Shown here one piece after another: positions 1-31,694 of a DNA stretch of 31,694 bases. The notes under the pieces were generated by a model. That model worked only from the letters and a program-made list of their open reading frames with translations, did not search any database and was not told the origin of the DNA. Every line of letters begins with the position of its first letter. Positions within the stretch are counted from its first letter, which is position 1. The translations under genes were made by a program, and so were the position numbers. Origin of the DNA: Candidatus Hodarchaeota archaeon (GTDB taxonomy: Archaea; Asgardarchaeota; Heimdallarchaeia; Hodarchaeales; Hodarchaeaceae); contig JAEOTQ010000200.1 in NCBI GenBank assembly GCA_016839785.1, positions 1 through 31,694 on the forward strand, read 5' to 3'.

Positions 1-362
1 AGAATTAACTAAACGTCATTAATGGATTGAGAAAACACCTATTCTTTCATGTCTACTTATGTCCCTCTTCCATCGAATTCTTTTAAATGACTAGGTTTCA
101 TGAAGTCGAACTAGTCGCGGAAAATATACAGATAAAAATAAGAACATCTTACAGATTATATTCCGATCCGTTTAACTAAACATGAACCAATATACTTTAG
201 CTAGTCATAAGAAAGAAGGTTCTCTTTTATCGAAAAGAAAACATGATGAAACACTTAAATAAGTTATAAATACTGATCATTTAATTCTTTATCTAATTTA
301 TATTAGTTAAAAATCGAATAAAAAGAAAATCCTACATGGGTGGTTTATTCATTATCAAAATC

Positions 363-1481
363 TTAGCGTAATGAAAATACAAGTATTTTTCTGGTCAATG
401 ATCGATGAACATACTGTAAAAATTTCCTATACGACGCATTGAGAATGCTAGCTGCCTTATCTTCTAGATCAATTGTTGAGGGAATTGAGATGACTAGACG
501 ACTTCTAGGGGGAAGTATTGACTTAATTTCATGAAAAAATTGCAGAAGAAGATCATTAAGGTCGTAACCCTGAGTTGATGCAGCAGTTCCATATGGGGGA
601 TCTGTGACAACACCGGATATCGCACCAAAACAAAATCCTAAGTGTTTTGCATCTCCAAACACTAAATTAGTTAAAGAATGAGTCATATCATCTGATTTTA
701 AATTTCTAAACGCTCCCCATACGATTCGACGGTCAACTTCAATTCCCACACTTTTAAGACCCAATCTAGAGGCTTCGATCAACGCTCCACCTGTCCCACA
801 AAAAGGATCCAATAACCATTGACCCTCCTTTATTGCTGCGAGGTTGACTAGAGTCCTTTGTAAAATGGGATTCATTGAACTAGGATGAAAAAAAGGGCGG
901 TTCCTTGCAGTCCGTTTCCTAACTATATTTCGCTGAGACTCAAAGATGTGTAAACCAAACCACAACCCAAATTTACTCACAATGACACGATATATTTCTG
1001 TGGGATGTTTCAAATTCACTTTTTTTTCAGGAAATCGTTTCAGAATGACTTTTCCAAAATGGTTTGTTAGTTTTTGTGTAGTTTGGGAGTCCATTAATAT
1101 TCCGATCGGATTTCTAATTCGTCTTGTTCTTACACAGAATGTAGCCGATGAATCTAGATCTGATAAATTGTTGGTCTCAAACTGTTGAATTAATGCTTCA
1201 AATTCATTAATTGAATTATTCTTGTATTCAATTTGAAATAGGGTTTTACAGCAATAATGAACCATTGTTGCTCTATGTATCACCTTTTGAAGAAGGAAGT
1301 GTTCATCTACTGTATCCGATTTCTCTTTCATAGTTATCTTGACAATTCGTGAATCACTCGTGTATTCTAAACTGATACTTTCATCTAGAGTAGAGATAAT
1401 ACTTTCCAACTCATATTGCGCAAGTTCGGGATTTTCTCCTGACAAAAGACAGAAATACTCGGAAAAAATTCCTGAATTCAT
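363..1481 (-). CDS. trmG10: tRNA (guanine-N2)-methyltransferase, Trm11/TrmG10 family (THUMP + Rossmann MTase)
   Basis: N-terminal LSGENPELA; THUMP-like TFCVR...KVNLKHP; RPFFHPSSM; SAM motif LDPFCGTGG; catalytic TDPPYG; C-terminal YVHRSLTR. Confidence 0.9.
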   Translation of the reverse strand: MNSGIFSEYFCLLSGENPELAQYELESIISTLDESISLEYTSDSRIVKITMKEKSDTVDEHFLLQKVIHRATMVHYCCKTLFQIEYKNNSINEFEALIQQFETNNLSDLDSSATFCVRTRRIRNPIGILMDSQTTQKLTNHFGKVILKRFPEKKVNLKHPTEIYRVIVSKFGLWFGLHIFESQRNIVRKRTARNRPFFHPSSMNPILQRTLVNLAAIKEGQWLLDPFCGTGGALIEASRLGLKSVGIEVDRRIVWGAFRNLKSDDMTHSLTNLVFGDAKHLGFCFGAISGVVTDPPYGTAASTQGYDLNDLLLQFFHEIKSILPPRSRLVISIPSTIDLEDKAASILNASYRKFLQYVHRSLTRKILVFSLR

Positions 1482-1543
1482 AATAAAATATCCCTCATTA
1501 TTACAATAACTAAATAAAAGATTTTTTAGATATATAGGACATC

Positions 1544-2650
1544 CTAAGAGTAGTAAGTAAGGTTTTCGTCAAATACCTTCGCTTTCTGTAATGAATCATT
1601 TAATTCTTTCATTGTGATACTATCACGATGATATAATACTGCGTAATGAATAGCACTTTTGATAATTCTTTCTTTCAAGTCTCTTCCAGACCAATTAGCG
1701 GTTTGTCGAACAATCAAATCCCATGATATGTCATGAAAAGGAATAGGGGACGACTTTGCATATAAATCCAAAATATTTTGTCTTTCAGAAGAGGTAGGGT
1801 ATTTAAATTCAATTAAATCTTCGAATCTACTTAAAATCGCTGAATCCAGGATCTTGGGTTGATTTGTAGAGCCTATTGTAATGATTCCCTGATTAGTGTC
1901 AATTCCATCCATTTCTCCTAACAATGCACTTACTAACTCTACCACATCGCCCCTTATGCTTTGAAAATTTCTTTTCAGCGCGATTGAGTCAAGTTCATCG
2001 ATAAAAATTACTGCTGGTGCAGATCTTCTTGCTTCAGAAAATAAATTCTTGATTTTTCTTGCTCCGTCACCTACATAAATACCTAATAAATCACTCGCTT
2101 TAATTAAGAACATTGGACTCTTGATCTTATTAGAAAGAGCTTTAGCCATCATCGTCTTTCCATTTCCTGGAGGGCCCCAGAAGAGAATGTTTTTGGGTGC
2201 CCAAGGAGAGTTCATTAAATCTACATTCCTTAGAAACTTTCCAACAATCTGACATTTTTCTTTTGCTTTTTCCTGACCAATTATATCACTGAAAATTGTC
2301 TGTTGCTGACTGACCTTATTGGTAGGATCAATACTTTGTTCAGAATGTAAAATGATTTGGGTATTTTTAGTAATTTGAGATTCTTTAGGTTCAACAACAA
2401 TTGCCCGAAAAGCATAATCGGGAAATATAAGAGAATCGAATAAAAAATTCCCTTTCTTTACAACTAGTCCAATCCATTGGCTTCGTGCATAATGCTGGAA
2501 AAGAGAGGGATCATCAGTTGATAGGAATGGGGATGCTTCATCTCCTGCCTTTAATGGATATCCTACGGGTGATAATACTAATCTATCCATTTTTAACGCC
2601 GTTTTAGTAAATGATCCTGATTTAGGTTTAATTTGTGACTTATGTTCCAC
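1544..2650 (-). CDS. AAA+ ATPase, AMA-like (COG1223 type)
   Basis: N-domain PVGYPL motif; WAPKNILF followed by Walker A GPPGNGKT; Walker B IFIDELD; SRH TNQP..LDSAILSRF. GTG start, exact start uncertain. Confidence 0.85.
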   Translation of the reverse strand: MEHKSQIKPKSGSFTKTALKMDRLVLSPVGYPLKAGDEASPFLSTDDPSLFQHYARSQWIGLVVKKGNFLFDSLIFPDYAFRAIVVEPKESQITKNTQIILHSEQSIDPTNKVSQQQTIFSDIIGQEKAKEKCQIVGKFLRNVDLMNSPWAPKNILFWGPPGNGKTMMAKALSNKIKSPMFLIKASDLLGIYVGDGARKIKNLFSEARRSAPAVIFIDELDSIALKRNFQSIRGDVVELVSALLGEMDGIDTNQGIITIGSTNQPKILDSAILSRFEDLIEFKYPTSSERQNILDLYAKSSPIPFHDISWDLIVRQTANWSGRDLKERIIKSAIHYAVLYHRDSITMKELNDSLQKAKVFDENLTYYS

Positions 2651-2888
2651 TCTGATGATTCATCTCCATATATTAACCCTTTATTAAAAGATTCTTAGAC
2701 GTCTTTCAAATCTTTTTTCGCAATTGTGAGTATTCTTTTCGATAATAGAACAACTTTTAATTTCTATAGCATTGAGTTGTAAATGCCCTGAAGTAGTGTT
2801 TAGTTGTAAATCAATTCACGACTAGCATTTGTATTAGAATTCAGGTTTGATAATGGAAAAAATCCAACCTATTCGCATTGAATTACAG

Positions 2889-2991
2889 GGGTTCGTGGTC
2901 TAGCTTGGCTAGGATCCGTGCCTGGGGTGCACGAGTTCAGGGGTTCGAACTTATGCCTATACTAAGCATAACGAAATTCCCCTCGAACCCA
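2889..2991 (+). tRNA. tRNA-Pro(GGG) with 28-nt intron at 59/60
   Basis: Acceptor GGGTTCG/CGAACCC+A; D arm GTCT/GGAT; anticodon arm CGTGC-CT-GGG-GT-GCACG; T stem AGGGG/CCCCT. Removing 2950-2977 restores T loop TTCGAAT. No encoded CCA. Confidence 0.95.
2950..2977 (+). other. tRNA intron with bulge-helix-bulge motif
   Basis: Central helix TTCG/CGAA, 3-nt bulges AAC and ATT, intron stem TTATGC/GCATAA. Confidence 0.9.
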
Positions 2992-3111
2992 TTTTACATC
3001 TCTTCTTTTTCGTCCCTGGTCCATGAGAGTCGACACCGACTAATTCATACATAATATGACGATATTACCCTATCCTATAATATTTTTGTCGGTTAAGGGT
3101 ACATAACAAAA

Positions 3112-4398
3112 ATGAAGGCTAATCCAATGGAATCAATTTTAAAAGATGCTCTAAGTGGAACAGGATCGTTCAAAAATCTCGGAGAAGTAAAACGGGATCG
3201 AACAACACAGTTTATACCTTCTCCTCCAAAAATTGATGATGAAATAGCAGATATCTTAACTGAACGACTGCCTAAAGTCCAAGTTGTAGGAGTCGGAGGC
3301 GCAGGGAATAATGCGATTTTTCGTCTAATGACTACAGAGGTAGATGCTGAATGTGTTGCAGTTAATACAGATGCTCAGCATTTGTTGTCAACACGAGCAC
3401 ACAAGAAGCTCCTTATCGGAAAAGATACTTCCAGAGGATTTGGAGCAGGAAATAATCCAGAAATTGGAGAAACTGCTGCGCGTGAATCCCTAGAAGAAAT
3501 TAAAAATACTTTACAAGCAAATATGATTTTTATCACATGTGGTCTAGGTGGAGGAACAGGAACAGGTGCGGCTCATGTAATTGCACGACAGGCAAAAGAA
3601 AAAGGGGCATTGACTGTATCAATCTGTACTTTACCTTTTCAAATGGAAGGTGTCAAACGATACGAGAATGCCAGGCAGGGTTTGAAAAAATTATATGAGG
3701 CCTCTGATACAGTAATTGTAGTTCCTAATGAAAAACTTCTCCAGCTCTCTGAAGATATCACTATGATGGCAGCATTTAGAATAGCTGATGCTGTACTAAT
3801 GAGAGCTGTAATGGCTATCACAGAGCTTATAACAAAACCACAGCTTATTAATCTTGATTTTGCGGATGTAAAAAAGATTTTAACTGAGGGGGGTATGGCA
3901 ATGATTGGATTAGGAGAATCTGATCACCAAACCATGAAAGTTGATGAAGCAGTATTCGAAGCACTAAGAAACCCATTACTTGATGATTTAGATATTAGCA
4001 GGGCAAAGAAAGGACTCATATGCGTATCTGGTGGGGAAGGATTGGCCTTAAAAGATGCAGAAGAAGCAGTGATGAAAATAGCAACAGAAATCGATAATTC
4101 TGCTGAAATCATCTGGGGAGCAACCATCGATCCCGACCTAGGAAATAAAATCAGAGTAATCGTAGTATTAAGTGATGTCCATTCACCTCTGACGGAGAAC
4201 GAAGGATTATATTATTCCAAGAGTGATTTAGAGTCATTACTTGCTGATTTGGACTCTCCGTTCTCAGTCATTTCATCAAAAAATCGGAATTCAGAGGAAC
4301 ATAGAAACAATTTACCCTCTGCTCGGTTCTCCATTGAAGATGATCAAGACACAGATGTGGGAAAAACTCGTAAAAAGAAATTCTTAGGGCTATTTTAG
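3112..4398 (+). CDS. ftsZ: Cell division GTPase FtsZ
   Basis: GVGGAGNN, NTDAQHL, GAGNNPEIG, tubulin signature GGGTGTG, T7 loop INLDFAD. N- and C-terminal extensions; ends RKKKFLGLF. Confidence 0.96.
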   Translation: MKANPMESILKDALSGTGSFKNLGEVKRDRTTQFIPSPPKIDDEIADILTERLPKVQVVGVGGAGNNAIFRLMTTEVDAECVAVNTDAQHLLSTRAHKKLLIGKDTSRGFGAGNNPEIGETAARESLEEIKNTLQANMIFITCGLGGGTGTGAAHVIARQAKEKGALTVSICTLPFQMEGVKRYENARQGLKKLYEASDTVIVVPNEKLLQLSEDITMMAAFRIADAVLMRAVMAITELITKPQLINLDFADVKKILTEGGMAMIGLGESDHQTMKVDEAVFEALRNPLLDDLDISRAKKGLICVSGGEGLALKDAEEAVMKIATEIDNSAEIIWGATIDPDLGNKIRVIVVLSDVHSPLTENEGLYYSKSDLESLLADLDSPFSVISSKNRNSEEHRNNLPSARFSIEDDQDTDVGKTRKKKFLGLF

Positions 4399-4475
4399 GA
4401 ATTGAACGTTTATTCTCTAGCCCTTGACAAGTTTTTTTCACCTCTATACTATTCTCTTTTTAGTAAGAGGTTGAT

Positions 4476-5144
4476 TTAGTTTATACTTAGACCGATTTTC
4501 TTAGCAAATACTTCCATCCCTTCTCCGGTTTTAGTACTTGTGGGAACTACCTCCAATTGAGGATATAGCTCATTGGATCCTTTTATAATTTCTTTAACAT
4601 CAATGTCCATTGCTGAAGCAAGATCTACTTTATTAAGAATAGCTAAATCGCTCATTCTAAACGTAACAGGATGCTTTCGGAATACATAAGGTCCTTCTGT
4701 AACACTTGTTACGGTTATCTTTTTATCGGCCCCAACATCAGTTGATGAAGGACAAATAAGATTTCCGACATTTTCAACAAAAATAAAGTCAAATTTTTCG
4801 AGGTTAATAGTCGTAAGAGCTTTTTCAATCTGAAAAGCCATTAGATGACACCCGCGTCCTGTATTTATCTGAATACATTTGCTTCCAAATCGACTAATTC
4901 TCTGTGCGTCAATATCTGTTGCAAGATCTCCATTAATAACAAGGAACTTTTGATTTTTAGCAAATTCTCTGGAAAAATACTCCAAGACGGAAGTTTTTCC
5001 AGATCCAACGCTTCCCATTATATCAATCATCGGAATATTAAGATCAAGCCTTTTTTGGCGGATTCTGCCTGCAATTAGATCATTTTTCTCCTGAATCTTT
5101 TGATCTATCTGCACATTAATTACTTGGGGCATCTTTCGTTCCAC
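4476..5144 (-). CDS. hypB: Hydrogenase nickel-insertion GTPase HypB
   Basis: GSVGSGKT, GDLATDIDA, QINTGRGCHL, ENVGNLICP, SVTEG, NKVD. Confidence 0.93.
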   Translation of the reverse strand: MERKMPQVINVQIDQKIQEKNDLIAGRIRQKRLDLNIPMIDIMGSVGSGKTSVLEYFSREFAKNQKFLVINGDLATDIDAQRISRFGSKCIQINTGRGCHLMAFQIEKALTTINLEKFDFIFVENVGNLICPSSTDVGADKKITVTSVTEGPYVFRKHPVTFRMSDLAILNKVDLASAMDIDVKEIIKGSNELYPQLEVVPTSTKTGEGMEVFAKKIGLSIN

Positions 5145-5202
5145 ATCTAAATATGAGAAAGAGTTTTTTTTATCTCTTCTGTGGATGATAAATTGGATCT
5201 AA

Positions 5203-5574
5203 ATGCACGAATTTTCTCTAGCTCAATCAGTACAAGAAACAGTCGAATCTATTGCAAAAGAACGCGCAGCGAAAGAAATTGTGAAAGTCATACTCAAGTT
5301 CGGTGCCTTTGCCCTTATTGAGGAAGATCAATTCAGATTTTGTTTTGATATCTTAAAAAAAGAATCCACATTGCTTGAAAATGCAAAGTTGGAGATAACT
5401 TGGATTCCAGGAGAATTACGATGTCAAGAGTGTAATTTTGAAGGAAAAATTGACAACATCCCGCAGAAACACACCGAATTAGCTCCAATTTTTCAATGTC
5501 CGACATGTAAGAGCTATGCAACAGATATTATTTCAGGAACGGAAGCGAATATCGATTCCATCGTAATAAATTAG
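5203..5574 (+). CDS. hypA: Hydrogenase maturation nickel metallochaperone HypA
   Basis: N-terminal MHE Ni motif and two CxxC Zn pairs (CQEC, CPTC); divergent from hypB. Confidence 0.93.
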   Translation: MHEFSLAQSVQETVESIAKERAAKEIVKVILKFGAFALIEEDQFRFCFDILKKESTLLENAKLEITWIPGELRCQECNFEGKIDNIPQKHTELAPIFQCPTCKSYATDIISGTEANIDSIVIN

Positions 5575-5605
5575 GAGTATATCTCATTTGTGCATCAGAG
5601 AAAAT

Positions 5606-6088
5606 TCATTTTACGATGCAATTGATACGGCTATTTTTAGGGTCTAATTCACAATGAAAGAGAATGTTGCTGTGAGGAAAGATTGAAATTTCGTTCTCTT
5701 TCCAGCTTACATTAATAATTTGACCAGTGAAACCATTATCCTTAATGATAGGTTCTCCTTGCATAACAACCATTGAATTATTATCTTTACTTACGAATAA
5801 GATGTTATTCTTTCTTTGTGGATCAGCTACTACATCTGAAATTGGATGTACTTCCTCCCTAATTTCAAAACCTTTTGAGATCCATTTTATTCTTGTTCTT
5901 ATTCCGAGATTCTGTATTTGCTTAAAAATTAGAATTTTTATCCCAGATATAATAAACCCAATTTTCTCTGTGCTGTCTTCAGTTCCCAATTCTTTATAAC
6001 CCGTGACTTGGAATCCGCGTGATTTTTCTTGATTGGATGGGTTTAATGAACACTGAATATTCTTGATAATAATCCTTTTTCCAGCCAC
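5606..6088 (-). CDS. Hypothetical protein, predicted beta-rich
   Basis: 160-aa ORF filling the gap, GGGG upstream of the GTG start, no recognised motif. Confidence 0.6.
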   Translation of the reverse strand: MAGKRIIIKNIQCSLNPSNQEKSRGFQVTGYKELGTEDSTEKIGFIISGIKILIFKQIQNLGIRTRIKWISKGFEIREEVHPISDVVADPQRKNNILFVSKDNNSMVVMQGEPIIKDNGFTGQIINVSWKENEISIFPHSNILFHCELDPKNSRINCIVK

Positions 6089-6428
6089 GATTTTAACCCC
6101 TTATAAAATTTCAATAACACTGTAACATCAATTCATGTAAAAACTTACATCTTTTTTCAATTTGCTTCAATGAATCCAATTATTCATCCTTAAACTTGGA
6201 ATAATGCTATTACTTATCTTGGCAACAATATGTTGATGATTTCCTCTAATATATCTTATTCTCTTTTATCTAGTAAAGTTAATTTAATTTGAACTATGTG
6301 ACAATCTTTGATAAGATAATTAAATCTTTACTTATTAAATACAAACGTCAGTAAATACAAAATTTTATTTTCCTAATTTAAGGTGACATGATTTAGTACG
6401 GAGATTCAACAGGAATGTGGAATAGATT

Positions 6429-7472
6429 TTGAATTCAGTTCGATTTATTAGTAATACTCTTGCAAAAAAACATTCTAATGGGAGATTCCATCCCGAATCT
6501 CCTCAAAGAATTGAAATGATTGAGAACTGGGTTTCATCCCAATTAGGTGACGATATTTCTTTTGAAATCTCGGATAAACTGGCAAGTAAGGATGATATTT
6601 TGTCTGTTCATACAGAAGACCATCATGATCTTATTGAAAAGACTAAAAACTATGATGGTCATTTCTACTTTGATGGGGATACAGCCGCAAATAGCTATTC
6701 CTATGAGGCGGCCATGCAAGCTGTTCAAATTGGAATACAAGCCGTTTTTGAAAGTACGAGAAATTCTTCAATATTCTGTCTTGTACGCCCTCCAGGTCAT
6801 CATGCAACTCAACATACCCCACAAGGATTTTGTATCTTCAATAATATTGCCGTAGGTAGTCAAATCGCGCTTAATAAGAAGAAATACCAACGAATTGCAA
6901 TTCTGGATTTTGACCATCATTTTGGAAATGGAACAGCTTATATTAACGAATCCAACCCTAATATTTTATATATAAGTACACATGCTGATCCGAGAATTTC
7001 CTATCCAGGATGTGGGTTTTCAGACGAAATTGGGTTTGGAGAAGGACGTGGATTCAACATTCCAATTCCCCTTGGATATAGAGCCTCTGAAGCGGATCTA
7101 GAAATTTCTTTTGATTCGATAATAAATCCCATTATATACCAATTCAAGCCTGACTTTCTAGCCATTAGCGCGGGATTTGATGCATATGAAAGAGACCCTA
7201 TTGGGGTATTAGGGGTAACTGTTGATGGATTCAGACACATTGGAAAAATGATTAAAAAAATCACCGATAATCTGAATATCCCCTATGCACATTTCTTGGA
7301 AGGAGGATATAATATCAATCTCTTACCAGAATTAGTATCAGCATATATAGATCCTTTTATTGGAAAAGAGGATTTTAAAGAAAAAATAAATCCCTCCCTT
7401 CAAATAAAAGAGGAGACTAAAACAACTATCCAAAACTCTAAGCGCGTATTAAAGGACTACTGGTCTCTATGA
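6429..7472 (+). CDS. Zn-dependent histone deacetylase family protein
   Basis: HPESPQR, RPPGHHA, GFCIFNN, DFDHHFGNGT, SAGFDA, LEGGY. TTG start uncertain. Confidence 0.92.
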   Translation: MNSVRFISNTLAKKHSNGRFHPESPQRIEMIENWVSSQLGDDISFEISDKLASKDDILSVHTEDHHDLIEKTKNYDGHFYFDGDTAANSYSYEAAMQAVQIGIQAVFESTRNSSIFCLVRPPGHHATQHTPQGFCIFNNIAVGSQIALNKKKYQRIAILDFDHHFGNGTAYINESNPNILYISTHADPRISYPGCGFSDEIGFGEGRGFNIPIPLGYRASEADLEISFDSIINPIIYQFKPDFLAISAGFDAYERDPIGVLGVTVDGFRHIGKMIKKITDNLNIPYAHFLEGGYNINLLPELVSAYIDPFIGKEDFKEKINPSLQIKEETKTTIQNSKRVLKDYWSL

Positions 7473-7502
7473 AAAAGCAGATCTACTAGTATTTACCAAA
7501 AA

Positions 7503-7510
7503 TTTAAATT
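7503..7510 (+). promoter_or_regulatory. Putative TATA box for the C/D sRNA at 7532
   Basis: TTTAAATT preceded by an A-rich BRE-like stretch, about 25 nt upstream of the sRNA stem. Confidence 0.5.
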
Positions 7511-7531
7511 TTCTAGTGTTTATTCTTCTTT

Positions 7532-7625
7532 GGAAGGATCCCATGATGTCTCTAGCCCTACCGATAAGGAATACTGAATTCAGTACCCCTAGATGATGAT
7601 GATCTTGAGTATAGAGGATCCTTTC
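7532..7625 (+). ncRNA. Box C/D methylation guide sRNA (predicted target tRNA-Leu(CAA) C34; second guide possibly SSU rRNA)
   Basis: 10-bp terminal stem GGAAGGATCC/GGATCCTTTC, 3-nt bulge, C box ATGATGT 7543-7549, guide 7550-7560, D' CCGA 7561-7564, internal hairpin, C' ATGATGA 7593-7599, 12-nt guide 7600-7611, variant D box TAGA 7612-7615. Confidence 0.75.
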
Positions 7626-7640
7626 ATTTCAATAATAGGC

Positions 7641-8105
7641 TCAAGATTTCTCTTCAAATAGTTCTTCTCGAATCCTAGAACTACTCAGCTTTTTACCTTT
7701 ATCTGTTGTCACAATTGCAGATAGAATGATTGTTATAGGAGGTTTTTTTAACGTACTTCTTTCATGATTAATAACTAGTGCTCCGGAGTATGTTTCTTGC
7801 GATACTAATAAGGCAGGTAGATCGGATATGCTTGCAATTTGTTTATCCTTACCGAAAGAATCAATTTTGATAATGGAACAAGTTGTATTTCTGGATTTGA
7901 GATAATGTATGAGTGTGGCAGAACGTATTTTGAATGGTTGAATGTGTTTCCCTAGTGCTTTGGGTCTTTTCTGCAAATATTTTTCACTAATCAACCCAAT
8001 TTGGATAAAATCTGAATAATATGAAGCAAGATCTAATATTAGTTCATGACCAGCATGGAGACGATCAAAAGTTCCGCCTAGACCTAATTTTTCAAATTTG
8101 GACAT
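7641..8105 (-). CDS. coaD: Phosphopantetheine adenylyltransferase (archaeal/eukaryotic type)
   Basis: GGTFDRLHAGH (HxGH), LVSQET, KLSSSRIR. Confidence 0.88.
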   Translation of the reverse strand: MSKFEKLGLGGTFDRLHAGHELILDLASYYSDFIQIGLISEKYLQKRPKALGKHIQPFKIRSATLIHYLKSRNTTCSIIKIDSFGKDKQIASISDLPALLVSQETYSGALVINHERSTLKKPPITIILSAIVTTDKGKKLSSSRIREELFEEKS

Positions 8106-8175
8106 CAGATTTTCACTTAGTTTTTCGTTTTCATTCCATTAGAACGATTAAATATTGGGAAGAAACATTTTTTTA

Positions 8176-8183
8176 TTTAAGTA
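8176..8183 (+). promoter_or_regulatory. Putative TATA box for the candidate ncRNA
   Basis: TTTAAGTA about 25 nt upstream of the structured segment; no + strand CDS follows. Confidence 0.4.
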
Positions 8184-8204
8184 TCTAAAGTCTTCAATGC
8201 AAGG

Positions 8205-8471
8205 AAGGAACAAATTCTATTCTCGAGGACACGATGAGCCAAGATGATTCGGAGTGCAAAAGGGTAGAGAAATCCTGAGCATTTACTACCATATGAATTA
8301 GGAGACGGGCTCTCGCATGAGGATGGGTGTGTCACCCAACAATGAGCGACAGGGTTAACCCTCCTAAGCGACAGGAGTAAGGGTCAAAAAGCCCTTCATA
8401 AGAGAACTCGGCTGAATTTGGGAACCTCCCGGATATGTAGTCGCAGTGTTAGTGTTAAGGGCGACAGATCC
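8205..8471 (+). ncRNA. Candidate large structured ncRNA, class unassigned
   Basis: 123/250 GC (49%) over 8221-8470 in an AT-rich background, many nested helices, no long ORF, TATA upstream and T-rich run at about 8496-8506. Confidence 0.6.
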
Positions 8472-8557
8472 AATAAAACTTATGAATGTCAAGAATTTTA
8501 TTTTTAAAAACGAAGAAAAAGAAAGAATAGACGTAGGAGATTATTTACTCCTACTTC

Positions 8558-9850
8558 TTAGTCTGAAAATGTATAAATTTTGATATTAAGGGGAATTTTA
8601 GTTATATCATGTTGTCTTGCACCGACAATGTTTTGCACTCCTCGGTTTGAGGCAATATCTAAGAGTCTCTGAGTAATAATTCCATCAAATATTACAGATT
8701 CAATATTATCTGTGTTGAGGATTTTTTCTCGAAGATCACTAATAGGAATATTTTCCTCAATAATTGAAAATTCTTTATCGAATAGTGCTGCTTGTTGTTC
8801 AGGGAGATTTTCCACAACTTTGAGAAATTCGGGTGGTATTTTAGCCTGACTTGGTGATTCTGGTTCTCGTCTAACAACAATAGGAATTTCCTTAGCAACG
8901 AAATCATTGTCGCTACTTTCACCCTCAGAAGTTTCGGAAAAATCTTCATCGTCAGGAGTAATATTGAGCTCTTTCATTATTTGTTCAATAGGTATTTTTG
9001 TCCGAAGAGCTTTCAAAATTTCTTTACTTGACAATTCTTCGACCTCAAGATTTGCTGGGGCTCTTGCAACGTAATCTAGATCCGCGAGGTGAATTAACTC
9101 TCGTAAAATGAGATCACCTCCGTGATCTCCGTCTAAAAAGGCAGTGGTTACCTTCTTTCGTGTTAAATCAACTACTTCTGGTGGAACATCCGTACCTTGA
9201 ACAGAAATGACATTTCTGAAGCCGTGTTTTAATAAATTGATAACATCGGCGCGACCTTCCACAATGATCAAATTATCACTATCTAAAACTCCAGGACCAG
9301 CAGGTAAAGCAGCTTTTCCAAATTTTTGGATAATGCTGACTCTTGCTTCCTTCAGAACCTCATCTAAAACTGAAACCGAGTCAGGTGCAACTTCATGATC
9401 CCATGTTTTCAAAATTCGTGAGGCTCGTTGAACGATTTGCCGTCGTTTGCTTTCTCGAACATCCTCAATCTTAAGTAAATTGATCTTACCAACACATGGA
9501 CCTACTCTATCTACTGTCTCTAAAGCTGCCGCCAGTAGGGCAGTTTCGACACGATCTAATGATGATGGAATAATCAGAGTCCCTGTTGTTTTTCTTTGTC
9601 TTTTTTGATATTGTAACTTGACAGCTATTCTGCCTATTCTTGATGTTTTTTGTAATTCACGTAAATCAAGCCCTTCGCCAATTAAACCTTCGGTTTGACC
9701 AAATAACGCTCCTATTATATCAGAACGTTCAGCTACTCCGCTTATAGAAAATTTTTCGTGAATTAGGTATTTTACAGTACTAGTATCGATATCTTCTTCA
9801 TTAGCCATTGAAGTTTCATCTCCAGATTTATGCGATGAAACGGTACTCAC
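8558..9850 (-). CDS. dnaG: Archaeal DnaG (TOPRIM; exosome-associated in archaea)
   Basis: DIIGALFGQTEGL, LDLRELQKTSRIGRI, TOPRIM IVEGRADV and FLDGDHGG, C-terminal FDGIITQRLLD. Start may be GTG 9850 or ATG 9808. Confidence 0.93.
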   Translation of the reverse strand: MSTVSSHKSGDETSMANEEDIDTSTVKYLIHEKFSISGVAERSDIIGALFGQTEGLIGEGLDLRELQKTSRIGRIAVKLQYQKRQRKTTGTLIIPSSLDRVETALLAAALETVDRVGPCVGKINLLKIEDVRESKRRQIVQRASRILKTWDHEVAPDSVSVLDEVLKEARVSIIQKFGKAALPAGPGVLDSDNLIIVEGRADVINLLKHGFRNVISVQGTDVPPEVVDLTRKKVTTAFLDGDHGGDLILRELIHLADLDYVARAPANLEVEELSSKEILKALRTKIPIEQIMKELNITPDDEDFSETSEGESSDNDFVAKEIPIVVRREPESPSQAKIPPEFLKVVENLPEQQAALFDKEFSIIEENIPISDLREKILNTDNIESVIFDGIITQRLLDIASNRGVQNIVGARQHDITKIPLNIKIYTFSD

Positions 9851-10227
9851 TCCTATTACGATAACTCCACCAATTTAATTGAAAGTTTCAATGATCTGTG
9901 ATAATGTAATGATGAATGAATAATGTAATAATCATGAATTGCGGTTTCATACGCGTTTTAATGATGTTCTTATGAACATCAACATATTTTTCCCTATTAT
10001 TTTGTGTCATTTTGAATGAATGAACATTCAGTTTATCTTTAGGGAATTTTCTTTTTTTTGAACTGTTCTCGTAATCGTAAATATTTAGAGATTTATCCTT
10101 TGTAGTTATCATTATTTCGTGAACTAAATCAAAGGATTTAATTTAATTCTTAATGCTTACGTGAATTCCCTCGATCATCCAATTTTTTTAATTTATGGGT
10201 ACTAGATCAGTGTGTAATACGAAATTT

Positions 10228-10446
10228 CTAAAGTAAAAATTTGACTTTGTGTATTGCAAGTGTGATATCTTCACCCTCGACTGTTTTCTTACCTGCATGA
10301 GAAGCAATTTCTGCGCCAAGAGTTGCAATCTTCTGTCCATAATCCTCTAATTCTTTTTGTAGAACACGAATTGCGGATTTAGAAACACGATTAGCGCCAC
10401 TTTTTCTAATTATTCTATCAACAGCTGAATTAGGAATCTCAACCAT
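10228..10446 (-). CDS. Archaeal histone (HMf-like fold), 72 aa
   Basis: EIPNSAVDRIIRKSGANRVS...HAGKKTVEGEDI. Start moved to ATG 10446, which follows an AAGGAGG Shine-Dalgarno. Confidence 0.9.
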   Translation of the reverse strand: MVEIPNSAVDRIIRKSGANRVSKSAIRVLQKELEDYGQKIATLGAEIASHAGKKTVEGEDITLAIHKVKFLL

Positions 10447-10596
10447 GATTTTTTTTCCTCCTTTCATTAATTGTATTGAAGTAGATTTAAAATTCTTCTC
10501 TAAATACTGCTCAAATAAGGATCTGACGACGCACTTCATAATTTACTAAAATAATAAGTCACTGAAGCGTCGATAATTTATCTGTGGTGAATAAAA

Positions 10597-11115
10597 ATGG
10601 GAAAAAGACCAGCTCACTGTTATACTCGTATCGATCGACCAGCATTTACGCGTAAGAAATTTATAAAAGGTGGACCTGACCCCAAAATTCGTACTTTCGA
10701 TCTAGGAGCTCCAGGTACGGACTTTCCAATAGAAGTGTCATTAATTGCAAAAGAACGATGTCAAATCTCACACAATGCATTAGAAGCTGCTAGAATTCAT
10801 GTTAATCGTTTTCTGACAAGAAATCTAGGGCGTGAGAATTATCACTATAGAATTTGCGTTTATCCTCATCATCGCATACGTGAAAATAAGATGATGACAG
10901 GAGCAGGAGCTGATCGTATTCAGAACGGAATGCGCAAAGCATTTGGAAAGGTAATTAGTGTAGCCGCACGTGTTTATGAAGAAGATAGATTACTATTCAT
11001 CCGTACAAATATTGAACATTTAGATATGGCGAAAGACGCTCTTCGACGTGGAAAATCGAAATTTCCAACTCCTTGTAGTATAAAAGTCACTAAGGGTCAA
11101 GATTTAGTCGCATAA
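10597..11115 (+). CDS. rpl10e: 50S ribosomal protein uL16 (L10e)
   Basis: MGKRPAHCY, LEAARI, RENKMMTGAGADRIQNGMRKAFGK; GGTGA SD upstream. Confidence 0.97.
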   Translation: MGKRPAHCYTRIDRPAFTRKKFIKGGPDPKIRTFDLGAPGTDFPIEVSLIAKERCQISHNALEAARIHVNRFLTRNLGRENYHYRICVYPHHRIRENKMMTGAGADRIQNGMRKAFGKVISVAARVYEEDRLLFIRTNIEHLDMAKDALRRGKSKFPTPCSIKVTKGQDLVA

Positions 11116-11302
11116 ATCCCAATTTTGAAAATTTTTTCGTTTTAGATAAATACTAAGTACTCAACGATCATTTCAATGAATCTCTAAAGAAATAAATTAG
11201 AACTGAAATGATCTTCTAATAACCAATAATCAAGATATCCTTCATTAATTCAAAGTGATTGCATATTTGCTAGCTTCTATTGATGCTAGATTTACTATAA
11301 TC

Positions 11303-11395
11303 ACCAAAATGATGATACTGACCTATACTGATGATGGGTTCATAATCGGACACCACTTGAACCTATTTATGATGTCCATGTACCTCACTGAGGAG
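11303..11395 (+). ncRNA. Box C/D methylation guide sRNA (SSU rRNA; U25/snR56-equivalent site)
   Basis: C ATGATGA 11309-11315, 12-nt guide TACTGACCTATA, D' CTGA 11328-11331, 9-bp stem ATGGGTTCA/TGAACCTAT, C' ATGATGT 11369-11375, 12-nt guide CCATGTACCTCA, D CTGA 11388-11391. Confidence 0.85.
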
Positions 11396-11469
11396 CTAAT
11401 CTCCTTTAATCTATTGAAGGATGTCTGTCAAGTTCCTGTTGAGCTTGATTCCAATAATACCTTCAAGAA

Positions 11470-11847
11470 TTGGATTTGGAGGAGATAAATACGCTAGAAC
11501 TAAAGCAAGTACTCATTCTAAGAAAAGACCTGAAGATGTCTAAAGGAAAAGCAGCAGCTCAAGCATCTCATGCAGCAGTGAGCGCTGCAGTGAAAATGAT
11601 GAAACAGAATCCTACAACATTCAACAAATGGTGGAATGGAGGACAAATGAAAGTAGTTCTGGCGGTTGAATCTGAAACACAATTAGAAGAAATTGAGTCA
11701 AGAATAAGAAGACTGGGTGTTTCCGTTACGAAAATTAATGATGCAGGAAGAACACAATTACCTCCAGGGACAGCAACTGCGCTTGGGATTGGCCCTCATA
11801 ACCAGATGGATGTTGAGAAAGTCACTTCTACCCTAAAACTATATTGA
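11470..11847 (+). CDS. pth2: Peptidyl-tRNA hydrolase Pth2
   Basis: KQVLILRKDLKMSKGKAAAQASHAA, GQMKVVL, DAGRTQL, LGIGP, ends LKLY. TTG start uncertain. Confidence 0.95.
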   Translation: MDLEEINTLELKQVLILRKDLKMSKGKAAAQASHAAVSAAVKMMKQNPTTFNKWWNGGQMKVVLAVESETQLEEIESRIRRLGVSVTKINDAGRTQLPPGTATALGIGPHNQMDVEKVTSTLKLY

Positions 11848-11887
11848 ACCAAGATACTCATAAACTCTCTACAAGGCGTTCTTCTAA

Positions 11888-12991
11888 ATGCGAATAATAA
11901 AATCTGACTTACGTACAAATCAAGTAATTATTCGCGCCGAGACTCCTACTGATTTATACATTTTGTCAACGATAATTGTTAATGGAGATAGAGTAATTGC
12001 TAAAACTTCTCGCCGTGTTCGACGAGCAGGAACTGAAGGTAGATCAGGAGATGAAAGCCAGCGCATAACAATGATTATTGGTATTGATGTAGAAGGGCAA
12101 ATTTTTCAAGAAAGTGTTGCAAGTAATCGATTGCGAATAAAAGGAAGAATTTTCAAGGGGCCTGAACAACATGTATCAATTGGTTCATATCATACAATAA
12201 ATGTTGGTCTATCAGATACCATAACCATTTTTAAAACTGAATGGTCAAGATATTATCTGAAAATCCTAGAAGATGCAGAAAACGCATCAAAAAAGCCGAA
12301 GATTGGGTTAATAGCAGTAGATACAAACGATGTCTGTATTGGAATACTGGATAATTATCAACTGAATGTTCTATTTCAAGAAAAATCTGGAGTAAGTCGA
12401 AAACATTCAAAAGCAAAGGTGAGAAAGGAACAATCAAGTACGTTCTTTGGGTCAATTATTGAGCTTGTACAACGTAGTCTTTTACCTGAAACAAAAAACA
12501 TACTAATAGGTGGACCAGGATTCGTTAAAGAACGATTAGCTGATTACTTAAGGAATTCCTTACCCAAAGAAAATCTTAACATTGTAATTGGGAGCTCATC
12601 CAGCGGTGGTAATCGGATTGGTTTATTCGAGCTTATGAAATCTGAAGCTCTTGACAAGTTGGCCAAAGATTTTCAGATTCTTGTAGAACAACGAGACATC
12701 GATGAGTTTCTACAGAGAATAAGTAAAGGTACAGGAGACATTGCGTATGGATACAGTCATATCAAACAAATTGCAGAAACTGGAGTAATTGAAACATTAT
12801 TGCTGATTGACTCGTATCTTCATGGGACTAATCAGGCCCCAGTTTCAGATATACAAGATTTATTAAAGACCATCGAGCAGACAAAGGGAAAATTAGTTGT
12901 TATTTCCTCTCAAAGTGATTCAGCCTCCCAACTGAAAACTTTTGGAGGTATGATTGCCTTGCTTCGTTATGCCCTGAGCTGGGAAGCATAA
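11888..12991 (+). CDS. pelA: Pelota/Dom34 ribosome rescue factor
   Basis: DLYIL..I..GDRV, RLRIKGRI, GSYHTI, GPGFVKE, IAYG, QLKTFGGMIALLRY. Confidence 0.93.
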   Translation: MRIIKSDLRTNQVIIRAETPTDLYILSTIIVNGDRVIAKTSRRVRRAGTEGRSGDESQRITMIIGIDVEGQIFQESVASNRLRIKGRIFKGPEQHVSIGSYHTINVGLSDTITIFKTEWSRYYLKILEDAENASKKPKIGLIAVDTNDVCIGILDNYQLNVLFQEKSGVSRKHSKAKVRKEQSSTFFGSIIELVQRSLLPETKNILIGGPGFVKERLADYLRNSLPKENLNIVIGSSSSGGNRIGLFELMKSEALDKLAKDFQILVEQRDIDEFLQRISKGTGDIAYGYSHIKQIAETGVIETLLLIDSYLHGTNQAPVSDIQDLLKTIEQTKGKLVVISSQSDSASQLKTFGGMIALLRYALSWEA

Positions 12992-13126
12992 AACTAATCA
13001 AATTTAACATTGATCAAACCTAAAACATCAAATATCCAATGCAATTTACACACGATTGGTAGCAACTAGTAACACGTTGAGAGAATGTAAACCTATTCTA
13101 AATATAAATCGAAATCAGGGACTTCT

Positions 13127-14335
13127 ATGGACTCATTAACATTTATCCTCTTAATTGTATTCGTTTGGCTTGTATTATCAGGCATTTCAAGGATGTCTTG
13201 GTTTACAGTGAGTAATCCGAGAATTGGTTTAGGTAGTGCTTTCTATCATACAACTAGGTTAAATGACTTGATTTCTAGAATAGGAGGTCGGGGAAGATTT
13301 TTTTGGAAACTGCTCTGGGATGTGGGCATAATATCTGGTTTAGGAATCCTATTCACAGGACTTATTGTATTTTCAATCAATATCGTTACATTTTTCCTCC
13401 CTAGATCAAGTGATGTCACACCAATTGCCATTACTCCCGTTATTCCGGGGATAACAGTTTCTTTTGCATCACTACCGTACTTTGTTGTTGCAATTATGAT
13501 TGGGGCCATGGTTCATGAATTCGCTCATGGGATTGCAGCGATAAATGAAAAAATACCGTTGAAAAGCACAGGAATCTTCGTTTTTCTACTATTTTTTGGA
13601 GCATTTGTCGAACCTGAGGAAGAGAAAATTCTAAAGGCCTCAAATCGCTCAAAAATGCGAATAATGGCTGCAGGAGGACTAGCGAATATGATAGTCGCAG
13701 TCTTTTTCCTCACCATTCTTTTATTACCAGTAGGATTTCCCCTCTTAATTTCTCCCCTCTATGAAACTGAATCTAGTGGCGCTCTTGTTGTCAATACGGT
13801 ACCAGGTACACCTGCGAGACAAGAAGGAATTTCTACTGGATTCGCAATCATTGGGGTAGAGAGTGAAGAAGGATATTTCGCAATATACTCAGGTTCAGAT
13901 TTTTCATCTTTTGTTCAAGCTGAAGTTTTCATAAATCAAAGTTTAACATTTCATTTTGCGGGTGGGACAAATCCTATCACATTGCAGACAATGAATAAAT
14001 CTGAAATCACTAATGAAACAATTGATAATAACACTGGTTATATCGGAATTGCTACTTGGAATTATTTCAAACCGAAGATTTTTTCCAATATCTTATTCAT
14101 TAAATTAATGCCCTATTGGTTACTTAACACATTGATGTACACATTTATAGTAAATTTAATGTTAGCATTAATGAATCTATTGCCTGTACCCTTCTTAGAT
14201 GGAGATAAATTACTTGCAGCGTTTTTAGGGGAGAAGAATCAATCTCTTCATAAGAGGATTAAGTATTTTGGACTTATTGTCTTAGTCTTAAATTTTGCTC
14301 TTTCGTTCTTAATTATGGGATGGCAGCAGATCTAA
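13127..14335 (+). CDS. Site-2 protease (M50 intramembrane metalloprotease) with PDZ-like insert
   Basis: HEFAH, GAFVEP, AAGGLAN, NLLPVPFLDG, PVIPG, several TM segments. Confidence 0.92.
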   Translation: MDSLTFILLIVFVWLVLSGISRMSWFTVSNPRIGLGSAFYHTTRLNDLISRIGGRGRFFWKLLWDVGIISGLGILFTGLIVFSINIVTFFLPRSSDVTPIAITPVIPGITVSFASLPYFVVAIMIGAMVHEFAHGIAAINEKIPLKSTGIFVFLLFFGAFVEPEEEKILKASNRSKMRIMAAGGLANMIVAVFFLTILLLPVGFPLLISPLYETESSGALVVNTVPGTPARQEGISTGFAIIGVESEEGYFAIYSGSDFSSFVQAEVFINQSLTFHFAGGTNPITLQTMNKSEITNETIDNNTGYIGIATWNYFKPKIFSNILFIKLMPYWLLNTLMYTFIVNLMLALMNLLPVPFLDGDKLLAAFLGEKNQSLHKRIKYFGLIVLVLNFALSFLIMGWQQI

Positions 14336-14547
14336 ACCAAGAGTGCCGTAAGGTAATAAAATTAGTCTGATGAAGAGGAAGGAATCTATTATATTCCCTT
14401 TTCGACCTGTAGAATTAAGGAAAAAATACACAGGTAGAAATTTGATAACTATCACTACTTCAATCCGCAATTTTATAAGCAAAAGAATACAAAAATTGTA
14501 CTCGAGATTCTACACTGGAAGCTTGTGTGAAAGCGGAGAGTACTCTC

Positions 14548-15135
14548 ATGGCACTAGATGATGGATTATATGTATTAGTTGACTGGAACTTTCTCCTCCT
14601 GATATTGGGAGGTTGTGTAGCAGCATCTTGGTTATTGATTCGATTATCTTCCGTCTCTGACTCGGAAGAAATAGTTTCATTAACTGAAAAAGTAGCCATC
14701 TTAGGATTCCCAGTTGGTATTATCTCTCTTTTAATGATCGGGGCTGCGTTTTATCTCGATTCACAACCAGTGGGTTTACCAGCTTCTTTTGATTTGATAA
14801 CCCTCTTATGTTTTGGAATATTAGGACTTGTCCTTATTTTGAGACCAATAAAAAACTTTAGATTCGGAACGTTTCTATCTTTAGGATTAGGTCTTCTAGG
14901 GGCTGCAATTCTTGTATTTTTAGGTGCAAATCAAATTAAAATAATGGCGGGAGTCTTTATAATTATATTTCTACTGATATATGGATCAATTAGAATGATT
15001 GAAGACTTATACTTGCTAATAGCAGAATTACTTTCCAATCCAATTATTTCAGTGACAATTGGAGTAATCTGTATTGTTCAAGGAATATTACAGATTCTAA
15101 GTTTTTCAATTGCTGATTTTCTATTCTTTATCTAA
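14548..15135 (+). CDS. Hypothetical polytopic membrane protein (about 6 TM)
   Basis: Strongly hydrophobic ORF. ATG 14548 after GGAG preferred to GTG 14527. Confidence 0.75.
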   Translation: MALDDGLYVLVDWNFLLLILGGCVAASWLLIRLSSVSDSEEIVSLTEKVAILGFPVGIISLLMIGAAFYLDSQPVGLPASFDLITLLCFGILGLVLILRPIKNFRFGTFLSLGLGLLGAAILVFLGANQIKIMAGVFIIIFLLIYGSIRMIEDLYLLIAELLSNPIISVTIGVICIVQGILQILSFSIADFLFFI

Positions 15136-15158
15136 CGATAAATATGTAAACGATTAAG

Positions 15159-15662
15159 TTATTGAATTTCAATTCTCACGGGATTCTTGGAGATTAACTC
15201 CGCAATTTGCTCTAATTGATTTAATGGAAATCTCAAGTCATCAGGATTTCCATTTAATGTAATTCTTAACTCAACATCGCCTTCTGGTGGCACGAAGATC
15301 TGATCAATTTCCACTATATCCAACGGAGCAAAAAATTGAGCAAAAGTAGTACGAGAATCCCCTTTTCTTTCCACTATCTCAATAGGTTGCCTTAGTTCAC
15401 TTTCTAAATAGTCAAGAATCTCTTCATTCTCTATCAACACATGACCATTTCTTGTTAAGAGTACCACTGATCCATTCATCTTATGTGCTCTTTCAAAAGT
15501 CACGTTCTGTAGTTGTTTGGCAAACCGTAACTCGATTTTAGCAAACGCTTTAGATATTTCTATATCTAATTGGTTAATTTTCTTTTTACGGAGTTTTTGC
15601 TTACATTTCTTACATAGCACTCCAGTTTTCGCGCAAAAATTGCATATGGGAGTATTAACCAC
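15159..15662 (-). CDS. Archaeal NusA-like protein with N-terminal Zn finger and KH-like domains
   Basis: PICNFCAKTGVLCKKC...LDIEISK matches the archaeal Zn-finger NusA paralogue pattern. Confidence 0.7.
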   Translation of the reverse strand: MVNTPICNFCAKTGVLCKKCKQKLRKKKINQLDIEISKAFAKIELRFAKQLQNVTFERAHKMNGSVVLLTRNGHVLIENEEILDYLESELRQPIEIVERKGDSRTTFAQFFAPLDIVEIDQIFVPPEGDVELRITLNGNPDDLRFPLNQLEQIAELISKNPVRIEIQ

Positions 15663-15769
15663 TTATTTTTCCTCTGCTAGTACTTTCATTATTCACTTTT
15701 GAATTTAGGTACCTAATTCTCTTAATTATCTGTCGTTTAATAATTGACTTTTGCTGATCAAAAATTTTT

Positions 15770-16696
15770 TTAGATTACGTTATTTAATACTGCTGCGACT
15801 GTATGTAATCGGTTTTCTGCCTCATCAAAAACTACAGAATGACTGCCATATATGATATCGTCAGTTACCTCTTCTTTATGGCGTGGAAGACAATGCATAA
15901 ATATATAATTCTTTGCAGCATGTTCAACCAACTCCTGATTGACTTGAAAACCTTCAAACTTTCTTAATTTCTCTTTTGTCTCTGCTTCTTGTCCCATAGA
16001 TATGAAAGTATCAGTTACAATAACTTCTGCATCTTCAACTGCTGCTATGGGATCATTCGTCACCACCACTTGCTCTGGAGATGAGGCATTAGTATTACAA
16101 TAATCGATAATGCTTATATCAGGCATATAATCTACAGGTGTCCCTATTTGCATCTTCATTCCCATTTTAATAGAAGCAATCATCAGGGTGTGGCACACAT
16201 TATTGCCATCACCAATCCAAGCGATTTTTACATTTTTCAATCTTCCTAAATGTTCCTCAATGGTAAGGATATCAGCTAAACCCTGGAGAGGATGGTACTG
16301 ATCAGATAGAGCATTAATAACAGGGACACCTGCATGTTTTGCAAGAGTTTCCACCGTACTATGTGCATATACACGTGCTAGAACAGCTGAAACCATTCGT
16401 CCCAAGACAATTGCAGTATCTGATAATGATTCATTTACTCCTAACTGAATGTCGTCTTTCCCCAGAAATAGGGCATGACCTCCAAGCTCAGCCATTGCTG
16501 TCTCAGTTGATACCCGCGTTCTTGTAGACCTTTTTTGGAATATCATACCAAGCGTTTTGCCTTTTAATGGTTGAGCTTGAATGTATTTGGATTTATTTTG
16601 CTTGAAAGCTTTTGATTCATCCAATAAAAATCGAATCTCCTCTGATTCTAGGTCTAAAAGTGTTAATAATGATCTACCTTTCATTTGAATTCCCAT
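15770..16696 (-). CDS. argF: Ornithine carbamoyltransferase with eukaryote-type signatures
   Basis: STRT, HPLQ, GDGNN, DTFISMG, HCLP, EAENR. Start likely ATG 16696 or 16684 rather than 16738. Confidence 0.95.
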   Translation of the reverse strand: MGIQMKGRSLLTLLDLESEEIRFLLDESKAFKQNKSKYIQAQPLKGKTLGMIFQKRSTRTRVSTETAMAELGGHALFLGKDDIQLGVNESLSDTAIVLGRMVSAVLARVYAHSTVETLAKHAGVPVINALSDQYHPLQGLADILTIEEHLGRLKNVKIAWIGDGNNVCHTLMIASIKMGMKMQIGTPVDYMPDISIIDYCNTNASSPEQVVVTNDPIAAVEDAEVIVTDTFISMGQEAETKEKLRKFEGFQVNQELVEHAAKNYIFMHCLPRHKEEVTDDIIYGSHSVVFDEAENRLHTVAAVLNNVI

Positions 16697-16727
16697 TATG
16701 CATAACCTTCCTAGTAGTTTAAGATTC

Positions 16728-17015
16728 TCATCCGCCATGAATTACGGGGATGAAAGTAAGTTTATCACCTTGCGCTAGGGGCGAGTCCATACCTTCTAAT
16801 ACAGAAATATCTTGATCATTAATGAAAACGATTACTGATCTAGTAGATTCATAAGAGTCCGTAAAAAAATGATTTAGACCCTTAAATTTTGGTATGTTTG
16901 AGAGTGTTTGAACAACGGATTTTACAGTAGTAGTTCCCTCTTTGAAATCATATGTGAGCTCCATTTGTCCCAAATCGTATTGCAATGAACCCAGAAAAAC
17001 TAAGAGAATTTCCAT
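16728..17015 (-). CDS. Ubiquitin-fold protein, MoaD/Urm1/SAMP family
   Basis: VIVFINDQD...L..GDKLTFIPVIHGG with C-terminal GG. Start ATG 17015. Confidence 0.88.
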   Translation of the reverse strand: MEILLVFLGSLQYDLGQMELTYDFKEGTTTVKSVVQTLSNIPKFKGLNHFFTDSYESTRSVIVFINDQDISVLEGMDSPLAQGDKLTFIPVIHGG

Positions 17016-17042
17016 TCTACTATCAGTCCGCTTGTACAAAAA

Positions 17043-17144
17043 TGCGCCGACCGGGAATTTCAGAACTTCTCGAGAGAGATTTTCATTTGAACCCGGGCTA
17101 TCACCTTGGGAGGGTGAAGTCCTACCAAACTAGACTATCGGCGC
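17043..17144 (-). tRNA. tRNA-Gly(CCC) with 29-nt intron at 59/60
   Basis: Minus strand: GCGCCGA/TCGGCGC+A; D arm GTCT/GGAC; TCACC-CT-CCC-AA-GGTGA; T stem CCGGG/CCCGG. Removing 17057-17085 restores TTCAAAT. Confidence 0.95.
17057..17085 (-). other. tRNA intron with bulge-helix-bulge motif
   Basis: Central helix TTCA/TGAA, bulges AAT and ATT, intron closed by GAA/TTC. Confidence 0.88.
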
Positions 17145-17208
17145 CTGAATCAATATCACAGAATACTACTAAAGTCCAATAAATAGCATCCTCTTTATTG
17201 TTTTTTAT

Positions 17209-17952
17209 TTATCGGAAGACGTCGTTTTCTGGTTCACGAATCAATTCTTGTGCAGAATTGTTATTGATAGAATAGTCGACCCCTCTCACAATAATTACAG
17301 GTGTTCCCTCATCAGCTTGCCCCATAGCAATTCCTGCGGCCGCAGCTACTTCATCAACTCTTGCTATAATTGTAGATCTCAGTTCATACCCAAAAAGATC
17401 TGTCTTCCCACGAATATCTTCAAGAGGACTGATTCCAGCCAATCCAATTGCAAAATTAACAGTACCGACCCTTAAAGGGCGGCCAAATGTATCAGAAATG
17501 ATTACTGCAACATTTTTTTGTAGTTTGTCTTGAATAGTATCCTTTATCTGTCGGGCAGAATAATCAGGATCGTTAGGAAGGGAAATAATAGTATTTCCAG
17601 GAGTATTAGATTTATCTATCCCGCTATTTGCGCAGATGAATCCATGGTGGGTAGCAGTGATTAGTACTTTGTCATTCATCCGAATAATTTCACTACTTTC
17701 TTGGAGGATGACTTCGATTTTTCGTGGATCCTTTCCTTGCATGTTTCCAATCTGAAGAGCAAACGGACTAGGAGTAATCGAATCTAGATCATATACTTTA
17801 TTCTCCGCTTTTGAGACAATTGTATGCGCAATTACAATGATATCCCTATTTTTAAGATCTACTTTACGTAGCTCTTCTGCAATTATATTTGCTAATTGAT
17901 CACCAGGATTAATGATTGGAAAATCCCTCAAAGGGAATATTGTAATCTTCAC
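17209..17952 (-). CDS. cofE: Coenzyme F420-0:L-glutamate ligase
   Basis: PIINPGDQL, IVSKAE, ANSGIDKSN, DTFGRPLRVG, DEVAAAA, GQADEGTPVIIVRG, DVFR. Confidence 0.93.
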   Translation of the reverse strand: MKITIFPLRDFPIINPGDQLANIIAEELRKVDLKNRDIIVIAHTIVSKAENKVYDLDSITPSPFALQIGNMQGKDPRKIEVILQESSEIIRMNDKVLITATHHGFICANSGIDKSNTPGNTIISLPNDPDYSARQIKDTIQDKLQKNVAVIISDTFGRPLRVGTVNFAIGLAGISPLEDIRGKTDLFGYELRSTIIARVDEVAAAAGIAMGQADEGTPVIIVRGVDYSINNNSAQELIREPENDVFR

Positions 17953-17980
17953 CGTAGTTCAGTCCTAATAAAAAGGAAAT

Positions 17981-18049
17981 ACAGCCTCAGACCGCTCATC
18001 GCTCTTCATCTTGGAAATCTGTACCTATTAACTAATCATCACAGGCTAT
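17981..18049 (-). ncRNA. Box C/D methylation guide sRNA (SSU rRNA C1402 equivalent; U43/snR70 site)
   Basis: Minus strand: stem ATAGCC/GGCTGT, C GTGATGA (18042-18036), guide, D' CAGA (18021-18018), C' ATGAAGA (18009-18003), 12-nt guide GCGATGAGCGGT, D CTGA (17990-17987). Confidence 0.85.
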
Positions 18050-18064
18050 TATGTACAATTCTTT

Positions 18065-18814
18065 TCAGATGCCAAACTCAGATGGACGAATTTTCACTTG
18101 CTCGGTTAGATCTTCTAGAAGTAATTTTACTTTTTCTGTTTGAGTTGTACTCCCCACTTTAACGTATTTTTCATGGGCCTTTACTAAAAGATCAATAGCT
18201 TCTTTCATGTTTTCTCGTGCGCTAATGAGTGACTTTGCACGAGTGTACAAAGCAAGAGCTTCATATCTAGTTACATCTTCTCTACCTATCTTGAACTCTT
18301 CAACGGCTCTTTCTAAGAAATATGCTTTATCGAAATCTGACTCCATAGCTGCAGCGCGTTGTATAAAAGAACGGGCACGAGCTTTTGCCGCCTCCATTTC
18401 AAGACCAGTTGTCGAATAAAGTGCTCCTGCAGATTCGTATAAGCGAGCAGATTCAATGAATTCCCCGTTTTGTGCCTTAGATTTTGCCAACTCACCTTGA
18501 GTTTGAGCTTGAACGGTTCTTGCATGTTTTGCTTCATCTAAAAATCCCTCTGTGGAGAAGATTACATTCGCTTTTCCGAAAGAACGAATTGCTTCCAAAA
18601 AATTAAGCTCAATCATGTCAATGTAACCATGCGAACAGAGTCTGAACGCTTCGGCCCTTTTACTCAACTTTTTCTCATTGCCATCACTAAAAGACTTTGC
18701 AGATTTCTTAAAATTATCAATGGCTTCTTTATATCGTTGAGTTTCATAATAAGCCATGCCTTGATCAAACTTTTCTTGACCTTTCTTAATTTTATTTCCC
18801 TTGAATAATACCAT
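18065..18814 (-). CDS. All-helical TPR-like repeat protein (SNAP-like repeats)
   Basis: Repeats YKEAIDNFKKSAKSF, FLEAIRSFGKANVIF, FIESARLYESAGALY, MKEAIDLLVKAHEKY. Start ATG 18814 or GTG 18847. Confidence 0.75.
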   Translation of the reverse strand: MVLFKGNKIKKGQEKFDQGMAYYETQRYKEAIDNFKKSAKSFSDGNEKKLSKRAEAFRLCSHGYIDMIELNFLEAIRSFGKANVIFSTEGFLDEAKHARTVQAQTQGELAKSKAQNGEFIESARLYESAGALYSTTGLEMEAAKARARSFIQRAAAMESDFDKAYFLERAVEEFKIGREDVTRYEALALYTRAKSLISARENMKEAIDLLVKAHEKYVKVGSTTQTEKVKLLLEDLTEQVKIRPSEFGI

Positions 18815-19357
18815 TAAGAATTTCTCCACAAATACAGTAAAGCCCACATTTAATGTGAATAATTAAATAACCATTATTTCTTATGATTGATTTTCTTTAA
18901 TAACCCAATCCTAAAATAATAATCATTAGTTTTTCTAATAAAGGTTCGCAAAGGGTTAGGGATGATTTTGGTGGTATTCTTCTCATTCAATCAACCTTCT
19001 TCAAATGATTGCACACTAGACTAAATTGTTTAAAAGATCTCTTGACGGCAAAATACATCCTCTATTTCCTTTCAAATAGACAAAATAATGAAAAACACCT
19101 TTCAAATGTAAGAGTTAAGATAATTTTATTCATAAGTTATTCTGAGGTAAGAATTCAGCTGTAAAACTGTTAAACCACCATGATTAGGAGTGATTTGAAA
19201 TACTAACTCCTTAAAAGAATAAGGCAACATTAATTAATACAGGATTATATAAAACGACTATACGGAGTGTTTCTCCACTGATGGCATAAATCTGAATACC
19301 GCACTCACTCCGACAATTATCTCAGTTTTAATCAACTCTCTGTTTGGTGAATGGAAA

Positions 19358-22300
19358 TTGTCAATACAAAATAAACGTTTATCACCGTTTTATTCTCCTT
19401 TATTAATAGTTCCCCTTTTAATCATGTCTTCCCTTCTAATACCCTTCGTTGGGTTTAATATTCCTCAGGAGAACCAATCAGCTGGACAATATATTACTTC
19501 ATTACGTGACTCCTACCTTGACACAATTCCACCTCCCCAATCAGGGATATACCGTAATAAAGATGCACAAAACTCACCTTATTACTCAATTGCGAAAATT
19601 GACCCAGAAAAAGCCATATATTTTCCAGAAGAAACAATAAGTGTTACTAATCGCTTCAATAGCGCCCAAACAGGAAGTTGGGCTATTGTTTCTCAAGTAA
19701 TAAGCATTTATTTACATAAACATGATTATACAAATCTAACAGATGTAAATCATCTTATTGCCACAGCTGTAACGAATGGTACTCCGGTTATTCCTTCTAT
19801 TTCAAACGACCTCACAGAGGGAATAATCGATGTATCATTTACAATTCCAGAAATGACGAACTTAACTAATCGATATGGTATTTCACCAGGGGATAATGTT
19901 TCATTATATCAATACTATCCTGGAGGTAGTACAAATACAACAGCTAAAATTGAAAATGTCGATCCGTTTGCCAAAATTGATTACTTTGTTGTCAGTGGAT
20001 TTTCAACTCTAGCTGAGGAAATTCCTGGATTCATAAATACTGCAAGTAGTGATAATACTTTTCGTCAGGGAGAGGAGGCAACAGTAATCCTCAAGGCACA
20101 ATCAGGAACCACACCATTATCAGGACTTACAGTAGATATTGAACTTCATGATGGTACAACACATGCCCTTATACCATATGGAAATCAAGGGATTACCTAT
20201 AATCTACTTGATATGACCACAAGCATACCTAGCACCACAACAGATGCAAATGGTGAGCTACGTCTGAATGTTACAACTACATATCCTACAACTCTTGAAA
20301 ATGACTATTATTTCATTCTTAATACAACAATTGATACAGCAGATGGATTCACTGAGAATTTTGATGGGAGTAATAATGCAACAAATTATGCGGAGAGTAC
20401 AACTAATTTCACCATTTCTAATGAAATGGATGTTGTTACGGTCGAATTTGTATCTGCTGTACCTTCCCCTCCAATCGCACCACCAAATGAAAACTCCACT
20501 CTTGTTACATTTAGAGTAAACTTAGATTATGCTTATACCACTGATATTTACCAGGTTTCAGGAATTCCTGTCAATGCAACATTGAATTCTTATCCGACAG
20601 GGGTAAACTTACAATTTGCTACGGGATTCATTGATAACGGTACGGGATGGGCAATGACAAATACAACTGGACATATCCAATTTGTCATCACTGCAGGATT
20701 TCCAATCCCCTACCAATTAAAAACTCCTACCATTACCGCGATTGCTGATCTACGGAATAATAATGCACCAGCGGGTTCTTATCCCAGCAGTTACCCTAAT
20801 AATCCTCATCGATTTATGAGAAGCAGTACAGGAATGGTCACTGTTTCTTCTGCAGGTAACATAATCAGCATCGATCCTGACTTCTGGATTGGAGATATTA
20901 GCTTAAATTCGATCACCGCTACCAGTATTCGGCCAGGAGAGTCGGCCACCCTTGTATTTGAAGTAAATACAACCTCTGCACCATTGGTTGATTTTGTAAA
21001 TGTACCTGTTAAAATTGAATTAAATGAAATAATAGTAGGGGTATCTTTGTCATTTAACGCATTACGCAATCCTCTCTATGCAAATGGTTATCGATATACC
21101 GATTCCACAGGGATGATAGAAGTTACAGTAAACTCAATCTATCTGACAACTTATGAAGTTCTGAAGAATATTATTTTAGATTTAACCGTAGACTTTGAGA
21201 ATGATTCCCAAGCCCGATGGATTGGCCATGACAGATCTGGTGATGCCACATTTGCTGAATTCGACAACTCATGGACTTCAGCTCAGGATACAAGTTTAAC
21301 GATAGACCCAGATTTTACAACCTATGAAATTATCCTTGCCACAACCAATGAATCTGGAGATACTGTAATCCGATCTGGAGATATTCTTGATGTGACTTTC
21401 AGGGTTCAATCAGAAGTTGGGAGTTTTCCACTTGCAGGAGTAGATGTAAATGTCGTTTTAGTAGGAAGTTACCTTGGTGTAACCCTTGCGTACGTAGGAG
21501 GATCAACAAGTGATGGGTCTGGTGACGTAACTGTTCGTGTAACCACAACATATCTAACAACTCCTAAGAACATTAATATAATACTTAACGCTACAGCTGA
21601 TTTAACCACTGATGTTGGGGTAGATAGTGAATGGGATATAGGACAAAAATCAACGAATGCAAATTTCTTTTCAAATAGCTCTTATTCAGATGTGGAAGAA
21701 ACGATACAGGTAAATCCACAATATTTCTTTGGCGAAATCAGGGCATACCCAGCAGATAATCCAATCTCGAGAATTGGTCAAACAGAATGGATCAATATTG
21801 AATTTACTCTCTATTTAAGCGGTGTTGGTACCGTATATCCTGATATAAATGACATAAATGTTTCTATTACAGTAGACGGTAATCTTCCTGGGGATGCCAA
21901 CATGAATGTTATTCCTATGGCGAGTTTTCAAGATTCGAGTAGTAGTAAGGCAATTTTTTCACTTCAACCAACAGGATCCACTCCTGAAAAATGGTACACT
22001 GTCAATGCTACTGCACACTTTGGCGATGCTCAAGGATTAACTTATAATATCACTCATTCCACAGTTCCTTCTGGATCCTTGTCAGGTGTGTGGGTGAATG
22101 GCTCTCATACTGATCTTATTTCCTTTACTACCTTCAATTTTGAGGTTAAGAACATAGATCGAATCCAAGTCCTAATTCAAGATCCTGTCAACGATATTTC
22201 GGATGTTACTCATTCTGATGTCGGTTTGAATGTCTCCACAAGCTATTATGAAATATATCGGGGAACAACTTACATCAATATTTCTGGCAGTTATTATGAT

Positions 22301-24436
22301 CCAGTTGCAGGTCTAGGTATTCCTTCTACTACCGTTAGAATTTCTTTTAATACAACAATTGCACCTCAAACCTTTACCCTAGCAAATGTTGTTACAGATA
22401 GTGACGGTGAATTTTGGGCCAATGTTAGTATACCAACGTCAATTCCCTTGCAGGATATACAAATATACGGTTGGGATCCCACTTCTCCTACCCCTCAAGA
22501 AAATCGCAACCCGATCACAAATATTAGGCTGATTTCTAGAGTCTTTATTCCTAATTACTCACTCAGTGGATTCAATGGTAACGCAATTTTTGTTGGAGAA
22601 AGCGTAACTTCATCTGGAATCATTCGAGACGATCAGGGAGTTATTGTTGATTCTAATCAGTTTACTGGATTAATAAGAATAATAGGGTGGGACACTACAC
22701 AAGAAGTGGGAACCGCAACGGTTGGCAGTCTATCCTCAGGTAGTTTTTCTCTAGCTTATCAGATTCCCATTCAAACTTATCCTACGAATTCTATTGCTAT
22801 TCGTGCTAAAGTCATCTGGGGTCCGGGGTTACTTCACTATCGGCCCAGGATTGTTCAATTGCCAGTCAATGTATATGATGATATATCGATAAATTCGTTT
22901 GAAATCTACCTCATTGCAAACGATTCTATCCTACCTATAACGGATGGTAATACGTATAATATCCTTGGTGACCATCATCGTGACATATTGATCTTTGGCT
23001 ATTTAGAAGATCAAATTGGTCGTGGTTTAAGTGGAAAAGAACTAAATGATGATTGGAATGGCTCGACTAGGATGATTGTCAGTGGTGTAGGCGGTTATTT
23101 CAGTAGTGGTCAACCATTCACAGGATTTGATAATGTCACGTGGATTTGGAGTCTTAATCATGTTTTGGATAACGGAACAACCCTCTCAAAAACATTCACA
23201 GTAACGTTTAACTGGGTTGCCCTAGATGGAACGTTACCTGATATTTCGATCGTGGTTCCCACAGATATTGAGACAATTGCTTTACCCAATACTCCTACGA
23301 CTACGATAGTGGCTGATATATTTGATCCAGACATGAGTACTGGTCCAGGGTACGTTTCACTTGGGCTAAACGCAAGTTCAATTACAATTACAATTGGTGG
23401 AGTGAGTGCTCCAATGGTCAACATTGGGGGTTCATTATATTCCTTTGATTGGGATACATCAAGTGTGGGTGATACTATCTTCTTTATTTCGATTACGGCA
23501 TTAGATTATGCTAATAATCTAGGAAATGTCTCATTTTATGCAGTAATTGATGTAGTGCTCCCTATGGTAACCATCAATGTTCCATTCACAACCGTGCAGA
23601 CTACGGACTATGCAACTATGAATGCAAATGGGGATATCTTAATCTCAGGAAATCTAATTGATACAAGTTCAAACACAAATCGCAATAGTGGAATAAATGC
23701 CTCCAGTGCACAATTGATAATTCGTCCCCAAGGAGGCGCAACTGTCTCTACTTTAGATTTCAACGATATAAGTGCTACTTCGAATTCCTTCAACTATAAT
23801 TGGAATATTTTTGATTCCACCACTTTAACTAGAATTGCACTGTTCGATACACCTAATACTAACTGGGAGCTAGTTCTTACTATAACAGATAATGCTGGCA
23901 ATTTCAAACAGACAATACTAACGGTTGTGCTAGAAAATAACAACCCTGTTGCATCTACGGTATCAGAACCACCTTCACAAATCACTGGAGGTACGTTGGA
24001 ATTTATAGTAACATTCTATGATCTTCTAAGCGGAATAAATGAAAATTTCTCAAGATTTGTACTCTACGATGCGGATGATGATTCCCTTTTACAAATTTAC
24101 AATTTTAGTTCCTCTGAAGTGACATTGATTGACGATTCCAATGTTAGTCTCACTTTGAACGCCGAGGATTTGAATGATGGGCATTATCTTTTTCGATTAA
24201 CTGTTTTTGATAATGTAGGAAACAGTGGAATAGTGGAATCGAATGATTTCAACATTCTCCTTCCAGCAACCACAACCACTACTCCTCCACTAACGACGAC
24301 GACACCCCCTGGTGGCCCTGGTGTATTACGGCCAATTGACCTTATACAGTTTCTCTTACTCGATATTATCGCCTTAGGCAGTGGAATAGGAATTGCCGTT
24401 ATCTTTGAAAAGGTAAAAGCTAGACGAAGAGGTTAG
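19358..24436 (+). CDS. Large membrane-anchored surface glycoprotein with tandem Ig-like domains
   Basis: N-terminal hydrophobic signal/anchor, T/S/N-rich beta-strand sequence, recurring TD.xG motifs, many NxS/T sequons, TTTTPP linker, C-terminal TM and KARRRG tail. Confidence 0.88.
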   Translation: MSIQNKRLSPFYSPLLIVPLLIMSSLLIPFVGFNIPQENQSAGQYITSLRDSYLDTIPPPQSGIYRNKDAQNSPYYSIAKIDPEKAIYFPEETISVTNRFNSAQTGSWAIVSQVISIYLHKHDYTNLTDVNHLIATAVTNGTPVIPSISNDLTEGIIDVSFTIPEMTNLTNRYGISPGDNVSLYQYYPGGSTNTTAKIENVDPFAKIDYFVVSGFSTLAEEIPGFINTASSDNTFRQGEEATVILKAQSGTTPLSGLTVDIELHDGTTHALIPYGNQGITYNLLDMTTSIPSTTTDANGELRLNVTTTYPTTLENDYYFILNTTIDTADGFTENFDGSNNATNYAESTTNFTISNEMDVVTVEFVSAVPSPPIAPPNENSTLVTFRVNLDYAYTTDIYQVSGIPVNATLNSYPTGVNLQFATGFIDNGTGWAMTNTTGHIQFVITAGFPIPYQLKTPTITAIADLRNNNAPAGSYPSSYPNNPHRFMRSSTGMVTVSSAGNIISIDPDFWIGDISLNSITATSIRPGESATLVFEVNTTSAPLVDFVNVPVKIELNEIIVGVSLSFNALRNPLYANGYRYTDSTGMIEVTVNSIYLTTYEVLKNIILDLTVDFENDSQARWIGHDRSGDATFAEFDNSWTSAQDTSLTIDPDFTTYEIILATTNESGDTVIRSGDILDVTFRVQSEVGSFPLAGVDVNVVLVGSYLGVTLAYVGGSTSDGSGDVTVRVTTTYLTTPKNINIILNATADLTTDVGVDSEWDIGQKSTNANFFSNSSYSDVEETIQVNPQYFFGEIRAYPADNPISRIGQTEWINIEFTLYLSGVGTVYPDINDINVSITVDGNLPGDANMNVIPMASFQDSSSSKAIFSLQPTGSTPEKWYTVNATAHFGDAQGLTYNITHSTVPSGSLSGVWVNGSHTDLISFTTFNFEVKNIDRIQVLIQDPVNDISDVTHSDVGLNVSTSYYEIYRGTTYINISGSYYDPVAGLGIPSTTVRISFNTTIAPQTFTLANVVTDSDGEFWANVSIPTSIPLQDIQIYGWDPTSPTPQENRNPITNIRLISRVFIPNYSLSGFNGNAIFVGESVTSSGIIRDDQGVIVDSNQFTGLIRIIGWDTTQEVGTATVGSLSSGSFSLAYQIPIQTYPTNSIAIRAKVIWGPGLLHYRPRIVQLPVNVYDDISINSFEIYLIANDSILPITDGNTYNILGDHHRDILIFGYLEDQIGRGLSGKELNDDWNGSTRMIVSGVGGYFSSGQPFTGFDNVTWIWSLNHVLDNGTTLSKTFTVTFNWVALDGTLPDISIVVPTDIETIALPNTPTTTIVADIFDPDMSTGPGYVSLGLNASSITITIGGVSAPMVNIGGSLYSFDWDTSSVGDTIFFISITALDYANNLGNVSFYAVIDVVLPMVTINVPFTTVQTTDYATMNANGDILISGNLIDTSSNTNRNSGINASSAQLIIRPQGGATVSTLDFNDISATSNSFNYNWNIFDSTTLTRIALFDTPNTNWELVLTITDNAGNFKQTILTVVLENNNPVASTVSEPPSQITGGTLEFIVTFYDLLSGINENFSRFVLYDADDDSLLQIYNFSSSEVTLIDDSNVSLTLNAEDLNDGHYLFRLTVFDNVGNSGIVESNDFNILLPATTTTTPPLTTTTPPGGPGVLRPIDLIQFLLLDIIALGSGIGIAVIFEKVKARRRG

Positions 24437-24588
24437 ATATAATTAATCAATGATGATAAGACAATAATTGATTTCAGAACAATTATAAGAAAAAAGTAAT
24501 ATGAGGTAAAATCAACCTATCTATTTACCAATAACAAAATATTGTATTAAGATTTACTTAAATCAGAACTAAATGACGGAACAGATTA

Positions 24589-25089
24589 GTGATAAGAATG
24601 AAAGGATTAAATTTCTTTGCTCAGATTGGCCCAGAACTCTATATATTTGCTTTTGTTGTGCTAATAGTAGCTAGTGCTTTGGTTTATTATTTTCGTCAAC
24701 GAATTATAGACGCTTTAGGAATCACTGCAGCCAAAAAAACAATTTTAGAACAAGAAATTGAACAACGACTTGTTCAAATTAGGCAGTTAGCACGACAACA
24801 GATGTTTAAAGACGCAGCTGTATTAATGTGGCAGACTATGACTCTGGCTTCCGAGGGCTTCCTTGGAGTTGGTCGTGCACCAAATGAATCTGCAAGACAA
24901 TTAGGTGTCAAGCTAATGAATAGAGGCGATCTCGATCCTAGTGCAATAAATGCAATTATTATAGCATTTGAAAAAGCAAGATATGGACAGACCCCCTTAA
25001 CTAATCAAGAATTTAAGGATGGCTTATCAGGTCTGCATCAATTCCTACAAATGGCTACTTCACTTGGAGAAATTCCCCTAGCAGAATAA
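24589..25089 (+). CDS. DUF4129-like membrane protein
   Basis: N-terminal TM; R.PNES.RQ and FEKARYG motifs; position upstream of DUF4350-MoxR-DUF58. Confidence 0.75.
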   Translation: MIRMKGLNFFAQIGPELYIFAFVVLIVASALVYYFRQRIIDALGITAAKKTILEQEIEQRLVQIRQLARQQMFKDAAVLMWQTMTLASEGFLGVGRAPNESARQLGVKLMNRGDLDPSAINAIIIAFEKARYGQTPLTNQEFKDGLSGLHQFLQMATSLGEIPLAE

Positions 25090-25132
25090 GAACGAAAAAA
25101 ATAGTGTAATGCTTTCGACGAAGTGAGTTATC

Positions 25133-26842
25133 ATGGCTGAAATCAATAAAACAACGAGTGCTTTTATTATTCTAGCCATATTCATTTCTTATCCATTCGT
25201 TTCTGCATCAATACTCGGATTTCTATTTACCAATAACTCTACGAATTTTTCGATCTATAATGAAGGTTGGAATGGTGCAAGTACTTTTAAAGATCTTTTT
25301 GTCGAGGAAGGAGCTGAAATATCAACTATTGTTGGAAGTAGCAATGTTCTCAATCGATTAAACCAATCCGATATAGGGGGAAATCAAGGGTCATTAATTA
25401 TTCTTGGCCCATCTGTTCATTATGATTTTTCAGAATCATTAGCAATTTTGATGTACGCTATTAATGGGGGAAGAGTAATAATTGCTGACGATTTTGGAAC
25501 AGGTAACGACATTCTAAGCGTTTTATCCATATTTTTGGGATTTATCTCCGAGATCGACTTGGGATCTATGGGTTTTGGTGATTCAGGTGGTACAAATCCA
25601 CTTGGGATGGATACAGGCACTGCTGGTGAAAATACTACATTTCCTTTTCCTATAGCAGGAATTGCATTCAATGGAAGTTTGTTAGCTGATCAAGGAAGTT
25701 ATGATGATACCCCACTAACGCCTATATTTCAATCTCCAAGCACTTCTCAGGAAGGAACTACTTATAAGATGCCTGCTCCTTGGGTTACTGATTTCACAAC
25801 GGGATTGAGCGGAAATGGGGTAATTGGGAATTTTGCTTCTATTATTACTATGAAAGTCCGCTATCCTGATCCGAACAATACTGAAACAAATCCTAATGCA
25901 ACCGAATATATTACTAAATGGGTTCCAATGGGAGAATTTCCCGCCTCGGCTGCATCGGCTTATGAAAGTCTGGAATTGCCTCCAGGAGTTGAACTCCCAG
26001 ATATGTCATTTAGTTTACAAATCGCAGTATTATACAGTAGCACTCATGCCTGGATGGAATCCGATATCTCATCAGCAAAAGCTGATGTTAATAGTATTGA
26101 ACCTAATCTGGACGAATGGGGAAATCCCAATATAGGATTCCCAGTATTTGTGTATTTTCCCTTTCCACTAGGTGGCCAAATAATTCTGTGTTCTGATCCC
26201 TCAATATTCATAAATCAATACCTGGATTCTGATAATACGGATTATCCGCTGGCAAGTCAATATGATAATCGAGTATTTACTGATAATGTCATACGTATAA
26301 TGATGAATGAACGTCCTGGACAAACAATAATTTTTGATGAAGGACATCTGGCAAATAGTCCGATATCACCCATATTCCCCTTGAGTCTTTATCTCAAATT
26401 CTTAGATATGATTACAATGTTTCCTTTATTCGCAATTTTCTTGGTTCCTATTGCAGTAATTTTGTCTCGTAAATTCATTCCAAGAAAGACTCAAGCAAAA
26501 CCGTTACTACTCACACGAGTTGAACGTTACTATGGGCGAAGTTTCTTTGCCGTGAAGATGAGATGGTTTCTTGAATATCGACAGTACTCAAGAGGCCTTG
26601 AACTGATATTTAGAAGATTAAAACGAAATGTTATCAGGCGTTATAGTCCAGATGAGGATCTGACTCCTGATGTCATTGCTACATATTTGATGAATGAGTT
26701 TCCAGAGAATTTTTCGTACAAAAATCTCGTGGAGAACTTCTCATTAATTGAGAATATAATTGAAGCCCGATCATTAATATCTGAAGAGGAATTCCTCGAC
26801 CATTACTTTTTCCTTAAAAACGTAGGATCAGTAATAAGCTAA
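25133..26842 (+). CDS. DUF4350-like membrane-anchored protein
   Basis: FSIYNEGWNGAS, GGRVIIADDFGTGN, SDPSIFIN, IIFDEGH; N-terminal and late TM segments plus a cytoplasmic helical tail. Confidence 0.78.
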   Translation: MAEINKTTSAFIILAIFISYPFVSASILGFLFTNNSTNFSIYNEGWNGASTFKDLFVEEGAEISTIVGSSNVLNRLNQSDIGGNQGSLIILGPSVHYDFSESLAILMYAINGGRVIIADDFGTGNDILSVLSIFLGFISEIDLGSMGFGDSGGTNPLGMDTGTAGENTTFPFPIAGIAFNGSLLADQGSYDDTPLTPIFQSPSTSQEGTTYKMPAPWVTDFTTGLSGNGVIGNFASIITMKVRYPDPNNTETNPNATEYITKWVPMGEFPASAASAYESLELPPGVELPDMSFSLQIAVLYSSTHAWMESDISSAKADVNSIEPNLDEWGNPNIGFPVFVYFPFPLGGQIILCSDPSIFINQYLDSDNTDYPLASQYDNRVFTDNVIRIMMNERPGQTIIFDEGHLANSPISPIFPLSLYLKFLDMITMFPLFAIFLVPIAVILSRKFIPRKTQAKPLLLTRVERYYGRSFFAVKMRWFLEYRQYSRGLELIFRRLKRNVIRRYSPDEDLTPDVIATYLMNEFPENFSYKNLVENFSLIENIIEARSLISEEEFLDHYFFLKNVGSVIS

Positions 26843-26886
26843 TGAAAATAGAATTATAATAATAAATACATGCTAATACATAAGAA

Positions 26887-27954
26887 GTGGAAGAAATGAG
26901 TAATACCAGTGCAAAGGGTAAGGATTTCACAAGCGATGAAATCACCTATGAAATGCTTGATGTGAGTGATATCGCTCGAGCATATCAACAAATCATGGGG
27001 GAAATCCGGAAAGTATACATTGGAAGAACTGAAATATTTGAAATGCTTTGGATAGCAATGCTAACTGGAAAACATGTGTATTTAGAAGGGGTTCCAGGAA
27101 TTGGAAAGACGTATATGGCCAATACATTCTCTCAATGTCTTGGTGCTGATTTCAGTCGTGTCCAATTTACTCCTGACATGCTTCCATCGGATATTGTCGG
27201 TACAAATATATTTAATCCAAAAACAGGGACATTTCGGCTAAAAAAAGGTCCCATCTTTGGCAATGTCATACTAGCTGACGAAGTAAACAGAGCTCCACCT
27301 AAAACTCAATCTGCAATGCTTGAAGCAATGGGCGAAGGACAAGTGACAATAGAAGGAGAAACACACAAATTAGAAAAGCCATTTGTGGTCTTAGCTACTG
27401 CGAATCCAGTTGAACAAGAAGGAACATATCCTTTACCTGAAGCTCAACTTGACCGATTTATGATTAAGGTGATTATACATCATTCATCACCAGATGATGA
27501 ATTACGGATCATAAAATTCAAAAATGAGCCAATTCCAGCTAAGATTAAACAGGTGGTCTCACCTCAGACAATCGTGGCCATGATGGATGTAGTCAAGCGT
27601 GTTTATGTGTCTCCAGAAATCTTGGAAATGATACGGGATATCACGGTTTCTACACGTACAGATCCACGATTAATTCTAGGGTGCTCTCCCCGAGGAAGTG
27701 AAAGTCTATTACTTTCAGGAAAATCACGAGCGGCTATTCATGGACGTGATTTCGTGATTCCAGACGATGTTATACTTATGATTCCGCATATCGTACATCA
27801 TCGTCTTATCCTTAAGCCTGAAGCTGAACTAGAAGGAATCACCCAAATCCGAATTTCAGAGGATGTACGGGATAGTCTAACCATCCCAGTAGATCCTGTT
27901 GAAGAAGAAATGGTATATGAAGAATATATAGAAGAAATCGAGGATGATGAATAA
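26887..27954 (+). CDS. moxR: MoxR-family AAA+ ATPase
   Basis: EGVPGIGKT, RVQFTPDMLPSD, LADEVNRAPPKTQSA, NPVEQEGTYPLPEAQLDRF; acidic tail. Confidence 0.95.
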   Translation: MEEMSNTSAKGKDFTSDEITYEMLDVSDIARAYQQIMGEIRKVYIGRTEIFEMLWIAMLTGKHVYLEGVPGIGKTYMANTFSQCLGADFSRVQFTPDMLPSDIVGTNIFNPKTGTFRLKKGPIFGNVILADEVNRAPPKTQSAMLEAMGEGQVTIEGETHKLEKPFVVLATANPVEQEGTYPLPEAQLDRFMIKVIIHHSSPDDELRIIKFKNEPIPAKIKQVVSPQTIVAMMDVVKRVYVSPEILEMIRDITVSTRTDPRLILGCSPRGSESLLLSGKSRAAIHGRDFVIPDDVILMIPHIVHHRLILKPEAELEGITQIRISEDVRDSLTIPVDPVEEEMVYEEYIEEIEDDE

Positions 27955-28000
27955 CGAAATATTCTCATCAACTGTATGGAGTGTAAAGGTGTATCCTTGA

Positions 28001-29470
28001 ATGCTTTCGTCTCGTGGTGCTTTTATCGCTATTGGAGGAATCGTACTTCTTTCGATTGGACTGAGTGCAAAGGGAATTGGAACAGTTACGACTATGGTTC
28101 CCATTCTTTTTAGTGGTGAGGGATTAATTCAACAATCAGGCAATCAAACTGCAAGTGGTTTACCTGAAGGAATGGAATTTCTCGAAGCTTTTGAGATATT
28201 GAACAGCTCTCCGATTGTTGATTACAGTATGTTTTTAGGAACATTATTGATTTTAGCTAGCGTCATTGGATTACCACTTTTTAGAAGATCTGCAAACGCT
28301 TCATTAATCCGAGTTACACGTATGGTAGATCGAGAAAAAGCTTTTGCGGGGGAGTACGTTCATGTAACAGTTCGAGTAGAAAACACTGGCAAAAAAAGAA
28401 TGGATTTTCTAGAAGTCTATGACGCAATTCCCGACATGTTTGAGATAGTTTTAGGTGAGAACTTCATTATAACTCAATTAGCTGGTCGTGAAGCAAAAGA
28501 GTTTTCTTATATAATTCAGGTCAGTACGAGGGGAGTGTACCAGATAGGGCCTGTAAAAGTAATCATTCATGATCGATTAGGCTTTTATTTTGAAGAAGAT
28601 GTAAGACATTTTTATACTGAAGTGTTATGCTATCCATCTTACGAAGATATTCGTAGAATGGAGGCCTTGAGCAAGCGAAGGCAACAGGGTAAAATGTTTG
28701 GTGCCCATAAAACAAGGCAAAAAGGCATGGGAGATGATTTCCATTCTCTTGCACGTTATTATCCTGGAGCTCCATTCAAATCCTTGGATTGGAAAGCTTT
28801 TAGCCGTACAGGAGAGTTAATGGTACGGGAGTTTGAGGCTGAGAAGAACATTCGAATTGTACTATTTCTCGACCACAGTGGCAGTATGGGAGCTGGTATT
28901 CCGTATAATACGAAATTAGATTTTGCAATCCGGTCAGTGATGCTAGTTATGAAGATGGCTGAAGAACGTCAAGATCTTTTTGGACTGGTTACATATGCGG
29001 ATAGACCCACATCTTTTTTACCTCCTGGGGGTAGTAAATCGATGTTCCATCAACTTCTTGAAATTCTCGCATTGGTGGAACCAGAAGGTCGCTCTGATCC
29101 TCTTGCCGCAGTCGACTATGTCATGCAAAGATTACCAAGAGCATCATTTTACGTTTTCATTACGGATTTAGAATCTTCGGATTCAGAGATTTTTACTGAG
29201 GCCGCTAAACGAGCACGTTCCACTAAAAATAAAATAACAGTAATTTCACCTTTTGGCCCATTATTTGAAGCAAAACTAACTGACTTATCAACAACTGAAA
29301 GAGCTATCGCTGAAGCAATCTTTGAAGAATATTTAGGATATCGTAAACAGGTAGAAGATAGCTTGAGAGGTCTGGGAGTAGAAATCATCAACGTTGGTCC
29401 TGATGATATTCTCCCTAATGTAATCAAGACATATATGAAAGGAAAACAAGCTGGAAAAGGTTCGGTGTAA
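28001..29470 (+). CDS. DUF58 family protein with vWA/MIDAS domain
   Basis: Two N-terminal TMs, RGVYQIGP...DRLGF, DFHSLARYYPG..F..LDWKA..RTGELMVREFE, MIDAS DHSGS. Confidence 0.9.
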   Translation: MLSSRGAFIAIGGIVLLSIGLSAKGIGTVTTMVPILFSGEGLIQQSGNQTASGLPEGMEFLEAFEILNSSPIVDYSMFLGTLLILASVIGLPLFRRSANASLIRVTRMVDREKAFAGEYVHVTVRVENTGKKRMDFLEVYDAIPDMFEIVLGENFIITQLAGREAKEFSYIIQVSTRGVYQIGPVKVIIHDRLGFYFEEDVRHFYTEVLCYPSYEDIRRMEALSKRRQQGKMFGAHKTRQKGMGDDFHSLARYYPGAPFKSLDWKAFSRTGELMVREFEAEKNIRIVLFLDHSGSMGAGIPYNTKLDFAIRSVMLVMKMAEERQDLFGLVTYADRPTSFLPPGGSKSMFHQLLEILALVEPEGRSDPLAAVDYVMQRLPRASFYVFITDLESSDSEIFTEAAKRARSTKNKITVISPFGPLFEAKLTDLSTTERAIAEAIFEEYLGYRKQVEDSLRGLGVEIINVGPDDILPNVIKTYMKGKQAGKGSV

Positions 29471-29475
29471 TCAAA

Positions 29476-30861
29476 ATGGCAACTAGTCAAAGTGCAGCAT
29501 ATTTCTTTCGAATAATCTATGTTGTCTTGTTTATCTTTTCTGGCTACCTAGTAATTGCTAGTATTGATCCAGCAATGTTTGATTTCACGAAAGTTTTTGA
29601 AATTTTAAATTATATTATGCTGATAGTTCAAGGCCTCATCAGTGCACTGGGAGGAATTGCAAAAATAATTACTAATTCCATCCTCTCAGGTAAAGCATCT
29701 ATTCCGATCCTTGGAAGTATCATCGGAGATCCAAGCTTAGGTACTATTAATGTTGGTGATATTGAGCAAATGCTTGCAGCAATTTTCAATCCTTCTAATG
29801 GATTTTTTCCTCATTCTACCATTGATCTTACTACAGTGGATATTATTCAAGACTTCTCTATATTCATTGGTGCAACAACAATCTTATTTTTGTTACCAGT
29901 TGCTTTTTTCTCAGGAATAGGCTTCCTTCGTGAAGGAGATACAAAATTAGCTATTTATTCATTCTTAGGTTTCCAAATGATATTGATAGTTGCAATCTTT
30001 ACTCAGAACATCAAGATTTCAACAGAGATTGATACAAGTTCAATACCATCCATGATTTTCAGTCCTATCTTTACTTTGGGCTTTTTGTTATATCTCCTCC
30101 TAGAAGTGGCATTTCAGACCTCATATACTTTGAACATTATAGAACCAATGGCTGAGCGGGAAAAAAGAATTCAGGAACACCTTAAACGAATTCGTAGCTT
30201 TGTACCAACAGAAGAGGGTACGAAAAGTACAGAAAAATCGATACAAAGTGTTCAATCAAAGAAATTTGGCCTTTTAGCAGCAAGCTATCTTCGTGAGATG
30301 GTTGAACGACGTGTGTTCAGAAGTGGCGAAACAGTCCGAGATACGAAATCTATGATGAGATTACAGTCGTACCTGGCTAATTTACAACAAAGTGATCCTC
30401 GAACAGATATAAAATTAGCTGCACAAACAGCTCAACCAGATGCAGGCTCATTAATTAAATATTTTATTCCTACAATGATATTCCGAATTATTGCTGTAGT
30501 ACTACTTTCATATTTCGTTATGGCCCCGCAGTGGATATTAGATCTTGAAATACCAATTCTTAACATAAAACTATTTATTTTTCCAGCGCTACTTGATAGT
30601 CTTGAGTTGTCACAACCCGAATTCCAAACAATAGCAATTATGAACGTGGTCCTGATCCTAATACTTATTAGCGCCGTTCTGAATTATTTATCAGGTGGTA
30701 AAACTAGAACAGTCATGAAACGTGTTGTCCAAAGAATCGACACCCTTGTTGATTTTGATCGCTCTTCTCCGCAACCTACAGCTGCTAGCGAAATATCTGA
30801 TATAGAGAGTGCAGTAGAGGAGGAAGAATTAGTGGAAGAGGAGGAGGAAGAAGAGATATAA
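29476..30861 (+). CDS. Hypothetical polytopic membrane protein with a cytoplasmic helical loop and Glu-rich tail
   Basis: About 6-7 hydrophobic segments; starts 5 nt after the DUF58 stop. Confidence 0.8.
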   Translation: MATSQSAAYFFRIIYVVLFIFSGYLVIASIDPAMFDFTKVFEILNYIMLIVQGLISALGGIAKIITNSILSGKASIPILGSIIGDPSLGTINVGDIEQMLAAIFNPSNGFFPHSTIDLTTVDIIQDFSIFIGATTILFLLPVAFFSGIGFLREGDTKLAIYSFLGFQMILIVAIFTQNIKISTEIDTSSIPSMIFSPIFTLGFLLYLLLEVAFQTSYTLNIIEPMAEREKRIQEHLKRIRSFVPTEEGTKSTEKSIQSVQSKKFGLLAASYLREMVERRVFRSGETVRDTKSMMRLQSYLANLQQSDPRTDIKLAAQTAQPDAGSLIKYFIPTMIFRIIAVVLLSYFVMAPQWILDLEIPILNIKLFIFPALLDSLELSQPEFQTIAIMNVVLILILISAVLNYLSGGKTRTVMKRVVQRIDTLVDFDRSSPQPTAASEISDIESAVEEEELVEEEEEEEI

Positions 30862-30883
30862 TCTCCCTTTTGAGTGTGAACCT

Positions 30884-31417
30884 ATGCCTAAACTGGATCC
30901 AGAAAGTAGTGATGCACGGAAAAAGCTTAATAATAGCATTCCTGGCTATGTATGTTACGAAAAACAACCAGATAGGAAAAATTCTGATATTTCGATCAGA
31001 GAGTATTTGGAAAATCGTTTGTCAACCTGCTCAGATGATGTAAAGAAAATTCAAGAAGCTGCATTAATGAGCCAGATGATTACAACATGGTCAGACCTTG
31101 ATAGACTGGTATCTACCTTTACAGATGCAAGATATTTAATTAAAGGGTCGAAATATGGCATCAGTACATTCTTTGATTCTGGACTAATCAAAGACTTCGA
31201 CTTGGGCTATCTATATACCTTAGAAAAAACTGTCCTTGATGTAATTGATCGTTTAGATGAGAAAATAAAACAATTTGATGAATCAATTGAGAGTGGAATG
31301 CTTTCTGACAGTAGCAGGTTAACAAATGAAATTTTGGAAGATTTAAGTGCAATTCAGGATGCTTGGTTAGAAAGACAGAAACTTATAGCTGATTTTCAAA
31401 AATTAGGTCTTGTTTAA
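30884..31417 (+). CDS. Hypothetical helical protein
   Basis: 177-aa ORF with IPGY.CY....R..D...R.YL N-terminal motif and coiled-coil character. Confidence 0.75.
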   Translation: MPKLDPESSDARKKLNNSIPGYVCYEKQPDRKNSDISIREYLENRLSTCSDDVKKIQEAALMSQMITTWSDLDRLVSTFTDARYLIKGSKYGISTFFDSGLIKDFDLGYLYTLEKTVLDVIDRLDEKIKQFDESIESGMLSDSSRLTNEILEDLSAIQDAWLERQKLIADFQKLGLV

Positions 31418-31452
31418 AAAAAAAAGGGGAAAATGGAGAAATAATTTCTCAC

Positions 31453-31694
31453 TTATTTTCGGTTTAAGTACTCTGCAAAAGCAGCTAATCCTACTGCAAT
31501 TATTGCTCCGACCGCACACACAAGAAATGCGGGGGCATAGGAGGAACCTACAATGGTTGTACTACTTCCTTTAATTACATCAATGACTACTGCTGGAATT
31601 ACAGCTCCTAGAATCCCAGCTACTCCATATGCAGAAAAGACAAAACCATAATTATTTCCCACATTTTTAGTTCCAAAATAATCAGCGGTAGTTG
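31453..31694 (-). CDS. MFS transporter, OFA (oxalate/formate antiporter)-like; C-terminal part only
   Basis: Frame stays open to the window edge: TTADYFGTKNVGNNYGFVFSAYGVAGILG. Confidence 0.85.
   Translation of the reverse strand, partial: TTADYFGTKNVGNNYGFVFSAYGVAGILGAVIPAVVIDVIKGSSTTIVGSSYAPAFLVCAVGAIIAVGLAAFAEYLNRK

Follow-up and report, generated by a model that had tools for sequence, protein, structure and literature searches.

The DNA at positions 7532–7625 on the plus strand of a 31,694-nt contig from a Candidatus Hodarchaeota archaeon (the whole contig is hereafter the window) is almost certainly a genuine box C/D sRNA gene, as judged from its sequence and its conservation. In the explanation that best accounts for the observations, and that we regard as probable, it encodes a trans-acting sRNA whose D guide would direct 2'-O-methylation of the wobble base (Cm34) of tRNA-Leu(CAA) and whose D' guide would dock on an intron of leucine pre-tRNAs. 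A literature search found no work on C/D sRNAs of Asgard archaea, and the word "Asgard" is absent from the text of a 2021 review of archaeal C/D sRNAs.

Anatomy and Setting of the sRNA Gene

The element occupies most of a 168-nt gap between two convergent ORFs (6429–7472 on the plus strand and 7641–8105 on the minus strand). Boxes C and D are joined by a 10-bp terminal stem that includes one G.U pair and forms between GGAAGGAUCC (7532–7541) and GGAUCCUUUC (7616–7625). Between these arms, all on the plus strand, lie box C (AUGAUGU, 7543–7549), a variant that matches the consensus RUGAUGA at six of seven positions; the D' guide CUCUAGCCCUA (7550–7560), an 11-nt spacer with C7556 at N+5; a variant box D' (CCGA, 7561–7564); a 28-nt D'–C' linker (7565–7592); box C', read in the sequence as AUGAUGA (7593–7599); the 12-nt D guide UGAUCUUGAGUA (7600–7611); and box D (UAGA, 7612–7615), which matches the consensus CUGA at two of four positions and keeps the GA. 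G7607, the fifth base upstream of box D, is at N+5 of the D guide. The variant boxes C and D are able to pair with each other in the manner proposed in the preliminary description, a pairing from which kink-turn geometry is predicted.

Several of these features are those expected of archaeal C/D sRNAs. The internal boxes C' and D', which such RNAs require, are both found. The two spacers are close to the usual ~12 nt, and those of relatives are 11–13 nt long. The D guide, which forms 10 Watson–Crick pairs, supplies the expected antisense element (at least 9 bp with a stable RNA, target at N+5). The linker departs from the short K-loop of a few nucleotides that usually connects D' and C'; its 28 nt hold the stem that closes the C'/D' motif and a hairpin, and include the palindrome UACUGAAUUCAGUA (7572–7585). 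We read the long linker as a lineage-specific insertion that gives no ground for excluding the element from the C/D class. The folding energy of the whole element is unremarkable (z = -1.16; 24 of 200 shuffled sequences fold as well). Rfam returned no matches in the whole window at gathering scores; in E-value mode it gave four weak matches, all to CD-box families, the highest scoring 16.7 bits (threshold, 38).

A TATA-like box (TTTAAAT, 7503–7509, plus strand) lies upstream of the terminal stem, ~25–29 nt from its first G, and is immediately preceded by an A-rich stretch resembling a BRE. From the general rule for archaeal promoters, we take this box to be a promoter element. By eye, a box of the TTTAAA/TTATAA type is present at the same spacing in 16 of 19 homologues from the genus. 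Scans for sigma-70 promoters and intrinsic terminators found none; such scans are not applicable to archaea. Genes for fibrillarin (PF01269, 272 bits) and Nop5 (Nop domain PF01798, 223 bits) are located side by side on contig C189 of the same genome.

Conservation across the Genus and Class

The sRNA is widespread. Of the 22 genus genomes, a covariance model (R1) detects it in every one and BLASTN in 19; across the class Heimdallarchaeia, the model detects it in 64 of 83. Across the 19 aligned genus homologues, both guides are invariant (the invariant parts are CUCUAGCCCU in the D' guide and GAUCUUGAGU in the D guide), whereas the boxes, the linker, and the flanking sequence are variable. Outside the genus, 28 copies were inspected: AUCUUGAGU is retained in 22, AU[CU]UUGAGU in 27, and UUGAGU adjoining box D in all. 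At N+5, the D guide has G in all 19 genus copies and all 28 outside copies.

Variation in the boxes is patterned. Genus relatives have AUGAYGG as box C and RUGAYGA as box C', and their box D is CGGA, CCGA, CAGA, or CUGA, with the canonical CUGA in genomes G016, G018, and G013. Box D UAGA is found only alongside box C AUGAUGU, in five genomes of the clade to which the window belongs, and variants of boxes C and D change together across relatives. Box D' is CUGA in G020, G021, and G005, as well as in most copies outside the genus, and CAGA in G011. The outer six pairs of the terminal stem are 91% paired over the 19 homologues versus 44–68% when the partner arm is slid. The stem that closes the linker (alignment columns 36–41 with 62–67) is 91.5% paired, with three pairs changed on both sides; this covariation is weak, as 48 of 500 shuffles reach that number of double changes. 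Linkers are 28–33 nt long within the genus, and both inspected copies of sister family f2, of the same order, also have long hairpin linkers. Outside the order, linkers are 3–6 nt in the 26 relatives inspected, except in G042 (family f3). A cytidylyltransferase-like gene neighbors the sRNA in 19 of 19 loci, an HDAC gene is kept as a neighbor in only 5 of 19 genus loci, and neighbors differ outside the genus. The letters and coordinates given in the preliminary description are all present in the sequence, and its identification of a box C/D sRNA is borne out by the four boxes, two guides, and 10-bp stem and by their conservation across the genus.

The D Guide and the Wobble Base of tRNA-Leu(CAA)

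The D guide pairs with ACUCAAGAUC of tRNA-Leu(CAA) in 10 of 10 Watson–Crick pairs that place C34 opposite G7607. Its complement, ACTCAAGATC, is present in the tRNA-Leu(CAA) gene of the same genome (contig C222, complement of 11962–12077), and ACUCAAGAUC is kept in the mature tRNA-Leu(CAA) of 18 of 18 parsed genus orthologues, as would be expected if C34 were the target, the role first put forward in the preliminary description. The duplex has a predicted energy of -15.4 kcal/mol, which none of 1,000 shuffled guides match on the anticodon arm. The 10-mer of the site occurs 18 times on the two strands of the 4.04-Mb genome, the sRNA's own antisense included, so a match somewhere in the genome is expected. 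A match centered on a wobble base has an estimated chance of about 4e-5 per guide (~46 wobble positions over 4^10). Sequence evidence of this kind makes it very probable that the sRNA guides Cm34 of tRNA-Leu(CAA).

The other leucine isoacceptors can also pair with the D guide. In tRNA-Leu(UAA), ACUUAAGAUC forms 10 bp (nine Watson–Crick and one G.U, which is G7607 with U34; -12.8 kcal/mol), and tRNA-Leu(UAG) likewise forms 10 bp (eight Watson–Crick and two G.U; -12.5 kcal/mol). A Watson–Crick pair at the target site is treated as critical in the available part of one study (PMC4644070). Because the N+5 pair in tRNA-Leu(UAA) is G.U, formation of Um34 in this tRNA via the sRNA is doubtful.

Within the genus, the tRNA-Leu(CAA) intron is at position 37/38, in the 5' anticodon stem, or in the D-loop, or there is no intron. 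Among the genes with an intron at 37/38, seven of eight contain the 10-mer only in the spliced form. The defining feature of intron-dependent wobble methylation is a methylating duplex that needs intron bases, such that the precursor is the sole substrate. That is not what is seen in the genus, where the full complement is formed after splicing in those seven of eight genes. In family f3, the D duplex is extended by the first one or two bases of the intron.

The D' Guide and an Intron Motif of Leucine Pre-tRNAs

The D' guide is complementary to GGGCUAGA, a motif that 20 of 21 genus genomes carry within the tRNA-Leu(UAA) D-arm intron. The word GGGCTAGA is in 20 of 21 of these introns and its reverse in 0 of 21, and the motif is the sole near-invariant block of an otherwise variable intron. 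In the sister family f3, all 18 anticodon-loop introns of tRNA-Leu(CAA) and tRNA-Leu(UAA) contain GGG[C/U]UAGA, a word also carried by the tRNA-Met introns of both g7 genomes. In 11 of 11 f3 genomes from which the sRNA and a leucine gene were recovered, the D' guide pairs over 9–11 contiguous bp, the D guide pairs over 10–12 bp, and 13–22 nt separate the two sites. In the genus studied here, the intron site is ~50 nt from the methylation site. A guide change in G060 (G to A) faces a U of the intron and converts a G.U into an A–U pair.

With the introns of relatives, the D' duplex has energies of -15.3 to -17.1 kcal/mol, and 1 of 1,000 shuffled guides does as well. The intron of the genome under study reads GGGCUAAA and gives a weaker duplex (6+1 bp, -11.0 kcal/mol; 12 of 1,000 shuffles as good). 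Contigs from two public runs carry G at the mismatched position and may stem from sister strains; DNA contigs compared at the tRNA-Leu(UAA) locus have only strain-level letter differences. The genus intron gives 8–9 bp, yet 10 bases of the D' guide are invariant, so a further D' target may exist. The base of the intron predicted to be at N+5 also differs, being the third G with the 11-nt spacers of the genus versus the first G with the 13-nt spacers of g7 and g8. On sequence grounds we consider the pairing of the D' guide with the intron quite probably real, and about as likely as not to function as an anchor or as a chaperone.

The two-intron tRNA-Leu(UAA) gene of this genome, on contig C235, was missed by ARAGORN and by the Rfam tRNA model and was located by a motif scan. 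It merits annotation as a tRNA, as the intergenic interval 7532–7625 merits annotation as an sRNA gene. A search of the genus with the g7 tRNA-Leu(UAA) as query yielded no orthologues.

Searches for Other D' Targets

The preliminary description had instead matched the D' guide to helix 21 of SSU rRNA and suggested that one sRNA might act on both a tRNA and rRNA. Searching for the complements of the two guides recovered the tRNA-Leu(CAA) site for D and no rRNA site for D'; the complement sought for D', TAGGGCTAGAG, has no other occurrence in the genome. That genome is without assembled rRNA, and of five genus genomes searched, one complete SSU gene was recovered, from G008. It has no D' site at one mismatch or fewer with G.U pairs allowed, and its helix-21-like stretch, GUAGGGGUGAAA, has three mismatches, counted by hand, to the required GUAGGGCUAGAG. 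At the same threshold, no site was found in LSU pieces from G008, G017, G005, G001, G011, and G014, among which positions 1423–2720 are covered only by G005 and one possibly foreign contig of G001. The SSU and LSU scans returned only weak matches (7–8 Watson–Crick pairs) or matches to the wrong strand, and a split-site search over the G008 SSU gave pure noise. An rRNA target of the D' guide is therefore not supported by the sequences scanned. Since the D' guide complements the leucine intron motif, the proposal of action on tRNA and rRNA becomes one of a single pre-tRNA held at two places.

Searches elsewhere were similarly negative. Exact and one-mismatch matches to AGGGCTAGAG in G008 and G007 are to the sRNA itself only, and those in G010, G016, and G014 are in coding-like DNA with no tRNA nearby. 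This 10-mer search was unsuccessful because the real intron site pairs over only 8–9 bp. A G.U-tolerant D' scan of the genome under study gave 260 sites, none within a tRNA called by ARAGORN, and the same scan of 20 tRNA loci of G008 gave nothing; a split-site scan adjoining T-loops gave nothing useful. For families f4 and f7, scanned without their leucine tRNA genes, which were not recovered, all non-self 11-mer matches to their own D' variants are in coding-like DNA; the D' guide also differs in families f5 and f6. In G051, none of nine exact 9-mer matches is in a tRNA, because the G051 intron reads GGGUUAGA. One candidate, the spliced D-loop of tRNA(CAU), in which UAGG would be joined to GUUAGAG, was rejected; a bulge-helix-bulge reading gives the mature sequence AGUCUGGUUA, which is that of the intronless gene in G006.

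Proposed Mechanism and Alternatives

We suggest that 7532–7625 is transcribed from its own promoter as a trans-acting archaeal box C/D sRNA, which would assemble with L7Ae, Nop5, and fibrillarin into a 2'-O-methyltransferase RNP. The D guide would be positioned on the anticodon loop of tRNA-Leu(CAA) with C34 at N+5, leading to Cm34. In this genus, it would fit the spliced tRNA-Leu(CAA), and it could also pair with tRNA-Leu(UAA) through a G.U at U34. The D' guide would pair with GGGCUAGA, which here lies in the tRNA-Leu(UAA) D-arm intron and in f3 lies in the anticodon-loop introns of tRNA-Leu(CAA) and tRNA-Leu(UAA). The sRNP may in this way grip an intron-containing leucine pre-tRNA at both the anticodon loop and the intron prior to splicing, with the intron contact serving as a docking or chaperone contact and not as a second methylation site. 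More tentatively, and somewhat short of an even chance, the conserved intron motif of leucine tRNAs (and of methionine tRNAs in one genus) may exist to recruit the C/D sRNP via a second guide that does not methylate. On this view the intron would be a docking handle that could set an order in which modification precedes splicing, or could chaperone the folding of a multi-intron precursor. Relocation of the intron out of the anticodon loop and into the D-arm would have carried the handle along, and the sRNA would have gained its long D'–C' hairpin.

The D' guide could instead direct 2'-O-methylation of a G within the leucine pre-tRNA intron, which might, for instance, shield or tag the intron after excision, possibly as a circle, or govern when splicing occurs. 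A stem closes an apparently complete C'/D' motif (AUGAUGA plus CCGA or CUGA), and in all the lineages examined the N+5 base of D' makes a Watson–Crick C–G pair with the intron motif. We nonetheless consider intron methylation unlikely: it is the pairing that is conserved and not the N+5 position, which is the third G in the genus and the first G in g7 and g8, and the literature searched, as far as its text was available, describes no role for a methylated intron base. Very unlikely, in our assessment, is a main D' target elsewhere (rRNA, another tRNA, or a post-splicing junction) or an orphan D' guide, with the intron match a coincidence and conservation of the motif explained independently, for example by intron structure or by a protein site. 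Such a target would account for the ten invariant guide bases against 8–9 paired with the intron and for the mismatched intron in a genome whose rRNA is not assembled; moreover, Pyrobaculum sRNAs that target tRNAs are described, in the text available, as commonly having one targetless guide (PMC7994747). Coincidence, however, is hard to reconcile with a motif that fits the guide at two intron positions and in three tRNA species, at counts of 20 of 21 and 18 of 18 leucine genes and 2 of 2 g7 methionine genes versus 0 of 21 for the reversed word, or with the G060 change that preserves pairing. The genus SSU and LSU sequences scanned have no site at one mismatch or fewer, and G008, which is 99% complete, contains no exact 10-mer other than that of the sRNA.

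The remaining alternatives concern the D guide and the nature of the element. In the genus, the D guide might act mainly on pre-tRNA-Leu(UAA), perhaps also on tRNA-Leu(UAG), with tRNA-Leu(CAA) secondary and the sRNA chiefly a folding or splicing chaperone of the two-intron tRNA-Leu(UAA) precursor. GGACUUAAGAUC is present in 21 of 21 genus tRNA-Leu(UAA) genes, the D' motif is on the same precursor, the D guide forms 10 bp with both tRNAs, and a chaperone role has been proposed for double-guide sRNAs in the available part of one study (PMC4644070). We judge this quite unlikely, since only tRNA-Leu(CAA) combines a Watson–Crick pair at N+5 with the strongest duplex, and an N+5 base that stays G and never A, inside and outside the genus, fits C34 over U34. 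It is extremely improbable that the element is not an sRNA but a conserved intergenic hairpin, e.g., a terminator of the convergent genes, with boxes that arose by chance. Its location between convergent ORFs and a fold no more stable than shuffled sequences are compatible with a hairpin, which would not, however, produce an N+5 match to a tRNA wobble site, nor two unpaired 10-nt stretches that are invariant in the genus and largely so in the class while stem and loop vary. The neighboring genes, too, differ outside the genus, and even within it HDAC is retained at few loci.

Implications

The findings define a well-supported sRNA gene family that spans Heimdallarchaeia and has a defined tRNA target. 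They also suggest a concrete, testable function for tRNA introns as possible carriers of docking sites for guide RNPs, and such sites may be where "orphan" guides belong. Should the arrangement prove general, introns would be the pairing partners of many orphan second guides in archaeal sRNAs that target tRNAs. Asgard archaea are the nearest relatives of eukaryotes, and a docking role, if true, would provide a selective reason for the retention of tRNA introns in this lineage. At least one large survey, according to the part of its text available, scanned only mature sequences (PMC6009581).

Comparison with Known Systems

sRNAs of Pyrococcus are predicted, in the available text of one source, for position 34 of the CAA and UAA species of tRNA-Leu, of tRNA-Met, and of tRNA-Trp (PMC7994747). 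The preliminary description called sRNA-guided Cm34 in Pyrococcus known; the guides do exist as predictions, and "known" is too strong given the available text of two sources (PMC7994747, PMC7668247). As described there, the Pyrococcus guides share with the sRNA studied here a stand-alone C/D architecture, an antisense element that spans the anticodon loop and puts the wobble base at N+5, and C34 of tRNA-Leu(CAA) as a predicted target. Pyrococcus, however, is described as having a separate sRNA per tRNA, whereas here one D guide matches tRNA-Leu(CAA) perfectly and tRNA-Leu(UAA) with a G.U, and the same partial text makes no mention of a second guide that pairs with an intron. The likeness is between an Asgard lineage and Thermococcales and is one of description, not of sequence.

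In Haloferax volcanii, sR-tMet requires an intron-containing precursor, and the duplex of its methylating guide itself extends into the intron. The system predicted here shares with it a trans-acting C/D sRNA, Cm34 at the wobble position, and an intron-containing pre-tRNA. Here, in contrast, it is the other guide that pairs, wholly within the intron, 13–22 nt (f3) or ~50 nt (genus) from the methylation site, and the tRNA-Leu(CAA) duplex of the genus suits the spliced tRNA. The available part of the source describes sR-tMet as a box C/D RNA that guides Cm34 formation in elongator tRNA-Met (PMC4033218). The intron of pre-tRNA-Trp itself serves as a box C/D guide that directs Cm34 and Um39, in the accessible portions of two reports (PMC11408192, PMC6313347). 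That system likewise combines a tRNA intron, a C/D RNP, wobble 2'-O-methylation, and two guides on one pre-tRNA, but the roles are reversed: the intron is the guide there, and here a separately encoded guide targets it.

Outside archaea, the C/D RNA-guided Cm34 predicted here has a parallel in human SNORD97/SCARNA97, which act on elongator tRNA-Met (PMC6601510); the tRNA differs, the comparison is by description and not by sequence, and the part of that report available describes no intron contact. Bacterial TrmL, a protein, makes Cm34 or cmnm5Um34 in tRNA-Leu(CAA) and tRNA-Leu(UAA), according to the available text (PMC4615657). It thus shares the pair of leucine isoacceptors and the wobble ribose, but is protein-only and unrelated in mechanism and ancestry. 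Double guides of rRNA C/D sRNAs that bind nearby sites are held to stabilize the complex and act as chaperones, in the available part of one study (PMC4644070). The predicted arrangement on leucine pre-tRNAs resembles theirs in having nearby sites on one substrate, with one duplex perhaps nonmethylating. It differs in that the substrate is a pre-tRNA and one of the sites is spliced out, so that contact at two sites would be possible only on the precursor.

The sRNA Gene and Its Setting

Along the forward strand, in the window sequence from 7300 to 7900, a 10-bp terminal stem (7532–7541 with 7616–7625) encloses box C (AUGAUGU; 7543–7549), the 11-nt D′ guide CUCUAGCCCUA (7550–7560), box D′ (CCGA; 7561–7564), a 28-nt D′-C′ linker containing a perfect palindromic hairpin (7565–7592), box C′ (AUGAUGA; 7593–7599), the 12-nt D guide UGAUCUUGAGUA (7600–7611), and box D (UAGA; 7612–7615). 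All letters given for the element in the preliminary description match this sequence. The gene lies in a 168-nt gap between convergent ORFs, one of the histone-deacetylase family and the other cytidylyltransferase-like; further out is a DnaG-type Toprim gene. Across genus loci, the cytidylyltransferase-like neighbor is retained in 19 of 19 and DnaG in 17 of 19. A TATA-like box (TTTAAAT) is at 7503–7509, and 16 of the 19 genus homologues have, by eye, a similar box with the same spacing. The window has no Rfam match at gathering scores and the element thus belongs to no Rfam family; in E-value mode, there are four CD-box matches, all weak. Folding energy is unremarkable (z = −1.16).

Elsewhere in the window, an inverted repeat (AGGGCTA...TAGCCCT; 4386–4424) is located in a 77-nt gap between convergent ORFs (3112–4398, plus strand; 4476–5144, minus strand). 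Its 3′ arm, CTCTAGCCCT, is identical to the D′ guide over ten letters. No C/D boxes were seen, and the repeat probably represents a terminator-like hairpin that matches by chance.

The assembly is 4.04 Mb in 248 contigs (36% G+C, 84.5% complete), with approximately half of tRNAs missing and rRNA absent. On contig C189, a fibrillarin gene adjoins a Nop5 gene.

Conservation across the Genus and Class

BLASTN identified the element in 19 of 22 genus genomes, which, as for all genus counts, are not independent. In the alignment of these 19 homologues, CUCUAGCCCU and GAUCUUGAGU are invariant; boxes (C, AUGAUGU or AUGAYGG; D, UAGA or CNGA; D′, CCGA, CUGA, or CAGA) as well as the linker hairpin and flanks vary. 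Pairing reaches 91% in both the terminal stem and the one that closes C′/D′, versus 44–68% for a slid partner, with weak covariation (double changes at three pairs; 48 of 500 shuffles do as well). A covariance model built from the same alignment found the element in 22 of 22 genus genomes and 64 of 83 class genomes, including those of families f2 (2/2), f3 (27/31), f7 (3/3), f6 (1/1), f5 (4/12), and f4 (5/12).

We inspected 28 copies from outside the genus, 26 of them from outside the order and two from the sister family f2. The former are short canonical sRNAs with D′-C′ linkers of 3–6 nt, with the sole exception of that in f3 genome G042, and both f2 copies have long hairpin linkers like those of the genus. 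The D guide is retained as AUCUUGAGU in 22 of 28 copies and as AU[CU]UUGAGU in 27. Because UUGAGU adjoins box D in all 28, the N+5 base (fifth upstream of the box) is always G. The D′ guide is kept as UCUAGCCC in 12 of 28, and the others differ mainly by transitions (e.g., CUCUGGCCCUU in f4 and CUCUGGCCUU in f7). Together, sequence comparisons make a solid case for a new predicted sRNA family of Heimdallarchaeia.

Box variants co-occur. In the clade of the host, C AUGAUGU goes with D UAGA; two separate families (f4 loci L179, L248, L250, L251, and L254; locus L175 of G022) combine C AUGAUCG and D GAAA. The latter combination would swap one sheared G.A pair for A.A and add Watson–Crick pairs, as a kink-turn variant. 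Within the genus, copies in G001 and G017 (L176 and L177) have the D guide GAUUUUGAGU and boxes off consensus (D′ possibly AAGA; D CCAA), and G001 has two copies of the sRNA; the deviating copies may be decaying or may have an unusual kink-turn variant.

The D Guide Matches the Wobble Base of tRNA-Leu(CAA)

The proposal that the D guide targets C34 of tRNA-Leu(CAA) is supported by the cognate gene on contig C222 (ARAGORN; 30-nt intron), which includes ACTCAAGATC and places G7607, the N+5 base, opposite C34. Orthologues were parsed in 18 of 22 genus genomes (G001, G013, G017, and G020 were left unparsed); all 18 have the site, and the mature tRNA reads ACUCAAGAUC in each. Eight genomes have the intron at 37/38, seven have it in the anticodon stem (5′ strand), G008 has it in the D-loop, and G007 and G003 lack it; its position differs by clade within one genus. 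In seven of the eight genes with a 37/38 intron, all except that of the host, the full 10-mer is missing from the unspliced gene and completed only by splicing; therefore, selection has preserved the fit between the guide and the spliced tRNA. The predicted duplex (−15.4 kcal/mol) is the best among tRNAs of the host genome and was equalled by none of 1,000 shuffled guides. Pairing with tRNA-Leu(UAA), ACUUAAGAUC, is 10 bp with a G.U at U34 (−12.8 kcal/mol), and that with tRNA-Leu(UAG) is 10 bp with two G.U pairs (−12.5 kcal/mol).

The D′ Guide Matches Introns of Leucine Pre-tRNAs

An rRNA target of the D′ guide, suggested in the preliminary description to be SSU helix 21, did not hold up: allowing G.U and up to one mismatch, there is no site in the complete G008 SSU or in LSU pieces of six genomes. 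The host genome has no SSU gene, and its only occurrence of TAGGGCTAGAG is the sRNA itself. Among rRNA loci of G008 (contig C9:1695–3919 and C9:31–1435; C8), the SSU gene is 2,225 nt relative to a 1,478-position model, which suggests large insertions or introns. Across the genus, LSU rRNA was recovered only as pieces spread over several contigs.

Leucine pre-tRNA introns carry a complementary motif. In the single-contig genome G038 (genus g7, family f3), two of 14 non-self AGGGCTAGA sites fall within the anticodon-loop introns of tRNA-Leu(UAA) and tRNA-Met(CAU), one in each; its congener G028 likewise has two of eight in those introns. All 16 further full-length f3 leucine genes inspected, eight each of Leu(CAA) and Leu(UAA), have GGG[C/U]UAGA in the anticodon-loop intron. 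Across 11 f3 genomes from which both the sRNA and a leucine gene were recovered, the D′ guide and intron form 9–11 contiguous bp, the D guide and anticodon loop form 10–12 bp, and the sites are 13–22 nt apart. In G060, a guide G-to-A change facing an intron U converts G.U to A-U.

In the genus, the motif is in a different intron. The host tRNA-Leu(UAA) is an unannotated 158-nt gene (C235:2914–3071, minus strand; L265:1501–1658), detected by neither ARAGORN nor the Rfam tRNA model, with a D-arm intron of ∼55 nt and a second, 18-nt intron at 37/38. Orthologues were found in 21 of 22 genus genomes and, in 20 of these 21, GGGCUAGA is within the ∼55-nt D-arm intron; the reversed word is in none. 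The motif is the sole near-invariant block of the intron alignment, with an outer helix on one side and a hairpin that covaries on the other. The host intron reads GGGCUAAA, limiting the D′ duplex to 6+1 bp; at place 1614 of L265, contigs of public sequencing runs X1 and X4 read G, restoring GGGCUAGA, a difference that may reflect strain variation or a sister species in the same sediments. In the genus, ten D′ guide bases are invariant versus eight to nine paired with the intron, leaving room for a further target.

Host tRNA genes (C206, C220, and C222; L053–L072) are rich in noncanonical introns, among them one in the D-loop of tRNA(CAU) and one in the D-arm of tRNA-Leu(UAG). On host contig C113 (∼1300–6900), an element resembling a tRNA 3′ half (T-arm and acceptor 3′ strand) is repeated three times within ∼6 kb, with a similar G-rich word ahead of every copy; the repeats may represent halves of split tRNAs or sites of integration. 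An intron-containing "tRNA-Pyl (CUA)" called by ARAGORN in G008 (L216; C11:135782–136048) is probably a mis-parsed intron-containing tRNA.

Proposed Mechanism and Relation to Known Systems

The anatomy and conservation of the RNA, as well as the presence of fibrillarin and Nop5, suggest that it joins a C/D RNP. Following the N+5 rule and the conserved Watson–Crick duplex, the D guide would direct Cm34 on tRNA-Leu(CAA), in its spliced form in the genus of the host. The D′ guide is predicted to bind the leucine pre-tRNA intron motif, as complementarity is kept at two different intron positions, and the precursor would thereby be held at the anticodon loop and intron together.

Alternatively, and as the main rival, the D′ guide could methylate an intron G. 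The base at N+5 is the third G of the motif in the genus, where spacers are 11 nt, and the first G in genera g7 and g8, where they are 13 nt. We favor a docking or chaperone role for the predicted contact because the N+5 base differs between lineages although the pairing register is conserved. The same role is favored because passages of PMC4644070 propose that weak duplexes are stabilized when two guides bind together, and suggest that a target site with a G.U pair, as in the tRNA-Leu(UAA) duplex, would go without methylation. The long D′-C′ linker, a hairpin in the genus and f2 and also lengthened in G042, coincides in the genus with relocation of the motif to a D-arm intron, upstream of the anticodon, a correlation only.

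In passages of PMC7994747 and PMC7668247, Pyrococcus sRNAs are predicted for position 34 of tRNA-Leu(CAA), Leu(UAA), Met, and Trp, and the element would work in the same way. According to passages of PMC6009581, a large Pyrobaculum survey scanned only mature tRNAs and rRNAs. The main-text literature searched yielded no description of an intron as the second-guide target of a trans-acting sRNA. Introns are also tied to guided wobble methylation in Haloferax volcanii sR-tMet and the tRNA-Trp-intron system. In contrast to both, a trans-acting sRNA would here target the intron with its second guide, a predicted function that is unusual and testable.

Follow-up and report, generated by a model that had tools for sequence, protein, structure and literature searches.

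A probable dual-guide box C/D sRNA of Asgard archaea is complementary to both strands of 16S rRNA helix 34 at positional equivalents of the U25/snR56 and U32/snR40 targets

The window described here, the whole stretch of 31,694 nucleotides that was analysed, is contig C180 of a 4.04-Mb assembly (248 contigs, 84.5% complete, GC ~36%) of an Asgard archaeon belonging to the Heimdall/Hod group. It carries a conserved box C/D RNA that, in our judgement, probably serves as a dual-guide methylation RNA acting on both strands of 16S rRNA helix 34, a clamp role included. On the strength of rRNA alignment, this RNA is a positional counterpart of two eukaryotic snoRNA families, U25/snR56 and U32/snR40. 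The positional equivalence with these two LECA snoRNA targets is solidly supported, while the methylation itself is a prediction.

Table 1. Features of the sRNA locus (window coordinates) and of the second sRNA of the same genome
Feature	Position	Strand	Remarks
Box C/D sRNA	11309-11391	+	Boxes and guides read from sequence
Box C	11309..11315	+	ATGATGA, fits RUGAUGA; TGA.GA invariant in 20/20 aligned homologues
D' guide TACTGACCTATA	11316..11327	+	12 nt; N+5 base is C11323
Box D'	11328..11331	+	CTGA, invariant in alignment
Insert helix, 5' arm ATGGGTTCA	11334..11342	+	9 pairs with 3' arm
Insert loop, 15 nt	11343..11357	+	GGACAC(C) at 11348-11354
Insert helix, 3' arm TGAACCTAT	11358..11366	+	Covariation counts and RNAalifold
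Box C'	11369..11375	+	ATGATGT, invariant in alignment
D guide CCATGTACCTCA	11376..11387	+	12 nt; N+5 base is C11383
Box D	11388..11391	+	CTGA in 19/20 homologues, CCGA in one
3' flanking hairpin GGAG-CTAAT-CTCC, then TTT	11392..11404	+	Closest subgroup only
uL16 (L10e) gene, upstream neighbour	10597..11115	+	Pfam PF00252, E=1.6e-29
Pth2 (peptidyl-tRNA hydrolase) gene, downstream neighbour	11536..11847	+	Pfam PF01981, E=4.8e-34; open frame from 11470
Second box C/D sRNA	contig C14, 24142-24209 (L151, L152)	-	Sole other strict double-guide candidate in genome

At ~83 nt the gene is longer than typical archaeal sRNAs, which measure 50-70 nt (PMC7994747). The boxes and both guide cores, ACTGACCTA in the D' guide and CATGTACCTC in the D guide, are invariant among the 20 aligned homologues, as is the loop motif GGACAC, whose final C is kept in 19 of them; the flanks are free to diverge, and three homologues have a D' guide of 13 nt. 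No terminal stem was seen in the sRNA, and 21 aligned upstream regions contain no conserved TATA-like promoter element at a fixed distance. The hairpin that follows box D, which may be an end or processing signal, keeps its GGAG and CTCC arms around variable loops in five of the 20 homologues (window, G014, G002, G031 and G004). Another hairpin, CTAGC-N10-GCTAG, lies upstream at window positions 11270-11289; both flanking hairpins, with altered loops or compensating stems, are retained only in the four closest relatives. Four runs, all consisting of assembled contigs, were compared with the locus. A contig assembled from RNA-seq data of a relative (<90% alike) spans 11299-11550 and, being assembled, shows neither transcription nor ends; two libraries classed as 'probably DNA' also cover the sRNA, again as assembled contigs only. 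An ORF at 11255-11488 (77 aa, GTG start) spans the entire sRNA and is in all likelihood spurious; Pfam gives no match for it. Further downstream, after pth2, the window encodes a Pelota/aRF1-type protein of 367 aa with eRF1 domains 1-3 (11888-12991).

The box pattern alone does not rise above chance, since a relaxed double-guide pattern that occurs at two places in the 4.04-Mb assembly also matches the reversed sequence once. In both of the real matches, however, each of the two guides reaches at least 9.5 of 10 possible rRNA pairs, a value that the control match fails to reach. A blastn search detected the sRNA in 20 of the 21 other genomes of the genus; among 41 relatives it gave no further match at E<0.01. 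When these 20 copies were made into a covariance model and 83 genomes of the class were searched with it, the model matched the same 20 genomes plus the window's own copy (21/83), and thus none of the 61 genomes from 17 other genera of the class; this negative result of the long-form model reflects sequence divergence, as the model also misses a syntenic orthologue from another family of the same order (G019, see below). The 19 genus loci examined all have the sRNA flanked by uL16 and Pth2-Pelota, in the same orientation. It is the rRNA pairing of both guides, taken together with the genus-wide conservation and a covarying helix in the insert, that sets the element apart from chance. A previous reading made from the sequence alone had proposed a C/D sRNA with near-perfect boxes and two 12-nt guides, and the boxes, conservation and covariation confirm that proposal.

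Because the window's own assembly has no 16S gene, the target assignments rest on the 16S genes of four relatives. The complements of the two guides, GGUAGGUCAGUA and GGAGGUGCAUGG, are present in all four same-genus 16S genes that were found. The D' guide pairs with GGUAGGUCAGUA through 10 Watson-Crick pairs and a G-U at N+2, with a mismatch at N+1, and its N+5 base is opposite the leading G of AGGUC, in agreement with the sequence-only reading. This G is the equivalent of E. coli position 1197, where it aligns with A1197 (numbering by alignment to E. coli K-12 rrsH, 1542 nt). The letters of the general eukaryote probe EUK1209 presumably agree with the eukaryotic CAGGUC... at this site. The D guide pairs with GGAGGUGCAUGG in the same manner (10 Watson-Crick pairs, a G-U at N+7 and a mismatch at N+1), its N+5 base facing the G just 5' of UGCAUGG, the equivalent of E. 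coli 1051; in other lineages, the guides directed to the 1051 site have C in place of the wobble U. The D' guide thus addresses the 3' strand of helix 34 and the D guide its 5' strand, the two nucleotides lying on opposite strands and flanking C1054 and A1196. The earlier reading therefore holds for the C/D sRNA itself and for its D' target and has to be given up for the second guide, which it had directed to helix 22/23; within rRNA, that guide fits the helix-34 5' strand best, and elsewhere in the assembly it finds no better target, only its own antisense strand and two chance 10-mers. Each match by itself is modestly significant, shuffled guides reaching the same score against 16S plus 23S in 21/300 and 19/300 trials; what carries the argument is conservation combined with the fact that the guides jointly match opposite strands of a single helix. 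One of the same-genus 16S genes (L006; contig C9 of G008, 1695-3919) gives a match of 2225 nt to a 1478-position model and has a ~750-nt insertion that is possibly an intron.

The correspondence with eukaryotic rRNA follows from two published anchors, yeast C1274 being equivalent to E. coli C1054 and yeast A1427 to A1196 (PMC13231172). Counting 3 nt from the first anchor and 1 nt from the second leads to yeast G1271 and G1428 as the counterparts of the two targets. Both positions are recorded as methylated nucleotides of helix 34 in the decoding centre: Gm1271 (guided by snR40) equals human Gm1328 and Arabidopsis Gm1272, and Gm1428 (snR56) equals human Gm1490 and Arabidopsis Gm1431 (PMC2794176); U25 is given as the guide for human Gm1490 (PMC2794176, PMC8817022), and in Dictyostelium both helix-34 sites are reported as methylated (PMC8817022). 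Both guide families were assigned to LECA by Hoeppner and Poole (PMC3511168). The equation of the D' target with human Gm1490 and yeast Gm1428, offered by the sequence-only reading, is thus borne out through the alignment at E. coli 1197. Like SNORD25 (U25), snR56 and AtsnoR19, the archaeal RNA aims at this nucleotide (Gm1490, Gm1428 and Gm1431, respectively) with a guide that adjoins D', the position described for the Neurospora orthologues of snR56/U25 (PMC2780460). Like SNORD32/33 (U32, U33), snR40 and snR55 (clan CL00054), it directs a guide, here the D guide, to the equivalent of 1051. Unlike in eukaryotes, where the U25/snR56 and U32/snR40 guides are found on separate RNAs, the two reside on one molecule. 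We know of no second helix-34 guide on the eukaryotic U25/snR56 RNAs.

Covariance models, in contrast, reveal no similarity to these families. In a cmscan of 11250-11450, neither SNORD25/snR56 (RF00054, RF01188; clan CL00049) nor SNORD32/snR40 (clan CL00054) matched at E<=10. When the same interval was compared permissively with all 4227 Rfam families, no model reached E<=1 for the sRNA, the best being archaeal sR11 at E=1.3; an snR39 (CL00054) match at E=7.9 on the opposite strand upstream was set aside as noise. A scan of the whole window at the Rfam gathering thresholds returned no matches.

The insert between D' and C', 37 nt in length, forms a 9-bp helix that is paired in 91.8% of the cells of the alignment, against 23-45% in controls in which the 3' partner was slid by 1-3 columns. 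Compensatory changes on both sides occur in 7 of the 9 pairs, and RNAalifold recovers the same helix independently. Because most copies have this helix directly next to the D' box and, ahead of the GA of C', a bulge of 3 nt (AAU or UAU), the alignment suggests that C'/D' has the layout of a K-turn rather than of the usual archaeal K-loop. The short K-loop spacer of archaeal sRNAs is replaced here by 37 nt with a covarying helix, such a spacer being a common feature of the family and not a defining requirement. The conserved single-stranded motif in the loop is reminiscent of the extra base-pairing elements that van Nues et al. (2011) described between D' and C' in yeast and human RNAs (PMC3116282). 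In 16S, the sequence complementary to it, GGUGUCC, has a single copy, which lies at E. coli 1081-1087, 30 nt beyond the D-guide target in the 3' direction. Unlike for the van Nues elements, it also occurs three times in 23S, extensions into the flanks favour different sites in different homologues, and the motif is absent from G019; the target of the loop is therefore ambiguous and its pairing putative.

In the strict search, the genome yielded one other double-guide candidate, a second sRNA of the form ATGATGA-CGGTTTTACCGG-CTGA, 8-bp hairpin, ATGATGA-GTACTGGCAAG-CTGA, which blastn found in 11 of the 21 other genus genomes and whose internal hairpin between D' and C' also covaries. Its D' guide, CGGTTTTACCGG, forms a perfect 10-bp match with 16S and selects U466, the equivalent of E. 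coli U531; for its D guide, GTACTGGCAAG, no target could be assigned. Since yeast G577 equals E. coli G530 (PMC5187420), this target is the position of yeast Um578, for which snR77 is given as the guide (human Um627; PMC2794176). All three guides that could be assigned with confidence in this genome hence coincide with eukaryotic decoding-centre methylations, against a rough baseline of 13/93 for archaeal sites common to plants, as counted in PMC11542601; of the five nucleotides that carry 2'-O-methyl groups in the decoding centre of yeast 18S, they cover three, namely the equivalents of Um578, Gm1271 and Gm1428. Further sRNAs with other targets may exist, as the search was limited to near-canonical boxes. 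The protein partners are encoded in the same genome: fibrillarin (PF01269, E=5.6e-81) and Nop5 (PF01798, E=8.1e-66) side by side on contig C189, and two genes of the L7Ae family (PF01248).

We propose that the sRNA, once transcribed, would assemble with L7Ae, Nop5 and fibrillarin into a methylation RNP, in which the D' guide would direct 2'-O-methylation of the G that corresponds to E. coli 1197 and the D guide that of the G corresponding to 1051. The insert, with a helix of 9-10 bp, would turn C'/D' into a true K-turn. As a single RNP would hold both strands of helix 34, it would probably also clamp the decoding-centre region as this folds in the course of 30S assembly. Such a role has a precedent in the Nanoarchaeum-type double guides described by Dennis et al. 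(2015), who proposed that guides on two strands of one helix are chaperones (PMC4644070). N. equitans sR17 and sR15, reported to act on 16S helices 28 and 30, likewise have symmetric motifs and two 12-nt guides whose targets are distant in sequence and paired in the folded rRNA, and a chaperone role was proposed for them (PMC4644070). The present RNA differs from them in addressing helix 34 and in having the structured 37-nt insert in place of the short K-loop spacer.

To see how far the guide module extends, one genome per prokaryotic species was scanned with the pattern TGATGA-N(0-3)-ACTGACCTA-NN-CTGA, that is, with the CCTA variant and a strict C box. The 51 loci obtained fall into five groups: 18 long-form loci from records labelled Hodarchaeota, Heimdallarchaeota, Promethearchaeota or Hermodarchaeota; seven loci of a DPANN form (Micrarchaeota, Iainarchaeum and similar); six loci within a tRNA intron, from Nanoarchaeia or Woesearchaeota; two short sRNAs with a different second guide; and 18 chance matches in bacteria. 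Among the last, the pattern lies within a conserved, apparently coding stretch and has no C/D context in Brevundimonas (L033, L035, L041, L049, L062, L082) and Undibacterium (L038, L045, L053). The DPANN form consists of a C box, GCACGCACCACC, D', a 12-nt spacer, C', AACTGACCTACN and D; on the organisms' own 16S, checked in two genomes, its D' guide selects the equivalent of E. coli 1051 and its D guide that of 1197. The nucleotides are those selected by the Asgard RNA, but the two guides have exchanged positions, which means that the box position of a guide is labile. In the seven DPANN loci (L036, L037, L050, L059, L067, L072, L077), most of the 12-nt spacer complements the D' guide of the same RNA, and in several of them the gene is located just upstream of a candidate sequence resembling the start of RNase P RNA. 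At L042, L055, L057, L058, L064 and L080, a complete C/D sRNA apparently lies within a tRNA intron; the 5' tRNA half ends in CUCCUAA, which resembles an anticodon loop, the 3' half comes after the D box, and the D guide matches the 16S site at E. coli 1197.

A survey of 400 genomes of the Asgard phylum, with a pattern allowing either CCTA or CCTG, found matches in 27 genomes and none in the reversed control. They comprise 20 of the 21 other genomes of the genus together with the window's own, G019, all four genomes of another Asgard genus (g23), and G309. The module is thus present in 4 of the 85 Asgard genera searched, and the largest groups gave 0/135 and 0/89; a looser pattern applied to 269 genomes of at least 85% completeness added one probable chance match, with 0/106 and 1/58 in the two largest families. 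In G019, the order uL16-sRNA-Pth2-Pelota and the two targets are the same, and the internal hairpin has another sequence that lacks GGACACC; it follows that the locus is conserved at the level of the order and that the loop motif is specific to the genus. The g23 RNA is short and canonical, TGATGA-TACTGACCTGAA-CTGA-aaag-TGATGA-TATGCACCTCTG-CTGA. Its guides read both strands of helix 34, the second selecting the neighbouring nucleotide, one upstream on the 5' strand, in a lineage whose own 16S is unassembled. The 16S genes of G019, g23 and G309, sought for guide-target covariation, were not found in any of these assemblies. Inspection of the region after uL16 in three other families of the class revealed no sRNA; an additional locus was truncated because its contig ended there.

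The sequence-only reading had pictured a guide inherited by eukaryotes from their archaeal ancestor and had itself taken a patchy distribution as a sign of convergence. With 4 of 85 Asgard genera, plus DPANN, the distribution is patchy, and by that measure it favours convergence or repeated loss. We accordingly give about an even chance to a history in which the shared sites reflect either convergence on helix 34 as a functional hot spot or an ancient origin obscured by much loss and reshuffling. The swapped guide order in DPANN and the shift of the second site by one nucleotide in g23 fit this history; convergent evolution of archaeal guides has been documented (PMC4644070), and in Table 2 of PMC11542601 the column for Pyrococcus abyssi lists neither helix-34 site as methylated. 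Convergence is harder to reconcile with the recurrence of the same site pair on one RNA in at least three distant lineages and with the agreement of three out of three assigned guides with eukaryotic sites, set against the baseline cited above.

Direct descent, in which the dual-guide RNA or its ancestor was the forerunner of both U25/snR56 and U32/snR40, with the guides later carried by separate snoRNAs, seems to us rather doubtful. It could account for the identity of the target nucleotides of both guides, the presence of both eukaryotic families in LECA (PMC3511168), the D' position shared with the Neurospora orthologues in the description of PMC2780460, the length and eukaryote-like build of the RNA, which has a stem between D' and C', the occurrence in Heimdall- and Hod-labelled genomes and the targeting of the Um578 equivalent by the second sRNA. 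Yet the RNA has no model-based similarity to the eukaryotic families, the module is confined to the few Asgard genera listed above, and DPANN archaea carry the same guide at the D position and inside a tRNA intron, its box position being labile. Moreover, the target determines the sequence of a 10-nt guide, and similarity between guides therefore carries little phylogenetic signal. Hoeppner and Poole met the same limit when comparing archaeal sR12 with SNORD43/snR70, where the site is shared and the similarity does not go beyond the guide (PMC3511168); unlike sR12, the present RNA combines two LECA sites on one molecule, belongs to an Asgard lineage and has a syntenic orthologue at the level of the order. 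As for homology with U25/snR56, the comparison thus amounts to positional equivalence, and descent is possible but unproven.

Other readings of the locus itself fare less well. It is improbable that the D' guide acts on 23S rRNA instead of 16S, with GAUAGGUCAG, close to E. coli 23S position 2303 in the region of helix 84, as its site, even though the window's guide can form nine contiguous Watson-Crick pairs there (N+2 to N+10). The D' guide pairs over a greater length with 16S in either guide subgroup (10+1 versus 9, and 9 versus 8), and the target of its partner guide is the other strand of helix 34 in 16S. CCTG-bearing guides occur in lineages whose class-level relatives have GGCAGG and not GGUAGG in 16S, and the DPANN guides match their own 16S; the 23S sequence used came from one relative only. 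It is more improbable still that the element is a pair of L7Ae-binding K-turns regulating translation from the leader of a pth2-pelota operon, as its constant place upstream of pth2 on the same strand and the L7Ae-mRNA binding proposed in archaea (PMC5539422) might suggest, given that the two 12-nt spacers do not vary and match rRNA with the correct N+5 geometry, which a pure protein-binding site would not need, and that the g23 and DPANN counterparts lie in unrelated contexts.

A dual guide for helix 34 is thus the reading we prefer, and its bearing is mainly on the origin of snoRNAs. The 2012 comparison listed a handful of positional equivalences between archaea and eukaryotes, none of them Asgard and none convincingly homologous (PMC3511168), and our literature searches found no papers on Asgard C/D sRNAs, which is no proof of absence. 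If the C'/D' motif is indeed of the K-turn type, its structured insert means that a long, eukaryote-like C/D architecture occurs in archaea. A bolder scenario, which we put forward tentatively and consider unlikely as a whole, is that mesophilic Asgard archaea of the Heimdall/Hod type keep a very small C/D set with K-turn stems, that the archaeal ancestor already had the core methylation pattern of the decoding centre along with the ancestors of U25/snR56, U32/snR40 and snR77, and that the helix-34 pair began as one clamp RNA that was later split. Whether individual eukaryotic snoRNAs can be traced to archaeal guide RNAs is a long-standing question. With one Asgard RNA that would address two LECA-conserved sites on both strands of helix 34, and a sister RNA that would address a third, the locus described here makes the question of snoRNA ancestry concretely testable.

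Follow-up and report, generated by a model that had tools for sequence, protein, structure and literature searches.

Introduction

The ornithine carbamoyltransferases (OTCs) of human, sheep, and Pyrococcus are anabolic enzymes, and the Pyrococcus OTC works with a carbamate-kinase-like source of carbamoyl phosphate. In the bacterial arginine deiminase (ADI) pathway, which has an arc operon, the OTC ArcB carries out the phosphorolysis of citrulline that feeds carbamate kinase. Among eukaryotes, three OTC clades are described in the passages of Novak et al. (2016; PMC5052871) considered here. The preprint "Origins of eukaryotic metabolism" (Santana-Molina, Spang & Snel, 2026; bioRxiv 10.64898/2026.05.08.723234) already claims an Asgard/archaeal origin of the eukaryotic OTC, and the passages considered here name OTC, arcA, and argE among the genes that Asgardarchaeota and other archaea putatively contributed to eukaryotic amino-acid metabolism and refer to an OTC tree in Fig. 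4A. Signature motifs, the absence of argG in Heimdallarchaeia, and a catabolic role do not appear in those passages of its main text. Literature searches for OTC in Heimdallarchaeota, Asgard OTC phylogeny, or OTC in eukaryogenesis returned nothing relevant, as judged partly by title, and searches for carbamate kinase and arginine in Heimdallarchaeia or for arginine deiminase in Asgard archaea returned nothing on point by title or abstract. Here we describe an OTC gene encoded in a stretch of 31,694 nucleotides, in the following called the window, and compare it with these systems.

Results

A predicted OTC encoded in an archaeal gene neighborhood

The gene encodes a genuine OTC (EC 2.1.3.3) of an Asgard archaeon, with the activity predicted from the amino acid sequence. 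The whole protein scored 412.6 bits against the OTC equivalog model TIGR00658 (cutoff 280.85) and presents a two-domain architecture, with PF02729 (OTCace_N) at residues 22-162 (163.8 bits) and PF00185 (OTCace) at residues 168-319 (172.5 bits). Models for rival carbamoyltransferases stayed below their cutoffs, with 293 bits vs. 500 for putrescine, 134 vs. 288 for N-acetylornithine, 135 vs. 237 for aspartate, and 36 vs. 453 for YgeW. The best solved relatives in the PDB are the OTCs from sheep (325.5 bits), human (320.9 bits), and Pyrococcus (320.2 bits). Source labels of close homologues give Hodarchaeales for the genus and Heimdallarchaeia for the class of the host.

The longest open reading frame, counted from its first ATG, comprises 322 amino acids (15770..16738, minus strand). 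Position 16696 corresponds to the ATG of Met15, and a start at this residue yields a protein of 308 amino acids. Met15 is the probable true start, because the resulting length matches that of close homologues (304-310 amino acids; query coverage of 94-96%) and a GGAAGG purine stretch lies a few bases upstream of its ATG. The additional 14 codons would run into the 3' end of the Urm1/ThiS-like gene located upstream (16728..17039) and are probably not translated. Positions of the coding sequence and of its motifs are given in Table 1.

Table 1. Features of the OTC gene, in window coordinates.
Feature	Position	Strand	Basis
Ornithine carbamoyltransferase coding sequence, 308 amino acids plus TAA stop	15770..16696	minus	Pfam, TIGR00658, homologue length, GGAAGG upstream
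14-codon N-terminal extension, if first ATG is used	16697..16738	minus	ORF list, homologue coverage
FQKRSTRTRVSTE, carbamoyl-phosphate-binding STRTR motif in its KR...STE "eukaryote/Asgard" form	16502-16540	minus	sequence
FLGKDDIQLGVNESL, LGVNES form of the loop reading LGRGE in ordinary prokaryotic OTCs	16424-16468	minus	sequence
VLARVY	16367-16384	minus	string found in translation
HPLQ motif (HPxQ of carbamoyltransferases)	16283..16294	minus	invariant in alignment A1
DTFISMGQE, DxxxSMG ornithine-binding loop typical of OTC	15986..16012	minus	sequence
HCLPRHKEEV, HCLP ornithine-site motif followed by Arg, one-residue deletion vs. HCLPAHRGEEV	15866-15895	minus	

The STRTR, HPxQ, DxxxSMG, and HCLP motifs, which are the catalytic and substrate-site motifs of OTC, are all found at the expected places when the window protein is aligned with human OTC. 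Within the DxxxSMG loop, D, S, and G do not vary in alignment A1, and M hardly does. Carbamoyltransferases change their substrate readily and two further OTC-like paralogues are encoded in the same genome, so that the window enzyme might act on another amine (putrescine, N-acetyl- or N-succinyl-ornithine, or others), and LGVNES and HCLPR would then reflect specificity and not ancestry. However, the identical set of motifs is found in human OTC, an enzyme acting on ornithine, the DxxxSMG and HCLP motifs are intact, and the putrescine and acetylornithine models fell far short of their cutoffs, which makes another substrate very improbable.

The preliminary description of the locus had placed the gene among clearly archaeal genes, and its neighbors indeed encode a histone-fold protein, L10e, an eRF1-domain protein, PTH2, an F420 ligase, and the Urm1/ThiS-like protein, with an even GC content across the window (0.33-0.40). 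The OTC gene is present in 21/21 other genomes of the genus with 70-86% identity, and its neighbors are conserved in 19-20 of 20 loci. This gene order (Urm1-like gene upstream, ORF167 downstream) is shared only by members of the genus and gives no clue to function. Cross-contamination between data sets of this kind does occur, since the transcriptome ORF P0487, labeled eukaryotic, nests within the archaeal family f6, and the window gene might in principle stem from a eukaryotic contaminant contig or have acquired its motifs by convergence. However, it lies mid-window within 31.7 kb of archaeal genes of even GC, it contains neither introns nor a targeting peptide, and an identity of 50-61% to eukaryotic OTCs over the whole length, together with the tree support described below, is not convergence. 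The probability of such an artefact is negligible, and it is effectively refuted by the neighbors, by the recurrence in the genus, and by the conserved flanks.

A sequence signature common to Asgard and eukaryotic OTCs

Animal/fungal-type OTC signatures had been noted in the preliminary description, and all four strings quoted there, including FQKRSTRTRVSTE and FLGKDDIQLGVNESL, were found in the window protein. Like human and fungal OTCs, it contains KRSTRTRVSTE, LGVNES, and, with one residue deleted, HCLPRHKEEV. Human OTC (PDB 1c9y) reads ekrstrtrlstet, dihlgvnesl, and hclprkpeev, and fungal OTCs read DIQLGVNESLYDT and HCLPRH[NQK]EEV. The OTC of Pyrococcus (1pvv) reads kpstrtrvsfe, qlrrge, and hclpahrgeev and is one residue longer, and ordinary prokaryotic OTCs read K[PSA]STRTRVSFE. 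The motif strings quoted for comparison in the preliminary description were checked against these human, Pyrococcus, and fungal sequences.

The full signature was defined as KRSTRTR, LGxNE[ST], and HCLPR combined with the shorter HCLP-to-ENR spacing of 26, which is the spacing in the window protein. It was present in 119/120 best hits of the window protein and in 110/120 best hits of a tunicate OTC, but in only five of 150 database-wide representatives at 50% identity and in one of 80 loci from prokaryotic genomes. In 85 of these 150 representatives and in 64 of the 80 loci, all three motifs were lacking and the spacing was 27. This distribution follows a clade, which the signature marks, and goes well beyond what chance would give. 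Members of this clade are OTCs from the window's genus, from four other Asgard families, and from animals, fungi, and stramenopiles; OTCs of the Asgard type were found in at least six Asgard families belonging to two classes.

Among the matches listed, no confirmed bacterium belongs to the signature clade. When 1.84 billion representatives were searched exhaustively with HMMER, the top clusters other than that of the query were eukaryotic (Styela, Rhodotorula, Thoreauomyces, and further eukaryotes; 272-306 bits), the first ordinary-type sequence following at 267.7 bits, and when a member of family f5 was used as query, the named matches were only Heimdall-type archaea or eukaryotes. A bacterial clade lying closer to the eukaryotic enzymes, which the preliminary description had named as counterevidence, was not encountered in these searches. 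One apparent bacterial member, "Candidatus Deferrimicrobium" (P0101), was rejected, as its sequence matches a gene of genome G126 with 100% identity, and the genome collection used here places G126 in the Asgard phylum. A profile scan of genome contigs with alignment A1 gave at least 600 matches, mostly ordinary OTCs, and is not a census; a bacterial member may have escaped it. As judged by these sequences, the lineage marked by KRSTRTR..STE, LGxNE[ST], HCLPR, and the one-residue deletion would so far comprise only Asgard archaea and eukaryotes.

Probable position of the eukaryotic enzymes within the Asgard lineage

Maximum likelihood trees were calculated under the site-heterogeneous model LG+C20+F+G4 for 64 rows, obtained from 108 by leaving out 44 (redundant close relatives, distant ordinary OTCs, and three paralogue outgroups), and for 79 rows, after removing the long-branch representatives P0146 and P0131 and adding 17 rows. 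The clade of Asgard and eukaryotic OTCs was supported with 99 SH-aLRT (108 rows), 96/94 (64 rows), or 100/98 (79 rows), and ordinary archaeal OTCs fell outside. A grouping of the window sequence with ordinary archaeal or bacterial ArgF, which would have spoken against the preliminary description, was not seen. The label "ATCase" was dropped for three outgroup rows: row L002, from the window's own genome, is an N-acetylornithine/YgeW-like carbamoyltransferase paralogue (275.7 bits vs. a cutoff of 288; NCBIfam). Rows L002, L088, and L089 still serve as outgroup, and the NCBIfam label covers only L002 among them.

Within the clade, eukaryotes grouped with the Asgard families f5 and f6 (100/97 with 64 rows, 100/98 with 79 rows), whereas the window's genus grouped with family f15 (100/98 and 100/99, respectively). 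An exclusive clade of eukaryotes and the window's genus was rejected by the AU test (delta lnL 65.6, p-AU 0.00026). According to both the trees and this test, the window OTC is not the sister of the eukaryotic enzymes, f5 and f6 being nearer, and it is a cousin of the eukaryotic enzyme and not its nearest relative. Identities to human OTC amount to 50.7% for the window protein, 55.0% for f5, and 60.9% for f6. The preliminary description had proposed that the eukaryotic OTC descends from the archaeal host lineage or was transferred horizontally; the clade, with its support of 96-100%, supports this proposal, but the closest relatives are two other families of the same class and not the lineage of the window. 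With regard to taxonomy, proteins co-clustering with f5 and f6 bear the labels Kariarchaeaceae and Heimdallarchaeota LC_2, and f15 carries Helarchaeota-like labels.

The mitochondrial OTC of animals, fungi, and stramenopiles appears to nest in the Asgard lineage beside the Kariarchaeaceae-like f5/f6. Because it is nested there, an Asgard origin of the eukaryotic OTC is most likely, and the enzyme would later have gained its N-terminal targeting extension; such extensions are borne by the eukaryotic members and not by the archaeal ones. In AU tests, whose groups were partly named after the trees had been seen, the 79-row data set rejected a group of all Asgard-type OTCs without eukaryotes (delta lnL 43.6, p 0.0096), but a tree uniting all Asgard-type OTCs to the exclusion of eukaryotes could not be rejected with the smaller data set (p 0.155). 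According to the passages of Novak et al. (2016; PMC5052871) considered here, plants, metamonads, and most protists carry other types of OTC; our eukaryotic sampling excludes these groups, and only clade 1 of the three eukaryotic OTC clades is involved.

In the 79-row tree, neither the monophyly of eukaryotes nor the branching order among animals, fungi, stramenopiles, and f5+f6 is resolved, and for this reason f5/f6 could have received their gene from a eukaryote. The polytomy of f5+f6 with four eukaryotic groups would also suit the broader idea that a eukaryotic gene gave rise to all Asgard-type OTCs. We consider this idea very unlikely, as rooting with ordinary OTCs places the eukaryotes several nodes deep (key nodes 100/98, 98/96, and 97/87) and as f32, f4, f1+f15, and a group of 313-residue proteins lie outside the group of eukaryotes and f5/f6. 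Moreover, the type spans at least six Asgard families and two classes, the gene occurs throughout the window's genus in a syntenic position, and the archaeal genes lack N-terminal extensions. The group of 313-residue proteins joins a protein labeled Hodarchaeales in the 79-row tree.

Arginine pathway genes in Heimdallarchaeia

In the window's own genome, which is 84.5% complete, a profile search found no argG, argH, carB, argC, or pyrB over cutoff. Hits for argG over cutoff were obtained in none of the 22 genomes of the genus, the window's own included, and in only one of 83 genomes of the class, a set that includes genomes rated 96-99% complete; as a control, argG was found in 14/14 reference genomes, and argH behaved likewise. 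Co-occurrence of the OTC gene with argG and argH, as expected for a member of arginine biosynthesis or the urea cycle, was therefore not observed. In contrast to argG, carbamate kinase is encoded in the own genome (G000:C103:15616-16581; TIGR00746, 380.7 bits vs. a cutoff of 358.25), with matches in 20/22 genomes of the genus and 73/83 of the class. It is beside this kinase that the two further OTC-like paralogues of the genome are located. The genome also encodes a protein of the arginine deiminase family (307 amino acids; PF02274, 121 bits; a weak DDAH_eukar match of 37 bits), relatives of which match in 20/22 genomes of the genus. The arcA equivalog model reached about 94 bits in the own genome and at most 111.6 bits overall (cutoff 489), and this protein could be a DDAH-like or another enzyme of the amidinotransferase superfamily.

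Because argG occurs in 1/83 genomes vs. 73/83 for carbamate kinase, and because a gene of the arginine deiminase family is present, the archaeal OTC probably works catabolically, from citrulline via carbamoyl phosphate to ATP, and not in arginine synthesis, as far as gene content indicates. The arginine-deiminase-family enzyme, whose substrate we presume, would make citrulline, the OTC would use phosphate to cleave citrulline, giving ornithine and carbamoyl phosphate, and carbamate kinase would then make ATP from the latter. The role thus proposed for the window OTC is that of ArcB. However, by sequence the window protein is not of the ArcB type, since the models NF002470, NF003286, and NF009213 gave 187-271 bits vs. 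cutoffs of 515-559. In contrast to the bacterial pathway with its arc operon, the genes for OTC (contig C180), carbamate kinase (C103), and the ADI-like protein (C45) are on different contigs, and no carbamate kinase or ADI-like gene was found in the flanks of any eukaryotic-type Asgard OTC locus examined.

An ordinary anabolic ArgF, supplying arginine biosynthesis with citrulline as most prokaryotic enzymes and the eukaryotic relatives do, would be consistent with the passing of an equivalog model built mainly on biosynthetic enzymes, with the anabolic nature of the nearest solved relatives, and with the incompleteness of the genome. Such a function is unlikely, given that argG appears to be lacking throughout the genus and nearly throughout the class, also in the most complete genomes, that argH, argC, and carB were not found in the own genome, and that citrulline would be a dead end; neither ornithine synthesis nor a carbamoyl-phosphate synthetase was seen in this genome.

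Discussion

Overall, the explanation that we favor with good though not full confidence is that the window encodes an Asgard-type OTC, that the eukaryotic enzyme came from the Asgard side, and that the enzyme has a catabolic role in the archaeon. The mitochondrial OTCs of animals (human 1c9y/1oth, sheep 1fb5) and fungi belong to the same family as the window protein, are of the same length in their mature part, and fall into the same maximum likelihood clade. With human OTC the window protein has KRSTRTR..STE, LGVNES, HCLPR, and the one-residue deletion in common at an identity of 50.7%, but it has Gln where the human enzyme has His in D-I-H/Q-LGVNES. Unlike the animal and fungal enzymes, it has no N-terminal mitochondrial targeting extension and resides in an archaeon without argG, where it probably functions outside arginine synthesis or the urea cycle. 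The OTCs of f5/f6 are 54-57% identical to the window protein and carry the same three signatures. However, they read HCLPRK[PQ]xEV as animals do, whereas the window reads HCLPRHKEEV, and with 55-61% they are more similar to human OTC. The anabolic OTC of Pyrococcus furiosus (1pvv and 1a1s; 320.2 and 319.4 bits) scores nearly equal to the animal enzymes. In contrast to the window protein, it has KPSTRTRVSFE, LRRGE, and HCLPAHRGEEV and lies outside the clade.

With an Asgard/archaeal origin of eukaryotic OTC already claimed, the window gene mainly adds an independent and easily checked confirmation, namely three motifs and a one-residue deletion. New is that the nearest archaeal relatives of the eukaryotic OTC are in other families of the class than that of the window, and that the whole class appears to lack argininosuccinate synthase and yet keeps carbamate kinase. 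This gene content suggests that the ancestral role of this OTC was probably the energy-yielding breakdown of citrulline.

More tentatively, a fuller scenario may be considered, which we regard as possible rather than probable. The mitochondrial OTC of opisthokonts and stramenopiles may be host-derived (Heimdallarchaeial) and ancestrally catabolic, acting with carbamate kinase in an amino-acid-fermenting archaeon without argG, and may have been retargeted to the mitochondrion and reversed to the biosynthetic or urea-cycle direction during eukaryogenesis, the donor being Kariarchaeaceae-like rather than Hodarchaeales-like. We infer the direction of the reaction as well as the direction and timing of the passage from archaeon to eukaryote; vertical descent from the host and an early transfer from Asgard archaea to eukaryotes cannot be told apart with the present data. 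If true, the OTC gene, with a Kariarchaeaceae-like donor in its tree, would conflict with a strict placement of eukaryotes as sister of Hodarchaeales.

An ancestral catabolic role would imply that the direction of the reaction changed on the eukaryotic line. If our interpretation is true, a textbook mitochondrial enzyme of the urea cycle would be a rare case of metabolism inherited from the archaeal host and not from the bacterial endosymbiont, and such an origin of OTC would bear on how the metabolisms of host and symbiont merged.

Identity and genomic setting of the gene

The gene encodes an enzyme of an annotated kind, an ornithine carbamoyltransferase (OTC). Its product carries two carbamoyltransferase domains (Pfam) and scored 412.6 bits with the OTC equivalog TIGR00658 (NCBIfam; cutoff 280.85); with the NCBIfam models for putrescine, N-acetylornithine and aspartate carbamoyltransferases and for YgeW it remained below the respective cutoffs. 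STRTR, HPLQ, DxxxSMG and HCLP are intact. The top matches among solved structures were sheep (325.5 bits) and human OTC (320.9 bits), with Pyrococcus OTC structures barely below them (320.2 and 319.4 bits). The longer of the two possible forms would overlap the stop of the upstream gene; the shorter, starting at Met15, has the length typical of nearly all close homologues (304-310 residues, query coverage 94-96%).

Coordinates of the features discussed (in the window, or on contig C103 of the same genome, G000, where indicated)
Feature	Position	Strand	Remarks
OTC, longest ORF	15770..16738	-	322 aa
OTC from the ATG of Met15	end coordinate 16696	-	308 aa; GGAAGG stretch precedes the ATG
Four OTC strings quoted in the preliminary description	16502-16540, 16424-16468, 16367-16384, 15866-15895		all present
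Histone-fold protein	10228-10539	-	103 aa; fold at residues 34-96, N-terminal extension of ~30 residues
Urm1/ThiS-like beta-grasp protein	16728-17039	-	103 aa; ends in GG; directly upstream of OTC
Large ORF	19358-24436	+	1692 aa; no Pfam match
Genes after the large ORF	24589-31417	+	DUF4350 protein, MoxR-type AAA ATPase, DUF58/VWA protein, two ORFs without matches
Carbamate kinase (C103; cluster with loci L002, L164)	15616-16581		flanked by the two paralogues
OTC-like paralogues (C103; same cluster)	13116-14150 and 16624-17100		one broken off by the contig end

The clearly archaeal gene setting described earlier was borne out, the neighbours being a histone fold protein, L10e, an eRF1-domain protein, PTH2, F420 ligase, FtsZ and a Urm1/ThiS-like protein, and the GC content is even throughout the window. 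The OTC gene occurs in 21 of 21 other genomes of the genus (70-86% identity), next to the Urm1-like gene in 19/20 loci and to ORF167 in 20/20 loci; it is therefore a resident gene, and origin from a contaminant is ruled out. The best 120 matches in a collection of 5.8 billion proteins were 58-99% identical to the window protein, and those with names were Hodarchaeales, Heimdallarchaeota, Promethearchaeota, one Thorarchaeota, Helarchaeota and one 'Deferrimicrobium'. This sole bacterial label (P0101, 'Candidatus Deferrimicrobium sp.', NCBI) is doubtful and probably reflects a conflict of taxonomy or binning, the protein being 100% identical to the OTC of an Asgard-phylum genome (G126, locus L111).

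No functional tie between the Urm1/ThiS-like protein and OTC was evident. Elsewhere in the window, the histone-fold protein may be a tailed archaeal histone, and the genes at 19358-31417 look like a MoxR-VWA module joined to a giant protein that has no Pfam match.

A signature shared with eukaryotic enzymes

The human motifs given in the preliminary description match structure 1c9y (ekrstrtrlstet, dihlgvnesl, hclprkpeev). Fungal OTCs have DIQLGVNESLYDT and HCLPRH[NQK]EEV, and Pyrococcus OTC (1pvv) has kpstrtrvsfe, qlrrge and hclpahrgeev, the last being one residue longer. The full signature (KRSTRTR, LGxNE[ST], HCLPR and a HCLP-to-ENR spacing of 26) was present in 119/120 best matches of the window protein and in 110/120 best matches of a tunicate OTC, in 5 of 150 database-wide representatives and in one of 80 prokaryotic genome loci; none of the motifs, together with the spacing of 27, was found in 85/150 representatives and 64/80 loci. 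The full signature marks a clade.

An OTC match (E <= 1e-40) was obtained in 352/400 Asgard-phylum genomes, and the tabulation proposed earlier, made for sequences extracted from these genomes, showed that the type differs by family.

OTC types among Asgard families
Family	Relation to the window	OTC type
f1	window's genus	full signature
f5, f6	window's class	full signature; HCLPRK[PQ]xEV, animal-like
f15	another class, Helarchaeota-like labels	full signature
f4	Heimdallarchaeaceae-like labels	KRSTRTRVSTE, LGAGE, HCLPYKHKEA
f7-f14, f16, f28, f30, f31 and others	various	ordinary type
f2	window's order	divergent, 40-42% identical, HCLPRT..

The f2 OTCs (loci L140 and L141 in genomes G082 and G081; HCLPRT[EP]HEI) passed TIGR00658 with 379 bits. 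These OTCs, from the sister family within the order to which the window belongs, branch outside the eukaryote/Asgard-type clade, so that the history of OTC in this order involves replacement or transfer; the same holds for the association of the window's genus with f15, a family of another class. In the Loki-like families f20 and f19 (L143 in G149, L144 in G137) a divergent OTC-like gene (~39% identical, NCLP for HCLP) directly adjoins carbamate kinase. In the work of Novak et al. (2016; PMC5052871), a Lokiarchaeum OTC fell, unsupported, into another eukaryotic OTC clade (metamonads and others).

Phylogeny and origin of the eukaryotic enzyme

When 1.84 billion representatives (50% identity level) were searched exhaustively with HMMER, the top matches outside the window protein's own cluster were eukaryotic and had N-terminal extensions: mitochondrial OTC of Styela clava (306.5 bits, 50% identity), then Rhodotorula (281.8 bits) and Thoreauomyces (272.4 bits), with Sorochytrium and Phaffia lower in the list. 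The first ordinary-type sequence was database protein P0128 (267.7 bits). With the f5 OTC as query, named matches were only Heimdall-type archaea and eukaryotes, the latter being the chrysophyte Chromulina (65%) and the diatom Nitzschia (61%). Identity to human OTC was 50.7% for the window protein, 55.0% for f5, 60.9% for f6, 50.8% for f4 and 48.5% for f15.

The ML phylogeny proposed earlier placed the window OTC in a clade with animal, fungal and stramenopile OTCs. In a quick LG+G4 tree of 108 rows, with three paralogous carbamoyltransferases as the root, 56 rows formed one clade (SH-aLRT 99) that comprised f32, f4, f1+f15, a group of 313-aa proteins, f5, f6 and all eukaryotes. In a careful tree of 64 rows (LG+C20+F+G4, PMSF; 44 of the 108 rows dropped), support was 96/94 for the Asgard and eukaryote clade, 100/98 for f1+f15, 98/95 for f4, 100/97 for eukaryotes with f5, f6 and database protein P0144, and 93/77 for eukaryotes alone. 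After addition of stramenopiles and named Heimdall proteins and removal of two long-branch rows (79 rows), the Asgard and eukaryote clade obtained 100/98, f4 and the proteins labelled Heimdallarchaeaceae 100/99, f1+f15 100/99, and the 313-aa group together with a Hodarchaeales-labelled protein 96/94. Another 37 rows grouped at 100/98 as a polytomy of five groups: animals (95/91), fungi (100/96), stramenopiles (95/86), a group with N-terminal extensions (100/100), and f5+f6 along with proteins labelled Kariarchaeaceae and LC_2 (86/96). P0487, a 277-aa ORF from a protist transcriptome (eukprot) labelled eukaryotic, nested within archaeal f6 in this tree and is either archaeal contamination or a very recent transfer.

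AU tests rejected a single clade of eukaryotes and the window's genus (delta lnL 65.6, p 0.00026), and a clade of all Asgard-type OTCs without eukaryotes was not rejected with 64 rows (delta lnL 18.8, p 0.155) and was rejected with 79 rows (delta lnL 43.6, p 0.0096), these p-values being weakened by groups partly picked after the trees were seen. The window's lineage is a cousin of the eukaryotic OTC, whose nearest archaeal sequences are those of f5/f6. Since there is no branching order within the 37-row polytomy of eukaryotic groups and f5+f6, these families could have taken OTC back from a eukaryote; such a back-transfer would still leave the eukaryotic clade amid the remaining Asgard families.

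The animal, fungal and stramenopile enzyme corresponds to the clade 1 that Novak et al. (2016; PMC5052871) recovered with support of 100/100, and for which they found no prokaryotic group as a clear sister. Our trees included eukaryotes other than the plants, metamonads and others that, according to the same source, bear other OTC types. Clade-1 OTC sits within an otherwise Asgard-only lineage, a placement compatible with either host-lineage descent or early Asgard-to-eukaryote transfer. The OTC observation of the preliminary description was confirmed and its interpretation, descent from the archaeal host or horizontal transfer, supported.

This evolutionary reading is already claimed in print: Santana-Molina, Spang and Snel (2026; bioRxiv 10.64898/2026.05.08.723234) state an Asgard-eukaryote link for OTC. 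Further literature searched on Asgard/Heimdall OTC, carbamate kinase, arginine deiminase and eukaryogenesis held nothing on this link. As far as the accessible portions of these sources go, three points are apparently unpublished: the synapomorphy formed by the motifs and the deletion, Kariarchaeaceae-like rather than Hodarchaeales-like nearest relatives of the eukaryotic enzyme, and a lack of argG throughout the class in the presence of carbamate kinase.

Possible role in the archaeon

The genome (84.5% complete, 3.4% contamination) yielded no argG, argH, carB, argC or pyrB over cutoff. Carbamate kinase was found (380.7 bits, cutoff 358), as was a protein of 307 residues that matches the Pfam family of arginine deiminase (121 bits) and whose relatives in 20/22 genus genomes were all far below the arcA equivalog cutoff. 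OTC would convert citrulline and phosphate to ornithine and carbamoyl phosphate, from which carbamate kinase would form ATP. Gene content makes such catabolic use of the two enzymes somewhat the likelier case, and it is the simplest reading because no citrulline-to-arginine route, ornithine synthesis, carbamoyl-phosphate synthetase or aspartate carbamoyltransferase was seen. The OTC, carbamate kinase and deiminase-like genes are unlinked in this genome, and among the eukaryote-type Asgard OTC loci examined none had carbamate kinase beside it.

Besides its single OTC, the genome encodes two OTC-like paralogues; these lie on a different contig, C103, and flank carbamate kinase. The complete paralogue (357 aa, HCLPQDRGMEV) scored best with the N-acetylornithine carbamoyltransferase model (275.7 bits, just below the cutoff of 288) and reached 170 bits with the YgeW-like model. 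This cluster looks like a second, putative catabolic module for carbamoyl compounds.

Argininosuccinate synthase (argG) was over cutoff in 0/22 genus genomes and in 1/83 of class Heimdallarchaeia (range G000-G094); the same search found it in 14/14 control genomes. Carbamate kinase matches occurred in 20/22 genus genomes (16 over cutoff) and in 73/83 of the class. The contrast between argG in 1/83 and carbamate kinase in 73/83 genomes suggests that Heimdallarchaeia are, as a class, arginine auxotrophs that also form ATP from carbamoyl phosphate.

Follow-up and report, generated by a model that had tools for sequence, protein, structure and literature searches.

The minus strand of the window (the whole 31,694-nt stretch of DNA that was analysed) carries at 18049..17981 a textbook archaeal box C/D sRNA, an unannotated ncRNA gene. 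Its D guide most likely directs 2′-O-methylation of C1402 in 16S rRNA, a job that guide RNAs are known to perform in other systems. This cytidine touches the codon in the P site, and its ribose is methylated by a protein in bacteria and via snR70/SNORD43 in eukaryotes. The modest novelty here is the combination of a mismatch at N+6, immediately beside the predicted target, with a guide that lies before the D box and not before the D′ box. Conservation among relatives shows that selection, not drift, maintains this mismatch.

The window is contig C180 of a 4.04-Mb Hodarchaeales (Asgard) MAG of 248 contigs that is 84.5% complete; the Hodarchaeales lineage is reported as closest to eukaryotes. 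Sequencing runs with this DNA carry the label of marine sediment or of sediment metagenomes, and the G+C content of the window is 34-39%. A TPR-repeat protein gene, the sRNA and a cofE-like gene follow one another on one strand:

18065..18847, minus strand: TPR-repeat protein gene, the upstream neighbour; its stop codon is 15 nt before the sRNA
17981..18049, minus strand: whole box C/D sRNA, 69 nt including a 6-bp terminal stem; homologs in 21 of 22 genus genomes
18044..18049, minus strand: 5′ half of the terminal stem, AUAGCC; pairs with 17986-17981 through five Watson-Crick pairs and one G·U
18036..18042, minus strand: C box, GUGAUGA; one unpaired U stands between the 5′ stem and this box
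18022..18035, minus strand: D′ guide, UUAGUUAAUAGGUA, 14 nt, probably an orphan; five variants among seven close relatives
18018..18021, minus strand: D′ box, CAGA; the same in 22 of 28 homologs
18010..18017, minus strand: 8-nt spacer from D′ box to C′ box
18003..18009, minus strand: C′ box, AUGAAGA, a variant of AUGAUGA
17991..18002, minus strand: D guide, GCGAUGAGCGGU, 12 nt; N+5 is G17995, opposite C1402, and N+6 is A17996, opposite C1403
17987..17990, minus strand: D box, CUGA; invariant in all homologs
17981..17986, minus strand: 3′ half of the terminal stem, GGCUGU
17209..17952, minus strand: F420-0:gamma-glutamyl ligase gene (cofE-like), the downstream neighbour; starts 29 nt after the sRNA

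Elsewhere in the window, we noticed a 103-aa Urm1/ThiS-family (ubiquitin-related modifier) gene (16728-17039, minus strand) that adjoins both cofE and an aspartate/ornithine carbamoyltransferase gene (15770-16738), and a very long ORF of 1692 aa just past the TPR gene (19358-24436, plus strand).

The first-pass annotation had called a box C/D sRNA at 17981..18049, and the full set of C, D′, C′ and D boxes together with the 6-bp end stem, all on the minus strand, bears this out. Both the C box and the D box were found in all 28 parsed homologs. The C box reads ATGATGA in 20 of these and GTGATGA in the other 8, and that of the window conforms to RUGAUGA. A terminal stem of 3-6 bp, the kink-turn platform that joins the C and D boxes, is present in 28/28, with its fourth pair exchanged from A-U to U-A. 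The C′ box is ATGATGA in 16 homologs and ATGAAGA in 8; the window's D′ box CAGA and C′ box AUGAAGA are each one letter off consensus, at positions that are conserved in the homologs. Against the ~12 nt usual between boxes in archaeal C/D sRNAs, the D guide is 12 nt long in every homolog (28/28), and the D′ spacing is 12 nt in 11, 14 nt in 11, as in the window, and of other lengths in 6.

An Rfam search with the sRNA returned nothing at gathering score. Among the 13 sub-threshold matches near it, 11 belong to C/D-box families, including snoR77Y (22.8 bits), sR12 (21.3), Z30 (21.1) and sR2 (18.9). In a strict scan of the MAG for the whole architecture, this sRNA was the only match. Further candidate box C/D sRNAs in the same MAG lie on C69 (minus strand, 28949-29002), C116 (minus strand, 5732-5782) and C148 (plus strand, 24806-24867); the D guide of the C69 candidate forms 11 contiguous Watson-Crick pairs with the genus 23S at about position 2010 of the G017 fragment.

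Searches with RF01959 and RF02540 found no rRNA genes in this MAG, and likewise none in three single-contig genomes of the genus. With neither a 16S nor a 23S gene in the MAG, pairing was therefore judged on the rRNA of relatives, a sample in which the genus 23S is without ~2078-2497. The sole full-length 23S in the genus bins, on G001:C57 (L073), was rejected as a genus 23S since it has just 74-84% identity to the genus 23S and is probably from a contaminant contig; we used it as a generic archaeal 23S. Several other features of the relatives' rRNA are worth recording. The 16S of G008 (L006, G008:C9:1695-3919) is 2225 nt long, ~750 nt longer than its relatives', which points to a large insertion, probably an intron. 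Pieces of ~110-190 nt that resemble the 23S 3′ end (~2685-2830 of a reference 23S) recur on single contigs, with three copies on G002:C65 (L120) and more in G008:C8, G014:C70 and G001:C52 and C45 (L119, L121-L125); partial duplication, for instance where mobile elements have inserted, may account for them. At E. coli position 1408, which is A in rrsH, all nine Heimdallarchaeia 16S sequences examined have G, within GUCGCAG or GUCGUUG; eukaryotes share this G.

We checked the E. coli numbering on rrsH of NC_000913 (A1398 C C G C1402 C C G1405 U C A1408 C). Against 16S 1398-1409 of four same-genus genomes, 11 of the 12 D-guide positions pair: five base pairs from N+1 to N+5, with a Watson-Crick G-C at N+5, then A·C at N+6 (C1403), then six base pairs including G·U at N+8 (G1405). 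Alignment of the relatives' 16S to rrsH supports the earlier assignment of N+5 to C1402. The guide had also been described as pairing with 1398-1411, which stands for 1398-1409 (12 positions pairable) and fails for 1410-1411, which is AG in the genus 16S. The 16S of nine out of nine relatives (four of the same genus, five of the same class from other families) reads ACCGCCCGUCG / ACACCGCCCGTCG, with CCC at 1402-1404, and the four same-genus genomes that have the 16S segment carry the identical guide. The A opposite C1403 is thus a real mismatch.

The 11 pairs exceed the minimum of nine that we set for an archaeal C/D guide. With one mismatch, one G·U and a Watson-Crick pair at N+5, the duplex falls within the prediction rule given in PMC4644070 and PMC6009581, which allows at most one mismatch and at most two G·U pairs and requires a Watson-Crick pair at N+5. 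Its energy at 1398-1409 is -19.4 kcal/mol, the lowest across all rRNA available from relatives, compared with -24.6 kcal/mol for a perfect complement and -17.0 kcal/mol at the next site, which needs a bulge. Complementarity alone is weak: of 5000 guides made by shuffling, 9.5% do as well without gaps (score 19) on 6.5 kb of rRNA. In the MAG, 72 sites genome-wide score at least 19. The exact complement of the guide, ACCGCUCAUCGC, is found in the 4.04-Mb MAG on the antisense strand of the sRNA itself and nowhere else. Complementarity is not significant by itself, and what decides the target is comparison with other guides.

The sRNA is conserved throughout the genus. Similarity search found it in 21 of 22 genomes, the window's MAG included; the exception, G005, is 74% complete and is also without the TPR neighbour. 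The gene order TPR gene, sRNA, cofE is the same in all 21 carrying genomes. When we fetched loci through the TPR protein alone, a retrieval that is independent of the sRNA sequence, all 21 contained an exact 15-mer made up of the 11-nt D-guide core and CUGA. This 11-nt core is invariant in the 21 genus genomes and in nine metagenome contigs. Over the same distances, cofE protein identity falls to 67-73% in distant members of the genus, and at four-fold sites its identity to the window's cofE is 30-42% in distant members and 49-63% in the four closest; these sites are near saturation. Homologs vary freely in their D′ guide, spacer and flanking sequence. An invariant 15-mer amid diverged cofE four-fold sites, D′ guide, spacer and flanks indicates that the D guide is under purifying selection, the A at N+6 included.

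The exact C′-guide-D motif occurs in 21 records of a species-genome collection. The 17 archaeal ones are this same sRNA. The four bacterial ones have no C box, and chance alone would give about that many. Among 400 Asgard genomes, the motif is present in 18, all of this genus. When the pattern was relaxed to hold just N+1 to N+5 constant, 19 of the 83 genomes in the class matched; the additional one is G019, which belongs to a sister family within the order. In G020, a third genus of Hodarchaeales, the TPR ortholog is present with no sRNA after it and no match to the pattern.

The G019 locus encodes a C/D sRNA with a 7-bp end stem ~270 nt after the TPR ortholog, with cofE adjoining. Its D guide, GUGACAGGCGGU|CUGA, fits 1398-1409 in the same register and differs from the window's at N+6, N+7, N+8, N+11 and N+12; it has G-C at N+6 and C-G at N+8, and its one mismatch falls at N+7 instead. 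With these same five positions left free, a scan of metagenomes returned 27 loci. Nine are of the window's type, two are free of mismatches (CAGAUGGGCGGU and CUGAUGGGCGGU), four have U at N+6 (GUGACGUGCGGU) together with a D′ guide complementary to the 16S 3′ end, one has A at N+7 (UUGACAGGCGGU) and can likewise pair over a stretch with the 16S 3′ end, and two are uncertain. The remaining nine are G+C-rich and without a C box, and their free positions misfit the 16S; they serve as a built-in negative control.

Near-identical guides have also been published. That of Sac-sR122, GCGAUGGGCGGC, shares 10 of its 12 letters with the window's guide, and the same source (supplementary file 1, PMC4644070) lists Iho sR11 (CCGAUGGGCGGA) and Mka sR114 (GUGAUGGGCGGA). 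According to PMC5389701, Iho sR11 could direct Cm1402, and in N. equitans Cm1402 was measured with no guide found. Taken together, the G019, metagenome and published guides for the same segment and register corroborate C1402 as the target.

The MAG encodes the enzymes that such a guide would use, with genes for fibrillarin (PF01269, 272 bits) and Nop5 (PF01798, 221 bits) adjacent to each other. The absence of rsmI that the first-pass annotation had envisaged was also found: TIGR00096, which we take to be the RsmI family, matched 0 of 22 genus genomes, the window's MAG included, and exceeded the cut-off in 10 of 14 control genomes. We infer that the sRNA probably joins L7Ae, Nop5 and fibrillarin in an RNP. 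The D guide would pair with 16S 1398-1409, the strand entering helix 44 at the decoding site, and the C1402 ribose, at N+5, would be placed in the fibrillarin active site to yield Cm1402.

The mismatch is not confined to one lineage. A·C at N+7 is seen in G019 and in the metagenome lineages L154 and L166, and U·C at N+6 in L163; the remaining N+5-register guides that we examined have G·U at N+8. A rule that every natural guide has some non-Watson-Crick position over C1403-G1405 was tried and dropped, contradicted by a fully paired guide one register off in G084. This guide (L182, G084:C2:63315-63331 region), from another Heimdallarchaeia family, belongs to a C/D sRNA and is fully Watson-Crick to 16S 1399-1408. 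Its spacing of 13 nt puts N+5 on G1401, not C1402. The scan that turned it up gave seven matches, the other six without a D box, and the control gave three.

We tentatively entertain the idea, without favoring it, that a single mismatch beside C1402 is a selected design feature of decoding-site guides that arose in archaeal lineages independently. A mismatch directly next to the nucleotide to be modified weighs against the Cm1402 reading: mismatches near the site reportedly lower methylation, both in vitro and in vivo, an observation ascribed to Cavaille and Bachellerie in 1998 and to Appel and Maxwell in 2007. The weak spot may allow a very G+C-rich duplex to release the helix-44 strand in a mesophile, or it may prevent a second methylation at C1403. 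Least likely, by analogy, it would expose a cytidine for a base-modifying enzyme; SNORD13/snR45 expose a cytidine for ac4C. The A at N+6 may also be kept for 16S 1117-1128 as a second target, where it pairs with U.

The strongest alternative to Cm1402 guidance is that the sRNA binds 1398-1409 chiefly to chaperone the folding of the decoding site or to time its assembly, and that the mismatch beside the target leads to poor or no methylation. Purifying selection holds the A at N+6 even though G would pair better, and guides of other lineages also have one defect within C1402-G1405 (G019, L154, L166, L163), both of which would suit such a role. In Pyrobaculum sR25 the conserved mismatch falls on N+5 (sR25:C1368), and according to its authors the interaction, not the modification, may be what matters (PMC6009581). 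In the sRNA described here, however, N+5 is a Watson-Crick G-C pair, methylation-competent by the published rules. Guides free of mismatches exist (Sac-sR122, Iho sR11, Mka sR114, L155, L173), as does the fully Watson-Crick guide of G084, albeit shifted by one register. We consider a mainly chaperone-like role unlikely, and less so than any other alternative.

Less probable still is that the true target is another RNA, be it 16S 1117-1128 (N+5 at 1121), a stretch of the genus 23S outside the sample or an RNA from outside the ribosome. By duplex energy, no better target emerged in the relatives' rRNA, and 16S 1117-1128 (ACCGCUAAUUGC), a helix strand in a variable region, ties with 1398-1409 on gapless score, both at 19. 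In G002 and G008 all but one of its 12 positions pair, with the guide's A at N+6 opposite U, and its two genus-variable positions (A/G) each face a guide U, so that pairing is kept. Its duplex is nevertheless weaker, at -15.1 to -15.7 versus -19.4 kcal/mol; with the G017 guide it contains two mismatches and three G·U pairs; and its sequence differs in other families of the class. Nor can it account for the guides of G019 and the metagenomes, which fit 1398-1409 alone. The gap in the sampled genus 23S leaves room for a target there. Against a target elsewhere, perfect or wobble-only D-guide complements in five relatives occurred at control-level counts with no recurrent locus, and none of the 16 tRNAs parsed with aragorn offered a match. 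An 11/11 wobble match in G008 was discarded as a target as it is antisense to 23S. The earlier suggestion that the organism's own 16S has U at 1403 (ACCGCUCGUC), making the guide fully complementary, draws on the guide sequence alone, for a MAG whose own 16S is unassembled, and is hardly credible given that 9/9 relatives' 16S read ACACCGCCCGTCG with CCC at 1402-1404, four of them from same-genus genomes with this very guide.

We return to the preferred reading, Cm1402 guidance by the D guide, with a second guide in the same RNA to account for. For the window's 14-nt D′ guide, we found no credible target in the relatives' 16S, their partial 23S and operon flanks, or the 16 parsed tRNAs of the MAG. 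A resemblance of its target to the SSU ~240 region had been proposed. The best match there consists of 5-6 Watson-Crick and 5-7 G·U pairs, the D′ guide drifts among close relatives, and we do not retain the proposal. The best match overall lies inside the insertion of the G008 16S, is absent from the 16S of the other genomes and was set aside. In the window's subclade the D′ guide is thus probably an orphan, as judged by complementarity. The commoner D′ guide of the genus, CAGCUUAGGGAA, with 12-nt spacing, is conserved (seen in L018, L020-L024 and L027-L029). It could form 9 bp with 16S 1381-1389 (N+5 at C1384), 18 nt upstream of C1402, or alternatively 10 bp with 23S at about position 208. 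If it pairs at 16S 1381-1389, its carriers would be double guides for the 3′ minor domain.

Among known systems, the closest in sequence are Sac-sR122 (Sulfolobus acidocaldarius), Iho sR11 (Ignicoccus hospitalis) and Mka sR114 (Methanopyrus kandleri), which share the 12-nt guide form NCGAUGGGCGGN, the 16S segment 1399-1409, N+5 at C1402 and G·U at N+8 with the window's sRNA (Dennis et al. 2015, PMC4644070). For Sac-sR122 and Mka sR114, the predicted target C1402 is our own reading of their sequences. Their guides precede the D′ box, whereas the window's precedes the D box; they have G at N+6 and no mismatch, whereas the window's has A; and they come from hyperthermophiles, in contrast to a marine-sediment Asgard MAG. 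Pyrobaculum sR25 is likewise aimed at this 16S segment, and several species share its mismatch, sR25:C1368 being one of four conserved N+5 mismatches in Pyrobaculum by the account of Lui et al. 2018 (PMC6009581). The PCAsR25 sequence has A where the G for C1402 would be (supplementary file 1, PMC4644070), which suggests that Pyrobaculum C1368 corresponds to C1402. In sR25 the mismatch at N+5 is predicted to make methylation impossible, whereas in the window's sRNA the mismatch is at N+6 and N+5 is Watson-Crick. Bacterial RsmI has the same predicted product, Cm1402, but is a stand-alone protein 2′-O-methyltransferase; a C1402 guide would explain how the genus can make Cm1402 without RsmI. For guide strength, a selected mismatch next to the target poses a small puzzle about tuning at the decoding site, and the gain is otherwise one of ordinary annotation.

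A further comparison is with archaeal sR12 (Rfam RF01147), which shares clan CL00059 with SNORD43/snR70. It was our second-best sub-threshold Rfam match, at 21.3 bits against a gathering score of 38, and the C box, first guide and D′ box of RF01147 align to the C′ box, D guide and D box of the window's sRNA, such that the guide of sR12 lies in the other half of the RNA. Neither SNORD43 nor snR70 gave an Rfam match to the sRNA at E up to 10. The eukaryotic counterparts named earlier agree with PMC2794176, in which Cm1402 (E. coli) is equated with Cm1639 of yeast, guided by snR70, and with human Cm1703. PMC3511168 cites the prediction of Gaspin et al. that sR12 methylates the site equivalent to that of yeast snR70, places SNORD43/snR70 in LECA with possible orthology to sR12, and leaves common descent versus convergence open. 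The sR12/SNORD43-snR70 group and the window's guide would thus both select the C1402 equivalent, the window's by alignment to E. coli rrsH and sR12 by that prediction. Among the snoRNA families of PMC3511168, snR70/SNORD43 is the single one placed in LECA for which an archaeal counterpart is proposed; the Hodarchaeales guide for C1402, conserved as it is, therefore adds a data point for following this family across the archaeal-eukaryotic divide.
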